Assembly: GCA_000991405.1 (NCBI GenBank)
Contig: LBRL01000001.1
Coordinates: 456,466-520,465, forward strand
Reading direction: 5' to 3'
Source: Candidatus Nomurabacteria bacterium GW2011_GWD2_36_14
GTDB lineage: Bacteria; Patescibacteriota; Minisyncoccia; Phycocordibacterales; UBA9973
DNA: 64,000 nt
Shown here: piece after piece, positions 1 to 64,000 of the stretch
How positions within the stretch are numbered: position 1 is the first letter of the stretch
Layout of the letters: the number at the start of each line of letters is the position of its first letter
Notes under the pieces: model-generated
Database searches by the model: none
What the model was told of the DNA's origin: nothing
The model's input: only the letters and a program-made list of their open reading frames with translations
Position numbers and translations under genes: made by a program

Positions 1-817
<817 letters not shown>

Positions 818-930
818 TTATTATTAATGATAATTGAGTCTTATAAGACTATTCTATCATAATTAAGTTCATTAAAAAAATAAGGTTTATTGGTATTCCA
901 GAACTTTATTATGTGTTACTATATTAATAT

Positions 931-2175
931 ATGAATAAGAAAAACCTATTTTATTGGTCACTTTATGATTTTGCCAATTCGTTCGTCTTTATTAATTTTT
1001 TGCTTTATTTTTCACAGTGGCTAGTGATTGATGGAGGGTTATCTGATTTCTGGTATAACGCAATTTTTGCCATAAGCTCAGTTATATTACTATTTTCTGG
1101 TCCTACACTCGCCTCTTTTACTGATAAGTTTGGAGGGAGAAAACATTTTCTTAAATTTTCAACATTTGGGACTATCTTAGGTTATGGTTTTGCAACTCTT
1201 CTGGCATACTTGAATCAACCAATGATTTTTATCGCCATATGCTTCCTAATTGGACAATATTTTTATCAATTATCTTTTATTTTTCATAACCCTATGATTG
1301 AAGATGTGGCAGACATAAATCATAGAGCGAGAGCCTCTGGAATTTGCCAATTCTCAAATAGCTTGGGTCAATTAATGGGTCTTGTGCTTTCACTCTTTTT
1401 TTCAAAAAATAGATTGGCATCTCTCCTCCCTTCAATAATTATATTTTTCCTTCTATCTTTGCCAATTCTAATTTATTTCAAAGAACAACAAATAAGGCAG
1501 GCAAAACTTAGTATTCAATCTTTCAGTAATGGTTCTAAAGAATTTTTTAGAAAGTTAGTTATTTTCTTCTCAGTTTCAGTGGCAGTTCCAGTGCTTGTAG
1601 CATTCTTTTTCTTTAATGATGCCCTTCTAACAGCGTCAAATAATTATTCTATTTATATGGAAAGAGTTTTCTCTATCCCAGATATGACTAAAAATATTAT
1701 TTTAATGACTATTCTTATAATGTCTGCTCTGGGTGGATTAACTTTTGGTAAAATTGCTGATAGAATTGGAGCATTGAAGTCCATAAAGATAATCCTTATA
1801 ACTTGGATTGTGTTGTTTCCAGGTTTGGGATTAGTGAAAACTATTCCTGGTTTAATTATTTGTTCTACTATGCTTGGTTTTACAATGGGCGGAATGGTTG
1901 CCGTAGTACGCGCATATTTGAGTCAGAAACTTAAGAAAGAAGAGTTTGGTTATGGATTTTCTTTCTATACATTATTTGAAAGATTTTCAACATTTTTTGG
2001 GCCACTAACATGGGGAGGATCAATTGCAATATTTGGAACTAGTGCAACTAGCTATCGCATAACGATGATATTTATGACTGTTTATATAGTAATTGGATTT
2101 TTAGTTATACAATTCTGGAAAATAAAACAACGCTCCACAAATCTTCAAACAGAACAAACCTCTTCGATGATATAA
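931..2175 (+). CDS. polytopic membrane transporter, MFS-like (about 12 predicted TM segments)
   Basis: 414-aa ORF, uniformly hydrophobic helical segments, two 6-TM halves separated by a charged loop; no specific substrate motif recognised. Confidence 0.45.
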   Translation: MNKKNLFYWSLYDFANSFVFINFLLYFSQWLVIDGGLSDFWYNAIFAISSVILLFSGPTLASFTDKFGGRKHFLKFSTFGTILGYGFATLLAYLNQPMIFIAICFLIGQYFYQLSFIFHNPMIEDVADINHRARASGICQFSNSLGQLMGLVLSLFFSKNRLASLLPSIIIFFLLSLPILIYFKEQQIRQAKLSIQSFSNGSKEFFRKLVIFFSVSVAVPVLVAFFFFNDALLTASNNYSIYMERVFSIPDMTKNIILMTILIMSALGGLTFGKIADRIGALKSIKIILITWIVLFPGLGLVKTIPGLIICSTMLGFTMGGMVAVVRAYLSQKLKKEEFGYGFSFYTLFERFSTFFGPLTWGGSIAIFGTSATSYRITMIFMTVYIVIGFLVIQFWKIKQRSTNLQTEQTSSMI

Positions 2176-2243
2176 ATATAGAACCTACAACAGCATTATC
2201 GCAAGGATGGTCACTACGATTTTGTGTTTAAAATTTACCTTAA

Positions 2244-2930
2244 TTATTTCAAGAGAAAACGAAGAGTTGAAACTAAACGGATCTTTTTATACTCAGGAGA
2301 GCCAGGATCTTTGTCTGTAATATCAAATACTCCTTGATTCCCTCTTGTAACACTTCCAACTACTGAATTTGAATTTTTAGCAAATTGTGAAGCTGTATCA
2401 CGAGCATTTTTTATTGCTTCAGCAAGCATTTCTGGCTTCACGCTATTTAAGTCAGAAAATTCAAAAGATATATTATTCTGGCTTAGTACCACTCCCCTTT
2501 TAACTAAGAGCAATGTCTCATTTGATGCTGATTTAGCAAGATCAACTTTCTTTGTATATACAGAAACTTGATTATTGGAATTGTATCTAAAGGCAGAACC
2601 TTTGTATGTATCTTGATAAATATTTACAGGAGCTGCATTTATTTCACTATCTTCAAAACCTTTTTCTTTTAGAAAAGATTTAATCGTTACAATGTTTTTT
2701 TCTATATCAGAATATAGTGAATCAACTTCATTTGATTTCACTTCAAAACTCATAGACCAAATAGCCGTATCAGCTTTCACAATCTTCTCAGAAAGACCCT
2801 TTACCTCCACATATGAACCTTGCTTTGAGAAATCATGAGCTGAGATAAAAAAGGCAACAGAAATTAATATAGCAAAAGCTACAATTGATAAACTTATAAA
2901 AGCAAACTTATTTTCTTTAATATTTTCCAT
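2244..2930 (-). CDS. SIMPL/DUF541-like periplasmic protein with N-terminal membrane anchor
   Basis: 228 aa, N-terminal TM then soluble domain; resembles 26-kDa periplasmic immunogenic protein (SIMPL) family by overall pattern. Confidence 0.4.
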   Translation of the reverse strand: MENIKENKFAFISLSIVAFAILISVAFFISAHDFSKQGSYVEVKGLSEKIVKADTAIWSMSFEVKSNEVDSLYSDIEKNIVTIKSFLKEKGFEDSEINAAPVNIYQDTYKGSAFRYNSNNQVSVYTKKVDLAKSASNETLLLVKRGVVLSQNNISFEFSDLNSVKPEMLAEAIKNARDTASQFAKNSNSVVGSVTRGNQGVFDITDKDPGSPEYKKIRLVSTLRFLLK

Positions 2931-2955
2931 ACATTAAGTATACCATATTTCCTGC

Positions 2956-3041
2956 GGAGCCGGCTGGATTCGAACCAGCGAGGGGTTTTATCCCCTGCAT
3001 CTTTAGCAAAGATGTACGTTAGACCACTCTGACACGGCTCC
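2956..3041 (-). tRNA. tRNA-Ser (anticodon GCU), type II with long variable arm
   Basis: Hand fold of reverse complement: acceptor GGAGCCG/CGGCUCC, discriminator G, anticodon stem CAUCU/AGAUG with loop UUGCUAA, long variable stem-loop, T arm GGUUCGAAUCC. Confidence 0.8.
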
Positions 3042-3136
3042 ATAATAACAATTATACCTTATCATATTTAAGATTTTTACTCAAAATTGTAATTTTATAT
3101 TTAAAGATAATTATGTTAATATAATCAGAGTTAAAA

Positions 3137-3223
3137 GGAGGATTGGATGAGTGGTTTAAATCAACGGTTTACTAAACCGTCGTACCTTAACCGGTACCGT
3201 GAGTTCGAATCTCACATCCTCCG
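3137..3223 (+). tRNA. type-II tRNA, Ser-like (G73, long variable arm); hand-folded anticodon loop UUACUAA = ACU (atypical A34)
   Basis: Acceptor GGAGGAU/AUCCUCC + G; anticodon stem ACGGU/ACCGU; variable stem GUACC/GGUAC; T arm GUGAG-UUCGAAU-CUCAC. Confidence 0.65.
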
Positions 3224-3269
3224 CAAATTATATGGTATAATTATATTATTATTTAAATAATATAAATTT

Positions 3270-3677
3270 ATGCTTAAAGAATTCAAACAATTTTTACTTC
3301 GTGGTAATGTAGTTGACCTTGCTGTCGGTGTCGTCATTGGTGCAGCTTTCGGTACTATCGTCTCGTCCCTAGTTGCCGATATTCTCACTCCGCTTATTGG
3401 AGCTATCGCTAAAACGCCAGACTTCAATGGTCTTGTATTTACTATTAATGGTAGCAACTTCTTGTACGGACATTTTATAAATAGTCTCATCTCCTTCTTG
3501 CTGGTATCTGGCTCTGTCTTCTTCTTCGTAGTTAAGCCTATGAACTTGCTTATTGCTCGCTCTCGTTCTAAGAAGGAACTCCCTGCCGATCCTACCACCA
3601 AGAAGTGTACAGAGTGTCTAAGTGAAGTACCTATCGAAGCCAAGCGTTGCTCGCATTGTACAGAAGTCATAGCTTAA
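3270..3677 (+). CDS. mscL: large-conductance mechanosensitive channel MscL
   Basis: MLKEFKQFLLRGNVVDLAVGVVIGAAFGTIVSSLVADILTPLIG is the canonical MscL N-terminus/TM1. Confidence 0.9.
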   Translation: MLKEFKQFLLRGNVVDLAVGVVIGAAFGTIVSSLVADILTPLIGAIAKTPDFNGLVFTINGSNFLYGHFINSLISFLLVSGSVFFFVVKPMNLLIARSRSKKELPADPTTKKCTECLSEVPIEAKRCSHCTEVIA

Positions 3678-3714
3678 TCTTCTTAAAAAGTTAAAACCTG
3701 TTATACTATATAAT

Positions 3715-4470
3715 ATGGACTCGAAAGACGATATAGAGAAAATTAAAAAAGAAAATGAGAAGTTAAAATTTATTAATGAGAATAAGTCTGACTTGGTCTC
3801 TGTATCTGCTCATCAGCTACGAACTTCCCTATCAGCTCTCAAGTGGACGTTGAAAATGTTTGACGACGGCGAGCTAGGCAATATAAACGACGAGCAAAAG
3901 AAATATATCGGGAAGGCTATAGAGAGCAACGAGCACGCTATAGATCTAGTGAACTACCTTCTGACTTTCAACAACTTAGAGGATACTTCCATGGCTTTCG
4001 ACTTTAAAAAGGTTTCTATTTTAGATATTTTAGGAAAAGTTATCGACGAATTCTACGGCGAACTTAGAAATAAAAATATCAAATTGACATTTATAAAACC
4101 AGCGACAGATATACCTGATGTGAAATGCGACAAAGAAATGATTACCGTCGCAATTCAAAGCTTGATAGAAAACGCCATCAAATATAGTCAAAATAACGAA
4201 GAGATTAATATAGATTTAAAGTATGATCCCAAGAATAATGAAATTCTGATATCTATTCATGATCAAGGTATAGGTATCAAGAAAGAGGACCAGCTAAAAA
4301 TATTCAATAAATTCTACCGGGCACCAAATGCAATCAAGAAGGAAACTACTGGCTCTGGACTTGGACTCTTCACAACAAAAAGCATTGTCGAAAGGCACAA
4401 TGGCAAAATATGGTTTGAAAGTTCTAGAGAATCAGGAACTTCCTTCTTTATATTATTGCCCATATCTTAA
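3715..4470 (+). CDS. sensor histidine kinase, cytoplasmic (HisKA + HATPase_c, no TM/sensor domain)
   Basis: H-box SVSAHQLRTSLSAL, N-box IENAIKYS, G-box GSGLGLFTTKSIVERHNGKI. Confidence 0.8.
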   Translation: MDSKDDIEKIKKENEKLKFINENKSDLVSVSAHQLRTSLSALKWTLKMFDDGELGNINDEQKKYIGKAIESNEHAIDLVNYLLTFNNLEDTSMAFDFKKVSILDILGKVIDEFYGELRNKNIKLTFIKPATDIPDVKCDKEMITVAIQSLIENAIKYSQNNEEINIDLKYDPKNNEILISIHDQGIGIKKEDQLKIFNKFYRAPNAIKKETTGSGLGLFTTKSIVERHNGKIWFESSRESGTSFFILLPIS

Positions 4471-4493
4471 TCATTGTGGTATAATAACAACAT

Positions 4494-4856
4494 ATGAAGA
4501 GAGTACTTATAATAGAAGACGACGATTTCCTACAAGGACTTGAAGCCAAGAAAATATTGAACAGTGGATATGATGTTTTGTCTGCGCAAACTGGAGAAGA
4601 TGCCATGAAGAAGATTCTAGAACCCAACGTAGATGTAATACTACTAGACCTACTACTTCCCAACTTCGATGGATTCGAAATTTTAAAGAAGATTAAAGAG
4701 AACGATAAGACCAAGAATATCCCCGTCATAATCTTCTCAAATTTATCTGAGAACAAAGACATAGAAAAGGCTATTAGTCTGGGGGCCACGAAGTTCATGG
4801 TCAAGTCCAACTTCTCCCTTGAAGAACTTATGGAGCAAATCAAAAAGCTAATATAA
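4494..4856 (+). CDS. single-domain response regulator (REC only, CheY-like)
   Basis: RVLIIEDDD...DVILLDLLLPNFDG...ATKFMVK: phospho-acceptor Asp and conserved Lys of receiver domain; 120 aa, no output domain. Confidence 0.8.
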   Translation: MKRVLIIEDDDFLQGLEAKKILNSGYDVLSAQTGEDAMKKILEPNVDVILLDLLLPNFDGFEILKKIKENDKTKNIPVIIFSNLSENKDIEKAISLGATKFMVKSNFSLEELMEQIKKLI

Positions 4857-4858
4857 AT

Positions 4859-4887
4859 AACACCGAGATGCCTCGGTGTTATTTTGT
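4859..4887 (+). terminator. rho-independent terminator after REC gene
   Basis: AACACCGAG-ATGC-CTCGGTGTT hairpin followed by ATTTTGT. Confidence 0.6.
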
Positions 4888-7178
4888 ATGTTACAATATA
4901 CATTATGAAACTAGATGACAAGATTGAGCTACATTTTCGAATTGATATAAACCAAAAGAAAGCGCTGGGACAGCTTGGACTCAAAACCTTAAAGGATCTT
5001 CTGTATCATTTCCCCTCTCGCTACAGTGATATAAGTGAGGTCAGAAATATAAACACCCTCACTGACGGCGAGAACGTTACAGTACTTGGCAATATATCAG
5101 GTCTCAAAACGAAAAAGGGTTTCAAGAGTAAGATCCCAATGGGTCAGGCAACTTTGAAAGATTTGACTGGCTCTATCAATATCATATGGTTCCACCAGCC
5201 TTACTTGGCAAAAATGCTAAAGGAAGGAGCAACCGTCCGTGTAACAGGGAAAGTATCTGAGAGTAAAACTTATGGGCTAACACTAACAAACCCAGAAATC
5301 ACAAAGGAGGATATTCTGCCGATAGATATACATGATTCATTGTTTAGTAGCAAAGAAGGGGCACAGACCCAATTCGGTTTTCCAGTCTACAGAGAGTCGC
5401 GAGGTATCACTTCTAAGTGGTTCTACCATGCCATTGGAAAAATATTAAAACAAAGTTGTGTCACAAATATTGTCGACTATATACCGAGCGATATTTTAAA
5501 TACCTACAAACTGCCAGCCTTGCACACGGCTCTATTCTGGATACATATGCCACAGAAGAAAGAGCATGCAGAGATAGCTCGCAAAAGATTTGCATTTGAA
5601 GAAGTCTTCTTCATCCAGCTTGCTCGCCAACAAGAGAAGAAGAAGTATCAAGAAAACTTTTCTTATAAATTGAAAATTCCTCACAAGGACGTGACGGACT
5701 TCATATCACGTTTCCCCTTCACTCCTACGAAAGCACAGACACATACAATAGATACGATACTAGAAGATTTTATAAAAGATAAGCCAATGTCTCGTCTAAT
5801 CGAGGGAGACGTGGGGTCTGGTAAAACTTTCGTCGCTGCTACTGTCGCTTATGCAGTTATCAAGAATACAACTGGAACTTCACGATATGGAGACTTTGGT
5901 AACCTTCAAGTCGCGTACATGGCTCCGACCGAAGTGCTGGCAACGCAACTTTTTGAGAACTTTATAGGATACTTTGAGCACACTGGTATATCTGTCGCTC
6001 TTATGACTGGCTCTGGATGTAGGAAGTATCCTAGTAAGAGTGCGAGGTGGGAGAATGGCTCACAAGTAAAAACTTGGACGACAATTTCGAAAAGCCAACT
6101 TTTGAAATGGATTAAAAATGGAGAGATACCTATCGTGATCGGTACTCATGCTCTCATATCGAAAACTGTAGAATTCAAAGATTTAGGATTAGTTATAATA
6201 GACGAACAACACCGCTTTGGTACAAACCAAAGAATGAAACTAGTGAAGAAGCATGGCCACGCTCCACACTATTTATCCATGACGGCCACCCCTATCCCCC
6301 GTACACTCGCTCTCACTATCTACGGAGACTTGGATTTAAGTATTATCGATGAAATGCCTTTGGGGCGTAAAAAAGTAATAACCGAAATAGTTCCTGAGAA
6401 TAAAAGAGGGGATTCTTATGAGAAAATAAAAAAGGAATTAGAAGCTGGTAGACAACTATACGTTATTTGTCCGAAGATAGGTGAGGAGTTCGGACAAAGT
6501 GTTTCAGGAAGCATTACGGAGGCTGTCGAGCCGAGTACTAGCAAAAATCTCAGCAGAGATTTATTGCGTGCTGACGGAAATACTTTGTCCGAACTCCGAA
6601 CCGTTAATGATGAGGCAAGGCGACTTAAAAAAGATATTTTCCAAAATTACAATATCGATATCATGCACAGTAAGATGACGAAAGAAAAGAAAGAGAAAGT
6701 CATGAAGGACTTTGCGGAAAAGAAAATAGATATCCTTGTTTCTACTTCTGTAATAGAAGTAGGAGTAAATGTACCAAACGCCACAGTTATAATAATAGAA
6801 GGATCTGAACGTTTCGGGCTTGCCCAGCTTCACCAGCTCCGTGGACGAGTTATTCGTTCAAATTATCAGTCCTACTGTTACCTATTTGCCGATGCTAAAA
6901 GTAATAAGACTATAGATAGACTTAAGGCCTTGACCAAAGCTACCAATGGCTTTGAGCTTGCCGAACTCGATTTACAGCTCCGCGGAGCAGGACTCCTCTC
7001 TGGCGACAAGCAATGGGGTATTACAGACCTTGGCATGGAAGCTATCAAGAATATTAAGATGGTAGAAGCCGCCCGCACCGAAGCAATAAGAATAGTAGAG
7101 AGTGATATAGATCTAAAATCTTCCCCTCTCCTCTCCAAAACTCTCTTAGAAAAAAATCTAAAACTGCATTTTGAATAG
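4884..7178 (+). CDS. recG: ATP-dependent DNA helicase RecG (likely true start at 4905, MKLDD...)
   Basis: Walker A GDVGSGKT, DEQHRFG motif, C-terminal HQLRGRVIRS; N-terminal wedge-domain region; two lineage-specific insertions in helicase core. Confidence 0.9.
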   Translation: MYVTIYIMKLDDKIELHFRIDINQKKALGQLGLKTLKDLLYHFPSRYSDISEVRNINTLTDGENVTVLGNISGLKTKKGFKSKIPMGQATLKDLTGSINIIWFHQPYLAKMLKEGATVRVTGKVSESKTYGLTLTNPEITKEDILPIDIHDSLFSSKEGAQTQFGFPVYRESRGITSKWFYHAIGKILKQSCVTNIVDYIPSDILNTYKLPALHTALFWIHMPQKKEHAEIARKRFAFEEVFFIQLARQQEKKKYQENFSYKLKIPHKDVTDFISRFPFTPTKAQTHTIDTILEDFIKDKPMSRLIEGDVGSGKTFVAATVAYAVIKNTTGTSRYGDFGNLQVAYMAPTEVLATQLFENFIGYFEHTGISVALMTGSGCRKYPSKSARWENGSQVKTWTTISKSQLLKWIKNGEIPIVIGTHALISKTVEFKDLGLVIIDEQHRFGTNQRMKLVKKHGHAPHYLSMTATPIPRTLALTIYGDLDLSIIDEMPLGRKKVITEIVPENKRGDSYEKIKKELEAGRQLYVICPKIGEEFGQSVSGSITEAVEPSTSKNLSRDLLRADGNTLSELRTVNDEARRLKKDIFQNYNIDIMHSKMTKEKKEKVMKDFAEKKIDILVSTSVIEVGVNVPNATVIIIEGSERFGLAQLHQLRGRVIRSNYQSYCYLFADAKSNKTIDRLKALTKATNGFELAELDLQLRGAGLLSGDKQWGITDLGMEAIKNIKMVEAARTEAIRIVESDIDLKSSPLLSKTLLEKNLKLHFE

Positions 7179-7179
7179 A

Positions 7180-7225
7180 AATTACAATTAAGAAACGGCC
7201 GTTTCTTAATTGTAAAATTATATTT
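7180..7225 (+). terminator. rho-independent terminator of recG
   Basis: 15-bp perfect palindrome ACAATTAAGAAACGG|CCGTTTCTTAATTGT followed by AAAATTATATTTTTATA. Confidence 0.65.
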
Positions 7226-7234
7226 TTATAATTG

Positions 7235-7308
7235 TCCGTCCTCTAGGATTCGAACCTAGGACCCCAGAGGTATAAGCTCTGTGCTCTAACCAACTGAGCT
7301 AAGGACGG
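7235..7308 (-). tRNA. tRNA with anticodon UAU (AUA-decoding Ile-type)
   Basis: RC fold: acceptor CCGUCCU/AGGACGG + A73; D arm GCUC-AGUUGGUUA-GAGC; anticodon stem CAGAG/CUCUG, loop CUUAUAC; T arm CUAGG-UUCGAAU-CCUAG. Confidence 0.7.
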
Positions 7309-7353
7309 ATTGGTTAAACTAAACATATATTACATAAAAACAGCCCAATAAGC

Positions 7354-7392
7354 AACCAACCCCGAAGCGAAGCTTCGGGGTTGGTTTTATTT
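7354..7392. terminator. strong GC hairpin + T-run between tRNA and ftsH 3' end (terminator/processing hairpin)
   Basis: AACCAACCCCGAAG-CGAAG-CTTCGGGGTTGGTT followed by TTTATTTGTTT on plus strand. Confidence 0.5.
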
Positions 7393-7406
7393 GTTTACTT
7401 TCTACT

Positions 7407-9311
7407 TCACTTCTTCCTTTTTTTCGGCACTATTCCATTCGCTACTATTATCTCATTGTATTCGGCTTGTTCGAGAGTTTCTACTTCTATTAATTTACTT
7501 GCAATAGCGTCTAGAACTTTTCTCTTTTCTGTCAGAACTTGTTTTGCAACAGCAAAGGCATTATTCATGATCTTCGAGACTTCTCCATCTATAAGAGCAC
7601 TGACTCTCTCAGAATACTCTTTATCATTTACCCCCTGACCGAACATTGTGCGCCCGCCATCACTCTCAAGAGCTATTGGACCTATCTCGCTACTCATCCC
7701 CCACCTTGTGACCATTGCTCGAGCTAGACTTGTCGCTACTTGAAGGTCGTTCGATGGACCTGTTGTAATATCTCCGAAGACCATTTCTTCTGCGACATAT
7801 CCACCGAGTGACATTGCTATGTCATCTAGGAATTCTTTCTTGCTTTGAAGTCTTCTTTCTTCTAAAGGAAGCTTGAGTGTGTAGCCTCCAGCACTTCCAC
7901 GAGAAACAATTGAAACTTTGTGAACTGGATCAGCATGAGGAAGCACAGATGCCACGAGTGCATGCCCTGCTTCATGATAAGCGGTAATTTCCTTTTCTTG
8001 TTTTGAAAGCAAGTGACTCTTCCTCTCGGGGCCCATCATTACTTTCTCAATGGAACGTACAAGGTCGAACTGGGCAATCTTCTTCCTATCTTCTCTCGCT
8101 GCAAGTATCGCTCCTTCATTCATAATAGAGAAAAGGTCAGCTCCTGAAAATCCGGGAGTCCTCTCTGCTATAACTTTCAAATTCACATCTTCGGCAAAAG
8201 GCTTCTTGCGAGAATGAATAGCGAGAATATCTTCGCGGTCTTTTCTATCAGGAAGATCTAGTAGTACTCTTCTGTCGAATCTTCCTGGGCGAAGAAGCGC
8301 TGGATCTAGCACATCACCTCTATTTGTCGCCGCCATCACTATTACCTTTTCATTGGGTTCAAATCCGTCCATCTCCACAAGTATCTGGTTCAAAGTCTGC
8401 TCACGTTCATCGTTGCCTCCTCCTACTCCTGTACCACGTACTCGCCCGACGGCATCTATTTCGTCAATAAAGACGATTGATGGTGCAGCCTTTTTGGCCA
8501 TTTTGAATAAATCCCGGACGCGGGAAGCTCCCACCCCTACGAACATTTCTACAAATTCAGAACCTGAAAGATGGAAAAATGGTACTTCTGCTTCTCCTGC
8601 TACAGCTCTAGCTAGCAAGGTCTTGCCTGTACCTGGTTGCCCAGTTAGAAGTACACCCTTTGGAATTCTTGCTCCAATATCTAAAAACTTTTTAGGATTC
8701 TTTAGGAAGTCTACAATTTCTTTCAATTCTTCTTTGGCTTCTTTCGCTCCGGCGACATCTTTGAAGGTTACTTTGTTGTTCTTGTCATCTGGGTCTGTAA
8801 TGCGAGCCTTGGATTGTCCGAAGGTGAAAGCTTGCATACCTTGACCTTTGGCCTGACGTGTAAGCATCCAGAATAAAAACATAATGAGGAATACTGGAAG
8901 TAAGAACGGTAGAATACTAAGTATCCAATACATGAAGCCAGACTCCGTCTTTATTTCAATCGGAGTAGAAGTAATCTGTGCCGGAGTCACTCCGTAATTG
9001 TACAAAGTCTCGGAGAGAGAACTCTCTAGCTCCTTTTTGGCTATACCTTTTGTCTTGTCCTTAAAGTCAATATTGATGTCGCCTCCTGAAACAGTAATTT
9101 TCTCAATAGTTCCATCTACAACACTTTTGGCAACGTCTGAAATAGCCATTTTCTTCACATCATCGCCCTTCTTTGTGAAAAAAGTATAAGCGACAGTAAT
9201 CGCCATGAAAATAAAGATGGCAATTACTATTTGGTTCATTATATTGGGGATCTTTGGTTGGGTTGGTTTTTTGTTTGTTTTTGGGTTCATAATATATTGC
9301 ATTATACACAA
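7407..9311 (-). CDS. ftsH: ATP-dependent zinc metalloprotease FtsH
   Basis: N-terminal TMs, Walker [19 protein letters not shown], Walker [33 protein letters not shown], zinc site HEAGHALV. Confidence 0.95.
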
Positions 9312-9534
9312 AATATGGCTAAATAAAAATGCTTACTGTTTAAAAAAACAATAAGCATTTTAATTAGACTTGAAAACAGTGAACTTCAGGCCAGGCTTTG
9401 GGAGTAGTTGAGTTCTTGCTCCCGTGCCTCATTGTGAAAAAACAATTGTAGTTAAAGTCATTAAATCAAATTTAAAATAAAGAGTCAATGCTCTGTTTTG
9501 ATATTATTCATTATAACTGGTAACATAAGAGAAT

Positions 9535-9987
9535 ATGGCAACATATATAGACAATAGAAAAGCACACTTTAACTATAGTATAGAAGAAACATTCGAAGCT
9601 GGAATAGAGCTTTATGGTTTTGAAGTTAAAGCAATAAAAAATGGACAAGGAAGCATTACTTCGGCTTTTTGTATAATCCGTGGCGGTGAAGCTTATATTA
9701 TGAATTTACACATTCCTCCATACCAACCCAACAACGTCGATCCTGCATATGATCCCGACAGAACACGAAAACTATTATTATCAAAAAAGGAGATTAAGAA
9801 ACTCGCGGATAAGGATGATACGAAAGGATTGACTCTTATTCCCCTTTCATTGTATAGTAAAGGACGCTACATAAAGGTCTCTATAGCTGTCGCTCGTGGA
9901 AAGAAAGTTTTCGACAAAAGAGAAACTATCAAGAAACGGGAAACAGATAGAGAAATAAGTAGAGAGTTTAAAATAATTAAAAATTAG
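9535..9987 (+). CDS. smpB: SsrA-binding protein SmpB
   Basis: MATYIDNRKAHFNYSIEETFEAGIELYGFEVKAIKNGQGSI...DPDRTRKLLLSKKEIKKL matches SmpB throughout. Confidence 0.9.
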   Translation: MATYIDNRKAHFNYSIEETFEAGIELYGFEVKAIKNGQGSITSAFCIIRGGEAYIMNLHIPPYQPNNVDPAYDPDRTRKLLLSKKEIKKLADKDDTKGLTLIPLSLYSKGRYIKVSIAVARGKKVFDKRETIKKRETDREISREFKIIKN

Positions 9988-10071
9988 TAATTAATAATTA
10001 AAAATTGAAATCCAAAATTCTTAATTCATAATTATTAATTATTAATTGAAATTTTCTTTGAAAATTTCATA

Positions 10072-10462
10072 GGGGGATGATCGGTTTCGACAATAGGAAT
10101 CATCTTATATATGCATGTAAAGTACTCAGGAATCTTTTAAAACTTCTTGGAAAAGACTAAGTGCAAACAAAGTCGCAAAAGTAAAGTCTCCATACTTCGG
10201 TATGAACAGCTTTGCTTTCGCTTTCGCCTAATTTAGGCCCGAGCGATGTCTGCCCTCTTTACATCCGATACAGAGGGTGGGCATAATTCATCGGATTACG
10301 AATTTACAACCGCTTGCTGTAAATTCCGACAATTTAAAGCTCGGTGTTTATTTTTCTTGTATGTTCTCTAGAATAAACATTTAAACCCAAGTTGAACACT
10401 CTAAACATGTAGACTTCTATAAGATTTCCCCTTGCACGCGGGTCCGATTCCCGCCATCTCCA
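10072..10462 (+). ncRNA. ssrA: tmRNA (ssrA); tag ORF ANKVAKVKSPYFGMNSFAFAFA*
   Basis: Immediately downstream of smpB; 5' GGGGAUGAUCGGUUUCGACA, 3' T-arm GCGGGUCCGAUUCCCGC + acceptor CAUCUCC pairing with 5' GGGGAUG; in-frame tag ending AFAFA-TAA. Confidence 0.8.
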
Positions 10463-10515
10463 CAATATTGAAAAAACCCTTATTTTATAAGGGGTTTTTC
10501 AATATTGTGGAGATG
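10455..10515 (+). terminator. 27-bp near-perfect hairpin spanning tmRNA 3' acceptor end (terminator/processing structure)
   Basis: CATCTCCACAATATTGAAAAAACCCTTA ... TAAGGGGTTTTTCAATATTGTGGAGATG. Confidence 0.6.
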
Positions 10516-19865: not shown

Positions 19866-20897
19866 ATGACTACACAAAATAAAAAATACAAATTTCATGT
19901 TCACGGTATGCACTGTAACTCATGTGTATTATTAACAGAAAGTGAAATAAATGATTTAGAAAATGTAACACATGCCAAATCAAGTCTTAAAAATAATTCT
20001 ATTGAAATAGAGGGTAGCTTTGGAGATAAAACAGTAGAAGAAATTGCAAATGAATTAACTCTAATATTAAAACCTCACGGATACACTTTATCTTTAGAAA
20101 AAGAAACAAAAGACAAGAAGTGGAGTGACTTTAAAATTGCAATACCGATAGCCTTTTTATTTTTAGCGGTATTTATAATCTTGCAAAAAATAGGAATCGT
20201 CAATCTTGTAAACGTATCTAAAGTGTCATATGGTACTTCTTTCGTCATAGGAATCATTGCTTCCCTTTCGACTTGTATGGCAGTAGTTGGAGGACTTGTC
20301 CTCTCCATGTCAGCAACTTTTGCCAAAGAGGGAGACAAGATTAAACCTCAGATATTATTCCACGGAGGAAGACTCGTCTCTTTCTTTATCCTCGGTGGTG
20401 TCATAGGTGCCCTAGGTAGTGTTTTCACTTTAAATACTTCTGCTACATTTATCTTAGGAATAATAATCGGGTTAGTCATGCTTATTATGGGAATAAACCT
20501 TCTTGATATTTTCCATGGAGCCAAGAAGGCTCAAATCAGTATGCCGAAATTCATTTCCAAGAGAGCTTTCGGCATTTCAAAGATAAACCATACTCTGACT
20601 CCACTTCTAGTCGGTATTGCTACATTTTTCCTTCCTTGTGGATTTACTCAATCAATGCAAGTGTACACTCTCTCGACTGGAAGCTTTATGAATGGAGCTC
20701 TTACAATGCTTGCTTTTGCCCTTGGGACACTACCTGTGCTTGCACTTGTAAGCTTTAGCTCATTTAGTATTAAGAATAATAAGAACTCTGGTATCTTTTT
20801 CAAGTCAGCTGGACTTATCGTCGTATTGTTCGCTATAATGAATATCCTAAACAGCTTGGTCATTATAGGATTAATCAAACCAATATTTAATTTTTAA
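19866..20897 (+). CDS. HMA (CopZ-like) domain fused to polytopic membrane permease (DsbD_2/TauE-like)
   Basis: N-terminal YKFHVHGMHCNSC metal-binding fold; C-terminal 8-TM region with STCM and FLPCGF Cys motifs. Confidence 0.55.
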   Translation: MTTQNKKYKFHVHGMHCNSCVLLTESEINDLENVTHAKSSLKNNSIEIEGSFGDKTVEEIANELTLILKPHGYTLSLEKETKDKKWSDFKIAIPIAFLFLAVFIILQKIGIVNLVNVSKVSYGTSFVIGIIASLSTCMAVVGGLVLSMSATFAKEGDKIKPQILFHGGRLVSFFILGGVIGALGSVFTLNTSATFILGIIIGLVMLIMGINLLDIFHGAKKAQISMPKFISKRAFGISKINHTLTPLLVGIATFFLPCGFTQSMQVYTLSTGSFMNGALTMLAFALGTLPVLALVSFSSFSIKNNKNSGIFFKSAGLIVVLFAIMNILNSLVIIGLIKPIFNF

Positions 20898-20899
20898 AT

Positions 20900-21301
20900 A
20901 TGAAAAATACAATCATATCAATAATAATAGCTTCCACTCTTATAATTCTCGCAATTGTTTTTACGAGTGGGAAAAAGAGTACCCCAGAACAAAACATTCA
21001 AAATGAAACTATTGTAAACAATGTCTCTATTGTGGATGGAAAACAAATAATAGAAATAAAAGCAAAAGGTGGATATACTCCAAGAGTAAGTATTGCTAAA
21101 GCTGACACCCCTACCATACTACGATTCAATACAAATGGAACTTTCGATTGCTCTTCTTCGGTCAGAATTCCGAGTATGAACATTTCAAAATTTCTTCCAC
21201 AATCAGGTATCACAGATATCGACCTAGGTATACAAAAAACAGGCACCCTACAAGGCACCTGTGGTATGGGCATGTACCCATTTGAAATCGAATTTCAATA
21301 A
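20900..21301 (+). CDS. cupredoxin-like small copper-binding protein (membrane-anchored)
   Basis: N-terminal anchor; beta-rich; C-terminal ligand-like cluster TCGMGMYPFE with upstream Cys/Ser. Confidence 0.45.
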   Translation: MKNTIISIIIASTLIILAIVFTSGKKSTPEQNIQNETIVNNVSIVDGKQIIEIKAKGGYTPRVSIAKADTPTILRFNTNGTFDCSSSVRIPSMNISKFLPQSGITDIDLGIQKTGTLQGTCGMGMYPFEIEFQ

Positions 21302-21325
21302 ATAATTTATATAGTTATAAATAGT

Positions 21326-22711
21326 CTAGCAGTCTATCACTACTTGCTCGCCGGCTATTGGTGTATAAGCATTGACGCCAAGATTGTCTTTAAGTTTTTG
21401 AGCTAGAAACATTGCAGATTTCGGCTCTCCCATAAGTAAGAATATTTTCTTCACTGTATTTGCTGTGTCTGCTACGAACTCCACAAGATGGTCTGAGTCC
21501 TTGTGTCCAGAATAGCCACTGATCATTTCGACATGAGCTTTGACATGAATATCTTCGCCCATTATGTGTAGCTTCTTTGTACCATTTTGAATAGATCGTC
21601 CGAGAGTACCTACAGACTGGTAGCCAATAAGCAGTATGGTGTTGCTGGCATAAGGCAGATAATTCTTCTCATGATGTAGTATCCTTCCGCCATTACTCAT
21701 ACCGCTACCAGCCATGATAATCTTGGGGTCAGGAGCATGTAAGATGGCTTTCGATTCATCGGTTGTATCAGTCATTTTTAATCCAATGAAATTAAATATC
21801 TCATCGCCTCCTCTTATTATCTTTAAGGCTGTAGGATTAAAATACTTCTCGTACTTAGTATAAATAGCGGTAAGCTTTATAGCCAAAGGAGAGTCTAAGA
21901 ATATAGACATCTTGGGAATAAGATTCCACTCTACTAAAGTATTTATTTCATATAGTAATTCTTGTGTTCTCTCTAAAGAAAAAGTTGGTATTATAAGAGT
22001 GCCTTTCCTGTCATAGTTTTGCTTAATGATTTCCATTAATTTATTCTTCCTCTCATCACGGTCTTCATGATTCCTATCTCCGTAACAAGACTCCATAAAC
22101 AAATAATCCACATCTTTTATCTTCTCTGTATCGCGGAGTAAAGGTGATGGCGAATTCCCTAGGTCGCCAGTGAAGACAATCTTCCTATAATTATATATTA
22201 TCTCAAGCATTCCAGACCCAAGTATGTGTCCAGAATCTTTATAAGAAAATTGAAAGCCGTGATCCACGTTGAGCTTCTGTCCGTACTCTATAGTCTCCCA
22301 TAGACTTAGAGCCTTCTTGATATTCTCTGGGCTATATATCTCTGCCAAGTTATGATCCTCATCACGCGAAAGTAAGTGAGCTGTATCGGCTAGCATGACT
22401 TCTGTAATCTCTTTCGTGGGAATAGTAGAGATTATCCTACCGTTGAATCCTTCAGCTATAAGCTTGGGAATACGCCCTATATGATCGATATGTCCATGAG
22501 TGATGAAGAGGATATCTATAGTGGAAGCCTCATAAGGGAATTTGTCCCAGTTTAGATCCTCGGCAACCTTTTCGCCTTGGATAAGCCCACAGTCTACCAA
22601 GAACTTCTTGCCATTCCCCTCTATCAAAAAGTTGGCACCTGTGACAGTACCAGCACCAGAACAAAATGTAACTTTCAGTTTTGTATCATTATCCATCTTT
22701 TTATTATACAC
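21326..22711 (-). CDS. beta-CASP family MBL-fold ribonuclease (RNase J/CPSF-like)
   Basis: LVDCGLIQGE, HGHIDHIGRIP (HxHxDH), 461 aa with beta-CASP C-terminal half. Confidence 0.75.
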   Translation of the reverse strand: MYNKKMDNDTKLKVTFCSGAGTVTGANFLIEGNGKKFLVDCGLIQGEKVAEDLNWDKFPYEASTIDILFITHGHIDHIGRIPKLIAEGFNGRIISTIPTKEITEVMLADTAHLLSRDEDHNLAEIYSPENIKKALSLWETIEYGQKLNVDHGFQFSYKDSGHILGSGMLEIIYNYRKIVFTGDLGNSPSPLLRDTEKIKDVDYLFMESCYGDRNHEDRDERKNKLMEIIKQNYDRKGTLIIPTFSLERTQELLYEINTLVEWNLIPKMSIFLDSPLAIKLTAIYTKYEKYFNPTALKIIRGGDEIFNFIGLKMTDTTDESKAILHAPDPKIIMAGSGMSNGGRILHHEKNYLPYASNTILLIGYQSVGTLGRSIQNGTKKLHIMGEDIHVKAHVEMISGYSGHKDSDHLVEFVADTANTVKKIFLLMGEPKSAMFLAQKLKDNLGVNAYTPIAGEQVVIDC

Positions 22712-22762
22712 GAAGTATATAAAAAGTGGAATTCAAATAGCTCTTCTCAGTCTTTGTGAAGC

Positions 22763-22830
22763 AGGATTGTTAAAATTATTTATCTCGTAGGGCCCCTTTG
22801 GGGTAAAGAGGAAATAATTTTAATAATCCT
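22763..22830. repeat. palindromic ~70-nt repeat element, copy 1 (5' UTR of RNase gene)
   Basis: AGGATTGTTAAAATTATTTATCTC...GAGGAAATAATTTTAATAATCCT arms pair ~22/24; near-identical to 29685-29755. Confidence 0.7.
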
Positions 22831-23128
22831 GCGAAACATATTACTTATAAATAAAAAATCCTTTCAAGTAAATGAAAGAATCTCTTATTAGGACTATCCG
22901 AAAGATATTACCATAGCATAACGCTAAGTGGGATTTGAGGATGAAGCAGATTTGTGAACATAATATTGTATACAGCACTGTCTCAAAACTCTATATCCCC
23001 TAAAAAATTGTTCTAGGTAATACAATTCAAATAACCCTACTTAAACTATACTCGCGAGAGTAAAGAAGCGCAAGCCCCTACTCTAAATAAAGCACACCTT
23101 TGACAGTATTTCAATAAATATACTTAAT

Positions 23129-23773
23129 TCATATTGAAAAATCTTGTAATTTTTCCAAGTAAGGAACAATAGATTCATCATTTATATCTTCTGGTTTGAT
23201 TTTAGTGTGAGAAAAAATCTGTTTTTCTATTTCAAATAAATTTTTGTTAAAGAAAATTCTTTTTTCTTCATCAAACGCATGAGGATGATCTTCATACCTT
23301 TTTTTAGCATCTAAACTATGTTCTTCTACAGACACAACACCATGAGGTGACACCCGATTGTCCACATATGCACATATTTTTTTATTGAAATCATCTTCTA
23401 TTACTATTTTTTCTGCGACTGAAGCATCAATGCAATTTATAAGATCATAAATAGATGTAGATAATCCTAACTCTTTAGCAATTTCCAAACTTGCATGATG
23501 TTCATCGTTACCGTATTTAAGAATAAAATCATCTTTAACTCCTTGCCAGTATGCTGTACCTAGTGGTTCATTCCATTCTGGTCTCTGCTCAAGCTTGAAC
23601 TTAATAATATTGCCCATATCATGAAGAAGACAAGCTTTGATAACACTTTCCTTATCTACTTCTACATCTAAAGCTTCACAAATCTGCATTGCCACTCCTG
23701 CCACTCGCATTTGATGCATAGCAAGCATAGGCATAATATTGTATTCTTTATATATCTCTGTAATTTTTTTCAT
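23129..23773 (-). CDS. HD-domain phosphohydrolase
   Basis: H..(28)..HDMGN metal-binding HD signature (AMHQMRVAG...LLHDMGNI). Confidence 0.65.
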   Translation of the reverse strand: MKKITEIYKEYNIMPMLAMHQMRVAGVAMQICEALDVEVDKESVIKACLLHDMGNIIKFKLEQRPEWNEPLGTAYWQGVKDDFILKYGNDEHHASLEIAKELGLSTSIYDLINCIDASVAEKIVIEDDFNKKICAYVDNRVSPHGVVSVEEHSLDAKKRYEDHPHAFDEEKRIFFNKNLFEIEKQIFSHTKIKPEDINDESIVPYLEKLQDFSI

Positions 23774-23831
23774 CTCTTAGTTTTAGCATAAAACCACCCT
23801 AAGGTGGTTTTATGCTTCAGAACAAAATCTA

Positions 23832-24908
23832 TTAAAGTCCTAAAGCTTTTACTAACTGCTTTATCAAGCCTACTACAACTGGAGGAGGAAGGAAACTATA
23901 AGAATCTACTCCTTCGTCATCTTTAACAACCCATGATTCTTCAGTTACATCTACTTTTCCTGTCTGTTCGTTATATTTATATATATAACCTGGAGTAATT
24001 TCATAATCATCTACATCATTTATGCTACTAACAGGAATAGAATTTCGAAGAAGTATTTTAGGAACTCCATGCAAAGACATTACTTGCTTAATCAATTTAT
24101 CATCCAAGGTTAAACGGTCGCGAATACTTTCAATACCAGCATCGTCACCCTCCTTGCCTACCATTCTCTCTCCGTTACATTCTGGATTGTCACACTTTAG
24201 GAAATATTTACCAGTCTCTTTATCATAACCAACTTCTTTAGTTGGGAAAACTGTCAAATTTCTTGGAGCCTGACATTTAGGGCAAATGACACGATTACGC
24301 ATACGTTCATCAAGAACTGATTCTGGAATATTGATAGCAATAAACAAGTCAGGGTCAAGACGATAATCTGCTAAATCTCTAAAATAAAGTGAGTATTGAA
24401 CTTGATCTAGATCACGAGGGAAACCATCTATAAAGATAACTTTCCTATCAAACTTATTAATTTCTCTTTTCAATAAGGCGAGAATGAATTCGGTTGGGAG
24501 TAATACCTTTTGGTTTTTACCAACTAGGGCATCAATGGCCTCTTCTACAGAGATATATCCACGATAATGTTCCTCTAAATATTCAACGATATCTGCCTTT
24601 TTTTCAGGGTCAGCAATATCTTTATATATTTGGCGAACCAAGTCACCTACAGAAATATGTCCAATCTTGTCTGCGCCGAAAATTTCAGCCATTAATTTAG
24701 TATAAGTTCCCTTTCCTGAGTTCTTCTTACCAAGAAGATAGGCAATAAAGGTATTATCCTCTAAATACTTTTTAATTTTAGCAATTTCTGGACCTGCTTT
24801 TGCTTCAAAATAATCTTTCCTTTCCTCTGGATTTGTAAGATTAAATTTCTTAGTAACATTAGGCACTTTTGTTTTAATAATAGGGAAATCTGTTAACGGT
24901 CCTTTCAT
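23832..24908 (-). CDS. adenylate kinase-family nucleoside monophosphate kinase, long form (358 aa) with zinc-ribbon LID and N/C extensions
   Basis: P-loop LLGKKNSGKGT, HISVGD, IFIDGFPRD, LID CPKC...CDNPEC; second adk-like gene in window. Confidence 0.65.
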   Translation of the reverse strand: MKGPLTDFPIIKTKVPNVTKKFNLTNPEERKDYFEAKAGPEIAKIKKYLEDNTFIAYLLGKKNSGKGTYTKLMAEIFGADKIGHISVGDLVRQIYKDIADPEKKADIVEYLEEHYRGYISVEEAIDALVGKNQKVLLPTEFILALLKREINKFDRKVIFIDGFPRDLDQVQYSLYFRDLADYRLDPDLFIAINIPESVLDERMRNRVICPKCQAPRNLTVFPTKEVGYDKETGKYFLKCDNPECNGERMVGKEGDDAGIESIRDRLTLDDKLIKQVMSLHGVPKILLRNSIPVSSINDVDDYEITPGYIYKYNEQTGKVDVTEESWVVKDDEGVDSYSFLPPPVVVGLIKQLVKALGL

Positions 24909-24966
24909 AATAATATATATAAATAATCTAATAAAGTACTGGCATTATATACTAAAAACCCATATA

Positions 24967-25003
24967 ACACAAAATACATAGGACGGTCCTATGTATTTTG
25001 TGT
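24967..25003. repeat. REP-like palindrome copy A (overlaps stop codon of CYTH gene)
   Basis: ACACAAAATACATAGGAC-G-GTCCTATGTATTTTGTGT, 18-bp arms. Confidence 0.7.
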
Positions 25004-25567
25004 ATTTTTTGTTTGTTCTTCAAAGGTTAGAACTGAATATTCTTTTTCATTAATCCCATAATGTTTATAAATTTGCATAGTTGAACAACGAATATGTTCT
25101 CTCCAATTCAAATCGAGTTTAATTGCCATATTCTCAACTTCAGCCCAATTTCTTCCTTCTATTTCAAGATACGGTGGAATAAGGGGCCATTCATCAATAC
25201 AAAACTCGACTTCATCTAAAGTATATTTTAATCTTTTATTTTCTTCATAAAACTTTTCGATCATTCCTATGGAAAGTAAAATGTCGGCTGTTTTATTAAA
25301 ATCACTAACTATGATTTCTGTTTCATTCATTCCTAAATCGTTTAAATTTTCTCCAACTCCAAATCTTTTTTTATAAGATAAAGTAATCTGATCTCCTTCA
25401 TCTCTTAATCGAAGCCATGAATGATTAGACTCTAAGCTATCGTTTGGAAAATCAAAAACTCGACGACGATAAATAATATCAAAATTTTTCTTTGCTCCCA
25501 AAGATTCTAGTTTTTCAATAATTTTTTTAATATCAATTTCTAAAAATTTTGCCTCAATTTCTTCCAT
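24989..25567 (-). CDS. CYTH-domain protein (class IV adenylate cyclase / triphosphatase fold)
   Basis: N-terminal EIEAKF (ExExK) signature, 192 aa. Confidence 0.65.
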   Translation of the reverse strand: MEEIEAKFLEIDIKKIIEKLESLGAKKNFDIIYRRRVFDFPNDSLESNHSWLRLRDEGDQITLSYKKRFGVGENLNDLGMNETEIIVSDFNKTADILLSIGMIEKFYEENKRLKYTLDEVEFCIDEWPLIPPYLEIEGRNWAEVENMAIKLDLNWREHIRCSTMQIYKHYGINEKEYSVLTFEEQTKNTQNT

Positions 25568-25601
25568 AAAAAGATTATACTATACTCTGCCTTAAAAAAC
25601 A

Positions 25602-26289
25602 TATACATAGGACGGTCCTATGTGATATAATGTTTATATGGGATTAAGAAGAACTCCCCTTGTTAGAGGAGAATATTATCATATTTATAATAGAGGAGTT
25701 GAAAAAAGAGAAATCTTTTTAGATAAAGAAGATTATTTTCATTTTTTAAAACTCTTATATATTTGTAATTCAAACAAAAGTATCACCCTTCGAAATATCA
25801 GCGATAATTTTGATCGTGGAGAAACTATAGTTGATATAGGCGCTTATTGTATAATGCCTAATCATTTTCATGTACTTTGTTATGAAAAAATAGAAAATGG
25901 CATTTCTACTTTTATGAAAAAATTATCAACTGCATATGCTATGTATTTTAATAAAAAATATATAAGAACAGGAATTCTTTTCCAGGGACGATTTAAATCT
26001 GAACATGCAAATACTGATGGATATTTAAAATATTTATATGCTTATATCCATCTTAATCCTGCAAAACTAAAAAATCCAAAATGGAAAGAAGACAAAACAC
26101 ACAAATCAAAAGAATTACTAATCTTTGTAAAAAAATATCCATATTCTAGTTTATATGAATATCTAAATAATAAAATTAAAATTACAAACCCAGCATCATT
26201 CCCTTCTTATTTCCCAAATATTAAATCTCATATTGATGATCTCTTTCAATGGTTATCAACACAAAATACATAGGACCGTCCTATGTATT
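25602..26289 (+). mobile_element. REPtron: IS200/IS605-like Y1 (HuH) transposase gene flanked by REP palindromes B (25602-25624) and C (26265-26289)
   Basis: ACATAGGAC(G/C)GTCCTATGT palindromes on both sides of the transposase ORF; third copy at 24967-25003. Confidence 0.7.
25638..26273 (+). CDS. Y1 HuH transposase, IS200-like / REP-associated tyrosine transposase (RAYT)
   Basis: HuH motif IMPNHFHVL and catalytic-Tyr motif YLYAYIHLNP; 211 aa; stop codon lies inside REP copy C. Confidence 0.7.
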   Translation: MGLRRTPLVRGEYYHIYNRGVEKREIFLDKEDYFHFLKLLYICNSNKSITLRNISDNFDRGETIVDIGAYCIMPNHFHVLCYEKIENGISTFMKKLSTAYAMYFNKKYIRTGILFQGRFKSEHANTDGYLKYLYAYIHLNPAKLKNPKWKEDKTHKSKELLIFVKKYPYSSLYEYLNNKIKITNPASFPSYFPNIKSHIDDLFQWLSTQNT

Positions 26290-26296
26290 AAAGTTT

Positions 26297-26821
26297 TTAG
26301 TCGATATTCTCTACAATACTCGTCTTGTCGTGCCCTAATTCTTTAGCTCTTTTTACAGCTTTATTCATTAGGTAAACCCAATGATCATAATCCTTATTGT
26401 GATTTCTAGACATCCAACTGGTTAAAATTTCTTCATTTGTGTGCCATTCTAATTCAAAGTTTTCATGTTCTTCCAACTTAGTTTGCTGAGTTTTTTGACT
26501 ATTTAATATAACCAACAAGCAGGTTGCGTATGCTACACGAGGAACTTGCTTGTTGCTATTGAAGTAATGCGTCAAAACCTTATCAACCTTTTCAATATGT
26601 AAATAGTCCACTAGGCCACTCTCTTCGACAAGTTCTCTCAAGACTCCCGTCTCTTCATCTTCACCTTCATCGAATCCTCCTCCAAAGAGTCCTAATACTC
26701 CATTTTTCAAATTTCTATATACAGCGTACTTTTGTGTTTGTGGATCAAAAACAACAGAGCATCCACCATCGCGACGCTCTTCCCCTTCTCTCTTTATTCC
26801 AAACTCCAAAATTTCTTCCAT
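26297..26821 (-). CDS. NUDIX hydrolase
   Basis: Nudix box GGGFDEGEDEETGVLRELVEESG. Confidence 0.75.
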   Translation of the reverse strand: MEEILEFGIKREGEERRDGGCSVVFDPQTQKYAVYRNLKNGVLGLFGGGFDEGEDEETGVLRELVEESGLVDYLHIEKVDKVLTHYFNSNKQVPRVAYATCLLVILNSQKTQQTKLEEHENFELEWHTNEEILTSWMSRNHNKDYDHWVYLMNKAVKRAKELGHDKTSIVENID

Positions 26822-26827
26822 AATTTC

Positions 26828-29563
26828 TTACAAATTCCTATACTTCTCCATTATCTCTTCTTCTACTTCTTCACGAAGGCGACCGTACTTGAGGTACGAT
26901 AACTCCTTGATCTTATCAACTATTTCTGTATTACCCTTTGGAGTTAGGCTCCAGTGGGAAGTCATAGAAAATGGCTTCGTCGGTGTACCATTTACCAGCA
27001 TTGAGACATATGAATTGAAATTATCCAACTTCATAATATCTGTTGCTGTGAAAGTTGGCTTGAATCTTGGCTCTATGAAGCTCGCATCCTCGGTACTGAT
27101 TCGATAGATAGCCATCGAACCCACGTTTCCGAAGACAGCATTCTTAATACCCTCTTCAAGTTGAGAAATATACTGGTGAGCCACAGTCAAAGACAAGCGG
27201 TACTTACGAGCTTCAGAAAGTATTGAGGCTATTGAGTCCGTCGTGACATTTTGGAATTCATCGATATATAGATAGAAGTCATTCATTTTCTGCCCATACA
27301 TATCTACACGAGAAAGCGCCGCCATCTGAATCTTGCCGACAAGCAGAAGTCCTATTAGATTGGCATTTACTTCTCCAAGTCTACCTTTAGAAAGATTGAT
27401 CAAAAGTATCTTTTTATTGTCCATGATCTCACGGAAGTTAAAGGCTGACTTCTCCTGAAGCACCACTGGACGCATGATGTCGTTCGATATAAAGTTGTCG
27501 AACTTGGAAGTAATGTATGGCACGAAGTTGGCAATGGACTGGTCCCCTGTTGTCTTCTCGGCATTGGCCCAGAATTCTTTGACGATTGGGTTCTTGCATT
27601 TAGCACAAAGTGCATCTCGGTATTCCTTGTTGCCAAGTATGCGCGTGATATCAAGTAAGGTTGCATGAGCTTCTGGATCATCCATGGCTAGGAAGGCACT
27701 GTTCTTGAAATATTGTTCGAACATCGGACCGCCTGAAGTCTTCATATCAAAAAGTTTATTGAAGATACTCATAAGCTCGTTGACCACGAAAGTCTTCTGT
27801 TCAGGATACTTGGGATCATACTCAAGCATGTTGAGCCCCATAGGACGAGCTGTATAAGCAGGGTCAAAGTATATGACGTCATCAATACGCTCCTTGGGTA
27901 CATAACTCAAGATGTCTTGGATATCACTACCATGCGGATCAATAAAGCAACATCCCTCCCCGTTCTTAATATCCTGCGCAATCATATTCTTCAATATTGT
28001 AGTCTTACCTGTACCAGTCTGTCCTATGACGTACATATGACGCATACGATCTTCGCGACTCATACGTATCTCTGTATCCTTACCTCGGTAGCTATTGATA
28101 CCCAAGAGTATCCCCTCACTGCCCATCTCAAGAGGAGCTGGGGCAAAGCCGGCCTTAGCCTGCTTGAGCTGTGAAGATACCACTCCATTGGGAAAGTGAA
28201 AGACCGTTGCAAGCTCTTTCAGATTGAGTGGCATCGAGTAATTATCAGAGAAGGTTCGATAAGAGAAATCATGAATGAGATTCATTAGAGACGAACCCGT
28301 AGGATGATTAAAATTGAAACCATTCCTGTCTGACTCGGTGAATTGATTGAAGGAGGACTCTATTTCAGAGAGTATTTGTTTGGATCTACTTTCGTCTTCT
28401 GCTGAAGCCATGATACGGATGTTGGTAGCCATGATAGTACTCTTGAGCTTCTCGCCGATGTACTCAACAGCCTTATCATTTACCTTTTTCTCTTCTTTCT
28501 TTTTAGAAGCTCCAAAAAGTAATTCGGACGCCAAATTCTTAAATTCTTTCGTGACTTGGCGAGTCATACTAGAGGCTGTACGAACCGACATCCCATTCTT
28601 CACATCAGAGTGAATGATGTGAAACTTTCTGATAATGTCTTCGTCTTCAGGACAAATAGAGAATTGAATTGCCGCTCCTTCGCCTTCCTTCTTTAACTTC
28701 GTAAAGACATTGAGAATGATATTTAAAGGATCGTGGTCGATAGCATCATAAAGCTTGATAGGATAGACTTCATGATGAGCGAGAGTAGCATAAGAGGCAC
28801 TGATAGATGCATGCTCAGAGAAAATATTGTAATCATCTGGCACTTCTGTAACTTTTGCATCCAAGTTCACTCCGAGAAGTTGCTTCTCGAAAAGTTCTGC
28901 CTTATTCGTAGGTACCGCAACGTAGAATACAAAGCTATCAGATCCTTCAGAAAGAGCAATCTCTAGGGTAAAGTGATTCCTATTATAATTCTCTCTACCT
29001 TCCCCCACTGAGTGCATACCTGCATAGAATTGCTCCATGGCAGAAAGTAATTCTTTCAAACCCTTCTTTTCTTTATCGTTATCAGCTGCATCTGGAAGAG
29101 TAATTTCGAAAAGTTTCATATCTAGAGATTTGAAGAGGGGTGTACCTTCTTTAAGTCCAGGAACTTTGTGAGTTGTATACAAGTATTGAACAAGGAAACG
29201 ATGGAAGTCGTCATCTAGGTGAGGATTGTTCATTTTGGCAATAACAGAAAGAACGTTGGAAATACCTTTGTCTAGTAGTATTGCAAGCATTTCTTCCATT
29301 TTGGCATCATGACCTTCTGGATGTAACCTCAAAACCAAACTTTCAACTTCTTTTTTACCCATGACTGCACTTTTATGCATTACATCTTCTGGCTCATACT
29401 TTCTGTATTCATGGATTACATCATGAGCAAGCATTTCCTTATTGGCCTCCTTGCCTTGTTCTACCAAGGCCTTCTCTTTCTCTGCGATATGCGCACGCAA
29501 AAATTCTAACTCCTCTTGTGGAGTCTTAAATTTAGGAGCATTGTTCAAATTAAATCCTTCCAT
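26828..29563 (-). CDS. FtsK/HerA-superfamily P-loop ATPase resembling type IV secretion coupling proteins (TraD/TraG/VirD4/TrwB-like), no N-terminal TM
   Basis: Walker A GQTGTGKTT, downstream FIDPHGSD (DPKG-like), Walker B YLYIDEF, C-terminal ARKYRLSLTVAHQYISQL; ~450-aa non-ATPase N-terminal region. Confidence 0.5.
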   Translation of the reverse strand: MEGFNLNNAPKFKTPQEELEFLRAHIAEKEKALVEQGKEANKEMLAHDVIHEYRKYEPEDVMHKSAVMGKKEVESLVLRLHPEGHDAKMEEMLAILLDKGISNVLSVIAKMNNPHLDDDFHRFLVQYLYTTHKVPGLKEGTPLFKSLDMKLFEITLPDAADNDKEKKGLKELLSAMEQFYAGMHSVGEGRENYNRNHFTLEIALSEGSDSFVFYVAVPTNKAELFEKQLLGVNLDAKVTEVPDDYNIFSEHASISASYATLAHHEVYPIKLYDAIDHDPLNIILNVFTKLKKEGEGAAIQFSICPEDEDIIRKFHIIHSDVKNGMSVRTASSMTRQVTKEFKNLASELLFGASKKKEEKKVNDKAVEYIGEKLKSTIMATNIRIMASAEDESRSKQILSEIESSFNQFTESDRNGFNFNHPTGSSLMNLIHDFSYRTFSDNYSMPLNLKELATVFHFPNGVVSSQLKQAKAGFAPAPLEMGSEGILLGINSYRGKDTEIRMSREDRMRHMYVIGQTGTGKTTILKNMIAQDIKNGEGCCFIDPHGSDIQDILSYVPKERIDDVIYFDPAYTARPMGLNMLEYDPKYPEQKTFVVNELMSIFNKLFDMKTSGGPMFEQYFKNSAFLAMDDPEAHATLLDITRILGNKEYRDALCAKCKNPIVKEFWANAEKTTGDQSIANFVPYITSKFDNFISNDIMRPVVLQEKSAFNFREIMDNKKILLINLSKGRLGEVNANLIGLLLVGKIQMAALSRVDMYGQKMNDFYLYIDEFQNVTTDSIASILSEARKYRLSLTVAHQYISQLEEGIKNAVFGNVGSMAIYRISTEDASFIEPRFKPTFTATDIMKLDNFNSYVSMLVNGTPTKPFSMTSHWSLTPKGNTEIVDKIKELSYLKYGRLREEVEEEIMEKYRNL

Positions 29564-29684
29564 ATAGAAACATTATAACAACAAACGAGGAGCATAAGCA
29601 AATAAAGTAATCTTTAATTTGCTTAATGTCCGAGAGCTGTTTTTATATCGTAATCGATATATCATAAGAAACAAAAAGTGAAGT

Positions 29685-29755
29685 AGGATTGTTAAAATTA
29701 TTTATCTCGTAGGGCTCGCCTCTCTGGGTAAAGAGGAAATAATTTTAATAATCCT
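29685..29755. repeat. palindromic ~70-nt repeat element, copy 2 (between map stop and T4CP-like gene start)
   Basis: Same arms as 22763-22830, divergent central loop; on minus-sense followed by U-run (terminator-like). Confidence 0.7.
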
Positions 29756-29769
29756 ACGAAACGGAGATT

Positions 29770-30537
29770 TTATATTTTCGTCAATATTTCTGCCTCTCCT
29801 TCAGTAATTAGAATAGTATGTTCAAAGTGAGCTGAGCGTGAACCGTCTGCTGTTTTGATAGTCCAGTCATCCGACGCACTGACAATCGAAGCCTTGCCAA
29901 TATTTAGCATTGGTTCTATGGCGATAATCATTCCCGGTATAAGCTTGACCCCTTTACCCTTTTTGCCATAGTTCGGTATATATGGATCTTCGTGTATCTT
30001 CACTCCGACTCCATGTCCCGAAAGCTCTCTGACTATACCGTACTTTCTGTTTACAAAGGATTCTATGGCGTGCCCAATATCCCCGACAGTAGCACCTCCC
30101 TGCGCTGCCCAAATGCCCACCTCAAGAGCTTTCTTCGTATAATCGAGAAGTTGCTGATCCTTCTTCGAAATCTTCCCTACAGCGACAGTGACAGCATGGT
30201 CAGTAAATAGTCCCTTGTATTCAAGCCCCAAGTCTAGAGAAACAATATCGCCTTCTTTTAATATTTTCGTTTTAGTAGGAATACCGTGAACTATCTCATT
30301 ATTCACTGATATGCAGATAGTAGCAGGGAAAGCCTTCGGAGCCCCTTCAGGCCTATAATTCAAAAAAGCAGGAATCCCTCCCTCTTTTATTATTAAATCA
30401 TGTGCATATTTATCAAGTTCGAAAGTCGAAATACCAGGCTTTGCCTTCTTGGCAACCTTATCCAATACCCTCGCCAGTATCTTCCCCCCTTCTCTTATAA
30501 TCTTTATTTGTTCTTTATTTTTTACAATAACCGTCAT
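29770..30537 (-). CDS. map: methionine aminopeptidase type I
   Basis: 255 aa; MTVIVKNKEQIKIIREGGKILA..., metal-ligand D/D/H/E/E pattern of MetAP-I. Confidence 0.85.
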   Translation of the reverse strand: MTVIVKNKEQIKIIREGGKILARVLDKVAKKAKPGISTFELDKYAHDLIIKEGGIPAFLNYRPEGAPKAFPATICISVNNEIVHGIPTKTKILKEGDIVSLDLGLEYKGLFTDHAVTVAVGKISKKDQQLLDYTKKALEVGIWAAQGGATVGDIGHAIESFVNRKYGIVRELSGHGVGVKIHEDPYIPNYGKKGKGVKLIPGMIIAIEPMLNIGKASIVSASDDWTIKTADGSRSAHFEHTILITEGEAEILTKI

Positions 30538-30662
30538 ATATCATCATACTATCCCAAAACCTCAATATAATCAAACCAATTCTCCCAGATAGAGCTCCGG
30601 GCCCTATCTGGGAGAGTGAATTCATTTACCAATCTAAACCTATGGGTTTGAGTTGGTAAAGA

Positions 30663-31205
30663 TTATAAAGAGATAATTCCGTTATATTTAGAACTGATTA
30701 TCAAACCTTTGTACTTAGGTAAATCTACCTTATTGGCTACTTCGGTTTTTTCTGGATATGAGAAAAATATTTTTGTTTTAAAATTAATTCCCAAGAGTTC
30801 ATTTCTAAATGCACATTTATCTATATCCCCAGAGAAAATTACATACTTATGGTCTTTTAGTTTATTAAAAAGTTTTATACTATATTCTTCTATGTTCTTA
30901 AATAAAATAATTCTTTCATCTAAATCTTTTATTTTATCTAGCTCTTTTATGAAGTCATCTTCGTCTCCAGTTGGAATTATTATAATATTTTCATTCATTC
31001 TGCCATTAAGCTGGTCTCTAAATAATTCTTTCGCAGGATCAAAGCCTGTAAAGAATACAATCTTTTCTCCTTGTTCAAACAACTTGGTCATAAGTGATAC
31101 ACTGAAAAATGAAGCTCCACTTTGCACAAAAGCCTTACCGTTTATAAACATTGGAAAATCTTCTTTATTAAAAACCACTTCCTGCTCATTTATTGATATT
31201 TTCAT
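30663..31205 (-). CDS. hypothetical protein
   Basis: 180-aa ORF flanked by hairpins with shared CCAGATAG/CTATCTGG stems. Confidence 0.3.
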   Translation of the reverse strand: MKISINEQEVVFNKEDFPMFINGKAFVQSGASFFSVSLMTKLFEQGEKIVFFTGFDPAKELFRDQLNGRMNENIIIIPTGDEDDFIKELDKIKDLDERIILFKNIEEYSIKLFNKLKDHKYVIFSGDIDKCAFRNELLGINFKTKIFFSYPEKTEVANKVDLPKYKGLIISSKYNGIISL

Positions 31206-31248
31206 AAATTATTCTTCCAGATAGGGGTTGAACCCCTATCTGGGGTTA

Positions 31249-32946
31249 TTAATACACTTCCTGTTGATAGCACTTCTCACAGTATACTATTTCTGGTCGG
31301 TCGGGAGAATATGAGGTTTCGAATTCATTAGTACAACCCTCTTTCATACAAGAGCGATGGTAAAAATGAGGTGAATTACGTAATTGCAATCTTTCATAGT
31401 GACGACAATTAGGACATAACCTAGGTAATGGAATATTCATTCTTTTACAAAAATCAACTTCTTTTTCAATAACCCTAAAAGCCCCAACACATTCATGATG
31501 ACAATTTCCTTGATGAGCACATTCAATAATTTCATTTAAAATATTTTTATCTACATCTTGAATATCATCAGGAATTTCTGCATTTTTTAATGTTATTTTA
31601 TAATCTTGACCTAAAGTTGAATACCATGTAAATCCTTGCTCTTTAGCAACTTGTTCTTCTAATGGAAAAAATTCATATGCTTCTGTTGCCTGATATGGCC
31701 AAGGAGATAACGATGATGGGAAAAATTCACCATACTCACCAGTTGTTTTCATATGTTCAATTATTTTTGGAATCAATTCTTCATATTTTTCTTTTGTATA
31801 CTGTTTATTTAAAATACAATATTCTTTTTTACGAAGTGAAATACATCCAAACAAATTTGAACACGAGGGAAAACAAAAGAAACAATAAGTAAGATTTTTA
31901 CCATTTTGAACAACTTGAGAAGAAAATTTAACATTAGATATCCCACTTCCAACAACTAATGATTCATATATAAGCTCTACATTATCTCCATAATTTGCAT
32001 AATCGTAACAATCATTCACTGGACCAGTTAAAATATTTTGAATAAATTTACTATTTTCAACCTCTTTAACTCTAAAACAATTTAGAGCATTTTTGGACTC
32101 ATAAATATAATCACCTAAAACAGTTAGGTTTTGCTTTCCATGAATAAATTTATGAGGATATTTTAGCCAATGTTTATATGCTTGATCTTTTAATGATTGA
32201 AAATCTTTTTCTGAACCAAAATTAAATTCTGATAATTTCTTTTTATATTCTTCTTTTGTATAAGGCTTATTAAATATATAATATGATTTATTTCGAAGTC
32301 CAATTGAAGCAATACAATTATTACAACCTATGCAATCTTTGCATAAAATTGTATCTTGGCAAATTTCACAATCAACTGAAAAGAAAGTCTTATAGCAAGA
32401 AATAGTATTTACATTACCATAACTTAATTCGCATTGATCTGTCATGTGACTATCTAAACATTCTTTTGATTTTTGATCCCAAATAAGATAAGCAGAATCT
32501 TCTGTAAAAGATGCACCACGTACCAAATAACAACCTTTGATATTATTAGAATTTGTACAATATTCGCAATCTGTAATATACATCATGGAGTGTGCAGGGA
32601 GAGGAACTGTATGTAATAATTCTTTGAATTGTTCAAAAAAAGTTTTAGAAAAATCATAATCCTTACCATATGTAGTTGGGTCCCAATCATCTGAAATCCA
32701 ATAATCTCGATCATAAATTTTTACTGGACTTTCTTCGGGAAACAATGAAAAAATCTTTTTACCATTAAGACTGTCCGTTTTTTTAAATAAATGCCATCCA
32801 TTTCTCCAAGACATTCGACGCTGTAAACGACAATTAGGACAGAAGGTTGGAGGAGGGACTTTAATCTTCTCATAAAAAGAAAAGTCATCAGGTTCAATAA
32901 TAAAGTCTTTTTTACAGTTTTGGCAGGTCTTCGTTTGTGATTCCAT
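31249..32946 (-). CDS. large Cys-rich protein of unknown function (paralog A)
   Basis: N-terminal CQNCKKDF-IE-DF-FY-KIKVP-PTFCP-CR; many CxxC/CxC repeats; C-terminal NIPLP-LCPNCR...YC-KCYQQE-Y; paralogous to 52761-54512. Confidence 0.5.
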   Translation of the reverse strand: MESQTKTCQNCKKDFIIEPDDFSFYEKIKVPPPTFCPNCRLQRRMSWRNGWHLFKKTDSLNGKKIFSLFPEESPVKIYDRDYWISDDWDPTTYGKDYDFSKTFFEQFKELLHTVPLPAHSMMYITDCEYCTNSNNIKGCYLVRGASFTEDSAYLIWDQKSKECLDSHMTDQCELSYGNVNTISCYKTFFSVDCEICQDTILCKDCIGCNNCIASIGLRNKSYYIFNKPYTKEEYKKKLSEFNFGSEKDFQSLKDQAYKHWLKYPHKFIHGKQNLTVLGDYIYESKNALNCFRVKEVENSKFIQNILTGPVNDCYDYANYGDNVELIYESLVVGSGISNVKFSSQVVQNGKNLTYCFFCFPSCSNLFGCISLRKKEYCILNKQYTKEKYEELIPKIIEHMKTTGEYGEFFPSSLSPWPYQATEAYEFFPLEEQVAKEQGFTWYSTLGQDYKITLKNAEIPDDIQDVDKNILNEIIECAHQGNCHHECVGAFRVIEKEVDFCKRMNIPLPRLCPNCRHYERLQLRNSPHFYHRSCMKEGCTNEFETSYSPDRPEIVYCEKCYQQEVY

Positions 32947-33042
32947 AATATGATTATACTAGAATATCAGCCTAAAATATACAGAACCCAAAAGTGCCCC
33001 TAAGCAAGGCTTATAGGGGCACTCTTTATATTTTGTATTATT

Positions 33043-33086
33043 ACTAGAACCTAGTCACTAGCCCCTAGCCCCTAGCCCCTAGAACC
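33043..33086. repeat. short tandem repeat (CTAGCCC)x3 plus CTAG-rich flank abutting pyrH stop
   Basis: CACTAGCCCCTAGCCCCTAGCCCCTAGAACCTA. Confidence 0.6.
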
Positions 33087-33775
33087 TAATTCTTGATCGT
33101 TGTCCCTGTAAATGCTTCCCCCTTTAGATAATTATTCAAGCCTTCTAGATTGGAACCAGACATAAATGCCACTTCCATGCCATCTTTTTCTGCCATTTCG
33201 GAAGCTATAGGATCGAATGGTGTGTTAGACCCTGGGGTCCACTTGGATGATATGAATGAGCGATATTCCTTCCATGTAAGATTCTCGAACTTCTTGGCTG
33301 TACTGTTTGTCTTTGGGTCGCTATCGTAAACATAGTCTATATTTGAAAGATTGACTATCTTCTTGGCATTAAGTTCTTTGGCTACTAAGACTGCGTCCGT
33401 ATCGGTTGAACACCCTGGTTGCCATCCTGCTCCTATGATAATATCGTCATTGAACTTTGTAACGTCCCTTGGGTCTATCACTATCTGACCAGAGGTATCT
33501 TTCCCAAAGGCAAGCCTCACAAGTTGAGCATTCAACTGTGTAGAATATATACCCATCCAGTCCAAGTCTTCACTCGTAGCTTCTATGACCTTGCTGAGTG
33601 CCTCATTGTAACGTCGGCAAGTCTTACCACCACCAACAATAATCACAAACCTCTTCCCTTTCTCTACCCATTCTAAAATAATCTTTTTGAAATCTTTGAT
33701 AAATTCTGGATTGGGCATGTCTGGGACAACGATTGCTCCTCCTAGTGATATAATTATTGTTTCTTTTTCTTGCAT
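33086..33775 (-). CDS. pyrH: UMP kinase, archaeal-type (amino acid kinase family)
   Basis: IISLGGAIV, VIIVGGGKTCRRY, GAGWQPGCSTDTDAVLVA; 229 aa. Confidence 0.7.
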   Translation of the reverse strand: MQEKETIIISLGGAIVVPDMPNPEFIKDFKKIILEWVEKGKRFVIIVGGGKTCRRYNEALSKVIEATSEDLDWMGIYSTQLNAQLVRLAFGKDTSGQIVIDPRDVTKFNDDIIIGAGWQPGCSTDTDAVLVAKELNAKKIVNLSNIDYVYDSDPKTNSTAKKFENLTWKEYRSFISSKWTPGSNTPFDPIASEMAEKDGMEVAFMSGSNLEGLNNYLKGEAFTGTTIKN

Positions 33776-33776
33776 T

Positions 33777-34373
33777 TTATAAATAAGGTTTAATTTTGTT
33801 AATAATATCTGTCTGAATTTCTTCTATTGCTCCTTCCCCATCTATCTCAATATAAATATATCCGGGTTGATTCTTCAGATACTCTATAGAAGGAGTTACA
33901 TCTTTATCATACCAGTCTAGTCTTGTCTCCGTATTCTCTTCTGTATCATCATACCTTCCTCTTCCTAGCATTCTCTTCTTGGAAGTCTCTCGTGAGACTA
34001 TGAAGTCTAATATAATTACATTTTCTCGATTGAAAAATTTTAAAGCTCCATCTACCATTTCTGCCTCTTCTTTACGTCTTGGATAACCGTCTATAAACAT
34101 ATGGTTGTCTTGTTCTAGATTACTGAGCATCGCATTCCCCCAAAGAGATATAGTAAGAAATAATGGTTGAAGTAATCCATTTGCAGTAATATCCTTAGAT
34201 AGATTGCTGGCATAAGAATTCTTTGTAAATAATTCTCGAAATCCATCGCCAGTTGAATAAGCAAACTGCTTTCGATTAGAATCTTCTTTTTCTAAATACT
34301 CTCTTAATAGTTTAAGCTGAGTACCCTTCCCGCAACCTGACCTTCCAAAAAATATAAATGTTTGTGGTTTCAT
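33777..34373 (-). CDS. adk: adenylate kinase (short form)
   Basis: P-loop FFGRSGCGKGTQ; follows secY as in canonical cluster. Confidence 0.8.
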   Translation of the reverse strand: MKPQTFIFFGRSGCGKGTQLKLLREYLEKEDSNRKQFAYSTGDGFRELFTKNSYASNLSKDITANGLLQPLFLTISLWGNAMLSNLEQDNHMFIDGYPRRKEEAEMVDGALKFFNRENVIILDFIVSRETSKKRMLGRGRYDDTEENTETRLDWYDKDVTPSIEYLKNQPGYIYIEIDGEGAIEEIQTDIINKIKPYL

Positions 34374-34477
34374 ATCTCTCTATTATATCCTGTAGTGAAT
34401 TTTTTAACAAAAATCTACTACGGGATTATATACTAAAATTATTAATCATAAAAAAAGACCCGATTATAGGTCTTTTT

Positions 34478-35749
34478 TTAATACTCTCGCATGGACAGTT
34501 GTGCTTCTATCTTTTTAATCAAATCTAAAACAACAGAGACAACGATGAGAAGGGCAGTTCCTCCAATAGCAAAAGCAGAGATATCGGTAATGGCTTTCAT
34601 TATGAGAGGGAGGACTGCTATCAAACCAAGGAAGACTGCACCGATAGTTGTAATGCGTGTGAGAATCTTCTCGATATATTCACGAGTAGCAGGTCCTGGA
34701 CGAATCCCCGGTACAAAGGCACCATTCTTCTGTAAATTTTCTGAAAGCTGATTTGGGTCGAAAGTAACAGCTGTATAGAAGTAAGTAAATAGAAATACAA
34801 ATGCGAAGTAGAATAGTGAGTATAACCAAGTGTTTGCTACAAACCATAGTAATCCATCTGATATAGATTTTAAAATATTATTCTCCATTCCAGCTAAAGC
34901 ATTACCTATGAGCTGAGGGAACATAAGTATAGAAAGTGCAAAGATGATAGGGATAACTCCAGCTTGGTTGACACGTAATGGTAGATAAGTCTGAGTACCT
35001 CCTGCGACATGATCGCCACGTACTTGCTTGGCATAAGTGACTGGTATTGGCCTCTCTGCTTCTGTCATGACGACAACTCCAGCAATAATCAAAAGACCCA
35101 CTGCTAGGAATAATATGTATAGAGGAAGATTGGCAATATTGAAAGTAAACATGAATTGTGCAATTTCCTTTGGAATGCTTGCCACGATACCAGCAAAGAT
35201 AATAAGTGACATACCGTTACCAATACCAAATTCTGATATAAGCTCTCCTATCCACATAATGAGCATTGATCCAGCAACGATGACAGAGAGATTGGCAACC
35301 ATGTTAAACATGGAAAGATCAGCTAGGATCCCCTGCTTCTTAAGCAAGAACAAAAGTGCAAATCCTTGGATGATAGCTAGAGGAACTGTGATCATACGAC
35401 TAAATTGAGTGAATTTCTTGCGTCCAATCTCGCCATCTTCTTGATACATAGCTTTCAAACGAGGAGACATGATAGTCAAAAGTTGCATTATGATAGATGC
35501 AGTAATGTATGGACCAACTCCAAGCATTAGTATAGAAAGAGTTGAGAGTCCTCCACCTGAAAACATGTTTAGGACTCCTAGGAATTGGTTATTGCTGATG
35601 AAAGTCTGAAGACGAAATGCATCAATACCTGGTATTGGAATTGCAGAAAGAAATCTGAATAATACGAGTGCCCCAAGCACAAACAAGACACGATTTCGAA
35701 GTGACTTGTCTGTAAACACCATTCTTATTTTGTCGAAAACATTTTCCAT
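34478..35749 (-). CDS. secY: preprotein translocase subunit SecY
   Basis: 423 aa, 10 TM, conserved SecY segments (GIGNGMSLIIFAGIV etc.). Confidence 0.95.
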   Translation of the reverse strand: MENVFDKIRMVFTDKSLRNRVLFVLGALVLFRFLSAIPIPGIDAFRLQTFISNNQFLGVLNMFSGGGLSTLSILMLGVGPYITASIIMQLLTIMSPRLKAMYQEDGEIGRKKFTQFSRMITVPLAIIQGFALLFLLKKQGILADLSMFNMVANLSVIVAGSMLIMWIGELISEFGIGNGMSLIIFAGIVASIPKEIAQFMFTFNIANLPLYILFLAVGLLIIAGVVVMTEAERPIPVTYAKQVRGDHVAGGTQTYLPLRVNQAGVIPIIFALSILMFPQLIGNALAGMENNILKSISDGLLWFVANTWLYSLFYFAFVFLFTYFYTAVTFDPNQLSENLQKNGAFVPGIRPGPATREYIEKILTRITTIGAVFLGLIAVLPLIMKAITDISAFAIGGTALLIVVSVVLDLIKKIEAQLSMREY

Positions 35750-35751
35750 TT

Positions 35752-36180
35752 TTATTTTATACTTCCACCAGCTTTTTCAATCTTCTCTTTGGCAGTTTTA
35801 GAAGTGATACAATCAGTAATTGTTACTTTAACTGTAATCTCTCCATTGCCCAAGATTTTAACTTTTGGCAACTTGCCTCCAACTCGGCGGACTAGGTTAG
35901 CTTCGAATAAAGTTGCTGGACTTATTATAGCACCTGTAGCGAAAACATTGAGAGAACCAACATTCACAGGGGAAGCCTTTATATCGTGTGAAGCGAAACG
36001 GTAACCACGAAGCTTTGGAATCTTCTTGATGATGTCACGCATTTGTGGACGACGCTTGTTACCTGCACGAGCTGTCTGACCCTTGCCTCCACGTCCAGAA
36101 GTCTTACCACGTGTACCTCCACGTCCTACTTGTCGTGACTTTTTATTTGGATGTTCTCTTTTTAGTGTGTGTAATTGCAT
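35752..36180 (-). CDS. rplO: 50S ribosomal protein L15
   Basis: MQLHTLK...GRGGTRGKTSGRGGKGQ. Confidence 0.9.
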   Translation of the reverse strand: MQLHTLKREHPNKKSRQVGRGGTRGKTSGRGGKGQTARAGNKRRPQMRDIIKKIPKLRGYRFASHDIKASPVNVGSLNVFATGAIISPATLFEANLVRRVGGKLPKVKILGNGEITVKVTITDCITSKTAKEKIEKAGGSIK

Positions 36181-36187
36181 AAAATTA

Positions 36188-36895
36188 TTATTTAGTTACT
36201 TCTACTGCTATTTCCTTGGCTTCAACTTTAGCCTCTTCTTCTTGTTCTGCTATAAATGCAGCTACTTTAGGTAATGATGCTATCGCCTTTAATTGGTAAA
36301 GAGTCTTATAAGCAACTCTTGCATTGTTGAGCTTGTTCTTACTTCCTGAGTGAAGCTTGGCTGTAACATTCTTTAATCCTGCAAGGATTAGCATATCACG
36401 AACTGTACTTCCTGCTACAAGTCCCTTACCACGGTTTGGTCTGACAACAAGTTTTGAACTTGAGAACTTTGCAGAGACTTCATGAGTTATAGACATATCT
36501 TTAGTAGTCTTGATCTTGAACATATTCTTCTTGGCTTGGCGAAGAGCTTTGGCTATAGCTATGGCTGTGTCGCCTCCCTTACCTGTACCTAGTCCGATTG
36601 AGCCTTTCTTGTCACCGATAGCAAGCGCCACTGCGAAAGTCATACGACGTCCTCCAGCTACGACACGAGTAACGCGACGAATGGAGACCATCTTCTGATC
36701 AAATTCTGGCTTTGGTCTTTCAAAGAATGTTCTTGGCTTTCTTTCTCCTCCTTGACCCCCTTCACGCTTTGGGAAACGGTTACTAGATCCGAAACTTCTG
36801 TTTGGAGTGTTGGTTCTAGCGCCTGCTTGTGGACGTGGTGATGTTGGTGCTGGTGTTGTAGGTGTAGTATTTTGTTTTGGTGTTGTTGTATCCAT
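36188..36895 (-). CDS. rpsE: 30S ribosomal protein S5 with ~70-aa low-complexity N-terminal extension
   Basis: Core VSIRRVTRVVAGGRRMTFAVALAIGDKKG...; P/T/G-rich leader. Confidence 0.9.
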   Translation of the reverse strand: MDTTTPKQNTTPTTPAPTSPRPQAGARTNTPNRSFGSSNRFPKREGGQGGERKPRTFFERPKPEFDQKMVSIRRVTRVVAGGRRMTFAVALAIGDKKGSIGLGTGKGGDTAIAIAKALRQAKKNMFKIKTTKDMSITHEVSAKFSSSKLVVRPNRGKGLVAGSTVRDMLILAGLKNVTAKLHSGSKNKLNNARVAYKTLYQLKAIASLPKVAAFIAEQEEEAKVEAKEIAVEVTK

Positions 36896-36903
36896 ATATA
36901 ATA

Positions 36904-37248
36904 TTAAAATTTAAGACCTGAAGCACGAGCACTATCTGCTAGAGCTTTAATACGGCCAGTGTACTTGAATCCATTGCGATCAAAGACGCAAGCCTTTATG
37001 CCTTTTGCATTTGATGCTTTAGCTATGAGAGTTCCTACGGCTACAGAGCGTTCAGTCTTGGTACCAGTCTTCACATCCATGTCTGAAGCAGAAGCAATGG
37101 TTGTACCCTTGGAATCATCAATCATTTGAGCATAAATGAAATTGTTGGAGCGGAAAACAGAAAGACGTGGAGATACAGATGTACCAAAAATCTTTGTACG
37201 AATCTTTTTCTTTAATCTTATTCTTTTGTCTAATTTTTTGTTTGCCAT
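36904..37248 (-). CDS. rplR: 50S ribosomal protein L18
   Basis: sequence match, position between L6 and S5. Confidence 0.9.
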
Positions 37249-37259
37249 ATATATTTTGA

Positions 37260-37796
37260 TTATGCAGCCTTCTTACCTTGCTTACGACGAATAACTTCAT
37301 CTGAATAACGAAATCCTTTACCCTTGTAAGGTTCTGGCTTTTTCATTGCCCTCACTGATGCAGTGAATGATCCTACAAGTTCCTTGTCGATACCTGTAAC
37401 TGTTACATTGTTCTTCTCTGCTGTAACGGTAAGTCCTTCTGGTATTTCAACTTTCACAGGGTGTGAGAATCCAAGCGCTAGATTTAGAGCCTTGCCTACT
37501 ACTTCTGACTTGAATCCAACTCCTTCTAGTATAAGCTTCTTGGTATATCCTTCGTTGACGCCTACTACCATGTTCTTCACATGAGAAGCATATGTGCCCC
37601 ATAAAGCATTGACTGTTCTGTCGCCTTCCTTGTTGGGAGTAAAAGTAATTTCATTGCCGGCAATGTGAATAGTGACAGGACCTGTAAAGTCGCGAGTCAA
37701 GGTACCCTTTGGTCCTTTGGCAGAGAAAGTAGTACCAGTAAGCTTTACTTCTGTACCTGCGGGAACTATAACTGTTTGTTTTCCAATTCTACTCAT
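37260..37796 (-). CDS. rplF: 50S ribosomal protein L6
   Basis: [21 protein letters not shown]... Confidence 0.9.
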
Positions 37797-37808
37797 ATAT
37801 ATATTTAA

Positions 37809-38195
37809 TTACCACATTTTAAACAATACTTCTCCTCCGACCATTTCTTTACGGGCTTGCTTGTCTGTCATGATACCTTTAGGTGTAGAAAATACTGTGA
37901 TAAGGTTACCACCCTTTGTGTATCTGATATCTTTCATTCCTTTATAAACACGACGGGAGGACTTGGAAACGCGTTCTACTTCATTTACCTTTGGTGCTCC
38001 ATCTACATAAGCTATTCCAAGCTCAAGAATAGGGAAACCTTTCTTTGTCTTCTTTGTAGCAGAAGTTAAATATCCTTCTTTGACAAGACATTCGGCGATT
38101 GCATACTTTATTTTAGAAAATGGAACAGTAACGAACTCGTGACTAGCACGACCTCCATTCTTTACCATATTCACCATGTTTGCTATTTGATCCAT
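37809..38195 (-). CDS. rpsH: 30S ribosomal protein S8
   Basis: MDQIANMVNMVKNG... Confidence 0.9.
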   Translation of the reverse strand: MDQIANMVNMVKNGGRASHEFVTVPFSKIKYAIAECLVKEGYLTSATKKTKKGFPILELGIAYVDGAPKVNEVERVSKSSRRVYKGMKDIRYTKGGNLITVFSTPKGIMTDKQARKEMVGGEVLFKMW

Positions 38196-38208
38196 AATAT
38201 TGATTGTG

Positions 38209-38265
38209 CCATAGGTCAGACCTAGGGTCTTTAATTTATCTTTTGTCCCTAGGTCTGACCTATGG
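38209..38265. promoter_or_regulatory. 19-bp perfect inverted repeat with 19-nt loop between rpsZ stop and rpsH start (candidate translational operator/REP)
   Basis: CCATAGGTCAGACCTAGGG ... CCCTAGGTCTGACCTATGG. Confidence 0.5.
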
Positions 38266-38277
38266 GCCCTTATTTAT

Positions 38278-38463
38278 CTACCAACTTGATTTACGTACCC
38301 CCGGAAGCATACCTTCGTTTGCTAATTCACGGAAGCATATACGACAAAGACCGAAGTCTCTCATATAAGCATGACCTCGTGAACAACGAAAACAACGATT
38401 TGTTTCTCGTGTACTAAATTTTGACTTTTTTAAATGTCTTGCTGTTACTGATGTTTTTGCCAT
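38278..38463 (-). CDS. rpsZ: 30S ribosomal protein S14 type Z (zinc-binding)
   Basis: 61 aa, CxxC...CxxC (RCFRCSRGH...LCRICFRE). Confidence 0.9.
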
Positions 38464-38585
38464 AAATAAATTAACTTAAGGGTGAAAACCCTCCATAAGT
38501 AATGATATCTCGTTTATTTTCTTCCTAGTCCTTCCCTAATCTCTTTGAGACGGGCAAAGAAGGAGACAAACGGATCTAAAACTCA

Positions 38586-38625
38586 TGTAGCCCCATACTA
38601 GCAAATGAATGAAAAGATGTCAAAT
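38586..38625 (-). promoter_or_regulatory. sigma70-consensus promoter for rpsZ operon: TTGACA(38622-38617)-17-TAGTAT(38599-38594)
   Basis: Minus-sense AATTTGACATCTTTTCATTCATTTGCTAGTATG; near-identical module at 43352-43392. Confidence 0.6.
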
Positions 38626-39282
38626 TAAAAGAGAACATTGTCATAAAAAGCAATGTTCTCAGTTTTTTGTATATTATTTCTTTCTTAATACAAACCAAAT
38701 ACCAATAACGATACTTAGTCCATACCCCAATATAGACCCTACTAGGTTCCAATAAAAAGTAGAACCTGTTGTTATATAGCAACCATATTGGCACAACCCA
38801 CCAATAATGGCGAAATCAATAACAATAATCTGGATTGATTTTCTCTTTTTCATTTTCTGGTTTTTAATAGTTTATTTATTACTTTGCAGCACTTTTTACT
38901 GCCAAAAACATTAGCGTTCCTATAACTGCATTTATTATAAAAAAGAAAAATGCATTTATGAATTTTGCATCAATTTCCTGGTGGAAAAAATAAATTCCAC
39001 CGAACAAAGTTATGCAAAATATTAACACCATTAATACAGCAAGAATAGTTTTCATAATTCAATTATTTTGATTTATATTATTGTTACCTATTTCAAAAAT
39101 CCTCAAAAGACTCTTGAAATAGATAACAATTTATCCGCCGAAGAGGCCGAATTAGCCAAAAAGCTATATAAATCAACTAAAAACCAAAAATATCAAAGAA
39201 CTTAATACTCGTATAGTATAGCATATTTGAGTCAATTTGTCAATGATTTTTAAGGCACATTCAACCTCATTATCCAGTCCTA

Positions 39283-39375
39283 AGCCACGCTTAGGACTGA
39301 TACTTAAAACTAGCGACTGCCCCTGTTACCGAAGCCTTGCTTCGGTAAACCTTTATTTTTAAAGGATTTAATCTC
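39283..39375 (+). terminator. plus-strand tandem hairpins + T-run inside the rplE-rpsZ insertion (candidate antisense sRNA 3' end / bidirectional terminator)
   Basis: AGTCCTAAGC-CAC-GCTTAGGACT then TTACCGAAGC-CTTG-CTTCGGTAA followed by ACCTTTATTTTT. Confidence 0.35.
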
Positions 39376-39443
39376 AATTTTAGACAAAAAAATCAGCACT
39401 TATACCATAACGATACAAGTGCCTCATTTCTTAGATTTAAATT

Positions 39444-39770
39444 TTACTTAATGGAAACATCTCTCAAAAGCTCTTTTTCAACCTTCCTCTTTTTTTTATC
39501 AAGACCCAAAATAGTGATTTCACTATTCTTAGAAGTAAAATTATACTTTTTATACTTCCCATGAAATTCCTGCTTTTCGGTAAGGTAATAGAACCCACCA
39601 TTCTTAATTTTCCAAAAAGAAACTGTTACATTTTTGTGCTCAATAATTTTTGCTGGACTTAATACCAGCATTGTCTTCGTCAGCTCTCTAAAAATTCTTT
39701 CAGATTTTTTAGCACTAACTAACAAAGATAGCAAAAACAACACAACGATAATCATTACTCGCTTTTTCAT
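39444..39770 (-). CDS. small secreted hypothetical protein inserted in ribosomal cluster
   Basis: 108 aa, N-terminal signal peptide MKKRVMIIVVLFLLSLLVSA. Confidence 0.4.
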   Translation of the reverse strand: MKKRVMIIVVLFLLSLLVSAKKSERIFRELTKTMLVLSPAKIIEHKNVTVSFWKIKNGGFYYLTEKQEFHGKYKKYNFTSKNSEITILGLDKKKRKVEKELLRDVSIK

Positions 39771-39879
39771 AGTCTTTGGTTTTAAATTTATATATATACT
39801 TCCATTTTATAAGAAATTTGTCAAAGATTTTTATATCACAAAAATACCCCCTTTCGGGAGTATTTTAAAGTAATTTGTC

Positions 39880-40422
39880 TTACGCTTTCTTAAATGGTAC
39901 ACCTATCAGCTCAAAGAATTCTGTGGCTTCGGCTTTGGTCTTGGCTGTGGTTACAAGTGTAACTCCCATTCCGAATACGTCTTTCAATTCTTCGTCACCT
40001 GTTTCAGGGAAGATAGTATGCTCCTTGATACTCATAGTTAGGTTACCGATATTGTCCACAATCTTTCTTTCAATACCACGGAAGTCCTTTGTACGAGGGA
40101 TAGCTACGTTTATAAGCTTGTCTAGGAATCCATACATACGAGCTCCTCGAAGAGTTACCATGACTCCTACAGGGTCTCCAATACGAATCTTGAAGGATGC
40201 TATAGACTTCTTTGCACTCTTGGTAGCAGGCTTCTGGCCGGTAATCTTGGCAATACGTTCAATAACCATCTTGTTGTGATCCTTGTTGCGCTTTAGTCCT
40301 GAACCTGTGCCTGAAGCTACTATCACCTTTACAAGGTGAGGAGCAGCCATGACATTCTTGTAGCCATACTTGGCCTTAAGTGTACTATATGCTTTCTTTT
40401 CTTTTTGTTTTACTGTTTCCAT
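39880..40422 (-). CDS. rplE: 50S ribosomal protein L5
   Basis: sequence match. Confidence 0.9.
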   Translation of the reverse strand: METVKQKEKKAYSTLKAKYGYKNVMAAPHLVKVIVASGTGSGLKRNKDHNKMVIERIAKITGQKPATKSAKKSIASFKIRIGDPVGVMVTLRGARMYGFLDKLINVAIPRTKDFRGIERKIVDNIGNLTMSIKEHTIFPETGDEELKDVFGMGVTLVTTAKTKAEATEFFELIGVPFKKA

Positions 40423-40472
40423 TTTGTTTTGTGTTCGAATTATTAATTATTAATTATTAATTCTTAATTACT

Positions 40473-40691
40473 CTAGTCTTTCTTAGCAACATTTGATACG
40501 TGTATAGGCATTGCAATCTCAAGAATCTGACTCTGATCGCCCTTACCTTTTGCTTTATGGGCCTTCTTTCTCACGTTTACACCTTCCACAACAACCTTGT
40601 TTTCACTTGGCATAGCTTTGACAACCTTGCCACTTTTGCCTTTGTTGCTACCTGCGATAACTATTACATTGTCTCCTTTCTTTATTTTCAT
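40473..40691 (-). CDS. rplX: 50S ribosomal protein L24 (short, 72 aa, KOW)
   Basis: MKIKKGDNVIVIAGSNKGKSGKV. Confidence 0.85.
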   Translation of the reverse strand: MKIKKGDNVIVIAGSNKGKSGKVVKAMPSENKVVVEGVNVRKKAHKAKGKGDQSQILEIAMPIHVSNVAKKD

Positions 40692-40764
40692 ATATTTATC
40701 CGCCTAAATTTTAATACTAATACTTATGCCCTCCGTTGAAATTTTGTGAAAAATTTTGGCGGAT

Positions 40765-41136
40765 TTATATAACTTCTTGGGCTAATGAAATAATCTTTTG
40801 GTAACCCCTTTCAGCAAGCTCACGAGGGATAGGTCCGAATACGCGTCCACCCTTTGGATCCTGCTTGTCTTTTTCCAAGATTACAACAGCGTTGTCGTCA
40901 AAACGAATATATGAACCATCCTTACGGCGATATGACTTTACAGTACGGACTACGACAGCTTGGCAGACATCCTTTTTCTTCACACCCTTGCGAGGCTCAG
41001 CAATCTTGACTGAGATGATAACTTTGTCTCCAATACCTGCATAACGGCGTTTTGATGCGCCAAGTACCTTGAAAACCTTTCCGACTTTTCCGCCGGCGTT
41101 ATCTGTGATATTTACTACTGTTCCGTCTTGTATCAT
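40765..41136 (-). CDS. rplN: 50S ribosomal protein L14
   Basis: MIQDGTVVNITDNAGGK. Confidence 0.9.
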   Translation of the reverse strand: MIQDGTVVNITDNAGGKVGKVFKVLGASKRRYAGIGDKVIISVKIAEPRKGVKKKDVCQAVVVRTVKSYRRKDGSYIRFDDNAVVILEKDKQDPKGGRVFGPIPRELAERGYQKIISLAQEVI

Positions 41137-41142
41137 ATAATA

Positions 41143-41388
41143 TTAACTAATTACTTTAAAATGTTTATCCTTTGATATTGGTCTGACTTCTTCTATTTCT
41201 ACTACGTCGCCTACCTTCTTGGCATTGTCGGCATCGTGAGCTTTGTAGTTCTTGGTCTTCTTGATACGCTTACCGTACTTCTTGTGCTCAACAAAGCGAG
41301 TAACTTCTACGACAACAGTCTTGTCCATCTTGTCTGAGACAACTACTCCCTTGAGAACTTTATTTGATTTTTTAATTTTTGCTTCCAT
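41143..41388 (-). CDS. rpsQ: 30S ribosomal protein S17
   Basis: [19 protein letters not shown]. Confidence 0.9.
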
Positions 41389-41398
41389 ATTTTTTAAA

Positions 41399-41815
41399 TT
41401 ATCGTGCTACGATACAAGTTGTTACTGGTAATTTGGTTCCAGCCTTACGGAGAGCTTCTTTGGCTACTGCTTCCGTAACCCCATCTACTTCAAACAATAC
41501 TCGGCCTGGGCGAACGTCTAGACAGTATCCCTGAGGATCTCCTTTTCCTTTTCCCATTCCTACTTCTGCAGGCTTGGCTGTAAAAGGTCTGTCAGGAAAG
41601 ATGCGAATCCACATACGGCCAGTCTTACCAATTGTTCTAGATACTACCTTACGAGCTGATTCTATCTGATTTGAACGGACACGTCCACCTGCTGTGGCCT
41701 TAAGTCCAAATGATCCGAAAGCTATGGTAATACCACGTGTATCTGGAGTGACTTTCGTCATATCCGTCCTACCTGTCTGCCATTTTCTAAATTTTACTTT
41801 TTTTGGTGTTAACAT
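41399..41815 (-). CDS. rplP: 50S ribosomal protein L16
   Basis: [16 protein letters not shown]. Confidence 0.9.
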
Positions 41816-41821
41816 AAAATT

Positions 41822-42511
41822 TTATTGTTTATTATTCTTACTTCCAGTTGCTCCGCCTTCAGCCGAGAAAACTTCTCCACGATATATCCAGACCTTAATA
41901 CCGATATCTCCATAACTCATATGAGCCTTCTCACGAGCAAAGTCAACGTCAGCACGGAAAGTTTGCAAGGGAATAGAACCACGCTTGATCTGCTCACTAC
42001 GTGCGATTTCAGCACCTCCTAGACGGCCTCCAAGGTAGATACGAGCTCCTTTAACTCCACGAGCAGTCATAACCTTCTCAATAGTCTGCTTCATAACACG
42101 ACGGAATGGTAGACGCTTCTCAAGGCCTTCAGCAATCATACAAGCGACGATAGCTGCGTCTGCATCTGGGTTTGCAACTTCTACTATATCAAATTTGAAA
42201 TCTTCAGGAATTATAACGCCACGTTTCTTCATAGTAGAAACAAGGTCTGCCTTAAGCTTACTTGCTCCATCTCCACCACGGCCGATTATCATACCTGGGC
42301 GTGAAGTAAATACCATGACTTTTGTAGCTTTTACACCTCTGTCAATTTCTACACGAGAAACATAGAATCCACGAAGCTTCTTCATGAGGAACTCACGGAT
42401 AACAACATCACTCTTGAGTAAGTCTTTGTATTTCTTGTCAGCAAACCAGCGTGATTTCCAATCACGGAGTGTTACTAGTCTATGTGCATATGGATGGACA
42501 ACTTTTGACAT
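41822..42511 (-). CDS. rpsC: 30S ribosomal protein S3
   Basis: KH domain + S3 C-terminal domain, 229 aa. Confidence 0.9.
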   Translation of the reverse strand: MSKVVHPYAHRLVTLRDWKSRWFADKKYKDLLKSDVVIREFLMKKLRGFYVSRVEIDRGVKATKVMVFTSRPGMIIGRGGDGASKLKADLVSTMKKRGVIIPEDFKFDIVEVANPDADAAIVACMIAEGLEKRLPFRRVMKQTIEKVMTARGVKGARIYLGGRLGGAEIARSEQIKRGSIPLQTFRADVDFAREKAHMSYGDIGIKVWIYRGEVFSAEGGATGSKNNKQ

Positions 42512-42516
42512 ATAAA

Positions 42517-42951
42517 TTAATTTTCTGCTTTAACTTCTGGTTTTTTTGTTACCTTCGACTTCTTTACTACTTTTTCCTTTTTCTCTACTTTGTCTGTTTT
42601 TGAAACTTTCTTTGCTTTCTTTTCAACTGTTTTCTCTATAAGGGTAAGCATTATATGACTGGTACGCTTGTTGATACGTGAAGCTGATCCACGAGCACGT
42701 GGCATACTGCGCTTCATAACTATGCCTTTGTTTACAGTTACGTTCTCAACATATAAATTTTCAGGTGATATTCCTGAGTTCTTTGCATTTGCTACTGCAG
42801 AAGCCAACAACTGTTCTATTGGACCTGATGCTCTTCTTGGTAATGCTTTCAACTGAGTAAAAGCCTGTGCAACCCTATTGCCTTTGATTAAGTCTGCTAC
42901 AAGGCGAACCTTGCGAGGAGACTGTCTGTAATTTTTTAAAAATGCTTTCAT
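42517..42951 (-). CDS. rplV: 50S ribosomal protein L22 with K-rich C-terminal tail
   Basis: sequence match. Confidence 0.9.
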   Translation of the reverse strand: MKAFLKNYRQSPRKVRLVADLIKGNRVAQAFTQLKALPRRASGPIEQLLASAVANAKNSGISPENLYVENVTVNKGIVMKRSMPRARGSASRINKRTSHIMLTLIEKTVEKKAKKVSKTDKVEKKEKVVKKSKVTKKPEVKAEN

Positions 42952-42960
42952 ATAAGTTTA

Positions 42961-43305
42961 TTACTTCTTCTTGGTATCTGTTGCGGCTTTGGCTGATTTG
43001 GATGCGGTAATCTCGGCTTCTTTCTTCTTGGCTTCTAGTTCTTTCTGCATCTTACCTCCGTGTCTGACGAACTTGCGTGTTAGTGAGAATTCTCCAAGTC
43101 TGTGTCCCACCATATCTTCACTGACGAGTACTTCTACATGAACCTTGCCATTGTGGACTCCAAATACGAAGCCTACCATTTCAGGGGAGATCACACATGC
43201 TCGTGACCATGTCTTAATAACGCCTGTTTCTAGAGGTTTCTTTCCAGCAATTTTTTTCAAAAGCCTTTCGTCTACATATGGTCCTTTTTTAAGTGATCTT
43301 GTCAT
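42961..43305 (-). CDS. rpsS: 30S ribosomal protein S19 with K/A-rich C-terminal tail
   Basis: [12 protein letters not shown]...[13 protein letters not shown]. Confidence 0.9.
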
Positions 43306-43351
43306 TTGGTTTTGTATCTACAATATAAATAAGCTCCTTTGAGCTCGTTGG

Positions 43352-43392
43352 TTCATACTAGCAAATGAAAGAATATATGTCAAATTCAAATT
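43352..43392 (-). promoter_or_regulatory. sigma70-consensus promoter for rpsS operon: TTGACA(43383-43378)-17-TAGTAT(43360-43355)
   Basis: Minus-sense AATTTGACATATATTCTTTCATTTGCTAGTATG; shares CATTTGCTAGTATGAAC with 38586-38625 copy. Confidence 0.6.
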
Positions 43393-43404
43393 TTTGGAAT
43401 TAGA

Positions 43405-43797
43405 TTAAAACACCAAAGCTATTACTTTAGGTCCAAAGATTAAGAGCCCTATAACCCCTGCTACAATAGTAGCAATAGAAACAGCCCCAGCAGCTACATC
43501 TTTAGTATCTCTAGCATACGGATGGTAGTTTGGGCTGGTAAGATCTATGTCTATCTCTATTGCTGTGTTAAATGCTTCAGCAATTACAACTAGTCCAATA
43601 GCGAGTATAACTACTGCCCACTCAACAGAAGATAAAGAAAAAACAAAACCCATATATATAGCTAAAATTGCAAAGAATAGATGTATCCATAAATTATGAG
43701 TTGTCTTAATAAAAACTCCCAACCCACGAAGACCATGATTAGTGCTTTTGAAACGAGAAATAATTGAAAACCTCTTTTTCTCTGATATTTTTTCCAT
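43405..43797 (-). CDS. dgkA: diacylglycerol kinase / undecaprenol kinase family membrane protein (DgkA-like)
   Basis: 3 TM; signature AEAFNTAIEIDIDL and DTKDVAAGAV. Confidence 0.6.
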   Translation of the reverse strand: MEKISEKKRFSIISRFKSTNHGLRGLGVFIKTTHNLWIHLFFAILAIYMGFVFSLSSVEWAVVILAIGLVVIAEAFNTAIEIDIDLTSPNYHPYARDTKDVAAGAVSIATIVAGVIGLLIFGPKVIALVF

Positions 43798-44002
43798 GTT
43801 TGTATTATATACTCAAAAATGCAAAAGAAAAACCTTGGTCATAAAACGATCAAGGTTTTCTGATTAAATTTATTCCCCGGTTTAAAAGAACACCAAAACT
43901 TTTATTTTCCGGGCAGGAATCTATTTTACGGAAAACTCCCACAACGTTTGGCCTTTTATTGTTATGAAAGACCGAAATCTATTACTTTTTCATAGGCAAC
44001 AA

Positions 44003-44200
44003 TTATTTTTTAAATAAAAAATCTTCAGACTTTCTGTCTGGAGAGGTAAAATGGATTTCTTTACTTCTTGCAAATAACTTTGGAGATATACGTCCTAAGA
44101 CAATCCCCAAACAAAAAATAATTATATCCCAATAATTAAACGGGGTATAAATAAAAATATAAAATACAATACAAACCACAAATATTAAAATAATTTTCAT
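44003..44200 (-). CDS. small hypothetical membrane protein
   Basis: 65 aa, two hydrophobic helices; inserted between rplB and dgkA-like. Confidence 0.3.
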   Translation of the reverse strand: MKIILIFVVCIVFYIFIYTPFNYWDIIIFCLGIVLGRISPKLFARSKEIHFTSPDRKSEDFLFKK

Positions 44201-44329
44201 AGCGCTAGGTATTATTGGTTTATTTTTTTCAATTTCATTCTAAGCTTATAGTTTATACACAATTTGTCAATACAACAAAAAATTCCCTTTCGGGAATTTT
44301 TTGTTGATAGAGATTTTTGTTTTTTAAAC

Positions 44330-45187
44330 TTAAGCTTTCTTTGACTTTCCAACTTTTCTTCGAGAAACAATCCACATGTTTGAATATTTCTTTGGAGTAC
44401 GAGTCTTCTGGCCTTTTCCTGATGGCTTACCCCACATAGTCTTGGCACGGCGTAGACCTCTTCCTTGGCGTCCTTCACCTCCACCGTGTGGGTGGTCTAC
44501 TGGGTTCATGGCTGTACCACGAACTGTAGGGCGAATTCCTTTCCAGCGAGAGCGTCCTGCTTTACCAAAGTTTTGAAGCTTGAATTCACTGTTTGAAACT
44601 TCACCGATAGATGCCCAAGCATTTTCTGAAACTTTGCGTACTTCTGTAGAAGGCATTTTGACGTTGGTATATCCAAGGTCATTCGCGACTACTTGTCCGA
44701 AGGTTCCAGCTCCGCGAGCAAGCTTTCCTCCGTTACCTGGCTTAATTTCTACATTGTAAACAAATGTTCCAACTGGTATTAGCTTAAGAGGTAAACGATT
44801 CCCAACTGTTAGAGGAGCTTTCTCGGAAACGATAAACTTGTCTCCAACTTTAACTGTTTTAGGTATCACTACGTATCTCTTCTCTCCGTCTGCATAAACT
44901 GCGATACCGATAAAGGCATTGCGGTTTGGATCGTATTCGATAGAAGCTATCTTGGCAGGAATGTCGTGCTTGTTGTACATGAAGTCTATCTCTCTGTAAA
45001 GTCTCTTGTGTCCACCCCCTTTATGTCGAGTAGTTATACGTCCCTGATTGTTACGTCCGACAGATCTTTTGAAACCATGAGTTAAAGCTTTCAAGGGCTC
45101 ACTTGTAGTTAAAACTTTTCTGTAAGTAACGGTAGTCTGGTGACGCTTTGATGGTGTTGTAGGTTTGTATGTTTTCATATTATGCAA
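44330..45187 (-). CDS. rplB: 50S ribosomal protein L2
   Basis: sequence match; 8-nt overlap with rplW. Confidence 0.95.
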   Translation of the reverse strand: MHNMKTYKPTTPSKRHQTTVTYRKVLTTSEPLKALTHGFKRSVGRNNQGRITTRHKGGGHKRLYREIDFMYNKHDIPAKIASIEYDPNRNAFIGIAVYADGEKRYVVIPKTVKVGDKFIVSEKAPLTVGNRLPLKLIPVGTFVYNVEIKPGNGGKLARGAGTFGQVVANDLGYTNVKMPSTEVRKVSENAWASIGEVSNSEFKLQNFGKAGRSRWKGIRPTVRGTAMNPVDHPHGGGEGRQGRGLRRAKTMWGKPSGKGQKTRTPKKYSNMWIVSRRKVGKSKKA

Positions 45188-45512
45188 TTGCTATCTTATC
45201 ACCCTTCTTCAAATATACGACCGCTTTCTTCCCTCCCTTTTTCGTTCCAATTATTCCACGACGAACTACTGTCTTTGAAGTAATCTTGGTAGTAGAAACT
45301 CGCAAAGGAGTAACTCCGTAGATAAGCTTGATAGCTTTCTTAATCTCATTCTTGGTAGCATTATCGGTCACATTGAAAGTATAAATTCCTTTCTCTGCGC
45401 CTAGTGCTGCCTTTTCTGTAATGCGAGGACTCTTGATCAAAGGGTGGGTCTTTGCTTTTTTACTATCAACTACCTCTTCTTTTGTATTCTTTTTTGTTTT
45501 TGTTGTTGCCAT
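45180..45512 (-). CDS. rplW: 50S ribosomal protein L23
   Basis: sequence match. Confidence 0.85.
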   Translation of the reverse strand: MATTKTKKNTKEEVVDSKKAKTHPLIKSPRITEKAALGAEKGIYTFNVTDNATKNEIKKAIKLIYGVTPLRVSTTKITSKTVVRRGIIGTKKGGKKAVVYLKKGDKIAIA

Positions 45513-45518
45513 ATAATA

Positions 45519-46187
45519 TTATTTTTTTTCTGTTTTGCCACCTAGGAATGCGACACTTTCAGTTGGCTGTGAAATAATAATATATCGGTAAGCTAGCAAA
45601 TCAACAGGATTCATGTTGCGAACCTCATCGATCTCTACTGTAGGAATATTTGCAAAACTCTTCTTAAGAACGTCTCCCTTTGCAGGAACTGAAATGTAAG
45701 TATTTGGCTTCTTGCCTCCTACCATTCTTTCAAATCCTTTGATACCGCTCAAATCTTTCATGACAGCTACTGCGTCTTTCGTCTTAATAGCCTTAAGATT
45801 CAATTCTTCTACAAAGATTAGCTGGCCCTTTCTTAGCTTCTCTGAGAGAACAGTGTAGAGAGCTTTTGCTTTCATTTTCTTGTTTATTTTCTGATCGTAA
45901 ACTTTGTCATTTCTTGGTCCATGGGTGACTCCTCCACCTTTCCAGATTGGAGAACGTGTTGAACCATGACGAGCTCGTCCTGTACCTTTCTGTTTCCATG
46001 GCTTCTTACCTCCTCCGCGAACTTCTCCACGTGTCTTTGTATGAGCAACTGGTGTGCGAGCATTGGCTTGCATAGCAGTCACTACTTGGTGAACCAAGTC
46101 ACCATTCCAAGGAACACCAAAGATTGATTCTGGGAGTTCAAATTTGCCTACGGACTTACCTTTTTGGTTATATATTTGTGTTTCCAT
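45519..46187 (-). CDS. rplD: 50S ribosomal protein L4
   Basis: sequence match. Confidence 0.9.
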   Translation of the reverse strand: METQIYNQKGKSVGKFELPESIFGVPWNGDLVHQVVTAMQANARTPVAHTKTRGEVRGGGKKPWKQKGTGRARHGSTRSPIWKGGGVTHGPRNDKVYDQKINKKMKAKALYTVLSEKLRKGQLIFVEELNLKAIKTKDAVAVMKDLSGIKGFERMVGGKKPNTYISVPAKGDVLKKSFANIPTVEIDEVRNMNPVDLLAYRYIIISQPTESVAFLGGKTEKK

Positions 46188-46233
46188 ATAATTTAGCCCT
46201 AAACTTATAGTCGGGCGATCAATAGTAATTGAT

Positions 46234-46866
46234 TTAGCCGATTATTTCTACGAGCGTTCCGCGTCTTCCTGGAATCGCACCTTTAATAAGTAATTGGTTA
46301 TTTTCGACATCAACACCAACAATTTCCAAATTTCTAACTGTAATACGGTCGCTACCCATACGGCCTCCCATGCGCATTCCCTTTGGAACTTTGTTGCGGA
46401 GACCTCCACCGATAGAACCGGGTTCACGTTCTGAGTGCTTCTGTCCGTGTGAACGTGGTCCTCCATGGAATCCATGACGCTTCACAACGCCTTGGAAACC
46501 TTTTCCTTTTGAAATACCTGTAACAGTTACAATGTCTCCCTTTTTAAATGCGGAAACTGTGATTCTGTCACCTGTGGCCATTTCTTCAATGTCTCGGAAT
46601 TCACGAAGATGCTTGAAAGCACCTTCACCCTCTACTGTGCTATCGCTACTTTTTGCGGATTTGATATGTCCAAGATGTGCCTTTGTCGCACGATTTTCTT
46701 TCTGTTCTTCGAAGGCTACTTGCACTGCTACATAGCCATCGACATCAGGGCTTTTCATTTGAGTGACGACAATAGGTCCAGCAGAAATAACTGTAGTTGG
46801 AACTACTTGTCCATCATCTAGAAAGCACTGCATCATATGCTGTTTTTTACCAAGGATAAATTTCAT
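46234..46866 (-). CDS. rplC: 50S ribosomal protein L3
   Basis: sequence match. Confidence 0.9.
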   Translation of the reverse strand: MKFILGKKQHMMQCFLDDGQVVPTTVISAGPIVVTQMKSPDVDGYVAVQVAFEEQKENRATKAHLGHIKSAKSSDSTVEGEGAFKHLREFRDIEEMATGDRITVSAFKKGDIVTVTGISKGKGFQGVVKRHGFHGGPRSHGQKHSEREPGSIGGGLRNKVPKGMRMGGRMGSDRITVRNLEIVGVDVENNQLLIKGAIPGRRGTLVEIIG

Positions 46867-46870
46867 ATTA

Positions 46871-46950
46871 GTATATAGGGTATAGTGTAAAGCGTATAGG
46901 GGGTGAAATTCAAAATCACTGTTCCCTTTACTCTATTCACTGTTCCCTTG
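46871..46950. repeat. ~80-nt 5'-UTR element upstream of rplC (copy 1)
   Basis: GTATATAGGGTATAGTGTAAAGCGTATAGGGGGTGAAATTCAAAATCACTGTTCCCTTTACTCTATTCACTGTTCCCTT; ~85% identical to 47334-47411. Confidence 0.65.
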
Positions 46951-46955
46951 TTAAT

Positions 46956-47324
46956 CTACATCATCTTCACGTCGATATCAACACCAGATGGTAGAGATAA
47001 GCTTGTGAGAGCTTCAATAGTCTTAGGATTTGGATTCAGGATGTCAATAACGCGTTTATGTATTCTGATTTCGAATTGTTCACGAGCATTCTTAAACACA
47101 AAAGATGCTCTGTTGACTGTGTATTTCTTAATTTCGGTAGGAAGTGGAATTGGTCCGACAATCTTTGCATCGTAGCGAAGAGCGGTATCAATAATCTGCT
47201 TGACGGATGCGTCAAGAATCTTATTCTCGTATGCTCTTACGCGTATACGAAGCTGGACAACTGCGTCTTCTTTCCCCTTCTTTGTTTTTGCTACACCTAC
47301 TGGTGCATTTGTCTTTGTTGTCAT
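46956..47324 (-). CDS. rpsJ: 30S ribosomal protein S10
   Basis: sequence match. Confidence 0.9.
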   Translation of the reverse strand: MTTKTNAPVGVAKTKKGKEDAVVQLRIRVRAYENKILDASVKQIIDTALRYDAKIVGPIPLPTEIKKYTVNRASFVFKNAREQFEIRIHKRVIDILNPNPKTIEALTSLSLPSGVDIDVKMM

Positions 47325-47333
47325 AGTAATTTA

Positions 47334-47411
47334 GTGTATAGGGTACAGTACAAAGCGTATAGAGAAGATTCAAAATCACTATTCCCTTTACTCTATTCGC
47401 TATTCCCTTCT
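47334..47411. repeat. ~80-nt 5'-UTR element upstream of rpsJ (copy 2)
   Basis: GTGTATAGGGTACAGTACAAAGCGTATAGAGAAGATTCAAAATCACTATTCCCTTTACTCTATTCGCTATTCCCTT. Confidence 0.65.
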
Positions 47412-47413
47412 TG

Positions 47414-48613
47414 CTATTTAATGATCTTTGTTACAACACCAGCACCAACTGTTTTACCTCCTTCACGGATAGCAAAGTGCATAGTTTCTTCAAGAGCAAC
47501 TGGGGTTACAAGTTTAACTCCTAGTTTAACTGTATCTCCTGGCATAACCATTTCTACTCCGGCTGGTAATGTAGACTCACCTGTAACGTCTGTTGTACGG
47601 ATATAGAACTGAGGCTTGTATCCTGTGAAGAATGGTGTGTGACGTCCTCCTTCTTCCTTTTTCAAAATGTAAACTTCACATTCGAATTCTGAGTGAGGAG
47701 TAACTGTTCCTGGCTTTACTAGAACTTGTCCACGAGTTACATCTTCCTTCTTGATTCCACGGATAAGGATTCCAGCATTATCGCCAGCCATACCTTGCTT
47801 CAAATTTTTGTTGAACATTTCAATACCAGTAACTGTTGTCTTGGCTGTATCTTTAATACCAACGATTTCAACATCTTCACCAACATTGATAACTCCACGT
47901 TCGATCTTACCAGTCACAACTGTTCCACGTCCTTCGATTGAGAATATATCCTCAATAGGCATTAGGAATGGCTTTGTAACATCACGTTCTGGAACTGGAA
48001 TATAAGTATCAAGAGCATTTACAAGGTCAAGGATCTTAGTTGCCCATTCATTTGTATTGTCAGCTGATTCAAGAGCCTTAAGAGCTGAACCACGGATAAC
48101 TGGAGCATTTGCACCATCAAATCCTTGCTTTGTAAGAAGTTCACGAACTTCTTCTTCAACTAGTTCAAGCATATCAGGATCATCAACCATGTCGCACTTG
48201 TTTAGGAATACGATAATCTTAGGAACGTTCACTTGCTTTGCTAGAAGGATGTGCTCACGTGTCTGTGGCATAACTCCGTCTGTAGCAGCAACTACGATAA
48301 CTGCACCGTCCATTTGAGCGGCACCTGTAATCATGTTCTTAATATAGTCGGCGTGTCCTGGAGCATCGATGTGAGCGTAGTGACGTGTTGGTGTCCAGTA
48401 CTCATTGTGAGAAAGAGCGATCGTGATACCACGAGCCTTTTCTTCAGGAGCTGAGTCGATTTGATCGACACCTTTAATCTTCGCACCATATTCACCACCT
48501 TGTCTTGCTAAAATCTGCAAAATAGCCGCGGTTAGTGTAGTTTTCCCATGATCGACGTGACCAATAGTACCTACGTTTACGTGAGGCTTATCTCTTTTAA
48601 ATTCTTCTGCCAT
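47414..48613 (-). CDS. tuf: elongation factor Tu
   Basis: [19 protein letters not shown]; 399 aa. Confidence 0.95.
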
Positions 48614-48898
48614 ATGAATTATTGGTTGATAAACGTAACAAAGTATACGAGAACCTTACTTTATTATATTTACCAACATAAATTATTAATAAATGTTTCG
48701 TTTCAAACGAAACTACGCAAAAATTGCGATTGACTCTCATCGTAGCAAATATAAGAATAATGTCAACCTCCACACCTACTTTTTCATTATTGTGTTTTTA
48801 ACTATAAAAAATCAATAAAATAAACAATATTTATATATTAAATATCTCAAAAAAATATAATAGTGACACAATAAAAACTATGAAAAAGTGGGTGTGGG

Positions 48899-48932
48899 GG
48901 TCAAATGCCCGACGCCTACGGCGTCGGGCATT
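48899..48932. terminator. 14-bp GC-rich hairpin downstream of surface-protein gene (terminator)
   Basis: AAATGCCCGACGCC-TACG-GCGTCGGGCATTT. Confidence 0.5.
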
Positions 48933-48952
48933 TGTATTTATTGCCTCATTCC

Positions 48953-51451
48953 CTAATTTTCTATATATATCGGATCTATATTCCCTACTTTAATTTCAGG
49001 GCATAGGAAAGGAAGAGAATCTATTCCCCCCTTACTACAAACTATACTATATCTTACTGTCTTTGCAGGCCAAAGAGTCTTGTTTCCTGATGAAGAACCC
49101 GTCCCTCCCAATAAATCTGTAGTAGAGCTACCAGCATACATCTCACAAGATGTAGCATCTGTCGAAGTCCAAGCTACATTCACAGAATCACCTGAATTTA
49201 TCTTAGTATTATTTGGAGTACAAGAAGTAACAACCGGCGAAGTTGATACTACTGGTGGAGTTGTAAATTGTTTAATTAATCCCCAACCATGACCCAAAGA
49301 ATTTGCGGCGAAAGCCCGAACATTATAAGTAGTGTTAGGTAATAATAAAGAATAGTTACTAGCAAAATTTCCCATACCTGCACCATCTATTTTTCTAAGC
49401 ATAAGGTTCTCAGGGTCATTAGGTGCTACATCCCAAGCTACTCCTCTTACAAGGACTGACAGTCCTCCACTATTTGTAACATTACCCCCCAGTATTGCAC
49501 TAGTTGAAGTTACACTTGTAGGAACTGAAGTTGTAACTGTTGGAACGGTATTGAATCCACTACATGCACTTGCTACTGTTCCAGACACTAAAGATGATGA
49601 AGCAGAATCCCCTGAAGCATTAGTGGCTTTAACTGTGTATGAATGAGTTGAATCAAGAGCAAGACCATCATCAGACCCACGACATGTACCATCTGAACAA
49701 TTATTGTAAGACGCTAGAGTAGAAGCCATTATAGGAGTTGCACTTCCATCTTTATAAACTTTATAATTTGTTGCACCTGTTGATGGTGTCCAGGCTAGGT
49801 TCAACCAAGAATTATTACAAGCACTGGGTGATACAGTAAGGTTTGTTGGGGTGGGTGGTGGGGTACAACCTGATACTAGTTTTGAAATTGTTGCAGTCCC
49901 AGAAGTTCCATTTGGTCCCATCGCTGTAAGATTATACGTATAAGTATTCCCTACAGTAAGTCCAGAATCTACAAAAGAATTTGCTGGGCCTGTATATCTA
50001 GGAGCACCAACACCAACTCTAAACAATTGATAAGTAGTAGCGGTTGGAACAAGATCCCATGATAAAGATAAGGACGTACTTCCACAAGCACTTTGAACTG
50101 CTTGAAAGTTTGTAGGAGTAGCAGTCTGATTAGATACAATCACATCAGTCCAAGAACTACAGTTATCATTTTCATTGGCAACTGATCCTTCGTTGATAGT
50201 TCCACTGTTTCCAGAAGAACTTTTGTCTGCACAAGCTCGTACTGAATATGTTCCTGCTGTTATAAATTTATGAGTAGTTTGAGCAACTGTAGCTGGACCT
50301 GTCCCACCGACAGCAAGTGCTGTCATAGAAGAAGAAGGCTTATCAGTTATAGTAGAAGTAGCAGGACAAATTCCTGCCTGAGAAGCAGTAGAACATATTT
50401 GGAAAAAATTGTTAAAACTTGCACCAGTTGAAGCTGTACCCTCATTTGAGATTGTAGAAGAGAATGTTGTGTCAACATTCAACATTGCCCAATTTGGAGT
50501 TGGAGCAGAAGCCTTAAGATTAGGATAAGGAGTTGCTAGTGTTTTGAAAGTTCCATTAGAAGATACTGATCCATTAGTAGAATAAGTGAGTCCTTTATCA
50601 TTCTCAGCTTTTCCACGGAAATAATAAGTAGTATTGGGAGTTAGTCCTGTAGCATCAAAGAAGAAAGTGCCCATGCCTGTGCCCGCTGAATAACAACTTG
50701 TAGAATTAAGTGCAAGTCCATAACAAATAGATCTGGAAACAGGAGGGTCATTGCCATCTGAAGTAACATTAGCAGATAGTCTTGCAGAAGTAGATGTAAT
50801 GTTAGTAGCTGGCTCTATAAGGAGTATAGAAGGAGGAAATGTACCTGCATTAAACGTTACAATACAAGTCTTACTTGAATCCATAGTTACTTGGCCATTA
50901 GCACAATTAGCTGACCAACTACTAAATGCATAACCTGAACCAGCAGACTGGGCAAGAGTAACTGAAGTTCCTGAAGGATATGATCCTGTACAATCAGCTC
51001 CACACGAGATAGCCCCAACAGTAGGAATATCAGATGTCACCGTCCCCGTCCCTACCTTAGTTATAGTGAGAGTATAATTAGTTGCTGCACCAAACGTTGC
51101 GGTACAATTTTTATTGGCATTATTATTGGCACTCATGGTAACAGTACCAAGTGACCCACAGTCTCCACCCCAGACTACTGTAGGTGAATTAGCTGTTATA
51201 GAAACTGCTCCTGTATTTAGAGGATATGTCTCGGTACAAGTAAGGGTTCCAGCTCCACAAACCTTACCAGTATCAAAAGTTATTATCCCAGTATTAGCCC
51301 CTGCCCCCAACTTTGTAACAGTAAGAATAGGATTTGGAGTCACGGTTACTGTTACCTTACTTCCTCCGTTTGTAGCACTAACAGAAGAAATACCTGTGAT
51401 GAAAAATGCAAGGAGAATAAATAAAAATATTTTTATGGTTTTCATATACAA
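48953..51451 (-). CDS. large secreted surface protein with InlB-B-repeat-like module and fibronectin type III-like domains; T/S/G/N-rich
   Basis: Signal peptide; TLTITKVGTGTVTSDIPTVGAISCGADCTGSYPSGTSVTLAQSA (InlB B-repeat-like); Fn3-like TNLTVSPSACNNSWLNLAWTPSTGATNYKVYKDG. Confidence 0.55.
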   Translation of the reverse strand: MYMKTIKIFLFILLAFFITGISSVSATNGGSKVTVTVTPNPILTVTKLGAGANTGIITFDTGKVCGAGTLTCTETYPLNTGAVSITANSPTVVWGGDCGSLGTVTMSANNNANKNCTATFGAATNYTLTITKVGTGTVTSDIPTVGAISCGADCTGSYPSGTSVTLAQSAGSGYAFSSWSANCANGQVTMDSSKTCIVTFNAGTFPPSILLIEPATNITSTSARLSANVTSDGNDPPVSRSICYGLALNSTSCYSAGTGMGTFFFDATGLTPNTTYYFRGKAENDKGLTYSTNGSVSSNGTFKTLATPYPNLKASAPTPNWAMLNVDTTFSSTISNEGTASTGASFNNFFQICSTASQAGICPATSTITDKPSSSMTALAVGGTGPATVAQTTHKFITAGTYSVRACADKSSSGNSGTINEGSVANENDNCSSWTDVIVSNQTATPTNFQAVQSACGSTSLSLSWDLVPTATTYQLFRVGVGAPRYTGPANSFVDSGLTVGNTYTYNLTAMGPNGTSGTATISKLVSGCTPPPTPTNLTVSPSACNNSWLNLAWTPSTGATNYKVYKDGSATPIMASTLASYNNCSDGTCRGSDDGLALDSTHSYTVKATNASGDSASSSLVSGTVASACSGFNTVPTVTTSVPTSVTSTSAILGGNVTNSGGLSVLVRGVAWDVAPNDPENLMLRKIDGAGMGNFASNYSLLLPNTTYNVRAFAANSLGHGWGLIKQFTTPPVVSTSPVVTSCTPNNTKINSGDSVNVAWTSTDATSCEMYAGSSTTDLLGGTGSSSGNKTLWPAKTVRYSIVCSKGGIDSLPFLCPEIKVGNIDPIYIEN

Positions 51452-51721
51452 ATTATAAAATAATGCTAAGCATTAATTAATTGATAAAAATACAAACTGT
51501 TTGATGTAAATTACTCCCCAAATTATACCACATAACACTTTATTTATGAACATAGCGTTTAATCCTCCAAAGCAAATATGCATTTAAAGCGTTTCAAATC
51601 TAAAAGTTGAACTAGAAATCCCAAAAAGTTATCCACAACATTATAATTTGTGATCCTCAAAATCAACTCCTGATAAAAAATAATGGTGGTTGTCCCCCCA
51701 TTTCCCTTTTCCATTATTAAA

Positions 51722-51976
51722 TCATTGAGTATTGTTTTTTTTAATATTTTTAAGATTTATTAGAGCAGAAATCATAAATGCCATTCCTGCTATAACACCC
51801 AAATATCTACCTAAACTATCTTCCCCTGTTAAAACCAAAGATACATTAATTACTATCATCAGAATACCACCAACCAAAACTAAAGTGTAGATATTTTTCT
51901 TTTTATTATCCATATATAAAAAATTAATTATTATACTAGTATTATACACCAGTAAAATAAAAAATTCTAGAAACAA
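51722..51976 (-). CDS. small hypothetical membrane protein
   Basis: 84 aa, two TM helices. Confidence 0.3.
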   Translation of the reverse strand: MFLEFFILLVYNTSIIINFLYMDNKKKNIYTLVLVGGILMIVINVSLVLTGEDSLGRYLGVIAGMAFMISALINLKNIKKNNTQ

Positions 51977-52182
51977 TGGTGGCTGACCCCAATTATCTTG
52001 ATAAATTTATTTTTAAAATAGGGTACAAATGGATCTATGTATAGGGGGAAATTTAAGCTGTTTTTAGCTCGCTAAATTATTAGTGGATTACCAATTGGTA
52101 ATCCACTTTTTGTTTTAAAAATAAGTATTGCTTAGTTATATATTAGTAGTAAAAAAACCACAATTAATCAATAATTGTGGTT

Positions 52183-52665
52183 TTAATCTTTAAGAACAAG
52201 TAAGCTTCTTTCAATCAATAGCTTCATGACATCTTTTTCCCAGTTATATTTGGAAATAAATTCTGGTATAGTCATAAGTTTTCTTTCAAAAGAATCCGAC
52301 TTGGGAACAAATTCATCTAGTACGCAATCCTTTGAAGCATAGAAAAGCATTACTTTATCTTTTCCTTCAAATTGAATTGTGGCGTAAGGCTTAGCATTAC
52401 CAATAATGGTATTTGACTCTTCATAAGTTTCTCTTTTAAGAGCATCTAGTAAACTAGGGTCTGTTTTATTAACGTGACCACCTGGTATATCCCAACCTCT
52501 TTCATTTCTTGCTGTAATTATTTGACCGTCAAAATATCCAACGAGAAATACAGCACTAACATTCTCAGGGTCTGGTAAAGAATTTTCATCAATGAAAAGA
52601 ATTTTCACATTTTTTACTAATACCTTCTCTTCCTTAATTATTACTTCGTTTCCATTTGAAATCAT
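52183..52665 (-). CDS. NUDIX hydrolase
   Basis: Nudix box GGHVNKTDPSLLDALKRETYEESN. Confidence 0.7.
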   Translation of the reverse strand: MISNGNEVIIKEEKVLVKNVKILFIDENSLPDPENVSAVFLVGYFDGQIITARNERGWDIPGGHVNKTDPSLLDALKRETYEESNTIIGNAKPYATIQFEGKDKVMLFYASKDCVLDEFVPKSDSFERKLMTIPEFISKYNWEKDVMKLLIERSLLVLKD

Positions 52666-52760
52666 ATGTACAATAATACCATCTTTTAGAGAAATTAATA
52701 AAAATCTATTATCTATTGCTATCTATCCTTTATTTAAATTATCAATTATAATAAAACTAT

Positions 52761-54512
52761 ATGGAAAAAGAAAACAAAATCTGCCAAAATTGTAAAAAAG
52801 ACTTTACAATCGAATCAGAGGATTTTATATTTTACGATAAAATAAAAGTTCCAGTACCAACTTTTTGTCCAGAATGTAGATCTATTCGTCGATTATTATG
52901 GAGAAATGAACACACACTATATAGAAGAATATGTAATTTATGTCAAAAACAAATTATATCTATTTACTCACAAGAATACCCTGGGTTGGTCTACTGTAAC
53001 AAATGCTTGCATTCTGATAAATGGGATTCTAATAATCAAAAAGAATATGATTTTTCGATACCATTCTTTATCCAATTTAAAGAATTAATAAACTCCACAC
53101 CACTATTAGCATTAAATATTTTTAATTCTGAAAATTGTCAATACAATAATCATATGAGTAATTGTAAGGACTGTTATTTATGTTTTCGAGTTCATAATTC
53201 CAAGAATATGCTCTATACTTATCGCGCAAAACCATGTAACGATTGCACAGACTGCATGGGGGTATTTAATTCTAGTTGGCTTTATTCATGTATTGAGTGC
53301 ATAGATTCAAATAATTCTAAATATTTAGAATTTTGTAGTGGATGTATTGAATCTTTGTTTTTGTATGACTGCCGAAATTGTATGTCTTGCTATATGTGCT
53401 CAAATTTACGTAATAAACAATACTGCTTTATGAATGAGCAATTAACCAAAGAAGAATACCTAAAAAGAATAAGTGAAATTGATTTTGGGTCACGAAACAC
53501 TACAAACAAACTCTTTTTGAAATTTGAAAATATAAAAGCAAATGCGATAAGAAAATATGCGCTGATAACCAATTCAAGTAACGTTACAGGGGACAACATT
53601 AGAAATTCTGAAAACTGCTATCAATGCTTCGATGTTGCTGATATTAAAAATGGAGCATATTTACTTGAAGTATTACACTCATCTCGAGATTCATATGATG
53701 CAATCGGAGGTGGAATGAATGAGCTAGTGTATGAATTTGGTGGAGTCTCTTGTAATAATGCTAAGTTCTGTTTAGATGTCTCTGAGTCAAGAAACATTGA
53801 ATATTGCCAATACAGTGAAAATAATCATGATTTATTTGGTTGTGTAGGATTAAAACATAAAGAATACTGTATTTTAAACAAGCAATACACAAAAGAAGAA
53901 TACGAATTACTTCTCCCAAAAATAATTAATCATATGAATAATATGCCTTATATCTCAAAAGATAATGTTATATATAAATATGGTGAATTTTTCCCAGAAG
54001 AATTATCCCCATTTGCATACAATGAATCATATGCACAAAATTTTTTCCCTTTAACTAAGAAACAAGCATTCGATACAAAAACAGGTTGGCACGAACAAGA
54101 AAAAAGAAACTATCCATTAACAATTGACTCTTCCAATTTAGAAGATAATATTTCCAATGTTACTAAAAATATTTTGGAAGAAACAATTGGTTGCGATCAT
54201 AGAGGGGAATGTCAAGAAAACAATAGTGAATGTAAAGCAATCTGTATTTCTGCTTTTAAAATAACTCCTGAAGAACTTCAATTCTATAAAAAAATGAACA
54301 TACCATTGCCAACATTATGCCCTAATTGTAGACAACACAAAAGACTATTGCAAAAAAACCCCATAAAGCTATGGCACCGTCAGTGTATGTGCAGTACAAA
54401 ACACACTCATCATAAGGATGAACGCTGTGACATAAAATTCGAAACTATATATTCTCCAGATAAATCAGAAATAGTCTATTGTTCAAAATGTTATCAACAG
54501 GAAATATATTAA
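52761..54512 (+). CDS. large Cys-rich protein of unknown function (paralog B)
   Basis: Same N- and C-terminal Cys motifs and internal C-x2-C/NK-Y-ILNKQYTKEEY repeats as 31249-32946. Confidence 0.5.
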   Translation: MEKENKICQNCKKDFTIESEDFIFYDKIKVPVPTFCPECRSIRRLLWRNEHTLYRRICNLCQKQIISIYSQEYPGLVYCNKCLHSDKWDSNNQKEYDFSIPFFIQFKELINSTPLLALNIFNSENCQYNNHMSNCKDCYLCFRVHNSKNMLYTYRAKPCNDCTDCMGVFNSSWLYSCIECIDSNNSKYLEFCSGCIESLFLYDCRNCMSCYMCSNLRNKQYCFMNEQLTKEEYLKRISEIDFGSRNTTNKLFLKFENIKANAIRKYALITNSSNVTGDNIRNSENCYQCFDVADIKNGAYLLEVLHSSRDSYDAIGGGMNELVYEFGGVSCNNAKFCLDVSESRNIEYCQYSENNHDLFGCVGLKHKEYCILNKQYTKEEYELLLPKIINHMNNMPYISKDNVIYKYGEFFPEELSPFAYNESYAQNFFPLTKKQAFDTKTGWHEQEKRNYPLTIDSSNLEDNISNVTKNILEETIGCDHRGECQENNSECKAICISAFKITPEELQFYKKMNIPLPTLCPNCRQHKRLLQKNPIKLWHRQCMCSTKHTHHKDERCDIKFETIYSPDKSEIVYCSKCYQQEIY

Positions 54513-54522
54513 AAACTTATCA

Positions 54523-55488
54523 TTAAGATAACGCTACATAGTTCAGCCAAGATAAGTATCTCTCGTCTTCTCCATGGACTGCATGCTGATAGGCTAATTT
54601 AATTTCTTTTACTATTGGACCTTCTTCTTTATTATTTAAAATATATTCATTGATTTTTGATATTGCATTTACTTCAGATGCAGTACCAGTAAAAAATGCT
54701 TCAGTAAATGTGGGTATTTCATCTATGGAAATATTTTTTTCAATTACTTCATAACCAAGATCGTTTGCGATACGCATTATACTTGCACGAGTAAAACCAG
54801 AAAGAATAGCATTCTCATTTGGGGTGTATAAAACTTTATCTTTCACAAAGAAAATATTTTCACCAGCACCCTCAGCAATATACCCATTTTCATCAAGAAA
54901 TAATGCCTTTTCAAAACCATCTCTTTTAGCATCCAACAGGGCCAAAATAGAATTGGCATAATTACCTGATATTTTTGCAGTCATATCGCTCAAATTAGAA
55001 CTCATTCTAATATATGGCGATACTTTGACAGTAACTGTTTCTCTGGGAAGATATTTCCCCCATTGCCATGTTGCTATAGCAAAATGAATCGGGGTATCAT
55101 CAGTCGGCAAAAGATCCATTTTTTCTCCATAAAATATAATTGGTCGTATGTAGCATTCATTATAATTATTTTGTTTTATTAAATTAATTATCGCAATCAT
55201 TATATCGTTTTCTGAATATGGAATGGTCATTCCCATTATTTTGGCAGAATGAAATAAATGATGTATATGATCTTTCAGACGAAAAACTGCGGGCCCTTTT
55301 GGAGTAAAATAACAACGAATCCCCTCAAAAACACCAGAACCATAGAATAGGCTGTGTGTTAACAATGGAATTCGAGCATCAGCGAGATCCATTACTTTTC
55401 CATCAAACCATATTTTTTTAGACAATGTTTCTGCTTTCATATATTTATTAATTAAAAATAAAATATTAGATATTAACCTGATAACCAT
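54523..55488 (-). CDS. class IV PLP aminotransferase (branched-chain / D-amino-acid aminotransferase family)
   Basis: 321 aa; fold-type IV pattern incl. EGAGENIFFVKD and catalytic-Lys region; 23-nt overlap with upstream PheRS-like gene. Confidence 0.65.
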   Translation of the reverse strand: MVIRLISNILFLINKYMKAETLSKKIWFDGKVMDLADARIPLLTHSLFYGSGVFEGIRCYFTPKGPAVFRLKDHIHHLFHSAKIMGMTIPYSENDIMIAIINLIKQNNYNECYIRPIIFYGEKMDLLPTDDTPIHFAIATWQWGKYLPRETVTVKVSPYIRMSSNLSDMTAKISGNYANSILALLDAKRDGFEKALFLDENGYIAEGAGENIFFVKDKVLYTPNENAILSGFTRASIMRIANDLGYEVIEKNISIDEIPTFTEAFFTGTASEVNAISKINEYILNNKEEGPIVKEIKLAYQHAVHGEDERYLSWLNYVALS

Positions 55489-56725
55489 CAGTATTACCTT
55501 GATGAAGCTTGGGATATGCTAGAGAATAAAGTTCCGCTGATTCTTTCTTTGTCAGTGTTTTATCAGGGTGTCTAAGAATAATACGAACAAGCACATTATC
55601 TTGACCTTCTTTTGCTCCAAGTCTTTCCTTTGCAATTGGTTGCAACTTATCATAAGAAGTTCTTTCTAGTATCTTAACCTCTTCTAATAAATCCGCCTTT
55701 TCTCCAAAGACATTTTTTATAGCTTCACATATATCTTCCTCGGAGTCATTTTTATTAACACAATATGACATATCACGTGCTATTGCTGGCTGATTAGAGA
55801 CATTTTCAAACTTTCTCATATTAGTCATTTGTTTGATAACACGAGGATCTGTAGAACGTATTAGTCTAATGTCTGGTAAATTTTTCCGAGCCATAATCAA
55901 TCTCTCAACGCCCATACCAAGAGCAAGTCCAGAATATTGATCTGGATCAATACCAGAATTCCTTAATACGTCTGGATGAGCAAGACCTGCTTCTAAAACT
56001 TCTATTTCTTTCCCATCAACTTTTGCATAAACTTCAATGCCGTCAATAGTATAAGGGTGCTTTGCTTCATAAACAATCATTTCAGCTTCTGGACAAGCTG
56101 CCTCAAAAACAGTATTAGCTAAATCTAATAAATCTTTTCTCGTAACTTTTCCATATTTTTTACTATCTTGAAGCGTCCAAACATCAATTTGATGAAAAAC
56201 ATCCAAATGTTTAGGGTCAATAACATCACGCCTATACACTAAACCTGGAAGAACAAAGGTTGAACGATCTATATTTTTTTGTAATTTTTCAAATGTTGAT
56301 GGAATTAAAGCAGACGTATGCGTTCTAAGAACATGATTACCATCTACATATCTTGTATAAGTTGAGGAACGCCCAGGATTTCCAGGAGAGAATAACAGGC
56401 TATCAAAATTATCTTTTGCATCAACTTTAGGATCTGATCTCACAACATGAATATCTGGAAAGTGATACTTATTTAACTTTTCAATAACTTGATCATATAT
56501 TCTACCAATAATATTTCTTTCTTGGCCTTCTTCTGTTGGTAAAGTTAAATCTTTAATAGAAAGAAGTTTTTCGATCGTTTCAGGAGAGGAAATTTCAAAC
56601 TTGAGTTGCATAGGTAGCTCTGGATTTTCTTTTGAAATTTCTGTCTTCGCTCTTTCAAGTGCGCTAATATAAGGAGTTTTTTCAGACTTATCTTGATATT
56701 TTTCCATATTTATATAATACCACAC
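55466..56725 (-). CDS. PheRS alpha-like class II aaRS catalytic domain + C-terminal FDX-ACB-like domain (monomeric mitochondrial-type architecture), paralog 1
   Basis: Motif 1 region NFDSLLFSPGNPGRS, motif 2 LRTHTSALIP...GLVYRRD...FHQID, motif 3 GLALGMGVERLIMA; C-terminal FENVSNQPAIARDMSYCV resembles FDX-ACB; no pheT adjacent. Confidence 0.6.
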   Translation of the reverse strand: MWYYINMEKYQDKSEKTPYISALERAKTEISKENPELPMQLKFEISSPETIEKLLSIKDLTLPTEEGQERNIIGRIYDQVIEKLNKYHFPDIHVVRSDPKVDAKDNFDSLLFSPGNPGRSSTYTRYVDGNHVLRTHTSALIPSTFEKLQKNIDRSTFVLPGLVYRRDVIDPKHLDVFHQIDVWTLQDSKKYGKVTRKDLLDLANTVFEAACPEAEMIVYEAKHPYTIDGIEVYAKVDGKEIEVLEAGLAHPDVLRNSGIDPDQYSGLALGMGVERLIMARKNLPDIRLIRSTDPRVIKQMTNMRKFENVSNQPAIARDMSYCVNKNDSEEDICEAIKNVFGEKADLLEEVKILERTSYDKLQPIAKERLGAKEGQDNVLVRIILRHPDKTLTKKESAELYSLAYPKLHQGNTDGYQVNI

Positions 56726-56774
56726 ATATTCATTGTTGCAAATACTTCTATTATAGATTATATTTATAAATATT

Positions 56775-57833
56775 ATGGATAAAAAAATTTATAAAGAAGT
56801 TTTAAGTGAAGTAGAGAAAATAAATTCTCCATTTGTTTCTAAGCAAGGAGAAAATATATACATAATAACAGGAGATCTTTTTAATAAAGTTATAAAATTT
56901 TTTCCACCCCATCTCAAAGATAAAACAGCATCAGTTCCACTTTCAAGTTTGTATTCTGTTTTTTTTCATAAACAAACTAACGGATTAGTTGTAGTCAACA
57001 AGGGCGCTTCCCTACTATCGAGAAGTGTTCTGAGTGGAAGATATATGGTTATACGTCATATAGGATTTGTAGTATATCTCCCTAACCAAGGAATAGAAAT
57101 TATTGATGTTGGGGTTGCAGGTAATTTACATAAAAGTAAATTTACCATCTTGCGACCAGAATCAGCATGCTCACCAGGCTTTATGTTTGGATCACAACGT
57201 TGTAATTGTTACGATCAATGGACATTGTCAAAAGAATTAGCACACGAATATAATTTAATTACAAAGCCGAACCTATCTTCAGTTGAACTTGAAAAATTTC
57301 TAACTTCTGAAATGTTTTTAGATGAGAATAATAATCTAACATCAAAATCAGATGGGCAAGCATTTATAATGGCACACTTTACATCACAAAACGGAATGGG
57401 TAGTGGTGTCATAGAAAATAGTTTCGTTCCTGACTTAACCGCAAATGCTTTTATTCGACATAGAGGTGAATATTCTGCTGAACAAATTCATAAAGTATCA
57501 GTTGCGGGAGGATTTGAATCACTAGGAATAAAACCCGACCCAAGAAAATTAAATAGCGGACTTTCTTTTAGATTAATATCTACTGTTCTTGATTATCTTA
57601 ATGCCCCTAAAAAAATTGTTGCCTTAACAAATAATACTGATAAAATAAATGCCTTAAATAATTCTGGTTATGAAGTTCAAAGACTTCAATTGGTTGCTAG
57701 GGCTGGAGATGGATGCGAAATAGAAATAGATGATCGACGAAACGAATTCGGACATTTAATCCCTGAAAACATATGTGTCTCTTGGGAAGAAGAGCTTGTT
57801 AGGCTAAAGAGTGAAATAAATTCATTATTATAA
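56775..57833 (+). CDS. GTP cyclohydrolase II (RibA)-like enzyme with ~120-aa N-terminal extension
   Basis: Zinc motif C-x10-C-x-C (ACSPGFMFGSQRCNCYDQW); C-terminal IVALTNNTDKINALNNSGYEV like RibA. Confidence 0.55.
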   Translation: MDKKIYKEVLSEVEKINSPFVSKQGENIYIITGDLFNKVIKFFPPHLKDKTASVPLSSLYSVFFHKQTNGLVVVNKGASLLSRSVLSGRYMVIRHIGFVVYLPNQGIEIIDVGVAGNLHKSKFTILRPESACSPGFMFGSQRCNCYDQWTLSKELAHEYNLITKPNLSSVELEKFLTSEMFLDENNNLTSKSDGQAFIMAHFTSQNGMGSGVIENSFVPDLTANAFIRHRGEYSAEQIHKVSVAGGFESLGIKPDPRKLNSGLSFRLISTVLDYLNAPKKIVALTNNTDKINALNNSGYEVQRLQLVARAGDGCEIEIDDRRNEFGHLIPENICVSWEEELVRLKSEINSLL

Positions 57834-57844
57834 TAATAAATTAT

Positions 57845-59233
57845 ATGAAAAAAAAAGTTAATATTGCAATTATTGGTGGTTCGGGGTACTGGTCCGACAG
57901 AAATCATAATAAAAATATACTGGAATTAAAAGATGAACTTACAATTCAACTTACCGCAATTGTTGATCCTATCGACCCTAGAACTGTCAATATTAATAAT
58001 AATACAATAAAACTTTGTACTATCGATAATACCGTATGGATAAACCCTAAAGATTTTAAAAATACAGATGAAATTATTAAAAATCTTAAAGAAAAACTAG
58101 ATGTTAATCTTGTAATTATCGCATCAAACCCTTGCGCACATTTTGAATATGGTATTAGTTGCTTGAAATATGGAATAAATGTCATATGTGATAAACCAAT
58201 AATTAGCAACTATAATGCCTCAACAAGTATAGCTGCCGCTTCCCATATCCGAGAACAATATAATGAACTTCTTGAAGCTTATTATAGAGCTAGAAGACAA
58301 TATCCGAATTTAATGTTCCATTCGATTTTGAGAAGACGATCACTTGAGTCATTTACAAAAGTGGCTAACGAATTAAATAAGGTATACAAAAAAACAAAAG
58401 CCGGAATAAACAATATGACTATGTTGATTAATGGTGGAGTATGTAAACTACCAGCAGAGTTAAGTAACCCAGGGGCTCACGGATATCTTGATGGAGTAGG
58501 ATCACTATCTCATTCCGCATATCACTACATTGATGCTATAGCTTGGTTTGTTTCTATGGCACCAGGAAAAACAGTTGAAATTGTTCCAAAACTTAATTAC
58601 ATAACTAGGATTAATGACTATTTAGATTCTGAAACTTATACAAGTATTGTAAGTATTATAAATGCTAGTCAAGACTCTTTATTAAAACCAAAGCTTTCAA
58701 AAGAAACATTGGGGTGTGAACTTAATGTAGGGTTTACATTTATTATGAACAATAAAGAAAATATTCAGGTTGGTATAATATCTCTTCTTTTCAATCATAT
58801 AAGTTTTACCACCAGAATTAATAATTATGATAAATCAGTTCGAGAGCCAGGAGACCACAAAGGTGGAGGAAGAATGTCTCAGTCTTTTATTGATGTTCAC
58901 CAAGAAGGTTTACAAAACTGGCAGATAATGAAAAACAATGTGGCATTAGGTGATAACACAATTTTACTCCAAGGAAGAAGACACCCATCCATAGAGGGAG
59001 TTGGTTTTGAATGTAAAAATTACGAAAATGCATACGATACTGGTATCAGTATGAAGGAATTATTAGCACATGCAATTAAATACATAGCGGAAGAAAAAGA
59101 TTTAATTGGTCATTCTGTAATAAGAGAACTCCCAGAAGAAAGACTAGCTATTGATATTTACACCTCTTGTTATGAATTAATTGCCAGAGAATACAATAGC
59201 GAGCCTCTTCAAGTCCCAGGAATAAAAATATAA
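57845..59233 (+). CDS. Gfo/Idh/MocA-family NAD(P)-dependent oxidoreductase
   Basis: N-terminal Rossmann VNIAIIGGSGYWS...; VICDKPI motif; 462 aa. Confidence 0.55.
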   Translation: MKKKVNIAIIGGSGYWSDRNHNKNILELKDELTIQLTAIVDPIDPRTVNINNNTIKLCTIDNTVWINPKDFKNTDEIIKNLKEKLDVNLVIIASNPCAHFEYGISCLKYGINVICDKPIISNYNASTSIAAASHIREQYNELLEAYYRARRQYPNLMFHSILRRRSLESFTKVANELNKVYKKTKAGINNMTMLINGGVCKLPAELSNPGAHGYLDGVGSLSHSAYHYIDAIAWFVSMAPGKTVEIVPKLNYITRINDYLDSETYTSIVSIINASQDSLLKPKLSKETLGCELNVGFTFIMNNKENIQVGIISLLFNHISFTTRINNYDKSVREPGDHKGGGRMSQSFIDVHQEGLQNWQIMKNNVALGDNTILLQGRRHPSIEGVGFECKNYENAYDTGISMKELLAHAIKYIAEEKDLIGHSVIRELPEERLAIDIYTSCYELIAREYNSEPLQVPGIKI

Positions 59234-59273
59234 TCAATGAATAAATAGGTAATTTAAATATATTAATTTAAAC

Positions 59274-60245
59274 ATGAAAACTTCATTGAATAAAGAAAAA
59301 AAATATCAAAAAGAAATTCTAAAATTTAAGGGAGAAAAGTGGAATTTTATAAAGGAGCGTATGTTAACAAATAGTAAAATATATAAATCTATTGATGGTT
59401 TAAAGTACTTACATATTGGTAATAATAAGAATATTAAGAAAGAAGCTTTGTGTATAAAAAAAATAAAAAGATTAGGATTCCCTATTCCTGAATTACTTGA
59501 ATATGATAAAACAAAAAAACAGAGCTATTATATTGAAAAATCTGCTGGGGATAAATCTTTTGGAGATAAATTTTATAAAGAATACTTCTCGCAGTCAAAA
59601 ATAAATTCTAATACACTGGAATCCATGTGTGATGTAGTATGTCTTTTTTTGAGGTCACAAATTAGATCTTCTGATTATTTTAACTCAAAATATGACTTGA
59701 GAAAAAATATAATGCTAAAAAATATATTAGTGGAAAATCCTGATTTAAATCATATAAAAGTAGAATTATGTGTTTCAAAAATAGAAAATAGGTTATATTC
59801 ACTACCAACTACTTTTTCCCACGGAGATTTAACACCGCGTAATATATTTGAAAATGGAATTATAGATATTGAATTTAATTCAATTATGCCTGTCGGTTAT
59901 GACGTACTTACCCTACCGATAATGGAACGTTTTTGGGGCTTCAAAAAAAACAAAAATGAAACATATGAAAATTTTTATTTAAGCGAAAAACAAATCTCTC
60001 ATTATTTTAAAAGAATAGAAGCTGAAGCTAAAATAAATGGAATTAAAGATTTTTTAACTTTTAGAAATGACTTCATTTTGCTTAAGGCTATATGGTCACT
60101 TGCCAATGAAAAATATTCCGCAAAAAAATCTGGAGATACATCTAAATTAAATTTTCGTAAAAAAATTTTAATTTATTGTATAGACAAATATTTAAACAAT
60201 GAAATGATTGAAACAAAAAAATTTAAAACATTTATTACTATATAA
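59274..60245 (+). CDS. aminoglycoside phosphotransferase/choline-kinase-like small-molecule kinase (APH fold)
   Basis: Brenner motif HGDLTPRNIF, downstream DIEF. Confidence 0.6.
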   Translation: MKTSLNKEKKYQKEILKFKGEKWNFIKERMLTNSKIYKSIDGLKYLHIGNNKNIKKEALCIKKIKRLGFPIPELLEYDKTKKQSYYIEKSAGDKSFGDKFYKEYFSQSKINSNTLESMCDVVCLFLRSQIRSSDYFNSKYDLRKNIMLKNILVENPDLNHIKVELCVSKIENRLYSLPTTFSHGDLTPRNIFENGIIDIEFNSIMPVGYDVLTLPIMERFWGFKKNKNETYENFYLSEKQISHYFKRIEAEAKINGIKDFLTFRNDFILLKAIWSLANEKYSAKKSGDTSKLNFRKKILIYCIDKYLNNEMIETKKFKTFITI

Positions 60246-60354
60246 GTATTATTAGCCTAGCTAATATAATTATTTCTTTAATTAAGAGATAGTGCTATCA
60301 TGAAACTATTGTTAATTGGTAAAATATTATTAAGAAAAAATAAATAATCTCCAT

Positions 60355-61971
60355 ATGATTAAAATATCAAAAAAAATAAAAAACCTGTTTTATGACCCAG
60401 AAACAGATTCTATTGCTTCTTTATTGCGAGATATCAAAAAAACACATTTAAAATTACTAAAAAAAACTGATTTAGTAAAAGGAACATTAATAAAAAGCTC
60501 AATAAATGACAAAGACTTGATTGATAATTTTAAAATCCCGGAAAAAAGTCTAGATAGTAAATATATATCATCAACCATTTCTAATTTGTTTGATGGTGTT
60601 TCTAGATGGCATTTTCCTAATACAATGTATAATGCTGCCCCTCCCCCACTACTTCCAACTGTAATTACTAAAATGATCACTTCTTTATATAATCCCAATT
60701 TAGCACTCTATTCAGCATCTGGTAAAAGTCTTTTAACTGAACAAAAAGTAATAAAAGCAATCGCAGAATATGTTGGATGGAACCGAGAAAGTGCAGGGGG
60801 TGTCTTTACATGGGGAGGAAAAGCAACAACTATGTATGGAATTAAGTTTGGAATAAAAAATTGTTCTCCAAATTCTGCCGCACAAGGTATAAAAGAAGAT
60901 ATAATTGTATTGTCTACTAAAGTAGGGCATCCTTCTCATATATCTGATTCTGAGTGGCTAGGGATAGGCTCGTCAAATGTCGTCAGGTTGGGGGTAGATG
61001 AAAATTCTCAAGTTAATCTTAATGAAATGGAGGAAATAATTAGAAAAGCAGTAAAAGAAAAAAAGAAAATTGCCACTATTATTATTTCAGGAGGAACAAC
61101 AAACGATATGGTAGTTGATACCATTGATGATGTAGTTAATTTAAGAGATAAAATTACAAAAGAACTTGAATTAGAATATAAACCTCATATTCACGTAGAT
61201 ACAGTCGTAGCATTTCCCTGGATATTCTTTAAAGACTATGAATTTGAAAAAAATCCTCTAAATATAGAAAAAAGAGCATTAGCCAGAATTTCAAAAATAA
61301 AAACGAACCTAAAAAATCTTCATATGGCTGATTCTTTTGGTGTTGATTTTCATAAAATGGGTTTCTGTCCTTATATATCTAGTGTTTTTATGATAAAAGA
61401 TAAAATGGCTCTATCTAACGTTAAAAATGCTTATAACTGGCCATTCTTATATTCAATGGAAAATTCAAGACCAGCTGATGGCCCAAACTCTGCCTTTATG
61501 GCACTTAGTGTACTGGGGGTAGAGGGTTTCCAAATTTTAATAGGACATCTCACTGAGATTGCAGTACATTTACAAGATGAAATAAATGCAACAGAGGATT
61601 TTGAAGTTATAAATAAAACAGGGCTCGGTACTGCTGTTATGTTTATACCACGCATCCCTAAACACATAACAATTAGTACTCCAGAAGAAGAGGTAATTAT
61701 GCGTAATTCGTATACTATGGCTTTTATAGAAAAGCTGGCAGACTTAGGAAATCCTTTTTATATTGATAAAATACCGAGTGATTCAACTGGGGGAAATTCA
61801 TTCCCTTATACATCTTTAAAAGCATATATAATGTCACCTTATTCGAGCAAAAAATCAAATATTGAATTTGTATCATTTATGATTAAAATAAAAAAAGAAA
61901 TTGATCAAAATTTTAATTTCAAAGATAAATCATTTTATGTAGAAGAAGAACATCCCTTAAAAAACAACTAA
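60355..61971 (+). CDS. PLP-dependent amino-acid decarboxylase (group II, fold type I)
   Basis: SGGTTNDMV, DSFGVDFHKMGFCPY (PLP-Lys in HK), 538 aa. Confidence 0.65.
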   Translation: MIKISKKIKNLFYDPETDSIASLLRDIKKTHLKLLKKTDLVKGTLIKSSINDKDLIDNFKIPEKSLDSKYISSTISNLFDGVSRWHFPNTMYNAAPPPLLPTVITKMITSLYNPNLALYSASGKSLLTEQKVIKAIAEYVGWNRESAGGVFTWGGKATTMYGIKFGIKNCSPNSAAQGIKEDIIVLSTKVGHPSHISDSEWLGIGSSNVVRLGVDENSQVNLNEMEEIIRKAVKEKKKIATIIISGGTTNDMVVDTIDDVVNLRDKITKELELEYKPHIHVDTVVAFPWIFFKDYEFEKNPLNIEKRALARISKIKTNLKNLHMADSFGVDFHKMGFCPYISSVFMIKDKMALSNVKNAYNWPFLYSMENSRPADGPNSAFMALSVLGVEGFQILIGHLTEIAVHLQDEINATEDFEVINKTGLGTAVMFIPRIPKHITISTPEEEVIMRNSYTMAFIEKLADLGNPFYIDKIPSDSTGGNSFPYTSLKAYIMSPYSSKKSNIEFVSFMIKIKKEIDQNFNFKDKSFYVEEEHPLKNN

Positions 61972-62052
61972 AATATGTAGATATAATAAATGGGGCTACA
62001 GACATTGTCCATAGCCCCATTGAGTGATTCAATTAATTAATAAATAGGTAAA

Positions 62053-63165
62053 TTACATATACCCTCTATCTCCTTCGTTGAGTTTTGGGTAAAGACGTTG
62101 CATCCATTCATTAACGACAGCTTTGGGTAAAGAACTTTCTAACGAACGGAAAGTTAGTACAACAACTACATTTTTTTGGTGTGGCTGAATACCAAGGTTA
62201 ATCCTGGCTTTTTCTGGAAGTTGATCATAAGAAGTTTCAGAATATTCTATATTCTCTATAAACACAGAATCTGAGCCTAATTCATCCTTAATTTCTTCAC
62301 AAATATCTTCTTCGGTTTTTTCAACAGAAGCAGAATATGAAAGTACTCTCTTGGTAGCGGGCTGATTAGAAACAACAACAAATTTTTCAAGATTTGTCAT
62401 CTGGCCCTTTATCCTAATATCCTCTGACCTTAAAACACGAATATCATCAATCCCTTTTAGAATCATGACGAGCCGATCCAATCCCATACCAAGAGCAAGC
62501 CCAGAGTATTCTTCAGGATCAAGTCCAGCGTTTTTCAGAATAGTCGGGTGAACTTCTCCACATTCAAGAAGTTCTAGCCAATTACCATTCACAAAAATTT
62601 CAATTTCAAGCCCATTTATCGTATAGGGGTGTTCAACTTCATTCGCCCGATATTCATATCCTGGAATAACATTATCCAAAATAGTCTCAACAAAACGAAT
62701 TAAATCTGACCTATCGAAAAGTGGCAATCCTCGTTTGATTCGCCAAACATCCATTTGATGAGGTTCTCCGCAATGATTTTTATCTACGACATCACGACGA
62801 TAACACATCCCTGGAACTAATAATATTGTGTCAGTAATATTATTAGAAGATTTTTTGAGCCATCTTGGAATAGCACATGAGGTGTGAGTACGTAAAATAG
62901 TATCTTCTGTCACATACCTTGTATACCGAGAAGATCTACCTGCATTGTCCAAAGGGAAAAGAAGATCATCAAAATTTTCTTTCAATGAGACTTCAGGACC
63001 AGAACGAACCTCCTCAATAGTTGTTTCGGGGTAAGTTTTTTCAAAAGCCTGTTTTACATTATCAATAATGATATTGATAGCGTGAACCCCATTATCAGGG
63101 TCAGTAAGATCTAAAATTGCCAAAGACGATGCTAGTCGTTCTGGCGACATAATTTCTTGTTTCAT
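62053..63165 (-). CDS. PheRS alpha-like class II aaRS catalytic domain + FDX-ACB-like C-terminus, paralog 2
   Basis: NFDDLLFPLDNAGRS, LRTHTSCAIP, GMCYRRD, PHQMDVW, GLALGMGLDRLVMI; C-terminal VVVSNQPATKRVLSYSA. Confidence 0.6.
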   Translation of the reverse strand: MKQEIMSPERLASSLAILDLTDPDNGVHAINIIIDNVKQAFEKTYPETTIEEVRSGPEVSLKENFDDLLFPLDNAGRSSRYTRYVTEDTILRTHTSCAIPRWLKKSSNNITDTILLVPGMCYRRDVVDKNHCGEPHQMDVWRIKRGLPLFDRSDLIRFVETILDNVIPGYEYRANEVEHPYTINGLEIEIFVNGNWLELLECGEVHPTILKNAGLDPEEYSGLALGMGLDRLVMILKGIDDIRVLRSEDIRIKGQMTNLEKFVVVSNQPATKRVLSYSASVEKTEEDICEEIKDELGSDSVFIENIEYSETSYDQLPEKARINLGIQPHQKNVVVVLTFRSLESSLPKAVVNEWMQRLYPKLNEGDRGYM

Positions 63166-63542
63166 GATTATCCTCCTTTTACATTAGTGTTATGTTATTG
63201 TTTTTTCTTACTAAATTCAATAAAACCTATTACGTAATACCTATTATTTATTAATATTTAAAGAACAATTATCTATATGAGTTCTATAGAACTTAAAAAA
63301 ATAATACATCAAAACATGTTGTATGTCAAAACAGCCGTATAGGCTCAATGACTTGAACGCAACCTAAAAAATCTACTTCGGGAAAGCAAATTCTCAAATC
63401 TTTTGTAGAATATAAAATGTATTGGAGGGGAGAAAAAAGTAAATAAAACGAATTCGCTCTGAAAAACAAAACACCATTCCAACCGAAGTTAGAATGGCAT
63501 TATATCGCATGCATTATAAATGCAATGTGTATTAGAGAAAGA

Positions 63543-63902
63543 TTACTTCTTGTATCCATGATTACCATAGATTTGCGTAACCTTCTGGTTCAACTCATTA
63601 ATATATGAAATATTTAATTTTTCATTACTTATTTTTTCAAGCTTACATTGCCTGCCTCCATAAGTGAGTATAGCGGGAGATTTACTCCTATCAAGACTCC
63701 AATTCCTGTTATAGAGATTACCATTTTTTAATGCAGTACTTGTTCCATCAGAAGAAAAGTTTAAAATTTCTTCATTGGTTGAATCCCAGCGATTTAAATC
63801 TATATAAACAGAATCAAGGTCCCATATAACATTCAATATAGGCCATAAAAGAGAGTCTTTTTCAGTAGATACACTTACCACCTGGTCGGTGACACTAGCC
63901 AC
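63543..63902 (-). CDS. hypothetical protein
   Basis: 119-aa ORF; no family recognised. Confidence 0.3.
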   Translation of the reverse strand: MASVTDQVVSVSTEKDSLLWPILNVIWDLDSVYIDLNRWDSTNEEILNFSSDGTSTALKNGNLYNRNWSLDRSKSPAILTYGGRQCKLEKISNEKLNISYINELNQKVTQIYGNHGYKK

Positions 63903-64000
63903 GGAAAAAGAATTAGAGGATGGAGTTAAGATAACTCCATTAGCTAGGATATTACTTAATACATACCCATCTTTCAGGATATAAGTAAAAGTAACCTTTT

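Follow-up and report, generated by a model that had tools for sequence, protein, structure and literature searches.

The 64-kb window analyzed here (the whole stretch of DNA, from a Candidatus Nomurabacteria [CPR/Patescibacteria] chromosome) contains one copy of a gene for a Y1 HUH nuclease (nucleotides 25638 to 26273, plus strand), which encodes a protein of 211 amino acids that matches Pfam family PF01797 with 33.3 bits (cut-off, 23). Upstream, on the minus strand, lie a gene for a CYTH-domain protein of 192 amino acids (24989 to 25567; PF01928, E value of 7.2e-13) and a co-directional adenylate-kinase-like (ADK-like) gene (23832 to 24908). An earlier note on this DNA had described the CYTH gene as convergent, but it is divergent from the Y1 gene; the two stand head to head with a gap of 70 nt. 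Downstream, a NUDIX gene on the minus strand (26297 to 26821) occupies a variable slot before the gene for a DUF8128 ATPase. At orthologous loci, this slot holds a 167-amino-acid gene, nothing, or a 209-amino-acid gene, and we regard the NUDIX gene as context rather than as an established part of the module described below. The window contains no tnpB-like open reading frame (ORF), which would have signaled a remnant of an IS200/IS605 element.

Three copies of a 19-nt palindrome, ACATAGGAC(S)GTCCTATGT, are present in the window and are termed hairpins A, B, and C. The threefold occurrence had been claimed by the earlier note, and all three copies are exact matches to the pattern ACATAGGACSGTCCTATGT (24976 to 24994, 25605 to 25623, and 26268 to 26286, respectively); 0.00 copies are expected by chance (100 shuffles of the window), and no fourth match was found in the 64 kb with up to three mismatches allowed. 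Hairpin A (24967 to 25003), between the CYTH and ADK-like genes, is a perfect 37-nt palindrome (18 + 1 + 18) with the core ACATAGGACGGTCCTATGT. Hairpin B (25605 to 25623) consists of the 19-nt core palindrome with 9-nt arms and lies in the divergent CYTH/Y1 intergenic region. Hairpin C (26265 to 26289), with 12-nt arms around ACATAGGACCGTCCTATGT, is located where the Y1 and NUDIX genes converge, and the Y1 ORF has B on one side and C on the other. Folded as single-stranded DNA, A reached −16.3 kcal/mol (z-score of −8.9), B reached −5.9 kcal/mol (z-score of −4.4), and C reached −8.5 kcal/mol (z-score of −6.2). Hairpins A and C are also part of an inverted repeat of 31 nt with 100% complementarity (24973 to 25003 and 26259 to 26289): the outer arm of hairpin A, ACACAAAAT, equals the last Y1 codons flanking hairpin C, and hairpin A includes a 9-nt piece of the Y1 coding sequence that derives, by copying, from the flank of hairpin C. 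The outer stem of C covaries with the last Y1 codons across orthologous loci, and hairpin A is identical in a 10-kb contig from the same species (L115). A fourth hairpin of the family, AGATATAGCAAGGACAGTCCTTGCTATATCT (11582 to 11612), which the earlier note had overlooked, is located 13 kb away in a convergent intergenic region and has the AGG-N5-CCT apex and a noncognate stem (ΔG of −13.1 kcal/mol, z-score of −7.9); 0.12 hairpins of this type are expected by chance in shuffles of the window. An Rfam scan of nucleotides 24000 to 27000 at an E value of ≤1 yielded no RNA family.

The hairpins overlap the ends and the start of the adjacent genes. The TAG stop codon of the Y1 gene (26271 to 26273) is located in the left arm of hairpin C, and that of the CYTH gene (CTA on the plus strand, 24989 to 24991) in the right arm of hairpin A, which also includes the final four CYTH codons; both placements had been noted before, and the translations confirmed that the two proteins share the ending ...QNT. 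CYTH orthologues end in ...EEQIKK, without the hairpin-encoded tail. In promoter/terminator scoring, the terminator pattern of a stem followed by a T-rich tail was found for A on the plus strand and for C on both strands. The best promoter-like site of the region, a predicted Y1 promoter (25602 to 25631, plus strand; TATACA-18 nt-TGaTATAAT; 10/12 with TG), has hairpin B in its −35/spacer portion. A spacing of 6 nt separates the end of its −10 box from the Y1 ATG, implying a leaderless mRNA if this site, which was called by its match to the consensus, indeed acts as a promoter. Of 58 homologous loci, 46 show this geometry and 34 have the 6-nt spacing, and the overlap between the upstream hairpin and the promoter is conserved in most homologous loci.

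The label "IS200-like" that the Y1 protein had been given did not hold, and the suggested comparison of IS200 with RAYT proteins came out on the RAYT side by tyrosine motif and fold, but by sequence the protein belongs to subclass 2.1. It contains the motif NHFH (residues 75 to 78, in NHFHVL; HUH, residues 76 to 78) and the motif YIHLNP with the catalytic Tyr136; both motifs, including residues H76, H78, and Y136, show no variation among 34 homologues. Y---NP is the signature of class 2, versus Y---Q in IS200 (Quentin et al. 2018, PMC6006769). The motif set of subclass 2.1, namely NH[YF]H, FQ, Y[IV]HLNP, and an SS-containing proximal tail (PMC6006769, Table 1), is found in the Y1 protein as NHFH, LFQGRF, YIHLNP, and YPYSSL. 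The sole NCBIfam match was REP_Tyr_transpos (NF047646), with 34.3 bits and hence below the equivalog cut-off of 80, and none of the IS200 NCBIfam models matched at an E value of ≤1. With an AlphaFold model of the protein (pLDDT of 80.7), the best Foldseek match was 4ER8_A, an Escherichia coli RAYT with REP (E value of 3.3e-5, target TM-score of 0.62, 202 columns), which ranked by a small margin ahead of the TnpA proteins of IS608 and ISDra2, both of which were significant matches as well. Sequence searches of the PDB with the single protein or with a profile of 34 sequences returned nothing even at an E value of ≤10, so that the suggested link to RAYT proteins comes from the fold comparison only. 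Together, these data support the view that the gene encodes a RAYT-class HUH protein and not an IS200 TnpA; by its motifs and its nearest non-CPR homologues, the protein would be a class 2 TnpA-Y1 of subclass 2.1 (TIRYT-like). Pfam detects only Y1_Tnp in the 211 amino acids; the distal helix-turn-helix (HTH) domain is missing, and in the alignment the protein stops where the Collinsella and Legionella homologues run on into HTH domains. The CPR protein also contains one insertion of about 16 amino acids and another of about 14. At an E value of ≤1e-3, 6,668 homologues were found, and among the 120 listed, all source names were of CPR lineages or unspecific.

The synteny of the Y1 gene is unchanged in orthologues of 78 to 81% identity. 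In comparison to its orthologue, the Y1 protein is 80% identical, while its neighbors reach 83% (ADK-like), 82% (DUF8128), 76% (beta-CASP), 66% (HD), and 52% (CYTH). The Y1 gene is as conserved as its best-conserved, housekeeping neighbors and is under purifying selection. From these comparisons, the gene appears to be domesticated and vertically inherited, as well as single copy in the window. A relaxase-like role together with the DUF8128/TrwB-like ATPase was considered and rejected; among the loci compared, the two genes are adjacent only in close relatives and in locus L053.

We surveyed 80 metagenomic loci with Y1 homologues for palindromes of at least 8 bp, using a motif-blind search. 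Palindromes were present in 68/76 upstream and 67/78 downstream windows (about 85 to 90%), so that the flanking of the gene seen with copies B and C holds across the family. The AGG-N5-CCT apex was found in 65/76 upstream and 66/78 downstream windows, with a background of 6/1,485. The consensus of 112 hairpins is 5′-TAC-NN-AGG-N5-CCT-NN-GTA-3′, which in the window takes the form (A)TACATAGGAC-S-GTCCTATGTA. In 37 of 38 loci, the upstream and downstream hairpins had identical variable stems, compared with 7.8% between loci; each Y1 gene thus has its own hairpin type, and the association of gene and hairpin is family wide, with hairpins identical within a genome. Tandem paralogues in L070 have a common stem but different loops, which suggests that the enzyme reads the loop. 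A GT[AG]G tag at the 5′ foot was absent from the 112 hairpins, the feet of which are TAC...GTA, and no consistent inverted orientation of the flanking copies, as judged by the loop, was found (12 inverted, 17 direct, and 9 other). Additional hairpins in the 80 loci were located within 2 kb of the Y1 gene in 27 of 28 cases, and at distances of >1.5 kb from Y1 genes the density was about 1 per 30 kb, far below that of classical REP families. Some relatives carry inverted doublets resembling REPINs. An integron-like cassette system, in which hairpin-gene-hairpin units would carry a single type of cargo, was rejected as an interpretation: an order of hairpin-gene-hairpin-Y1-hairpin occurs in about a dozen loci, but the genes between the hairpins have no relationship to one another (RhuM/Fic, TPR, unknowns, and a second Y1), and no second hairpin bounds the variable slot downstream of C.

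Comparison of related loci revealed turnover of the hairpins. Orthologous positions hold ACATAGGAC in the window and (A/C)TCCAGGAC in every copy of locus L028, and the 42-nt segment with hairpin A, present in the window and in L028, is cleanly absent from the orthologous site of L113. The exact 19-mer was detected at 27 loci, all in CPR genomes and with 1 to 3 per genome, 24 of them without a Y1 gene in the stretch examined. The hairpins display concerted change, presence/absence polymorphism, and dispersed copies. Exact copies also occur in frame inside mnmA, a gene of a 566-amino-acid family, the gene for RNase HII, and an RluA-like gene. These intragenic copies use reading frames that avoid TAG and substitute a stretch of equal length, with no residues added. 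In addition, a patch of ∼120 nt with 88 to 98% identity lies within genes that are otherwise ∼45 to 55% identical. A composite mobile unit from A to C (1.3 kb) was also considered and rejected, as L113 is without A and L114 has an NDK gene instead of the CYTH gene. In viral contigs, a scan for TACATAGG-N5-CCTATGTA gave 9 matches, none of them with a Y1 homologue; by our own estimate, 16 fixed bases would give about as many matches by chance, and the result is uninformative on spread by phages.

In classical REPtrons, the flanking REPs are inverted. Our reference REPtrons were E. coli RayT/YafM (4ER8) and the Pseudomonas RAYTs (Nunvar 2010; Bertels & Rainey 2011; Ton-Hoang 2012; Messing 2012), with which the locus shares a Y1 HUH gene of the Y---NP type that is single copy and vertically inherited, the best structural match of the modeled protein (4ER8), the position of the gene between copies of its own palindrome, REPIN-like doublets in some relatives, and a gene-specific hairpin type. 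REPs are known to supply TAG stop codons to neighboring ORFs and to occur inside ORFs (Di Nocera 2013, PMC3733652), and the hairpins described here likewise do both. Unlike REPs, they lack the 5′ GT[AG]G tag and have the feet TAC...GTA, they appear to number tens at most and cluster near the gene instead of reaching hundreds, and their flanking copies are not consistently inverted; the protein falls below the NCBIfam equivalog cut-off and belongs to another subclass by sequence. Of the RAYT/REP reading offered by the earlier note, the RAYT-class protein with its own flanking palindromes was thus upheld, but the palindromes are noncanonical as REPs (no 5′ GT[AG]G) and their copies are sparse beyond ∼2 kb.

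Also close to the locus are the TIRtrons, whose TIRYT proteins correspond to TnpA-Y1 subclass 2.1 and to RAYT Group 1 of Bertels (Di Nocera 2013, PMC3733652; Quentin 2018, PMC6006769) and share the diagnostic subclass 2.1 motif set, including the SS proximal tail, with the CPR protein. The nearest non-CPR homologues (25 to 37% identity) are from Legionella, Sporomusa, Rhodospirillum, Pseudomonas, and Pseudoalteromonas replicons. Five non-CPR homologues are flanked by inverted repeats with GGGGTCAG, GGGGACA, or, as a near variant, AGGGTCAG, sequences that agree or almost agree with the GGGGWSAS motif in the literature, and two of these repeats contain AGGCCT or AGGCCTTGCCT, resembling the CPR apex AGG-N5-CCT. 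The CPR protein differs from TIRYTs in its two insertions and in the missing distal HTH/DnaA_C-like (DnaA_C/HTH_23/HTH_28-like) domain, and its flanks are self-complementary hairpins without GGGGWSAS rather than long terminal inverted repeats. Subclass 2.1 has been reported to be without REP-like sequences, in a study of complete genomes only that does not mention CPR lineages (Quentin 2018, PMC6006769).

Two further types of element were compared. The IS200/IS605 family (IS200, IS608, and ISDra2) shares with the Y1 locus the HUH/Y1 fold, subterminal hairpins at both gene ends, and presumably the chemistry on single-stranded DNA, whereas the locus has Y---NP, a longer protein, no tnpB, a single gene copy in the window, a conserved position, and stand-alone hairpins. 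Rickettsia palindromic elements (Ogata 2000) reportedly lie in frame inside genes, where they add residues, and are not known to have a linked Y1 enzyme. They, as well as intragenic REPs (Di Nocera 2013), resemble the hairpins described here in the in-frame copies within conserved genes and in the reading frames that avoid TAG; compared with the Rickettsia elements, the CPR copies differ in replacing a stretch of equal length and in having a linked Y1 enzyme.

Our best explanation, to which we assign a probability of roughly 0.7, is that the locus is a REPtron/TIRtron-type module on the Candidatus Nomurabacteria chromosome, composed of a RAYT-like Y1 HUH nuclease without an HTH tail and a small surrounding cluster of cognate hairpins. 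Low copy number (three clustered copies and a divergent one in the 64 kb), the lack of a GT[AG]G guide, the inconsistent orientation of the flanking copies, and the missed NCBIfam equivalog cut-off count against this explanation. Reasoning from E. coli TnpA-REP and IS608 TnpA as analogues, we infer that the Y1 enzyme would bind, cleave, and mobilize the hairpins and regulate its own expression. The enzyme might bind a hairpin in single-stranded DNA, e.g., in the lagging-strand template or a transcription bubble, and nick and rejoin the DNA beside it by means of Tyr136 and an HUH-bound metal; repair or strand transfer might then spread hairpins to nearby and occasionally to distant sites. We propose that such copying accounts for the concerted evolution of the hairpins, all of which are identical within one genome, although selection for binding by one protein could in principle maintain this identity without copying. 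Since the hairpins carry TAG, they can supply stop codons, and they might also serve as terminators. As the upstream hairpin overlaps the −35/spacer portion of the predicted leaderless promoter, autoregulation by the enzyme is likely.

An unlikely alternative is that the hairpins are mainly cis-regulatory, as a promoter operator and as terminators at gene ends: the Y1-derived protein would bind DNA and no longer mobilize it, hairpins would be identical because they fit one protein, and distant copies would be old or coincidental. The position of B and of most upstream hairpins in the conserved leaderless promoter, the terminator scores of C and A, the concentration of hairpins within 2 kb of the gene, and the low overall copy number all agree with this explanation. 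However, with the protein remaining 80% identical, the NN stem differs freely from one genome to the next, so that these positions are unlikely to determine specificity, yet they are identical within a genome. Also speaking against cis-regulation are the presence or absence of hairpin A as a 42-nt segment, the copy of a piece of Y1 coding sequence within this hairpin, the exact 19-mers far from any Y1 gene (some in frame in mnmA, the RNase HII gene, and others), the ∼120-nt patch of high identity within divergent genes, and the invariance of the catalytic His, His, and Tyr residues.

A bolder proposal, which we offer as speculation and think improbable, is that a host-retained HUH nickase-hairpin system exists throughout the CPR, the main activity of which would be not classical transposition but nick-induced, hairpin-centered gene conversion, or "palindromization." Such an activity would rewrite short patches, keep the copies in a genome identical, lengthen both arms of a stem in step, and place the hairpin in frame within conserved genes, e.g., mnmA, at unchanged length.

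That the unit from B through the gene to C (about 690 bp) is an autonomous insertion sequence of the IS200 type, fixed or decaying at this site, is very improbable and largely refuted. Its size and hairpin-tnpA-hairpin layout are IS200-like, and the Pfam Y1_Tnp match and the significant structural matches to IS608 and ISDra2 TnpA would be expected of such an element. Against it stand the Y---NP instead of Y---Q, the 211 amino acids with a conserved tail versus a core of ∼150 amino acids, the failure of IS200 NCBIfam models to match, the lack of tnpB, the single copy in the window, the same chromosomal position in orthologues of 78 to 81% identity with housekeeping-level conservation, the hairpins found without the gene, and the stop codon and promoter embedded in hairpins. 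Finally, the notion that the palindromes have no connection with the Y1 gene, being ordinary intrinsic terminators or inverted repeats that arose by chance, for which the stems and T-rich tails at A (plus strand) and C (both strands) might speak, is refuted by the zero copies predicted by chance, the identical sequence present three times locally, the Y1-linked apex (65/76 and 66/78 windows versus a background of 6/1,485), and the location of B upstream of the gene start, where it has no obvious role as a terminator.

Work on REPs and RAYTs has been done almost solely on Proteobacteria and a few other phyla, and on complete genomes. The module described here extends this known kind of system to a new lineage, as the hairpin-flanked Y1 arrangement recurs with genome-specific hairpins in probably thousands of related bacteria. 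If our explanation is correct, a very large and strongly conserved CPR clade of subclass 2.1-like proteins is in fact accompanied by a cognate hairpin of simple, defined consensus, and the 211-amino-acid enzyme with its ∼21-nt hairpin would provide a compact model for the recognition and propagation of hairpins by domesticated nucleases. It would also bear on the question of why streamlined genomes keep such genes and would supply a rule by which thousands of CPR genes currently labeled "transposase" could be annotated.

Three exact matches to the 19-nt palindrome ACATAGGAC(G/C)GTCCTATGT are present in the window, at 24976-24994 (copy A), 25605-25623 (copy B), and 26268-26286 (copy C); no fourth match was found across the 64 kb with three mismatches allowed, and none is expected by chance (100 dinucleotide-preserving shuffles). 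Hairpin A is a perfect palindrome of 18+1+18 nt (24967-25003), C has arms of 12 nt (26265-26289), and B has arms of 9 nt; a perfect inverted repeat of 31 nt is common to A and C. Folding energies as single-stranded DNA were −16.3, −5.9, and −8.5 kcal/mol for A, B, and C, respectively, with z-scores of −8.9, −4.4, and −6.2. Copies B and C lie on either side of a forward-strand open reading frame (ORF) of 211 amino acids (25638-26273) with the motifs NHFHVL and YIHLNP, termed the Y1 gene here. Its TAG stop sits within the left arm of C, that of the CYTH gene (24989-25567, reverse strand) within the right arm of A, and both proteins end in QNT. The three copies, the flanking of a HUH/Tyr transposase ORF by B and C, and the two hairpin-borne stops with their QNT ends had been described in an earlier note and were all borne out; the convergent arrangement that it gave for CYTH and Y1 was wrong, as the genes are divergent, their starts separated by a 70-nt gap that contains B.

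The sole Pfam match of the Y1 protein was Y1_Tnp (33.3 bits; cutoff, 23), and the sole NCBIfam match was REP_Tyr_transpos, at 34 bits far under the cutoff of 80. The IS200 models of NCBIfam gave no match at E ≤ 1, and PDB sequence searches with the protein alone or with a profile gave none. An AlphaFold model built with 34 homologues as input (pLDDT, 80.7) matched best to 4ER8_A, the structure of E. coli RAYT in complex with a REP hairpin (E = 3.3e-5; target TM-score, 0.62; 202 aligned columns); IS608 TnpA and ISDra2 TnpA ranked after it. According to Quentin et al. (2018), Y---NP denotes class 2 (the RAYT side) and Y---Q denotes IS200, and part of subclass 2.1 is defined by NH[YF]H, FQ, Y[IV]HLNP, and SS (PMC6006769, Table 1). 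The window protein carries NHFH, LFQGRF, YIHLNP, and YPYSSL, and the HUH histidines and the tyrosine show no variation across homologues. The comparison with IS200 TnpA that the earlier note called for thus places the protein on the RAYT side by its Y---NP motif, the 4ER8 match, and the lack of an IS200 model match, although REP_Tyr_transpos stays under its cutoff.

Hairpins accompany the gene throughout the family. In 80 loci from a protein-based metagenome scan (47 to 82% identity), palindromes of at least 8 bp were counted with a finder blind to the motif, and windows more than 1.5 kb away served as background. Such palindromes occurred in 68 of 76 upstream windows (65 with AGG-N5-CCT), 67 of 78 downstream windows (66 with AGG-N5-CCT), and 151 of 1,485 background windows (6 with AGG-N5-CCT). 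The consensus of 112 distinct hairpins is TAC-NN-AGG-N5-CCT-NN-GTA, with stems of 7 to 20 bp. In 37 of 38 loci, the variable stem segment upstream of the gene was identical to the one downstream, whereas comparisons between loci gave identity in only 7.8%. Loop orientation between the two sides was direct in 17, inverted in 12, and other in 9, and some loci contain REPIN-like inverted doublets. At one locus (L070), two tandem Y1 paralogues (898-1560 and 2608-3240) with a TPR gene between them have hairpins with a common CATAGG stem and different N5 loops (GGTAC/GTACC and TTCAA/TTGAA), which hints at the loop as the carrier of specificity.

Of the promoter-like sites in the region, TATACA-18 nt-TGaTATAAT (25602-31) scored best. 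Copy B occupies the −35/spacer of this predicted Y1 promoter, whose −10 box ends 6 nt ahead of the ATG. Of 58 homologous loci, 46 have a TATAAT-like hexamer whose end is 4 to 10 nt from the start codon (exactly 6 nt in 34), with a hairpin just upstream. The extended −10 box upstream of Y1 genes (25621-25640 in the window) reads TGnTATAAT or TATACT, and no Shine-Dalgarno sequence lies between it and the start codon. This spacing and the adjacent hairpin suggest that the Y1 genes of the CPR (Patescibacteria, including Nomurabacteria) may produce leaderless mRNAs and that Y1 may be autoregulated via the promoter-overlapping hairpin. Y1 and NUDIX converge on copy C, which scored as terminator-like on both strands.

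Hairpin copies turn over between close relatives. All window copies contain ACATAGGAC, whereas the orthologous positions in the close relative L028 have ATCCAGGAC or ACCCAGGAC in four of four copies, a stem difference that we read as concerted change. At site A, both the window and L028 carry a 42-nt segment that includes the hairpin. A second relative, L113, lacks this segment cleanly, with conserved flanks on either side. In the window, the ancestral CYTH end ...EEQIKK plus stop was replaced by four codons and the hairpin TAG. In A, the outer arm ACACAAAAT has the sequence of the final Y1 codons, which flank C, and is mirrored on the other side of A, from which we infer that A derives from C by copying and palindromization. 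Where the final Y1 codons change synonymously, the outer stem of C changes with them (AATAC/GTATT, AAACTAC/GTAGTTT, and GAAACCAC/GTGGTTTC).

Extra hairpins in the 80 loci lay 0.3 to 2 kb from the Y1 gene in 27 of 28 cases (∼0.3 by chance, a rough estimate), often beyond one unrelated neighboring gene. The window holds a further family hairpin, AGATATAGCAAGGACAGTCCTTGCTATATCT, in a convergent intergenic region (11582-11612) with an AGG-N5-CCT apex; window shuffles predict 0.12 such hairpins. Its stem type, TAGCAAGG, differs from that of A, B, and C and is found beside Y1 genes in other genomes (L082, L085, L089, and L096). A different Y1 lineage may have left this hairpin behind, or it may be a noncognate copy that is tolerated. 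When one genome per species was scanned, the exact 19-mer turned up at 27 loci, every one of them in a CPR assembly (∼4 chance matches expected over the whole collection, roughly estimated with equal base frequencies), with 1 to 3 copies per matching genome and a Y1 homologue in the surrounding stretch at only 3 of the 27. About 11 loci are at gene 3' ends, and the remainder are in frame inside genes. Five CPR genomes (L006, L017, L018, L022, and L026) have it at the same site of mnmA (...HRTVLC...); HRTVLC is encoded between the PRC-barrel and the C-terminal barrel and replaces a stretch of equal length that reads ESKINL in L055. Inheritance from an ancestor, conversion on several occasions, or a coincidence of codons within a conserved peptide could each account for these copies. 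In a family of 566-amino-acid proteins, the in-frame palindrome encodes ...DHIGRSYVY... in three members (genes at L001, 4206-5906; L003, 2819-4516; L012, 209-1915), and a ∼120-nt patch containing it is 88 to 98% identical while the rest of the genes is ∼45 to 55% identical, which looks like gene conversion. This family has no Pfam domain and often adjoins mnmA; its window paralogues (31252-32946, reverse strand, and 52761-54509, forward strand) both lack the palindrome. Exact in-frame copies in genes for RNase HII (L005, 7324-7342) and an RluA-like pseudouridine synthase (L021, 5641-5659) encode (D/Y)IG(P/R)SYV inside these conserved enzymes, the L021 copy immediately preceding the HRLDRDTSG motif.

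A homologue search with the Y1 protein at E ≤ 1e-3 gave 6,668 matches, and the source names in the 120 listed were all CPR lineages or unspecific. Most homologue clusters are on one or a few contigs only, and a partial copy of 100% identity places the window close to Candidatus Nomurabacteria RIFOXYC2_FULL_36. Orthologues (78 to 81% identity) keep the neighborhood of beta-CASP, HD, ADK-like, and CYTH genes on one side of Y1 and DUF8128 on the other; a second context, recR ... Y1 ... rplU, is common to two homologues of 63% identity. Y1 of the window shares 80% identity with its L028 counterpart, and for its neighbors the figures are 83% (ADK-like), 82% (DUF8128), 76% (beta-CASP), 66% (HD), and 52% (CYTH). 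We rejected the view of the unit as an insertion sequence, since the window holds one Y1 copy, tnpB was not found there, and the orthologues share a neighborhood and diverge like their neighbors; Y1 is a domesticated gene.

Gene content also turns over directly beside the hairpins. The slot from hairpin C to the DUF8128 ATPase gene (26297-26821), which holds NUDIX in the window, varies among the window, L028, L113, and a third relative, L114 (NUDIX, a 167-amino-acid ORF, nothing, and a 209-amino-acid ORF), and L114 has NDK in place of the upstream CYTH, ADK-like, and HD genes. The DUF8128 protein (911 amino acids; 26828-29563, reverse strand) has faint matches to TrwB/DUF87-type (coupling-protein-like) ATPases; its gene adjoins the module in those close relatives that were compared and, among the 80 metagenomic loci, in close relatives and L053 only.

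Anatomy and comparison together provide solid evidence for the module, which works like a REPtron (a RAYT gene with flanking REPs), its nuclease mechanism being presumed by homology. The REPtron assignment of the earlier note holds in this sense, but strict membership fails, as the hairpins carry no GTAG tag, no high copy number was seen in the window or in the related loci and genomes scanned, and the Y1 protein is under the NCBIfam cutoff. In earlier surveys, subclass 2.1 was reported to lack a REP-like partner, and that of Quentin et al. covered complete genomes only and leaves CPR lineages unmentioned in its text (PMC6006769). No description of RAYT/REP systems in CPR turned up in full-text literature searches.

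The nearest non-CPR relatives, from a plasmid collection, are "transposases" of ∼230 to 295 amino acids with 25 to 37% identity; one has an HTH/DnaA_C-like C-terminal tail and another a weaker HTH-like tail. Five of them have terminal inverted repeats with GGGGTCAG, GGGGACA, or, as a near variant, AGGGTCAG; these match or come close to GGGGWSAS, the motif that marks the repeats of the "TIRYT/TIRtron" group (Di Nocera et al., 2013; PMC3733652). The CPR Y1 protein differs in lacking the distal HTH and in carrying two insertions of ∼16 and ∼14 amino acids, and judged by sequence it is a subclass 2.1/TIRYT relative without HTH and without GGGGWSAS repeats. The terminal inverted repeats flanking distant TIRYT homologues on plasmids of Legionella adelaidensis (L127; 1351-1376 and 2321-2346) and Sporomusa termitida (L130) contain GGGTCAGGCCTTGCCT and GGGGTCAGGCCT, and with these an AGG-N5-CCT or AGGCCT element that matches CPR hairpin loops exactly (L068, L074, and L086). 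This element may be an ancestral recognition core.

Follow-up and report, generated by a model that had tools for sequence, protein, structure and literature searches.

Among described folds, the closest to the cysteine-rich proteins analysed here are narrow beta-solenoids with coils of about 12 residues, as in the Tenebrio molitor antifreeze protein TmAFP (1ezg), a ryegrass ice-binding protein (3ult) and curli CsgA (8c50), together with tandem or cross-braced treble clefs of the LIM, PHD and FYVE types. [quoted passage not shown] Patescibacteria are host-dependent and carry about two T4CP homologues per genome, most of which do not lie next to virB4; their orphan T4CPs lack an assigned role (PMC12102498). 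The ATPases encoded near our family resemble these homologues, both in matching TrwB_AAD_bind, TraG-D_C and T4SS-DNA_transf and in not lying next to virB4. This last comparison concerns a neighbour of the family and not the family itself; PMC12102498 describes no partner, and no T4CP link to the cysteine-rich family was found in the literature searched. The same search returned nothing relevant on the family, on PF13451/zf-trcl, on DUF8128 or on cysteine-rich tandem families of the CPR.

The window (the whole 64-kb stretch of DNA that was analysed) contains two such genes, A and B (Table 1). Both open reading frames lie exactly where, and on the strands on which, the preliminary description had placed them, and its reading of the pair as divergent paralogs of a single cysteine-rich family is borne out by 39% identity across the full length (BLASTP, E 4e-134), far beyond chance, in an alignment that also contains both the N-terminal and the C-terminal motifs quoted there. 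No third copy was found in the window by tblastn. Protein A matches entry P0001 at 100% and a Nomurabacteria hypothetical protein at 87%, while B has a 100% identical counterpart in NCBI, the hypothetical protein US04_C0001G0537 from a Candidatus Nomurabacteria bacterium. Both genes are genuine paralogs of ancient origin, belonging to a very large and uncharacterised cysteine-rich family, hereafter family F.

Table 1. Genes A and B, the predicted domains of their products, and the candidate partner ATPase (positions within the window).
Feature	Position	Strand	Basis or remarks
Gene A, family F member	31249..32946	minus	ORF; 565 aa, 33 Cys
A residues 1-55, N-terminal treble-clef zinc finger, zf_Tbcl-like, basic	32782..32946	minus	predicted ligands C8/C11/C36/C39
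A residues 56-100, degenerate N-terminal ribbon and linker	32647..32781	minus	all four ribbon Cys lost (alignment with B)
A residues 101-245, solenoid module M1	32212..32646	minus	~12-residue coils, Cys/Ser lattice, hhalign against M2
A residues 246-400, solenoid module M2, tandem duplicate of M1	31747..32211	minus	invariant C368 and C377
A residues 401-470, conserved acidic linker domain	31537..31746	minus	YGEFFP..SP..Y...A.E.FPL motif
A residues 471-530, C-terminal treble-clef copy	31357..31536	minus	C476/C486/C511/C514, plus H478, C482, H516
A residues 531-565, C-terminal zinc ribbon	31252..31356	minus	C533, C538, C556, C559 invariant
Gene B, family F member	52761..54512	plus	ORF; 583 aa, 42 Cys, modules all intact
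B residues 1-55, N-terminal treble-clef zinc finger	52761..52925	plus	C8/C11/C36/C39
B residues 56-100, intact N-terminal CxxC-x17-CxxC ribbon	52926..53060	plus	C58/C61/C79/C82
B residues 101-245, solenoid module M1	53061..53495	plus	alignment to A, family repeat analysis
B residues 246-393, solenoid module M2	53496..53939	plus	alignment to A, repeat analysis
B residues 394-472, conserved acidic linker domain	53940..54176	plus	alignment to A
B residues 473-583, C-terminal treble clef and ribbon	54177..54509	plus	C478...C520/C523; C542/C544...C574/C577
Candidate partner, 911-aa fusion of DUF8128-type domain and soluble VirD4/TraD/HerA-like P-loop ATPase	26828..29563	minus	three genes downstream of A, same strand

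That the two proteins fall outside known families, as first supposed, was upheld by the profile searches: no curated library or solved structure accounts for them. Neither gave an above-threshold match in Pfam, NCBIfam, PADLOC, PHROGs or the PDB, the PADLOC-DB defence models gave none at E up to 0.1, and no enzyme family in Pfam or NCBIfam was matched by A, B or 50 family members. Matches to Med15_N in 15 of these 50 were set aside as spurious, falling as they do on a 25-residue helix. For PF13451 (zf_Tbcl; gathering cutoff 24 bits), A scored 15.6 bits and B gave no match; 19 of the 50 members matched at E up to 0.1, one of them (P0017) over the cutoff at 24.5 bits. The N-terminal module of the family, C-x2-C-x24-C-x2-C, aligns to profile positions 4-44 of 48, carries F.I...D..FY between its CxxC pairs and CR..RR after them, and shares with PF13451 the arrangement of two CxxC pairs, some 20-25 residues apart, that would make up one Cys4 site. 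In family F, by contrast, the module caps a protein of about 570 residues and occurs twice, the second copy having diverged near the C-terminus. Since PF13451, a 'probable treble clef domain', is itself a family of no known function, membership would explain nothing about family F. The CxxC-x17-CxxC ribbon is present with exact spacing in residues 58-82 of B, yet TIGR04272 (cutoff 36 bits) matched neither A nor B, and PF23477 reached 21.4 bits at best among family members, under its cutoff of 27; a weak match in P0131 falls at the position of the C-terminal ribbon. Family F departs from this ribbon type in having an insertion between the first two ligands of its C-terminal ribbon, and A has lost the N-terminal ribbon cysteines altogether. 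Likeness to the LIM domain (PF00412) amounted to a Pfam match in one of the 50 members at E 0.04 and a CRP LIM profile from the PDB at E 0.1, the latter being the best result of PDB sequence searches with full-length, N-terminal and C-terminal profiles; these gave nothing significant (next, bL27m at E 0.4).

The family's plan is symmetric: a treble clef and CxxC-x17-CxxC ribbon, two tandem solenoid modules of about 145 residues (M1 and M2), an acidic linker, and a second treble clef and ribbon. The N-terminal and C-terminal modules are homologous (hhalign probability 98.4%, E 4.7e-15). In the N-terminal ribbon region, 88 of 185 full-length members retain at least four cysteines. The repeated LxNKxYxILNKQYTKEEY pattern noted earlier proved to be an internal tandem duplication (hhalign, residues 100-245 against 246-400: 99.9%, E 1.8e-33), M1 of A ending CxxCxxC...LRNKSY..N..YTKEEY. 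In the acidic linker of A, for which no structural match was found, Y405, G406 and Y418 are invariant. The top residue reaches a frequency of 0.62-0.78 in the ends and module caps, compared with 0.35-0.46 in the solenoid cores; the best conserved parts are the end modules and the M1/M2 caps, and the most variable are the solenoid faces. Mean net charge is +3.3 for the N-terminal treble-clef module and +5.2 for the C-terminal one, -6.2 for the linker and -4.9 for the whole protein.

An AlphaFold2 model of A (pLDDT 80.9, pTM 0.83; about pLDDT 60 in M1) is a short-strand solenoid. When the C-terminal part was searched in isolation, the structural matches were treble clefs alone, for example PHD, FYVE and E7. 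No hexapeptide (left-handed beta-helix acyltransferase), bactofilin or pentapeptide-repeat sequence model matched the family, and no strong structural match of these kinds was obtained. The narrow solenoids introduced above (1ezg, 3ult, 8c50) have no sequence similarity to family F and are extracellular, whereas family F is predicted to be cytoplasmic (no signal peptide or TM segment was apparent by eye in 12 N-termini), duplicated and capped by zinc fingers.

The cysteines call for a more restrained reading than they had been given. Family members carry about 34 each, but the figure of more than 30 conserved cysteines was too high: 27 columns of the 50-sequence alignment have a cysteine share of 60% or more, and just 15 are invariant. 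Just 15-19 or so conserved cysteines are of ligand type, the N-terminal quartet C8, C11, C36 and C39 being invariant in the 50 sequences, and the remainder form a Cys/Ser core ladder. The suggestion of multiple metal sites holds for zinc-ribbon-type sites at both ends, but is not supported for all of the approximately 30 cysteines as ligands or for Fe-S sites. In the solenoid of A, cysteines recur with a period of 3 and hydrophobic residues with a period of 12; a CxxCxxCxxC run (C205/208/211/214, 81-98% conserved) lies within one 12-residue coil. Most solenoid cysteines are variable and are exchanged mainly for serine (39% against a background of 8%), co-variation in pairs or tetrads was not found, and positions opposed across a coil are anti-correlated (phi -0.17), in contrast to TmAFP with its cross-coil disulfides. 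The co-variation results and the Cys-to-Ser replacement together argue against a solenoid that serves as a metal wire or disulfide ladder. Most solenoid cysteines would instead be small core-packing residues interchangeable with serine, and not metal ligands. Because AlphaFold places no metals, the number of zinc sites is estimated from conservation alone, and we expect about three to five per protein.

At 50% identity, family F falls into at least 5,244 clusters. Every named member is from Patescibacteria, and the names given in public sources are variants of 'hypothetical', 'uncharacterized' or generic 'zinc/metal-binding'. The genes often stand in same-strand tandem arrays, in which 22 kb may contain up to about 11 of them, 84% of the gaps between neighbouring copies being no longer than 60 bp. 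Within arrays, identity is 28-53%, and 97% of copies in multi-copy loci are closest to a relative in another genome (median identity 0.59, against 0.44 within their own locus). The paralogs are ancient and have been kept as separate lineages across genomes. Their age, and the closer orthologs that other genomes contain, led us to reject a recent expansion of the arms-race type; a phage origin was likewise rejected, just one fragment having been found in IMG/VR viral contigs. Ancient and stably inherited paralogs would also fit roles other than the adaptor role favoured below, whether structural, nucleic-acid-binding or chaperone. Patescibacteria genomes are very small, yet in some of them the family takes up around 20 kb of one 22-kb locus. 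That many ancient paralogs have been retained despite genome reduction implies a function that is important and defines the lineage.

Family F genes are often found near soluble VirD4/TraD-like ATPases (T) inside the dnaK-dnaJ region. The 911-aa fusion in the window has Pfam matches to TrwB_AAD_bind, DUF87 and TraG-D_C, and NCBIfam TraD/VirD4-like matches, the latter well under cutoff; its residues 174-480 are homologous to a membrane protein of about 450 residues, 'Mb'. At the locus of an 87% ortholog of A (L084) the genes follow in the same order and the label DUF8128 is found. Of 83 sources, 30 contain T (the window and 29 of the 82 family-centred loci), these loci being phylogenetically non-independent. 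Where the two genes adjoin, they are on the same strand in all 25 pairs, at a median gap of 61 bp. Furthermore, the longer ATPase, T-long, carries a ribbon that exceeds the TIGR04272 cutoff (41.2 against 36 bits) and aligns by hhalign with the N-terminal (97.0%, E 9.4e-11) and C-terminal (93.9%, E 1.6e-7) ribbons of family F. Among 1,205 ORFs this ribbon was common to family F and T-long alone, and the same held for the ORFs of 80 independently selected loci. As the ribbon is a widespread building block, its sharing need not mean interaction. Shuffling gene order within loci, moreover, gave no excess of adjacency (25 observed, 26.1 expected), and, of the 52 T-selected loci that were 8 kb or longer, the reciprocal search found a family F gene in just 9. 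A dnaK-Tlong-Tshort-dnaJ block lacking the family also exists (L089). Hence, the ATPases do not need family F, and shared synteny or a hotspot of gene expansion may account for the link. Tight operon coupling is weakened by the shuffle and the T-centred search alike, and the association is lineage-restricted and no more than moderately supported.

Our leading reading, tentatively held, is that A and B are cytoplasmic, non-enzymatic, zinc-stabilised beta-solenoid proteins with binding or adaptor roles, built from constant zinc-finger ends and variable solenoid faces. The basic ends would be the constant handles by which all members dock onto one partner or ligand, and the variable surfaces would give each paralog its own target, so that a genome would be equipped with a whole set of adaptor or recognition proteins. 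The likeliest common partner would be the paired soluble VirD4/TraD-like ATPases of the dnaK-dnaJ region in Paceibacteria, T-long having the family's ribbon.

The basic ends can also be read as gripping DNA or RNA, with the solenoid as a rigid spacer, in the service of DNA uptake or processing, recombination, gene regulation or possibly DNA loading onto an FtsK/TraD-like translocase. We consider this possible, if doubtful. The basic zinc modules, with a conserved Arg after the second CxxC (CRxxRR..RN), and the likeness of the ribbon type to TFIIB-like ribbons point in this direction, as do neighbouring ATPases resembling DNA translocases (their TraD, VirD4 and CedD matches all being under cutoff) and the placement of some family genes between ruvB and ruvC (L085) or near RmuC, an RNase_T exonuclease or RecO. 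In the lineage of the window the genes sit among adk, pyrH and NUDIX, to which L084 adds nearby HD and beta-CASP genes. Such DNA-repair and nucleotide-metabolism neighbours are not recurrent, however; the protein as a whole is net acidic, no known DNA-binding model matches it, and the structural neighbours of its end modules (PHD, FYVE, E7, LIM-like) mostly bind protein or lipid. A place in redox or metal-responsive proteostasis is decidedly improbable: here the family would be a holdase or co-chaperone of DnaK/DnaJ/GrpE, comparable to Hsp33 or the DnaJ zinc centre and switched by oxidation of, or zinc release from, its many thiols. Abundant cysteines with several predicted Zn(Cys)4 sites would suit such a switch, and a recurrent block has family genes interspersed among grpE, dnaK and dnaJ, with DnaK no more than 10 kb away in 17 of the 82 loci. 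But many loci have no chaperone genes, including 9 of the 19 with family-ATPase adjacency, the dnaK-T-T-dnaJ block occurs without the family, there is no similarity to Hsp33 or to DnaJ CxxCxGxG repeats, and ten distinct ancient paralogs are hard to reconcile with a general holdase.

It is distinctly unlikely, too, that the proteins are cargo (effectors) which VirD4-like coupling ATPases recognise for export into a host cell, with the arrays as an effector repertoire. Arrays are indeed bracketed by T4CP-like ATPases (L010, L058, L061), the ATPase is paired with a DUF8128 protein or fused to it, this protein having a single TM segment at its N-terminus, and both the host dependence of Patescibacteria and their orphan T4CPs are in keeping with export. 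Ancient, conservatively evolving paralogs are nevertheless unlike typical fast-evolving effectors, and several zinc-stabilised folded domains with no obvious secretion signal speak against export; the T proteins beside the family lack a TM segment, T4CPs of this sort are rarely near virB4 (PMC12102498), and most ribbon-bearing T loci have no family F gene. We give very little weight to a polymer-forming structural solenoid, a bactofilin- or curli-like scaffold of cytoskeletal or envelope-associated kind, given that helices and zinc domains cap both solenoid ends in the model and would block end-to-end stacking, and that divergent paralogs are unexpected for a homopolymer. Scarcely credible is an Fe-S or other multi-metal redox protein with clusters bound by the solenoid cysteine lattice. 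The high cysteine content and the CxxCxxCxxC run invite it, yet ladder cysteines that do not co-vary make an Fe-S role unlikely, and their exchange mainly for serine and negative cross-coil phi argue the same way; no radical-SAM, SPASM or ferredoxin model of Pfam or NCBIfam matches A, B or the 50 members, and the homologous ribbon type binds zinc (PMC12704099).

Returning to the adaptor reading, a fuller version of it, which we regard as speculative and on balance unlikely, would make the paralogs specificity subunits of an unrecognised Patescibacteria machine that present clients to the ribbon-bearing ATPases. This would be a membrane-associated translocase composed of the DUF8128 protein and the soluble VirD4/TraD-like ATPases and wired, in Paceibacteria, into the DnaK/DnaJ/GrpE operon; each of some ten ancient adaptors would bring its own client, whether protein or nucleic acid, to the ATPase via the shared CxxC-x17-CxxC ribbon. 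If true, such a machine would provide the 'orphan' T4CPs of the CPR with a function and a set of partners. Even were the adaptor-translocase idea wrong, family F would stand as a well-defined new architecture, a Cys/Ser-ladder solenoid with zinc fingers capping both ends. The domain map, the prediction of three to five zincs and no Fe-S, and a candidate ATPase partner bring one large piece of CPR 'dark matter' within reach of experiment.

The immediate surroundings of A and B are peculiar to their lineage. The adjoining pyrH and NUDIX genes had been correctly identified (TIGR02076, 184.8 bits against a cutoff of 158; Pfam, 32.6 against 21.1), but they are not conserved neighbours. The implied link to nucleotide metabolism is local to the lineage of the window and was rejected for the family at large, since the pyrH, NUDIX, adk, map and secY neighbours each have homologues in 0-1 of the 82 other loci. 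A ribosomal-operon role for A was likewise rejected, the adk-map position being held just in the close relatives L084 and L062. Among more distant orthologs of A, one at 70% identity sits after grpE and one at 75% lies between ruvB and ruvC.

Taken together, our findings place the two cysteine-rich proteins A and B in an old family of paralogs (hereafter F) with a symmetric zinc-finger and solenoid architecture and a Cys/Ser ladder. Both open reading frames lie exactly where the preliminary description had located them and are indeed paralogous, aligning end to end with 39% identity (E 4e-134); A contains 33 cysteines and B 42. No third copy was found by tblastn in the window, which has a G+C content of 35%. 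The sequence of B matches a ‘hypothetical protein’ from a Candidatus Nomurabacteria bacterium at 100% identity, so the window derives from a Patescibacteria (CPR) genome. The earlier failure to assign the pair to a known family also held: Pfam, NCBIfam, PADLOC and PHROGs gave no meaningful match, the sole Pfam hit being zf_Tbcl on A at 15.6 bits (cutoff 24), and nothing significant emerged when profiles of the full protein or of either end were searched against PDB sequences. The solenoid of B (residues 133-363) matches phrog_15341, a phage family of unknown function, marginally (E 0.002); A gave no such match.

Coordinates of the genes and elements discussed (window, or locus from another genome)
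Sequence	Positions	Strand	Feature
Window	31249-32946	-	A, 565 aa
Window	52761-54512	+	B, 583 aa
Window	26828-29563	-	DUF8128-type/ATPase fusion, 911 aa
L062	13059-15824		DUF8128-type/ATPase fusion
L025	3178-5550		DUF8128-type/ATPase fusion
L137	4074-5405		Example of the DUF8128-like membrane protein/ATPase gene pairing
Window	33086-33775	-	UMP kinase, archaeal-type
Window	30581-30615		G+C-rich hairpin
Window	30663-31205	-	ORF of unknown function, 180 aa
Window	31215-31245		G+C-rich hairpin
L085	4689-8008		Paceibacteria contig: 75% ortholog of A directly between ruvB and ruvC; dnaN and dnaA within 6 kb
L010	15698-16054		F fragment region
L010	16132-17463		F fragment region
L008	16366-18054		F fragment region
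L058	5795-7536		F fragment region
L028	8245-10005		F fragment region

Profile-profile comparison between slices of the family alignment revealed a second copy of the N-terminal module (residues 4-55) at 472-530 (probability 98.4%, E 4.7e-15) and showed that the center arose by tandem duplication, with M1 (about 105-242) matching M2 (about 254-395) at a probability of 99.9% (E 1.8e-33) and both halves finishing in GC.nLRNK.Y.I.N.qYTKEEY. Weak Pfam matches of individual members place zf_Tbcl on residues about 5-44, and zf_Tbcl_2 on the next ribbon (51-84) and the C-terminal ribbon (555-581). Thus, the plan of F is symmetric: [treble clef + ribbon]-M1-M2-acidic linker-[treble clef + ribbon]. All modules are intact in B, including C58-x2-C61-x17-C79-x2-C82; in A the N-terminal ribbon has lost its four cysteines and the C-terminal one is shortened, and in the N-terminal ribbon region four or more cysteines are retained by just 88 of 185 full-length members. 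The AlphaFold2 model of A, computed from 50 aligned sequences, has high overall confidence (pLDDT 80.9, pTM 0.83), with a pLDDT of only about 60 in the first Cys-rich module.

The family is large, taxonomically restricted and organized in tandem. Word-indexed searches recovered at least 7,981 and at least 7,064 clusters at 90% identity, and an exhaustive HMMER search of 50%-identity cluster representatives gave 5,244 matches (2,292 with E <1e-30), of which nearly all of the best 150 measure 550-600 aa. Species-representative genomes held at least 589 confirmed places; nearly every one of the 80 retained loci is labeled Paceibacterota, Nomura-, Staskawicz-, Jorgensen-, Giovannoni-, Lipton- or Sungbacteria, Minisyncoccia or generic CPR, and F is essentially absent from viral contigs. 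Two short contigs from non-CPR bins, L066 (1.8 kb, Bacteroidales label) and L075 (7.4 kb, Gammaproteobacteria label), most likely result from binning errors and not from genuine presence of the family beyond Patescibacteria. Across 82 loci and the window, copies number from one (26 sources) to 11; same-strand copies fill almost the whole of L010, and four other loci (L017, L008, L061 and L058) carry 7-8 each. Neighboring copies are separated by a median of 29 bp, and members of one array are only 28-53% identical to each other. For 97% of copies the nearest relative lies in another genome (median identity 0.59, against 0.44 within the locus), so the repertoire is old and vertically maintained rather than the product of a recent burst. 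Fragments of 118-440 aa beside full-length copies could be pseudogenes, frameshifts or artefacts of ATG-only ORF calling.

Outside the family itself, the gene most often found near F encodes a soluble VirD4/TraD/HerA-like P-loop ATPase. It occurs in the window and in 29 of the 82 loci (30 of 83 sources) and directly adjoins F in 19 sources. Adjacent pairs are all on the same strand (25/25; median gap 61 bp), the ATPase genes bracket large F arrays, and a recurrent order is grpE-F-(PaaX-like)-dnaK-Tlong-F(n)-Tshort-dnaJ-F, where Tlong and Tshort denote two paralogous forms of the ATPase. The CxxC-x17-CxxC ribbon occurs in 16 of 16 long forms, where it scores 41.2 bits with TIGR04272 (cutoff 36), and it is homologous to both the N-terminal (probability 97.0%, E 9.4e-11) and C-terminal (93.9%, E 1.6e-7) ribbons of F. 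Ribbon HMMs match only F and ATPase proteins among 1,205 ORFs of F-centered loci and all ORFs of 80 ATPase-centered loci; the ribbon is thus common to F and the long ATPase. In several Paceibacteria loci (L089, L003, L007, L009, L018, L028, L059, L087 and L115) the chaperone operon is interrupted, the long (~700 aa, with zinc ribbon) and short (~500 aa) forms lying between dnaK and dnaJ, and a divergent PaaX-like regulator stands upstream of dnaK, where the usual gene is hrcA.

When gene order was shuffled within loci, 26.1 F-ATPase adjacencies were expected and 25 observed, hence no excess. Furthermore, when metagenome loci were picked by similarity to the long ATPase alone, just nine of the 52 that measure 8 kb or more contain F, mostly those with the closest relatives of the long ATPase; L089 has a bare dnaK-Tlong-Tshort-dnaJ arrangement that lacks F; and across the 80 ATPase-selected loci (L086-L165) the tight partner is a DUF8128 membrane protein (44/80, median gap 31 bp). 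The ATPase system therefore extends beyond F and is not dependent on it; the F-ATPase link is lineage-restricted and could in part be inherited synteny. In a published survey, Patescibacteria carry about two VirD4-type homologues per genome, most of them far from virB4 and with no assigned role (PMC12102498). DUF8128 and the ribbon-bearing ATPase look like a widespread two-gene Patescibacteria module, often near sigma factor-, pgk-, recJ-, mnmA- and secA-like genes (identified by sequence inspection alone). Three genes downstream of A, the window encodes a DUF8128-type domain and a VirD4/TraD/HerA-like ATPase as one protein, whose DUF8128-type domain is homologous to the soluble part of the ~450-aa single-TM protein encoded separately elsewhere; this fusion matches phrog_5156 (function unknown) over nearly its full length (E 1.5e-84), so full-length relatives are carried by phages.

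Fifteen cysteine columns are invariant in 50 sequences (8, 11, 36, 39, 211, 368, 377, 476, 486, 511, 514, 533, 538, 556 and 559), and another 12 are Cys in at least 60%. Within M1, cysteines follow a strict period-3 lattice and hydrophobicity a period of about 12 residues, a pattern that fits a narrow solenoid of about 12-residue coils. The lattice cysteines vary individually, Ser is their main replacement (39%, background 8%), and they show no co-variation at separations 3, 9 and 12 and anti-correlation at separation 6. Their behavior is therefore that of a Cys/Ser core ladder rather than of obligate partners in metal binding or disulfides. From sequence, the metal sites are likely to be Cys4 sites in the end modules, with perhaps another in the coil that holds C205/208/211/214, which is well conserved. 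The expected metal is zinc, because purified CxxC-x17-CxxC proteins bind it (PMC12704099); that F is an Fe-S protein is the least probable of the readings considered, and a redox or zinc-switch chaperone is improbable.

As no catalytic family or motif was found, we infer that F is non-enzymatic. It is tempting to speculate, if only tentatively, that the family as a whole serves as an adaptor: constant basic zinc-finger ends would dock onto a common partner or ligand, variable solenoid faces would give each paralog a separate specificity, and the best candidates for partners would be the VirD4-like ATPases that bear the ribbon, perhaps together with the DnaK system. Conservation peaks at the ends and module caps and is lowest in the solenoid cores. 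Both treble-clef modules carry a net positive charge (+3.3 and +5.2), and the remainder is acidic; nucleic-acid binding is a rather unlikely role, albeit a credible competitor. No signal peptide or TM segment was apparent by eye in 12 N-termini, and there is only a slim chance that F is translocated cargo; that it is a polymer is very unlikely.

Our literature search found no description of the family, its zinc modules or DUF8128, and public records name its members ‘hypothetical’, ‘uncharacterized’ or generically ‘zinc-binding’ or ‘metal-binding’. Zinc fingers and the beta-solenoid are parts of known kinds; what is new is the way they are combined, the Cys/Ser ladder of the solenoid, the growth of the family in reduced genomes and the presence of one type of ribbon in both F and orphan T4CP-like ATPases. 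The family is relevant to CPR biology.

The suggested link with nucleotide metabolism stands in the window, where an archaeal-type UMP kinase and a NUDIX gene are neighbors, but does not generalize, being confined to the close relatives L084 and L062; in L001 an ortholog of A follows grpE. The kinase scores 184.8 bits with TIGR02076 (pyrH_arch) against 56.7 with the bacterial model, and its gene and A are inserted into the ribosomal-protein operon, where they separate adk from map in the secY-adk-map stretch. Between A and map, two hairpins with a common stem (CCCAGATAGRG / CYCTATCTGGG), its exact motif being found nowhere else in the window, bracket the 180-aa ORF. The orthologous locus L084 lacks this ORF, and homologues of it are confined to L018 and L028, where they too adjoin F genes; the ORF could be a cassette that was inserted, or the hairpins could act as terminators.

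Follow-up and report, generated by a model that had tools for sequence, protein, structure and literature searches.

The window, a stretch of 64,000 nt from Candidatus Nomurabacteria bacterium GW2011_GWD2_36_14, carries a tuf-S10-spc ribosomal protein cluster on its minus strand. According to the list of ORFs, the genes run in the order tuf, rpsJ, rplC, rplD, rplW, and rplB, then a gap of 1024 bp (43306-44329), then rpsS, rplV, rpsC, rplP, rpsQ, rplN, rplX, and rplE, then a second gap of 1416 bp (38464-39879), and finally rpsZ, rpsH, rplF, rplR, rpsE, rplO, secY, and adk. An earlier note on this DNA had described the cluster as retaining its order but being interrupted at rplE|rpsZ and rplB|rpsS, which these measurements bear out. 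A third break, absent from that note, separates the UMP-kinase gene (3′ of adk) from map; it spans 2548 bp and contains two ORFs, one of 565 aa that is Cys-rich and one of 180 aa. Both of the first two gaps contain small genes with promoter-like and terminator-like sites between them. The genes that border the gaps, together with rpsH, are as follows.

44330-45187, minus strand: rplB (L2), final gene of the predicted first unit (ORF; contigs of the species)
42961-43305, minus strand: rpsS (S19), opens the predicted middle unit (ORF; contigs of the species)
39880-40422, minus strand: rplE (L5), final gene of the predicted middle unit (ORF; Pfam Ribosomal_L5; query for the relatives' loci)
38278-38463, minus strand: rpsZ (type Z S14), opens the predicted third unit (NF005974, 98.9 bits; cut-off 77)
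37809-38195, minus strand: rpsH (S8), whose product is the putative leader ligand (NF001109, 120.9 bits; cut-off 119)

Just 5′ of both rpsZ (38623-38595) and rpsS (43383-43355) lies the promoter-like sequence TTGACA-N17-TAGTAT. Written with its extended −10 element, the match is perfect at both sites, and these are the only two perfect matches in the 64 kb.

38595-38623, minus strand: extended −10 promoter of the rpsZ unit, TTGACA-N14-TGCTAGTAT (perfect consensus match)
43355-43383, minus strand: extended −10 promoter of the rpsS unit, TTGACA-N14-TGCTAGTAT (perfect consensus match; by-eye alignment)

We compared this arrangement with that in 80 related Paceibacteria/Nomurabacteria species genomes. 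The looser pattern TTGACw-N13-15-TGnTAnnnT occurs within 260 nt upstream of rpsS in 64 of 69 loci and of rpsZ in 54 of 62, and upstream of 18 other cluster genes it occurs in 0-1 loci each. A terminator-like site follows rplE within 90 nt in 40 of 60 loci and follows rplB in 38 of 57. Within the window, terminator-like hairpins are enriched between 38000 and 45000, with 13 observed versus 4.4 expected. The new promoters that had been proposed for the inserts are thus present as consensus matches, and transcription appears to restart at each. Because promoters, terminators, and unit boundaries are all called as consensus matches, we word the organization as a proposal: the tuf-S10-spc cluster, here and in Paceibacteria relatives, would comprise three transcription units rather than one operon, namely …tuf-rplB, rpsS-rplE, and rpsZ-…-secY-adk-pyrH. 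We give this reading, taken jointly with the whole of the explanation developed below, a probability of about 0.6.

The two junctions stand out in length across the lineage. The rplE|rpsZ junction has a median of 1214 bp (range 132-8603) and exceeds 500 bp in 43 of 60 genomes; the corresponding figures for rplB|rpsS are 838 bp (range 18-5567) and 44 of 57. The medians of all 21 other junctions are at most 73 bp, and 17 of these junctions never exceed 500 bp; lengths above 500 bp occur once at rplO|secY, in 8 of 79 cases at rplX|rplE, in 11 of 47 at secY|adk, and in 7 of 31 at pyrH|map. Even among the closest relatives (L5 at least 90% identical), the gap varies from 206 to 4143 bp. "Empty" junctions consist of the promoter and leader alone, with or without the terminator, and 130-200 bp are kept. 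The cargo ORFs, 266 in number, fall into 186 clusters, 162 of which are singletons, and 78-84% share the orientation of the operon. Pfam families in the cargo are of ordinary kinds and include PG_binding_1, guanylate kinase, TruB, NUDIX, pilin-like, and HTH/Gp49. The cargo evidently turns over fast.

The earlier note had taken nested accessory genes to be rare in this cluster and to reflect recent insertion, and had allowed that insertions found throughout the lineage would instead be a lineage feature. By that reasoning, the synteny comparison makes them largely a lineage feature: both junctions are expanded and variable in relatives, the promoters are lineage-wide, and dgkA (see below) recurs in 29 of these genomes. 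If a mobile element had recently carried foreign DNA into an operon that was otherwise intact, this would account for a cargo at rplE|rpsZ that is nearly unique to the species and for a cargo GC content (0.27-0.33) below that of the flanking ribosomal genes (0.40-0.47). However, low GC is usual for non-ribosomal genes elsewhere in the window (30600-32700), and the break points and leader, like the promoters and the position of dgkA, extend far beyond this species. No integrase, recombinase, or transposase gene is found in the inserts of the window. At rplE|rpsZ in 60 genomes, 103 cargo ORFs with lengths of 75 aa or more matched 33 Pfam families, and the 25 commonest of these include neither integrases nor transposases. 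Flanking direct repeats at the inserts do not exceed chance, and no tRNA lies near either junction. Arrays of a CTAG heptad, considered as possible insertion scars, are not peculiar to the two junctions but occur scattered through several spacers between genes. The cargo is also fixed: each of the 24 contigs read for this species has the same cargo at rplE|rpsZ. The mobile-insertion reading is therefore largely refuted, and we regard it as highly improbable. The species-specific part is, as far as these loci indicate, only this genome's particular rplE|rpsZ cargo.

Since all data come from metagenome assemblies, chimeric contigs could in principle join unrelated DNA within the cluster through errors of assembly or binning. 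This explanation is hardly credible, because the arrangement is repeated in 24 independent contigs read of the species, including an 800,830-bp scaffold, because analogous arrangements occur in dozens of species from different studies, and because the boundaries are sharp and coincide with regulatory signals that are conserved.

Three separate units could explain why cargo accumulates where it does. The inserts are bounded by a terminator-like hairpin at one end and a promoter-like site at the other. Gain and loss of DNA would be tolerated at such boundaries because they are already transcriptionally insulated, leaving co-transcription and translational coupling of the ribosomal genes unbroken, and the boundaries would therefore have become hot spots for variable cargo. 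Exchange of cargo would most likely proceed by homologous recombination anchored in the highly conserved flanking ribosomal genes rather than by a mobile element.

The cargo of the rplE|rpsZ gap in this genome, in the direction of transcription of the ribosomal genes, comprises the following features.

39840-39864, minus strand: terminator-like hairpin 3′ of rplE, AAUACUCCC-GAAA-GGGGGUAUU followed by a U run (read from the sequence)
39796-39824, minus strand: promoter-like site of orf108, TTGACAAATT...AAGTAT (2 mismatches to consensus)
39444-39770, minus strand: orf108, 108 aa, orphan cargo with a signal-peptide-like N-terminus (ORF)
39395-39423, minus strand: terminator-like hairpin 3′ of orf108 (13-bp stem, then a T run)
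39255-39400, strand not assigned: spacer containing three perfectly paired hairpins (z = -6.5 for the plus strand and -3.9 for the minus strand)
39215-39243, minus strand: promoter-like TTGACA-N17-TATACT for orf58-orf59 (11/12 consensus match)
39056-39210, minus strand: highly structured 5′ UTR of orf58 with a 24-bp hairpin at 39080-39130 (MFE -47.9 kcal/mol, z = -6.9; inverted repeat I4)
38879-39055, minus strand: orf58, 58-aa protein with two predicted transmembrane (TM) segments, orphan cargo (ORF)
38674-38853, minus strand: orf59, 59-aa protein with two predicted TM segments, orphan cargo (ORF)
38631-38660, strand not assigned: hairpin 3′ of orf59 with T runs on both sides, terminator-like in both directions (plus-strand call; on the minus strand then TTTTAATTT)

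The terminator-like hairpin of rplE is 92-97% identical in the related loci L001, L002, and L007. The sequence AAAAATCWTTGACAAATT is common to the promoter-like site of orf108 and the promoter at 39243 (repeat D1). In GenBank, orf108 is a hypothetical protein and is present on 29 contigs; no Pfam family scores above its cut-off. Its one relative among the 80 relatives' loci is 44% identical and lies at the same junction in L002, and a comparison with 5.8 billion protein clusters gave no further homolog besides orf108 itself. None of the 80 loci contains a match to the spacer at 39255-39400. This spacer does contain the plus-strand terminator-like hairpin that had been reported for this insert (39326-39348, followed by a T run). 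The promoter-like site and UTR of orf58-orf59 are ~77% conserved in L002, and the UTR is conserved in part in L002, L012, and L006. A membrane ORF of about 58 aa had been placed at roughly 38885-39060 and called unannotated; the ORF is present, at 38879-39055, but its product has GenBank entries as a hypothetical protein, KKP91479.1 among them. It occurs on 37 contigs and forms a singleton cluster. The neighboring orf59, which the earlier note lacks, is likewise a GenBank hypothetical protein (HAQ02606.1 and others) on 17 contigs and a singleton cluster.

On the plus strand opposite orf58 and its UTR, weak promoter-like sites were seen at 39022-39079, and the hairpin at 39326-39348 lies on this strand as well. 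A type I toxin-antitoxin system would pair a small hydrophobic TM peptide with an antisense RNA overlapping the peptide's long structured 5′ UTR. Set beside this pattern, orf58 and orf59 would encode TM peptides of 58 and 59 aa, the UTR, with its z of -6.9, is predicted to be highly structured, and the plus strand may specify an antisense RNA.

The features of the rplB|rpsS gap are as follows.

44277-44300, minus strand: terminator-like hairpin 3′ of rplB, AAAAUUCCC-GAAA-GGGAAUUUU followed by a U run (sequence)
44003-44200, minus strand: orf65, 65-aa protein with two predicted TM segments, orphan cargo (ORF; annotated as hypothetical, 43 contigs, singleton cluster)
43405-43797, minus strand: dgkA-like lipid kinase gene, 130 aa (Pfam DAGK_prokar, E = 1.8e-31)
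43306-43350, minus strand: short leader of rpsS, with a conserved hairpin of 6 bp, GAGCUC-N4-GAGCUU (43346-43331), then UAUUUAUAUU (by-eye alignment; z = -2.7)

The rplB hairpin is 84-92% identical in many loci. The dgkA product matches PF01219 with 108.4 bits against a cut-off of 22.3 and covers profile positions 2-102 of 102, as expected of a full-length DAGK_prokar protein, a family of ~120-130 aa with three TM segments. It matches no NCBIfam equivalog that would point to diacylglycerol or undecaprenol as its substrate. Because the TATAAT box ends 6 nt before the ATG, the dgkA mRNA is probably leaderless. All 29 relatives in the dgkA cluster carry the gene at rplB|rpsS, and dgkA is a long-term resident of this junction. 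The hairpin of the rpsS leader is kept in most loci, with a few compensatory variants. The small membrane and secreted ORFs and the DgkA-like gene that had been noticed in the inserts are thus confirmed by the ORFs and the Pfam match.

It might be argued that most of the gap sequence is spacer without function, neutral in its expansion and contraction, and that the small ORFs of the window are spurious. Short hydrophobic AT-rich ORFs arise readily by chance, and orf58, orf59, orf65, and orf108 have no homologs with one exception. That exception, the relative of orf108 at the same place in L002, already speaks against a neutral origin, as do the clear Pfam domains in cargo genes of many relatives, the prevailing co-orientation of cargo with the operon, and dgkA, which is clearly a real gene. 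In addition, each ORF of the window is bracketed by promoter-like and terminator-like signals, and each cargo gene appears to have its own promoter and terminator. Neutral spacer is accordingly an unlikely explanation. By itself, this window's own cargo of orphan secreted or membrane peptides and dgkA is unremarkable.

Between its promoter and rpsZ, the rplE|rpsZ gap carries a conserved structured RNA that the earlier note does not mention.

38464-38588, minus strand: conserved structured leader of rpsZ-rpsH (independent MFE folds, covariation, and a covariance model)

The structured part, ~110 nt, lies directly upstream of rpsZ-rpsH and is found in every relative examined. Helix P1 pairs 38587-38581 with 38500-38494, and P2 pairs 38572-38566 with 38517-38511. 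Between P1 and P2 is a core that resembles an S8 site (38577-38573 and 38509-38504), and beyond P2 are an internal loop CUC/AAA, helix P3, and a variable apical hairpin. A second small hairpin follows at 38493-38478. Independent MFE predictions give the same fold, which is more stable than that of shuffled sequence (z = -3.2), and 95% of alignment cells are paired, compared with 36-53% in slid controls. Compensatory changes occur at 13 of 16 pairs, and RNAalifold recovered P2 and P3 independently. P1 is just 57-66% paired across the alignments, and its longest contiguous helix, 6.9 bp versus 6.0 bp in shuffles, makes a weak contrast because AT-rich flanks pair easily; we therefore regard P1 as likely, though with less certainty than the core and helices P2 and P3. 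The covariance model finds one match per locus, always immediately upstream of rpsZ, in 64 sources that include members outside those used in model building. Exact sequence patterns recover just 2-33 of 67 known members, with many chance matches expected. Shine-Dalgarno (SD) sequences are nearly absent in this genome (4 of 63 ORFs) and many genes look leaderless, and a structured 5′ UTR of 125 nt is exceptional here for that reason.

The leader has no match among the 4227 models of Rfam 15, and at Rfam gathering thresholds the whole window yields only tmRNA and three tRNAs. Sub-threshold matches by E-value in both inserts, among them miRNA-like hairpins and a CRISPR-DR on the rplB terminator, were set aside as chance, as was a match to L10_leader (21.7 bits against a cut-off of 44) in non-conserved spacer.

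The core of the leader was compared with the S8 site of 16S helix 21, following published rules for that site (PMC4176348). The reference was E. coli 16S rRNA with verified numbering; no 16S gene lies in the window or in the relatives' loci, and the comparison for this lineage is thus with E. coli rRNA. UC at 38574-38573 and GAUA at 38509-38506 reproduce the arrangement of U598-C599 opposite G639-A640-U641-A642. Across 56 species, five of the eight invariant columns of the leader are the equivalents of U598, C599, G639, A640, and A642, and the equivalent of U641 is U in at least 90% of leaders and C in 2. The pair corresponding to 596-644 (columns 25-110) is GC in 32, AU in 21, CG in 2, and broken in one; that corresponding to 597-643 (columns 26-109) is AU in 51 and GC in 5, with none broken. 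A rival canonical pairing, 26-107, has one-sided or broken changes and no compensatory change. Residue 595, which forms a triple with 596-644 in rRNA, is A in E. coli and G in Thermus; its equivalent in the leader is always an unpaired nucleotide 5′ of the pair, A in the window (38577) and U in many relatives. A descriptor of the S8 core matched E. coli 16S rRNA only at 596-644 and matched the leader at 38504-38576. With ~23 chance matches per 128 kb, a match in one sequence is not significant alone, and we rejected the descriptor as a stand-alone detector for being too unspecific.

The leader could instead be a real structured RNA that does not respond to S8, either binding S14, L6, L18, or S5 or acting only as a 5′ stabilizer or transcription attenuator. 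Nothing in the S8 site corresponds to the nearly invariant CUC/AAA loop or to the base of P3, and S8 mimicry does not explain them; the second hairpin is followed by an A/U-rich tract before the AUG, and the rpsS leader has a similar small hairpin and U-rich tract without an S8-like core. The 597-643 equivalent, moreover, is A-U in 51 of the 56 leaders versus G-C in E. coli 16S. Against this, five of the eight invariant columns coincide with S8-core nucleotides that are conserved universally, and do so with the correct asymmetry, and the flanking pairs covary across the loop exactly like 596-644 of rRNA. S8 is also a primary rRNA binder and the known repressor of the same gene block in E. coli, and the element here sits in the mRNA that encodes S8, always directly 5′ of rpsZ-rpsH (median gap between these two genes, 30 nt). 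We consider a leader without an S8 response unlikely, though far from negligible.

The promoter sequence, the leader structure, and the resemblance to helix 21 are shown by these comparisons, and the leader is probably an S8 autoregulatory operator, a candidate identified by its sequence features. S8 in excess of free 16S rRNA would bind the leader and lower the expression of rpsZ-rpsH and downstream genes. In the window, 41 nt separate the end of the core from the rpsZ AUG; this distance is 24-41 nt for most relatives and more than 100 nt for some, and the core does not overlap a ribosome-binding site or start codon as the operator at E. coli rplE does. In compact leaders such as that of L041, no part other than the 3′ strand of P1 lies as close as ~10 nt to the AUG. 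With the core ~40 nt or more from the AUG, direct occlusion of the start site in the E. coli mode is not guaranteed. Repression could act by blocking the start region, which lacks an SD sequence, by attenuation at the second hairpin, or through mRNA decay.

Autoregulation of ribosomal proteins through rRNA mimicry is well studied in E. coli, and the operators are mostly limited to Gammaproteobacteria. To our knowledge, little has been described on how ribosomal proteins and rRNA are balanced in other phyla, and nothing for the uncultivated, ribosome-reduced CPR. A clean, covarying mimic of the S8 site in every relative examined is a directly testable candidate and may be an example of the same solution evolved elsewhere in the operon. 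The ribosomal protein block is also a standard phylogenetic marker and a contiguity check for CPR genomes. That it is routinely interrupted at two defined junctions, apparently boundaries of transcription units, by up to 8.6 kb of variable genes should help annotation, quality control of binning, and studies of gene flow in CPR symbionts. If our reading is correct, the ribosomal cluster is both the most conserved and among the most plastic places in these streamlined genomes. In its most specific form, that reading holds that the leader represents an undescribed, S8-responsive family of ribosomal protein leaders in Patescibacteria, that it arose independently of the E. coli operator and heads a separate rpsZ unit, and that the breaks there and before rpsS are the lineage's preferred sites of accessory gain and loss; we advance this full statement tentatively, at somewhat less than even odds. 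The literature searched contained no relevant description of an S8 leader outside Gammaproteobacteria or of interrupted ribosomal operons in Patescibacteria.

Like the S8 operator of the E. coli spc operon, the leader is an mRNA element in the spc block on an S8-encoding transcript, an irregular hairpin whose asymmetric loop corresponds to the helix 21 core (U598 and C599 opposite G639, A640, U641, and A642) between Watson-Crick flanks, with an invariant core and a variable distal stem. The E. coli operator overlaps the rplE start codon, whereas the leader described here forms the rpsZ 5′ UTR after a dedicated promoter, so that L5 would lie outside the regulated unit. The leader core is nearer to the rRNA site than is the E. 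coli mRNA site (AGUAC/GAUUACU). The covariance model matches neither E. coli 16S rRNA nor the spc operator, and the likeness is one of motif only. According to PMC3616713, the E. coli element is confined to Gammaproteobacteria. The leader also resembles the r-leaders of Rfam (Eckert & Weinberg 2020, PMC7247131) in being a covarying 5′ UTR of a ribosomal protein operon and a plausible rRNA mimic found by synteny and covariation; no S8, S14, or rpsZ leader is described in that work. As far as the literature searched goes, r-leader studies do not cover Patescibacteria/CPR.

The S10-spc cluster of mycobacteria has non-ribosomal genes between ribosomal genes, and such genes are therefore not unique to CPR. 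In M. tuberculosis, the junctions concerned, after rpsQ and after rplO, differ from those used here, and as far as we know the mycobacterial content is stable rather than highly variable. The junctions also resemble flexible genomic islets, which likewise occupy fixed positions with conserved core flanks and differ in content among close relatives; like these, rplE|rpsZ shows no mobility genes among the top 25 of its 33 Pfam families. Unlike flexible genomic islets, the hot spots described here lie inside the normally tight S10-spc cluster and coincide with conserved internal promoters, one of them with a candidate regulatory leader.

The host of the window is a low-GC member of the Patescibacteria (CPR), by exact protein matches a Candidatus Nomurabacteria bacterium (GW2011_GWE2_36_115, RIFOXYC2_FULL_36_8 and further assemblies), and its minus-strand ribosomal cluster lies in three blocks. 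Gaps of 1024 bp at the rplB-rpsS junction and 1416 bp at rplE-rpsZ lie between them, and a third gap, of 2548 bp, lies between the UMP-kinase gene and map.

Ribosomal blocks and gap ORFs (window positions; small ORFs are named by length in amino acids)
47414-48613, minus: tuf, first block, with rpsJ, rplC, rplD, rplW and rplB (44330-45187)
44003-44200: orf65, rplB-rpsS gap
43405-43797: DAGK_prokar protein (dgkA; E = 1.8e-31), rplB-rpsS gap
42961-43305, minus: rpsS, middle block, with rplV, rpsC, rplP, rpsQ, rplN, rplX and rplE (39880-40422)
39444-39770, minus: orf108, signal-peptide-like N-terminus, rplE-rpsZ gap
38879-39055, minus: orf58, two TM segments, rplE-rpsZ gap
38674-38853, minus: orf59, two TM segments, rplE-rpsZ gap
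38278-38463, minus: rpsZ, third block, with rpsH, rplF, rplR, rpsE, rplO, secY, adk and the UMP-kinase gene

The split described in the earlier note is thus real: both gaps, their ORFs, and promoter-like and terminator-like sites were located. The 58-aa ORF that it listed in the rplE-rpsZ gap is present, although already annotated in GenBank, and the second ORF, of 59 aa, had been missed.

The UMP-kinase gene (33086-33775, minus; 229 aa, amino-acid-kinase gene) lies 1 nt from the end of adk. It is of the archaeal type, scoring 184.8 bits with TIGR02076 pyrH_arch (cut-off 158) and only 56.7 bits with the bacterial pyrH model. The adk-pyrH pair is kept in 36 related loci, so pyrH belongs to the spc-type unit in this lineage. 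The rplP-rpsQ junction (41389-41398) is a 10-nt gap without the L29 gene (rpmC), as in ~50 relatives, and tblastn across the whole 64 kb gave no L29 match. A ~60-aa L29 is retained between rplP and rpsQ in ~24 more distant relatives, and the gene may be lost, or moved elsewhere, in the sub-clade of the window. Loci noted for this junction are L030, L034, L039, L040, L044, L045, L056, L057, L060, L064-L069, L072-L075, L077 and L080. L30 is missing between rpsE and rplO, a known CPR trait. To either side of the cluster lie the genes for a 911-aa protein that has a TrwB/HerA-type ATPase motif, resembling type IV secretion coupling proteins (26828-29563, minus), and for an 832-aa surface protein containing fn3 (48953-51451, minus). 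The alpha operon (infA...rpoA) does not lie downstream of map within the window. Elsewhere, ARAGORN predicts a tRNA-Ser with anticodon ACT, reading AGU (3137-3224, plus; Rfam tRNA 56 bits), adjoining a tRNA-Ser(GCT) on the opposite strand; an unmodified A34 would be unusual.

Gaps were surveyed in 80 loci from GTDB species representatives, collected with an L5 query (all Paceibacteria/Nomurabacteria MAGs, L5 62-94% identical), with 24 cluster genes located per locus by tblastn.

Gap sizes at cluster junctions among related loci
rplE-rpsZ: 60 loci; median 1214 bp; range 132-8603; 43 above 500 bp
rplB-rpsS: 57 loci; median 838 bp; range 18-5567; 44 above 500 bp
rplX-rplE: 79 loci; median 46 bp; range 4-7666; 8 above 500 bp
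secY-adk: 47 loci; median 73 bp; range 5-2122; 11 above 500 bp
pyrH-map: 31 loci; median 45 bp; range -3 to 3478; 7 above 500 bp
rplO-secY: 54 loci; median 10 bp; range -133 to 1683; 1 above 500 bp
Remaining 17 junctions: 36-79 loci; medians at most 46 bp; maximum 379 bp; 0 above 500 bp

The rare, recent insertions proposed in the earlier note do not survive this survey, in which rplE-rpsZ and rplB-rpsS are expanded and variable across related species. Among genomes with L5 at least 90% identical to that of the window, the shortest rplE-rpsZ gap is 206 bp (L004, empty) and the longest 4143 bp (L018). Empty sites, 130-200 bp in total, are made up of the promoter and a ~110-nt leader, with or without a terminator, and occupied sites carry their cargo after the end of rplE and before the rpsZ promoter. 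Because empty sites keep promoter and leader, the ancestral operon of the lineage was already split here. Instead of a rare insertion that broke up an intact superoperon, the split in the window is one case of a lineage-wide design.

Hot spots change position among sub-clades, as one sub-clade (L051, L055, L058, L061, L063, L070, L078) has a tight rplB-rpsS junction (50-110 bp) and carries 1.3-7.7 kb at rplX-rplE instead. From the same group come loci with a secreted ~450-aa protein containing a peptidoglycan-binding domain (cluster C3), recurrent at rplE-rpsZ (L042, L043, L051, L055, L061, L063, L078). In the window, the third variable junction, pyrH-map (30538-33085), holds orf180 (30663-31205), without a family match, and orf565 (31249-32946), a Cys-rich 565-aa protein with many CxxC pairs, a weak treble-clef Pfam match only and no NCBIfam family. 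Homologs of orf565, 37-45% identical, occupy the same junction in L013, L015, L019, L024 and L057.

The break points rplE-rpsZ and rplB-rpsS are, as judged from promoter and terminator patterns, predicted transcription-unit boundaries. In a consensus scan, TTGACA-N17-TAGTAT with an upstream TG immediately precedes both rpsZ (site at 38623-38595) and rpsS (site at 43383-43355), and another strong promoter-like site lies at 39243-39215. Only the rpsZ and rpsS sites match TTGACA-N14-TGCTAGTAT perfectly in 64 kb. An extended -10 pattern of the lineage (TTGACw-N13-15-TGnTAnnnT), sought up to 260 nt upstream of each gene, precedes rpsS in 64/69 loci and rpsZ in 54/62, and occurs in 0-1 loci for each of 18 other tested genes. 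Terminator-like hairpins number 13 between 38000 and 45000, against 4.4 expected. Among the related loci, a hairpin of this type comes after rplE in 40/60 and after rplB in 38/57, and those of the window (~39864-39840 and 44300-44277, respectively) are 84-97% conserved in relatives.

An SD-like motif precedes only 4 of 63 long ORFs in the window, and a TATAAT-like box ends 6-9 nt before the ATG of many genes (for example 43804-43809 before dgkA, map at 29770-30537, and 31249-32946). These patterns suggest that leaderless mRNAs and gene-by-gene promoters are the norm in this genome, against which the long structured 5' UTR of rpsZ stands out. Intergenic spacers also carry heptad arrays, (CTAGNNN)n, such as CTAGAACCTAGTCACTAGCCCCTAGCCCCTAGCCCCTAG just 3' of pyrH (33044-33082). 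Others lie in L002 (12582-12599, 13653-13677), L004 (10111-10135), L005 (3582-3606), L009 (6488-6505), L011 (2834-2858), L018 (5931-5955, 8642-8666), L029 (406-423, 6181-6205, 6229-6253) and L068 (5191-5208), and some stand as insertions after the rpsZ leader and before the start codon of rpsZ. In general, the window is poor in CTAG (154 observed, 208 expected).

The 266 ORFs of at least 45 aa at the two main junctions form 186 clusters, 162 of them singletons. The sole widely shared cargo gene is dgkA, found in 29 relatives and always at rplB-rpsS. The 103 cargo proteins at rplE-rpsZ match 33 Pfam families. The 25 most frequent of the 33 represent ordinary cellular functions, and no integrase or transposase is among these 25; matches include peptidoglycan-binding domains, DUF2177, pilin N-methylation motifs, guanylate kinase, TruB, adenylate kinase, NUDIX, TrmB and HTH/Gp49 pairs. 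Cargo ORFs of at least 75 aa share the operon direction in 78-84% of cases, and a search for flanking repeats and tRNA genes at the junctions found none. For orf108, a single relative was found (44% identical, same junction of L002), with no further homolog among 5.8 billion clusters, and orf58, orf59 and orf65 are each a singleton cluster; the rplE-rpsZ cargo of the window is close to species-specific. Within the species of the window the cargo is fixed, the identical-L5 contigs that we read having the same neighbours in 24/24 cases. The picture is one of long-lived hot spots with quick turnover between species, rather than a recent event in this genome.

Between its promoter and rpsZ lies a conserved RNA (38588 to 38464, minus), for which independent MFE folds of ~60 orthologous regions share one architecture.

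Elements of the rpsZ leader, from the outside inward
P1: variable in sequence; CAUGAGU/ACUUAUG in the window
Asymmetric internal loop: between P1 and P2
P2: CGUUUGU/AUAAACG
3x3 loop: CUC/AAA, after P2
P3: CUUAAG/UUUAAG type
Apical hairpin: variable, beyond P3

When 56 species are aligned with MAFFT, pairing at the 16 core pairs reaches 95%; sliding the 3' partners by 1-3 columns lowers it to 36-53%. Compensatory changes occur in 13/16 of these pairs. The covariation score is 0.49 versus 0.18 in shuffles, none of 500 reaching 0.49. P2 and P3 also emerge independently from RNAalifold, where 15/19 predicted pairs have compensatory changes, and the leader of the window folds better than shuffled sequence (z = -3.2). 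A covariance model built from the alignment gives one match per locus, always directly upstream of rpsZ, also in non-seed members (L011, L056, L065, L078, L079 and a truncated L054), with no second site in the window. The leader matches no family of Rfam 15 even at E = 10.

We propose that this element, at the head of the rpsZ unit, is a candidate for a new S8-responsive leader. The second gene of the unit, rpsH, encodes S8, a primary rRNA binder. Of eight invariant columns, five spell U-C in the 5' and G-A-(U)-A in the 3' half of the asymmetric loop. They are the nucleotides of the conserved helix 21 core at which S8 binds 16S rRNA, in a comparison made with the E. coli sequence. The E. coli core, checked on rrsH, is A595 A596 G597 U598 C599 / G639 A640 U641 A642 C643 U644, in which U641 forms a triple with 597-643 and residue 595 one with 596-644, a pair that is A-U in E. 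coli and C-G in Thermus (PMC4176348). In the leaders, both of these pairs have equivalents whose two sides covary almost perfectly across the loop: the 596-644 equivalent is GC 32, AU 21 and CG 2 times, with one exception, and the 597-643 equivalent AU 51 and GC 5 times, with none; most leaders thus have A-U where E. coli 16S has G-C. A plain helix with a canonical alternative pair (columns 26-107) is energetically favoured, but its changes are one-sided or broken only, which makes the helix 21-like geometry the one preferred by the comparative data. A descriptor of the S8 core matches E. coli 16S at 596-644 only and the leader at 38504-38576. Because it gives ~23 chance matches per 128 kb, the S8 argument draws its weight from conservation and covariation rather than from one descriptor match. 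The residue 595 equivalent varies among leaders, and the S8 reading does not account for the invariant CUC/AAA loop and P3 base.

In E. coli, S8 represses the corresponding gene block by binding at the rplE start, an mRNA element reported as restricted to Gammaproteobacteria (PMC3616713). Eckert & Weinberg 2020 (PMC7247131) report no leader for S8 or S14, and our literature searches yielded none either. The AUG comes after the leader core at a distance of 24-41 nt, or of >100 nt in loci with an insertion of extra sequence, so repression need not follow the E. coli mode. In compact relatives, the P1 3' strand reaches ~10 nt from the AUG, making occlusion of a start region that lacks an SD possible. 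Alternatively, a second small hairpin (38493-38478) followed by an A/U-rich tract could act by attenuation.

In the 45-50 nt between promoter and rpsS, a 6-bp hairpin is conserved, GAGCUC-N4-GAGCUU (43346-43331), with UAUUUAUAUU after it. Most loci have this hairpin, with a few compensatory variants; its possible roles are 5' stabilisation, attenuation or protein binding. In the sub-clade with the tight rplB-rpsS junction, a promoter-like TTTACT...TGATATAAT still lies directly before rpsS.

An extremely structured 5' UTR (39210-39062; z = -6.9), including a 24-bp hairpin, precedes orf58. L002 retains this UTR and its promoter at ~77% conservation, although the membrane protein encoded downstream there is a different one. 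The adjoining spacer (39255-39400), conserved in no relative, has three perfect hairpins, and a plus-strand hairpin at 39326-39348 is terminator-like. Speculatively, an antisense RNA could be made opposite this UTR, an arrangement with small TM peptides that is reminiscent of type I toxin-antitoxin modules.

Overall, the lineage-wide design combines a cluster divided into three predicted transcription units with insulated junctions, two in number but three to five in places, that are hot spots for accessory genes. Both r-protein autoregulatory leaders and core-flanked hot spots are already known kinds of element, and to the former the rpsZ leader adds a new candidate.

Follow-up and report, generated by a model that had tools for sequence, protein, structure and literature searches.

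The two promoter-like sequences that precede rpsZ and rpsS in the 64-kb stretch analysed (hereafter the window) are in all likelihood the core promoters of the third and second units, respectively, of a split ribosomal-protein cluster, with promoter-core exchange and repression by S8 as two more conjectural steps. In the window, which comes from a tiny, uncultured CPR bacterium of Nomurabacteria/Paceibacteria type, the cluster is divided into three pieces by variable small-gene cargo, and it is stably so in this clade. Transcription of unit 1 (tuf to rplB) would end at a terminator followed by variable cargo; P_rpsS would restart it into rpsS to rplE; and after a second terminator, more cargo and another terminator, P_rpsZ would restart it into rpsZ-rpsH-rplF.

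Both sites lie on the minus strand, P_rpsZ at 38625..38591 (AATTTGACATCTTTTCATTCATTTGCTAGTATGGGG) and P_rpsS at 43385..43351 (AATTTGACATATATTCTTTCATTTGCTAGTATGAAC). Each carries an exact TTGACA-17-TAGTAT, as a first-pass annotation of the window had described, and each has the TG of an extended -10 at -15/-14:

38618..38623, minus strand: P_rpsZ -35, TTGACA; TTGAC(A/T) retained in 60-61 related loci
38601..38617, minus strand: P_rpsZ 17-nt spacer, TCTTTTCATTCATTTGC; extended -10 TG at 38603-38602
38595..38600, minus strand: P_rpsZ -10, TAGTAT, exact match
38278..38463, minus strand: rpsZ (zinc-type S14, 61 aa), first gene of unit 3; PF00253, E = 2.4e-22
43378..43383, minus strand: P_rpsS -35, TTGACA; conserved in 70 loci
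43361..43377, minus strand: P_rpsS 17-nt spacer, TATATTCTTTCATTTGC, of the rpsZ type
43355..43360, minus strand: P_rpsS -10, TAGTAT, exact match
42961..43305, minus strand: rpsS (S19), first gene of unit 2; Pfam E = 1.7e-32

The Pfam matches confirm the earlier assignment of the downstream genes to S14 and S19. The distances to their starts, given as ~120 and ~45 nt, were inexact: the rpsZ ATG lies 131 nt, and the rpsS ATG 49 nt, beyond the end of the -10, which predicts leaders of ~125 and ~43 nt.

The two sites are identical at 30 of 33 ungapped positions, including 14 of the 17 in the spacer, and have the blocks AATTTGACAT (10 nt) and TTCATTTGCTAGTATG (16 nt) in common. They are the only exact matches to TTGACA-17-TAGTAT in the window, and a search of the same 64 kb found the 14-mer CATTTGCTAGTATG at these two sites only. 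A chance resemblance of two AT-rich intergenic sequences could draw on the 35% G+C of the window, on the abundance of promoter-like hexamer pairs in our scan (55 against 45 expected) and on the fact that TTGACA-17-TAGTAT with up to two mismatches is no more frequent in the window than in shuffles. It is refuted by the two exact copies of the 14-mer, against an average of 0.45 in shuffles when as many as two mismatches are tolerated, and by the retention of both sites across dozens of species, and we give it practically no weight.

The identity extends no further than 3 nt ahead of the -35 and 1 nt past the -10. Its upstream end, AAT, is the general consensus preceding the -35 in relatives; downstream, where identical bases had been claimed, a single G is shared and is followed by GAAC at the rpsS site and GGGG at the rpsZ site. 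The consensus quoted in the annotation is thus inexact. Its TTTCATTTGC occurs only at the rpsS site, the rpsZ site reading ATTCATTTGC, and its 'GAAC' and 'TTTC' are likewise present at the former and absent from the latter.

P_rpsS, P_rpsZ and P_tuf belong to a single conserved class of promoters serving translation genes, with the pattern TTGAC(A/T), a T-rich spacer, (T/C)TG(C/A) and TAGTAT. The third member stands at the head of the tuf-rplB unit:

48739..48766, minus strand: P_tuf, TTGACA-TTATTCTTATATTTGC-TACGAT with a 16-nt spacer, same class

The gene upstream of P_tuf encodes a non-translation fn3 protein. Among related loci, promoters of the class are found upstream of rpsS in 70 (median ~39 nt from -10 to ATG), of rpsZ in 60-61 (~123 nt) and of tuf in 24-25 (~126 nt). 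The hexamers and the TG carry 2 bits per position and the 10 nt upstream of the -35 only ~0.1-0.6 bits, and most of the identity between P_rpsS and P_rpsZ is thus explained by constraint on shared functional positions. The -10-adjacent ATTTGC is common to all three classes of site; in the P_rpsZ spacers of relatives, conservation is limited to this -10-adjacent part (tATcTGc / ttcatttgc), the upstream positions having 0.0-0.5 bits. Of the TG-type promoters in the loci, 117 have TAGTAT as their -10, nearly all of them before rpsS, rpsZ or tuf, and 18 other promoters have TATACT, TATTAT and similar; those of cargo genes differ from the class, with TTGACAAAT..AAATATGC-TATAyT. Across the whole metagenome collection, the exact class 28-mer occurs upstream of rpsS (23 cases and one cut off), tuf (14) and rpsZ (1) only.

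This conservation bears on the claim of the annotation that shared flanks point to a copied promoter cassette, which read strictly would mean a recent copy, flanks included, that created a new restart point. The identity of the two sites is high, and the most extreme outliers in rpsS-rpsZ spacer similarity (11 of 14 positions) are the window and L003, its nearest relative. Both positions are nevertheless occupied by promoters in essentially all ~80 relatives, down to 69% RpsC identity, which places the restart points long before the window genome, and each downstream leader is orthologous to the leader of its own gene in relatives. The flanks are not identical beyond the AAT and the one G, and the DNA upstream of the -35 is not conserved among relatives. 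The two promoters are thus old orthologous elements, neither of which arose by a recent copy; a recent duplication is largely refuted and we consider it very unlikely.

The promoters themselves are ordinary in kind. The class resembles the sigma-70/sigma-A promoters that carry an extended -10 (TGn), among them the '-16 TRTG' form common in Gram-positive bacteria, in its TTGACA -35, its 16-17-nt spacer, the TG one base before the -10 and T-12, A-11 and T-7. It differs from them in keeping TAGTAT, with G at -10 and T at -9, in more than 100 orthologous and paralogous promoters and with no drift to TATAAT, and the tuf/rpsS subtype, unlike usual sigma-70 spacers, keeps the whole T-rich spacer TTATTTTTATATTTGC across species. 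A literature search found no description of CPR promoters.

The ribosomal-protein cluster has breaks at rplB|rpsS and rplE|rpsZ in ~80 related species-level genomes, and both are present in every related locus that spans them. They separate unit 1 (tuf-rpsJ-rplC-rplD-rplW-rplB) from unit 2 (rpsS-rplV-rpsC-rplP-rpsQ-rplN-rplX-rplE) and from unit 3 (rpsZ-rpsH-rplF and onward). Gap 1, at rplB|rpsS, measures 218-5707 nt (n = 56 related loci), and gap 2, at rplE|rpsZ, 163-3584 nt (n = 63). In the window, gap 1 holds a 65-aa ORF and dgkA, and gap 2 holds ORFs of 108, 58 and 59 aa. The elements around the breaks are as follows:

44275..44304, minus strand: terminator after rplB (A-tract, hairpin, U-tract), -16.1 kcal/mol, z = -5.5
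43405..43797, minus strand: dgkA (diacylglycerol kinase), conserved gap 1 gene, E = 1.8e-31; in 47 gap-1 regions
43331..43346, minus strand: rpsS mRNA 5'-UTR hairpin, GAGCUC-AAAG-GAGCUU, conserved, z = -2.5
39841..39866, minus strand: terminator after rplE, hairpin and U-tract, -13.8 kcal/mol, z = -3.35
38631..38660, minus strand: terminator hairpin ending the 59-aa ORF unit, -13.1 kcal/mol, z = -5.45

The U-tract of the last terminator (UUUUAAUUU) extends into the -35 of P_rpsZ, and relatives carry comparable hairpins upstream of P_rpsZ. Terminators upstream and conserved promoter elements at fixed distances in relatives bear out the earlier proposal that the ribosomal operon restarts at both sites, and the sequence evidence supports P_rpsS and P_rpsZ as genuine sigma-70-type promoters with predicted start sites. 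The interval between dgkA and P_rpsS in the window has no significant terminator hairpin, so rpsS could also receive read-through transcription and P_rpsS may be supplementary. Almost every relative has the 5'-UTR hairpin of rpsS, in some with a different stem such as GGCUC/GAGCU, and the rpsS UTR (43306-43354) has no Shine-Dalgarno near the AUG.

In E. coli, the S10-spc-alpha cluster has promoters before rpsJ, rplN and rpsM, each unit having a strong promoter and an autoregulatory ribosomal protein. The clade has the same organization of one long conserved array transcribed as several units, but the breakpoints are rplB|rpsS and rplE|rpsZ as opposed to rpsQ|rplN and rplO-secY|rpsM, the breaks hold terminators and variable non-ribosomal cargo, and unit 1 is headed by tuf and does not have rpsL-rpsG-fusA upstream.

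The gap cargo of the relatives comprises 244 ORFs in 132 clusters, and it changes right upstream of the -35 even between the sister genomes L010 and L011. Two ORF families occur in both gaps, and one cargo ORF has a weak IS200-like match (E = 4e-4, below the Pfam cut-off). Such features might be expected if the 30-nt blocks were not primarily promoters but sites of recombination or attachment, or else operators bound by a regulator, which would explain the abutting cargo. The conserved positions are, however, exactly those of sigma-70 (-35, 16/17-nt spacing, TG, T-12, A-11 and T-7), the blocks keep a fixed distance from conserved 5' leaders, and the block is not repeated on the other side of the cargo. 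The cargo ORFs of related loci include no consistently present integrase or recombinase and are mostly ordinary metabolic genes (pyrE-, pyrF- and pyrC-like, cytidylate kinase, dgkA). We regard this explanation as highly improbable, and retain that of core promoters.

The extra spacer identity in the window is due to the 17-nt spacer of its rpsS promoter, which is of the rpsZ type, whereas in most relatives P_rpsS has the 16-nt spacer given above. Besides the window, L003, L006 and L011 have the rpsZ type at rpsS, and the four cases fall in three separate places (the window with L003; L006; L011) of a neighbour-joining (NJ) tree of one 3.4-kb region, possibly itself recombinant. On the subclade P_rpsZ matrix (PWM) they score 11-19 bits, whereas ordinary P_rpsS spacers average 3.4 bits and do not exceed 5.5; the window spacer is ambiguous, the rpsS matrix giving it 12.6 bits and the rpsZ matrix 16.8, and its nearest neighbour is the P_rpsZ spacer of L063 (16 of 17 positions). 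The reverse swap is seen in the metagenome contig L091, in which a full 28-nt tuf/rpsS-type core precedes the rpsZ leader. The occurrence of the rpsZ-type spacer at rpsS in at least three places of the tree, together with the reciprocal L091, makes an occasional exchange of the ~30-nt promoter core between the sites plausible, as judged from ~17 nt of spacer. The rpsZ-type spacer at rpsS would then stem from an ectopic exchange (gene conversion or template switch) in a recent ancestor. Of the copying idea in the annotation, it is this narrower form, confined to the rpsS promoter of this lineage, that survives.

Ectopic gene conversion homogenises repeated regulatory regions, for example among rrn operon promoters. 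Our case is similar in that paralogous promoters, on one strand and separated by a few kb, occasionally have the subtype of their counterpart; it differs in that the putative exchanged tract is only ~30 nt and bounded by 6-11-nt identities, in that conversion is deduced from the tree distribution and in that general homogenisation within genomes is absent. In 54 genomes, the spacers matched at 5.63 positions within and 5.71 between genomes, of 14 (permutation p = 0.69). The lack of a genome-wide signal of concerted evolution would also suit convergence without DNA exchange, in which a 17-nt ...TTCATTTGC spacer arises by a 1-nt insertion and a few substitutions under selection on RNA polymerase contacts. 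The window P_rpsS spacer can indeed be derived from the ancestral 16-nt form by one indel and three substitutions and, as noted, scores well on the rpsS matrix, ATTTGC is shared by all classes anyway, and in L006 and L011 the upstream half of the 17-nt rpsS spacer is like neither class. Against convergence, the repeated switch is confined to the subclade in which P_rpsZ ends in ttcatttgc, L010 and L011 have identical P_rpsZ spacers and completely different P_rpsS spacers, and the foreign core of L091 stands where the upstream spacer is almost unconstrained. We consider convergence a possible but rather unlikely source of the pattern, and favour core exchange.

The promoter before rpsZ is predicted to transcribe a structured leader, which we propose as a previously undescribed candidate for an S8 autoregulatory leader:

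38464-38594, minus strand: whole rpsZ 5' leader, transcribed from P_rpsZ (predicted)
38494..38587, minus strand: structured core (P0-P1-P2), from the fold, an RNAalifold alignment and covariation
38577-38573 (A-G-A-U-C, 5' side) and 38509-38504 (G-A-U-A-U-C, 3' side), minus strand: S8-like internal loop, in the S8 register
37809..38195, minus strand: rpsH (S8), second gene of unit 3 and proposed ligand of the leader; FSTPKGIMTD motif

In the aligned leaders, 95.8% of cells are paired, 118 are compensatory in comparison with 34 in shuffles, 12 of 17 pairs have compensatory changes and none of 500 shuffles reached the observed covariation score. An Rfam search of the leader gave no match, and PMC7247131, with its 20 leaders, does not include it. 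The candidacy comes from the invariant internal loop, which matches the S8 site of 16S helix 21. As in the S8 sites of E. coli spc mRNA and helix 21, whose defining features we took from PMC4176348, the loop is asymmetric: a single bulged U598 faces A640-U641-A642, the Watson-Crick pairs 596-644 and 597-643 flank the loop, and C599-G639 closes it. All 57 leaders have U598 and C599-G639, and 55 have A640-U641-A642. At 596-644 the pair is G-C in 51, A-U in 3 and C-G in 3; at 597-643, 52 leaders have A-U and 5 have G-C, whereas in 16S rRNA this pair is usually G-C. The FSTPKGIMTD of the window S8 occupies the position of the S-T-S RNA-contact motif described for E. coli S8 (PMC4176348). Surplus S8 might thus bind the loop, 30-40 nt upstream of the rpsZ AUG, and repress unit 3.

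Like the E. coli spc site, the loop lies in the mRNA that encodes S8, but in the 5' leader before rpsZ and not at the rplE start codon. The leaders also differ from the S8 site in an extra unpaired base beside G639, and add to the E. coli arrangement a second invariant loop (CUCC / GAAAA) and helices P0 and P2. The distant members L067, L070 and L078 have C596-G644 and G597-C643, and L067 and L070 also have G595, giving the T. thermophilus form as quoted in PMC4176348.

On the minus strand of the window, which has a G+C content of 35%, the ribosomal-protein cluster is broken at two points, rplB|rpsS (gap 1) and rplE|rpsZ (gap 2), and genes that we call cargo are inserted at each.

Units and gaps of the ribosomal-protein cluster
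Unit 1, minus strand: tuf-rpsJ-rplC-rplD-rplW-rplB
Gap 1, minus strand: 65-aa membrane ORF, dgkA
Unit 2, minus strand: rpsS-rplV-rpsC-rplP-rpsQ-rplN-rplX-rplE
Gap 2, minus strand: 108-, 58- and 59-aa ORFs
Unit 3, minus strand: rpsZ-rpsH-rplF-rplR-rpsE-rplO-secY-adk and onward

A search with RpsC gave 80 species-level loci labelled Nomurabacteria, Paceibacteria or Patescibacteria, with identities of 69-96%, and both breaks were found in every related locus spanning the region. The gaps measure 218-5707 nt between rplB and rpsS (median 1484, n = 56) and 163-3584 nt between rplE and rpsZ (median 1215, n = 63), and their content is diverse: clustering of the 244 ORFs of 80 aa or more gave 132 clusters. 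Of the gap-1 regions, 47 contain dgkA, and the other cargo includes pyrE-, pyrF- and pyrC-like genes, cytidylate kinase, a pilin-like protein and many unknowns. In tblastn searches of the 80 loci, the 65-, 58- and 59-aa inserted ORFs of the window had no homologues and the 108-aa ORF matched only locus L022 (44%); the window's cargo is thus lineage-specific and of no use for tracing the insertions.

Terminators consisting of an A-tract, a hairpin and a U-tract were seen by direct folding 3' of rplB (-16.1 kcal/mol) and rplE (-13.8 kcal/mol), both unlisted by the promoter and terminator scanner, and no shuffled sequence folded as well. A third terminator (38660-38631) abuts the -35 of the promoter before rpsZ (P_rpsZ, site 1). 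The first-pass annotation had proposed that transcription of the cluster restarts at rpsZ and rpsS: with a terminator placed before site 1, this holds fully for rpsZ. Between dgkA and the promoter before rpsS (P_rpsS, site 2), folding found no hairpin, and site 2 may therefore supplement read-through out of dgkA.

Site 1 reads AATTTGACATCTTTTCATTCATTTGCTAGTATGGGG from 38625 downward and site 2 AATTTGACATATATTCTTTCATTTGCTAGTATGAAC from 43385 downward, both on the minus strand. The gene 3' of site 1 encodes S14 (rpsZ, 38278-38463) and that 3' of site 2 encodes S19 (rpsS, 42961-43305), with -10-to-ATG distances of 131 and 49 nt, respectively. Both carry exact TTGACA-17-TAGTAT with a TG one base 5' of the -10; TGC directly precedes TAGTAT, which places the TG at -15/-14. 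A sigma-70-type -35, a spacer of 17 +/- 1 nt, a TAnnnT -10 and the TG are thus all present at both sites. The exact pattern has no third match in the window, and looser matches were no commoner there than in shuffled sequence. The two sites are identical at 30 of 33 ungapped positions and share the exact blocks AATTTGACAT and TTCATTTGCTAGTATG; a search for further copies found the 14-mer CATTTGCTAGTATG exactly twice in the 64 kb. Although both sites are real, the shared consensus quoted earlier was slightly inexact: its 'TTTC' and trailing 'GAAC' belong to site 2 only, leaving a single shared base 3' of the -10.

The same kind of promoter recurs across the relatives before rpsS and rpsZ and at a third position, P_tuf, which heads the tuf-to-rplB unit.

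Promoters of the form TTGAC(A/T), 16 or 17 nt, TGn, TAnnnT in the related loci
rpsS: 70 loci, median -10 to ATG about 39 nt
rpsZ: 60-61 loci, median -10 to ATG about 123 nt
tuf: 24-25 loci, median -10 to ATG about 126 nt

In the orthologues the -35 is TTGAC(A/T) and spacers are always 16 or 17 nt long; each position of the hexamers and the TG carries 2 bits, the TG having itself been a selection criterion for membership of the logos. The 10 nt 5' of the -35 carry about 0.1-0.6 bits, and the DNA there is unrelated even between sister genomes. Conserved leaders start right 3' of the -10, in indirect support of the predicted transcription starts. Two subtypes can be told apart. P_tuf and P_rpsS follow TTGACt-TTATTTTtAnATTTGc-TAGTAT, in which the 16-nt spacer is conserved too, and P_rpsZ has TTGACA, 17 nt and TAGTAT followed by agGGGgAC, with spacer conservation confined to the -10-proximal part. 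A search of the entire metagenome collection with an exact 28-mer of the tuf/rpsS subtype gave 39 sites: 23 (plus one cut off) precede rpsS, 14 precede tuf and 1 precedes rpsZ, with no site elsewhere. Among the TG-type promoters of the loci, 117 have TAGTAT as their -10. The 18 promoters of inserted genes have TATACT, TATTAT or TATAAT 3' of AAATATGC and form a second class, TTGACAAAT(T/G)...ttAAATATGC-TATAyT, which is separate from the TAGTAT class serving the translation units.

Second-class promoters (also found in L005, L011 and L022)
39215-39243, minus strand: second-class promoter
39796-39824, minus strand: second-class promoter
about 44245-44270, minus strand: second-class promoter

The earlier reading of both sites as promoters is well supported by the conservation before rpsS, rpsZ and tuf, and this comparative evidence argues strongly for functional promoters of one class dedicated to the three units. 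In kind they are ordinary sigma-70 extended -10 promoters and mechanistically ordinary; what is unusual is that the TAGTAT hexamer is fixed and that the tuf/rpsS subtype conserves its T-rich spacer. We considered whether the shared blocks are att or recombination sites for the cargo and rejected this, as no recombinase is recurrent and conservation falls precisely on the elements of a promoter. Elsewhere in the window, a TTGATT-17-TAGTAT element (30546-30574, minus strand) ends 8 nt before the start of map (methionine aminopeptidase, 29770-30537) and may be a weaker promoter of the TAGTAT type, the fourth in the window, whose map mRNA would have almost no leader.

The similarity of the two sites had been attributed to a recently copied cassette with shared flanks. 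Their identity, however, ends at AAT upstream and after G downstream, and the flanks of the two promoters are unrelated in all relatives. The absence of one copy from relatives, by which a duplication would be recognised, was not seen either: both promoters are present in nearly all relatives spanning the sites, and with orthologues at both positions neither site of the window was made by recent duplication. Blanket homogenisation was dropped as well, since a comparison of rpsS and rpsZ spacers in 54 genomes showed no greater similarity within genomes (5.63 of 14) than between them (5.71 of 14; permutation P = 0.69); for rpsS and tuf there was a weak signal (P = 0.017).

What may survive of the copying claim is an exchange of promoter cores in this lineage: four genomes have an rpsZ-type spacer at rpsS, and the metagenome contig L091 has the reverse. 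The window and its closest relative L003 are extreme outliers in rpsS-rpsZ spacer similarity (11/14). In a neighbor-joining tree of the DNA from rpsS to rplE, a 17-nt rpsS spacer ending ttcatttgc appears at three separate places: in the window and L003; in L006 but not its sister L001, which has the normal 16-nt form; and in L011 but not its sister L010, in which the form is normal and the P_rpsZ spacer identical to that of L011. Each of the three places is within the subclade with a P_rpsZ ending ttcatttgc. Scored with a position weight matrix of that subclade's P_rpsZ, the four spacers reach 11-19 bits, whereas ordinary P_rpsS spacers average 3.4 and do not exceed 5.5; with the P_rpsS matrix the four score low, from -1.5 to 12.6, where ordinary spacers average 15. 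An rpsZ spacer, that of L063, is the nearest neighbor of the window's rpsS spacer (16/17 positions). The reverse case is found in L091, where a full tuf/rpsS-type core stands before a normal rpsZ leader. These patterns suggest that a core of roughly 30 nt, bounded by the shared hexamers, was probably exchanged between the sites several times. The similar spacers could instead stem from convergence under selection, which we regard as rather unlikely but still a serious rival because the tract is of limited length and the case of the window itself is ambiguous.

A structured RNA that is conserved in relatives spans the region between the -10 and the rpsZ ATG.

Leader and the S8 gene in unit 3
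38464-38594, minus strand: rpsZ leader
37809-38195, minus strand: rpsH (S8), second gene of unit 3

In the window the leader folds into one long irregular hairpin of helices P0-P1-P2 (38587-38494) and a small 3' hairpin. RNAalifold predicted P1 and P2 from a 48-sequence alignment, with compensatory changes in 12 of 17 pairs; 95.8% of the cells are paired, and 118 are compensatory, whereas shuffles gave 34 +/- 5 and slid controls no more than 26. The leader had no Rfam match at the gathering threshold in the whole window or at E <= 10 in 38000-49200, where the only matches were chance microRNA-like ones to hairpins and none fell in leaders or promoter regions. By the Rfam test it is a new family, and its motif is also absent from a published set of 20 new ribosomal leaders (PMC7247131).

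An asymmetric loop at the base of P1, in which 5'-(A)GAUC is paired against 5'-GAUAUC, is invariant, and we compared it with the S8 site of 16S helix 21 in the register defined in PMC4176348 (E. coli 16S numbering). Among 57 leaders, the equivalents of U598 and C599-G639 are invariant, and A640-N641-A642 is AUA in 55 and ACA in 2, with A642 invariant. The equivalent of 596-644 is G-C in 51, A-U in 3 and C-G in 3, and that of 597-643 is A-U in 52 and G-C in 5; both pairs are thus Watson-Crick in 57/57 and vary by double substitutions, and the two base triples of the S8 site could form. The register given by RNAalifold at this point, AUC paired with GAU, was rejected, as it shows no compensatory change and gives A-C mismatches; the S8-like register was adopted because it alone shows compensatory changes. 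The distant members L067, L070 and L078 have C596-G644 and G597-C643, and this combination with G595 (L067, L070) is the Thermus form quoted in PMC4176348. The S8 of the window keeps the S-T motif (FSTPKG) at the RNA-contact position. Leader, rpsZ and rpsH lie on the same strand, and apart from a hairpin in the rpsZ-rpsH spacer no terminator is predicted between them, so that S8 is encoded on the mRNA carrying the leader.

The conservation in the S8 register and the place of S8 as second gene of the unit are the grounds on which we propose the leader as a candidate S8 feedback leader, a reading that we hold to be reasonably probable. Against the fit with S8, 597-643 is A-U in most members; the leader also has an extra unpaired base beside G639 and a second invariant loop, CUCC / GAAAA. 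The S8-like site lies 30-40 nt 5' of an AUG that lacks a Shine-Dalgarno sequence. No rRNA genes were found in the window by Rfam search.

The spacer between rpsZ and rpsH (38199-38270, minus strand) is filled by an almost perfect hairpin of about 20 bp, CCAUAGGUCAGACCUAGGG...CCCUAGGUCUGACCUAUGG. Its length in relatives is 1 to 135 nt, and L008, L010, L011 and L014 have other CTAG-rich palindromes there, pointing to small insertion elements of a palindromic kind or to processing sites. CTAG-containing repeats (ACTAGT, CTAGAAACTAG and similar) also occur in the rpsZ leaders of L001, L017, L022, L025 and L055, between the conserved core and the start codon, and may be the same kind of element.

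Leaders follow the other two promoters as well. Behind P_tuf, a leader of about 125 nt (48614-48738, minus strand), conserved in relatives, comprises the 5' end GAGAGUCAAUCG, variable hairpins, AAUUUAUGUUGGUA and a helix GUUGGUA...UAUCAACC that ends just 5' of the AUG. It had no Rfam match (E <= 10, 38000-49200) and may be another ribosomal-protein leader, e.g. for L4. The rpsS 5' UTR has a hairpin, GAGCUC-N4-GAGCUU (43331-43346, minus strand), which begins about 8 nt past the -10 and recurs in almost all relatives, its stem varying (e.g. GGCUC/GAGCU); next comes an AU-rich tract, and a Shine-Dalgarno sequence is absent.

To our knowledge, almost nothing is known of transcription signals and gene regulation in the uncultured CPR/Patescibacteria, and our literature search found no relevant paper on their promoters or transcription start sites. 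In E. coli the ribosomal-protein cluster is likewise split into several units (S10, spc and alpha), but the breakpoints here differ and hold terminators and variable cargo. The rpsZ leader would resemble the S8-spc mRNA site of E. coli in its mode of working, although it has another position and another overall fold. Taken jointly, three units around two permanent cargo slots, each unit driven by its own TAGTAT module with occasional core exchange between the three sites and the third controlled by an S8-mimicking leader, make a tentative picture of Nomurabacteria-like CPR bacteria whose chances we put slightly below even. If it is true, the Candidate Phyla Radiation would gain in this leader its first defined ribosomal-protein autoregulatory RNA, extending feedback regulation to this group, and S8 feedback would have been re-invented convergently at an mRNA position other than that in E. 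coli. The ribosomal-protein block used in phylogenomics as 'universally syntenic' tolerates two stable insertion slots in which ordinary genes turn over. TTGAC(A/T), 16 or 17 nt, TGn, TAGTAT provides a conserved promoter consensus for highly expressed translation genes, which could seed promoter prediction and expression tools for CPR. We consider the conserved re-partitioning of the operon and the S8-like leader to matter more than the promoters themselves.

Several other features of the window were noted. A hairpin-rich non-coding stretch (39250-39430, minus strand) with CCGAAGCAAGGCUUCGG and CAGUCCUAAGCGUGGCUUAGGACUG separates the 108-aa ORF's terminator from the strong promoter at 39243 and has no Rfam match (E <= 10, 38000-49200). 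The L29 gene is absent between rplP and rpsQ (41388-41399, a gap of 10 nt), as it is in L091, and the L30 gene is absent between rpsE and rplO (36180-36188), the latter being typical of CPR. A tRNA-Ile with anticodon UAU lies at 7234-7308 (minus strand), and a divergent tRNA-Ser pair at 2954-3041 (minus strand) and 3137-3224 (plus strand), one of them called with the unusual anticodon ACU. A promoter-like TTGACA-17-TATACT (12816-12868, plus strand) has as its spacer the perfect palindrome TATACCCCCTAGGGGTATA, which looks like an operator overlapping the promoter; another promoter, TTGACA...TGCTATTCT, is divergent and is located at 12356-12328. Immediately 3' of the ribosomal cluster, a 911-aa protein (26828-29563, minus strand) carries type IV secretion coupling-protein domains (TrwB/TraG/VirD4-like).
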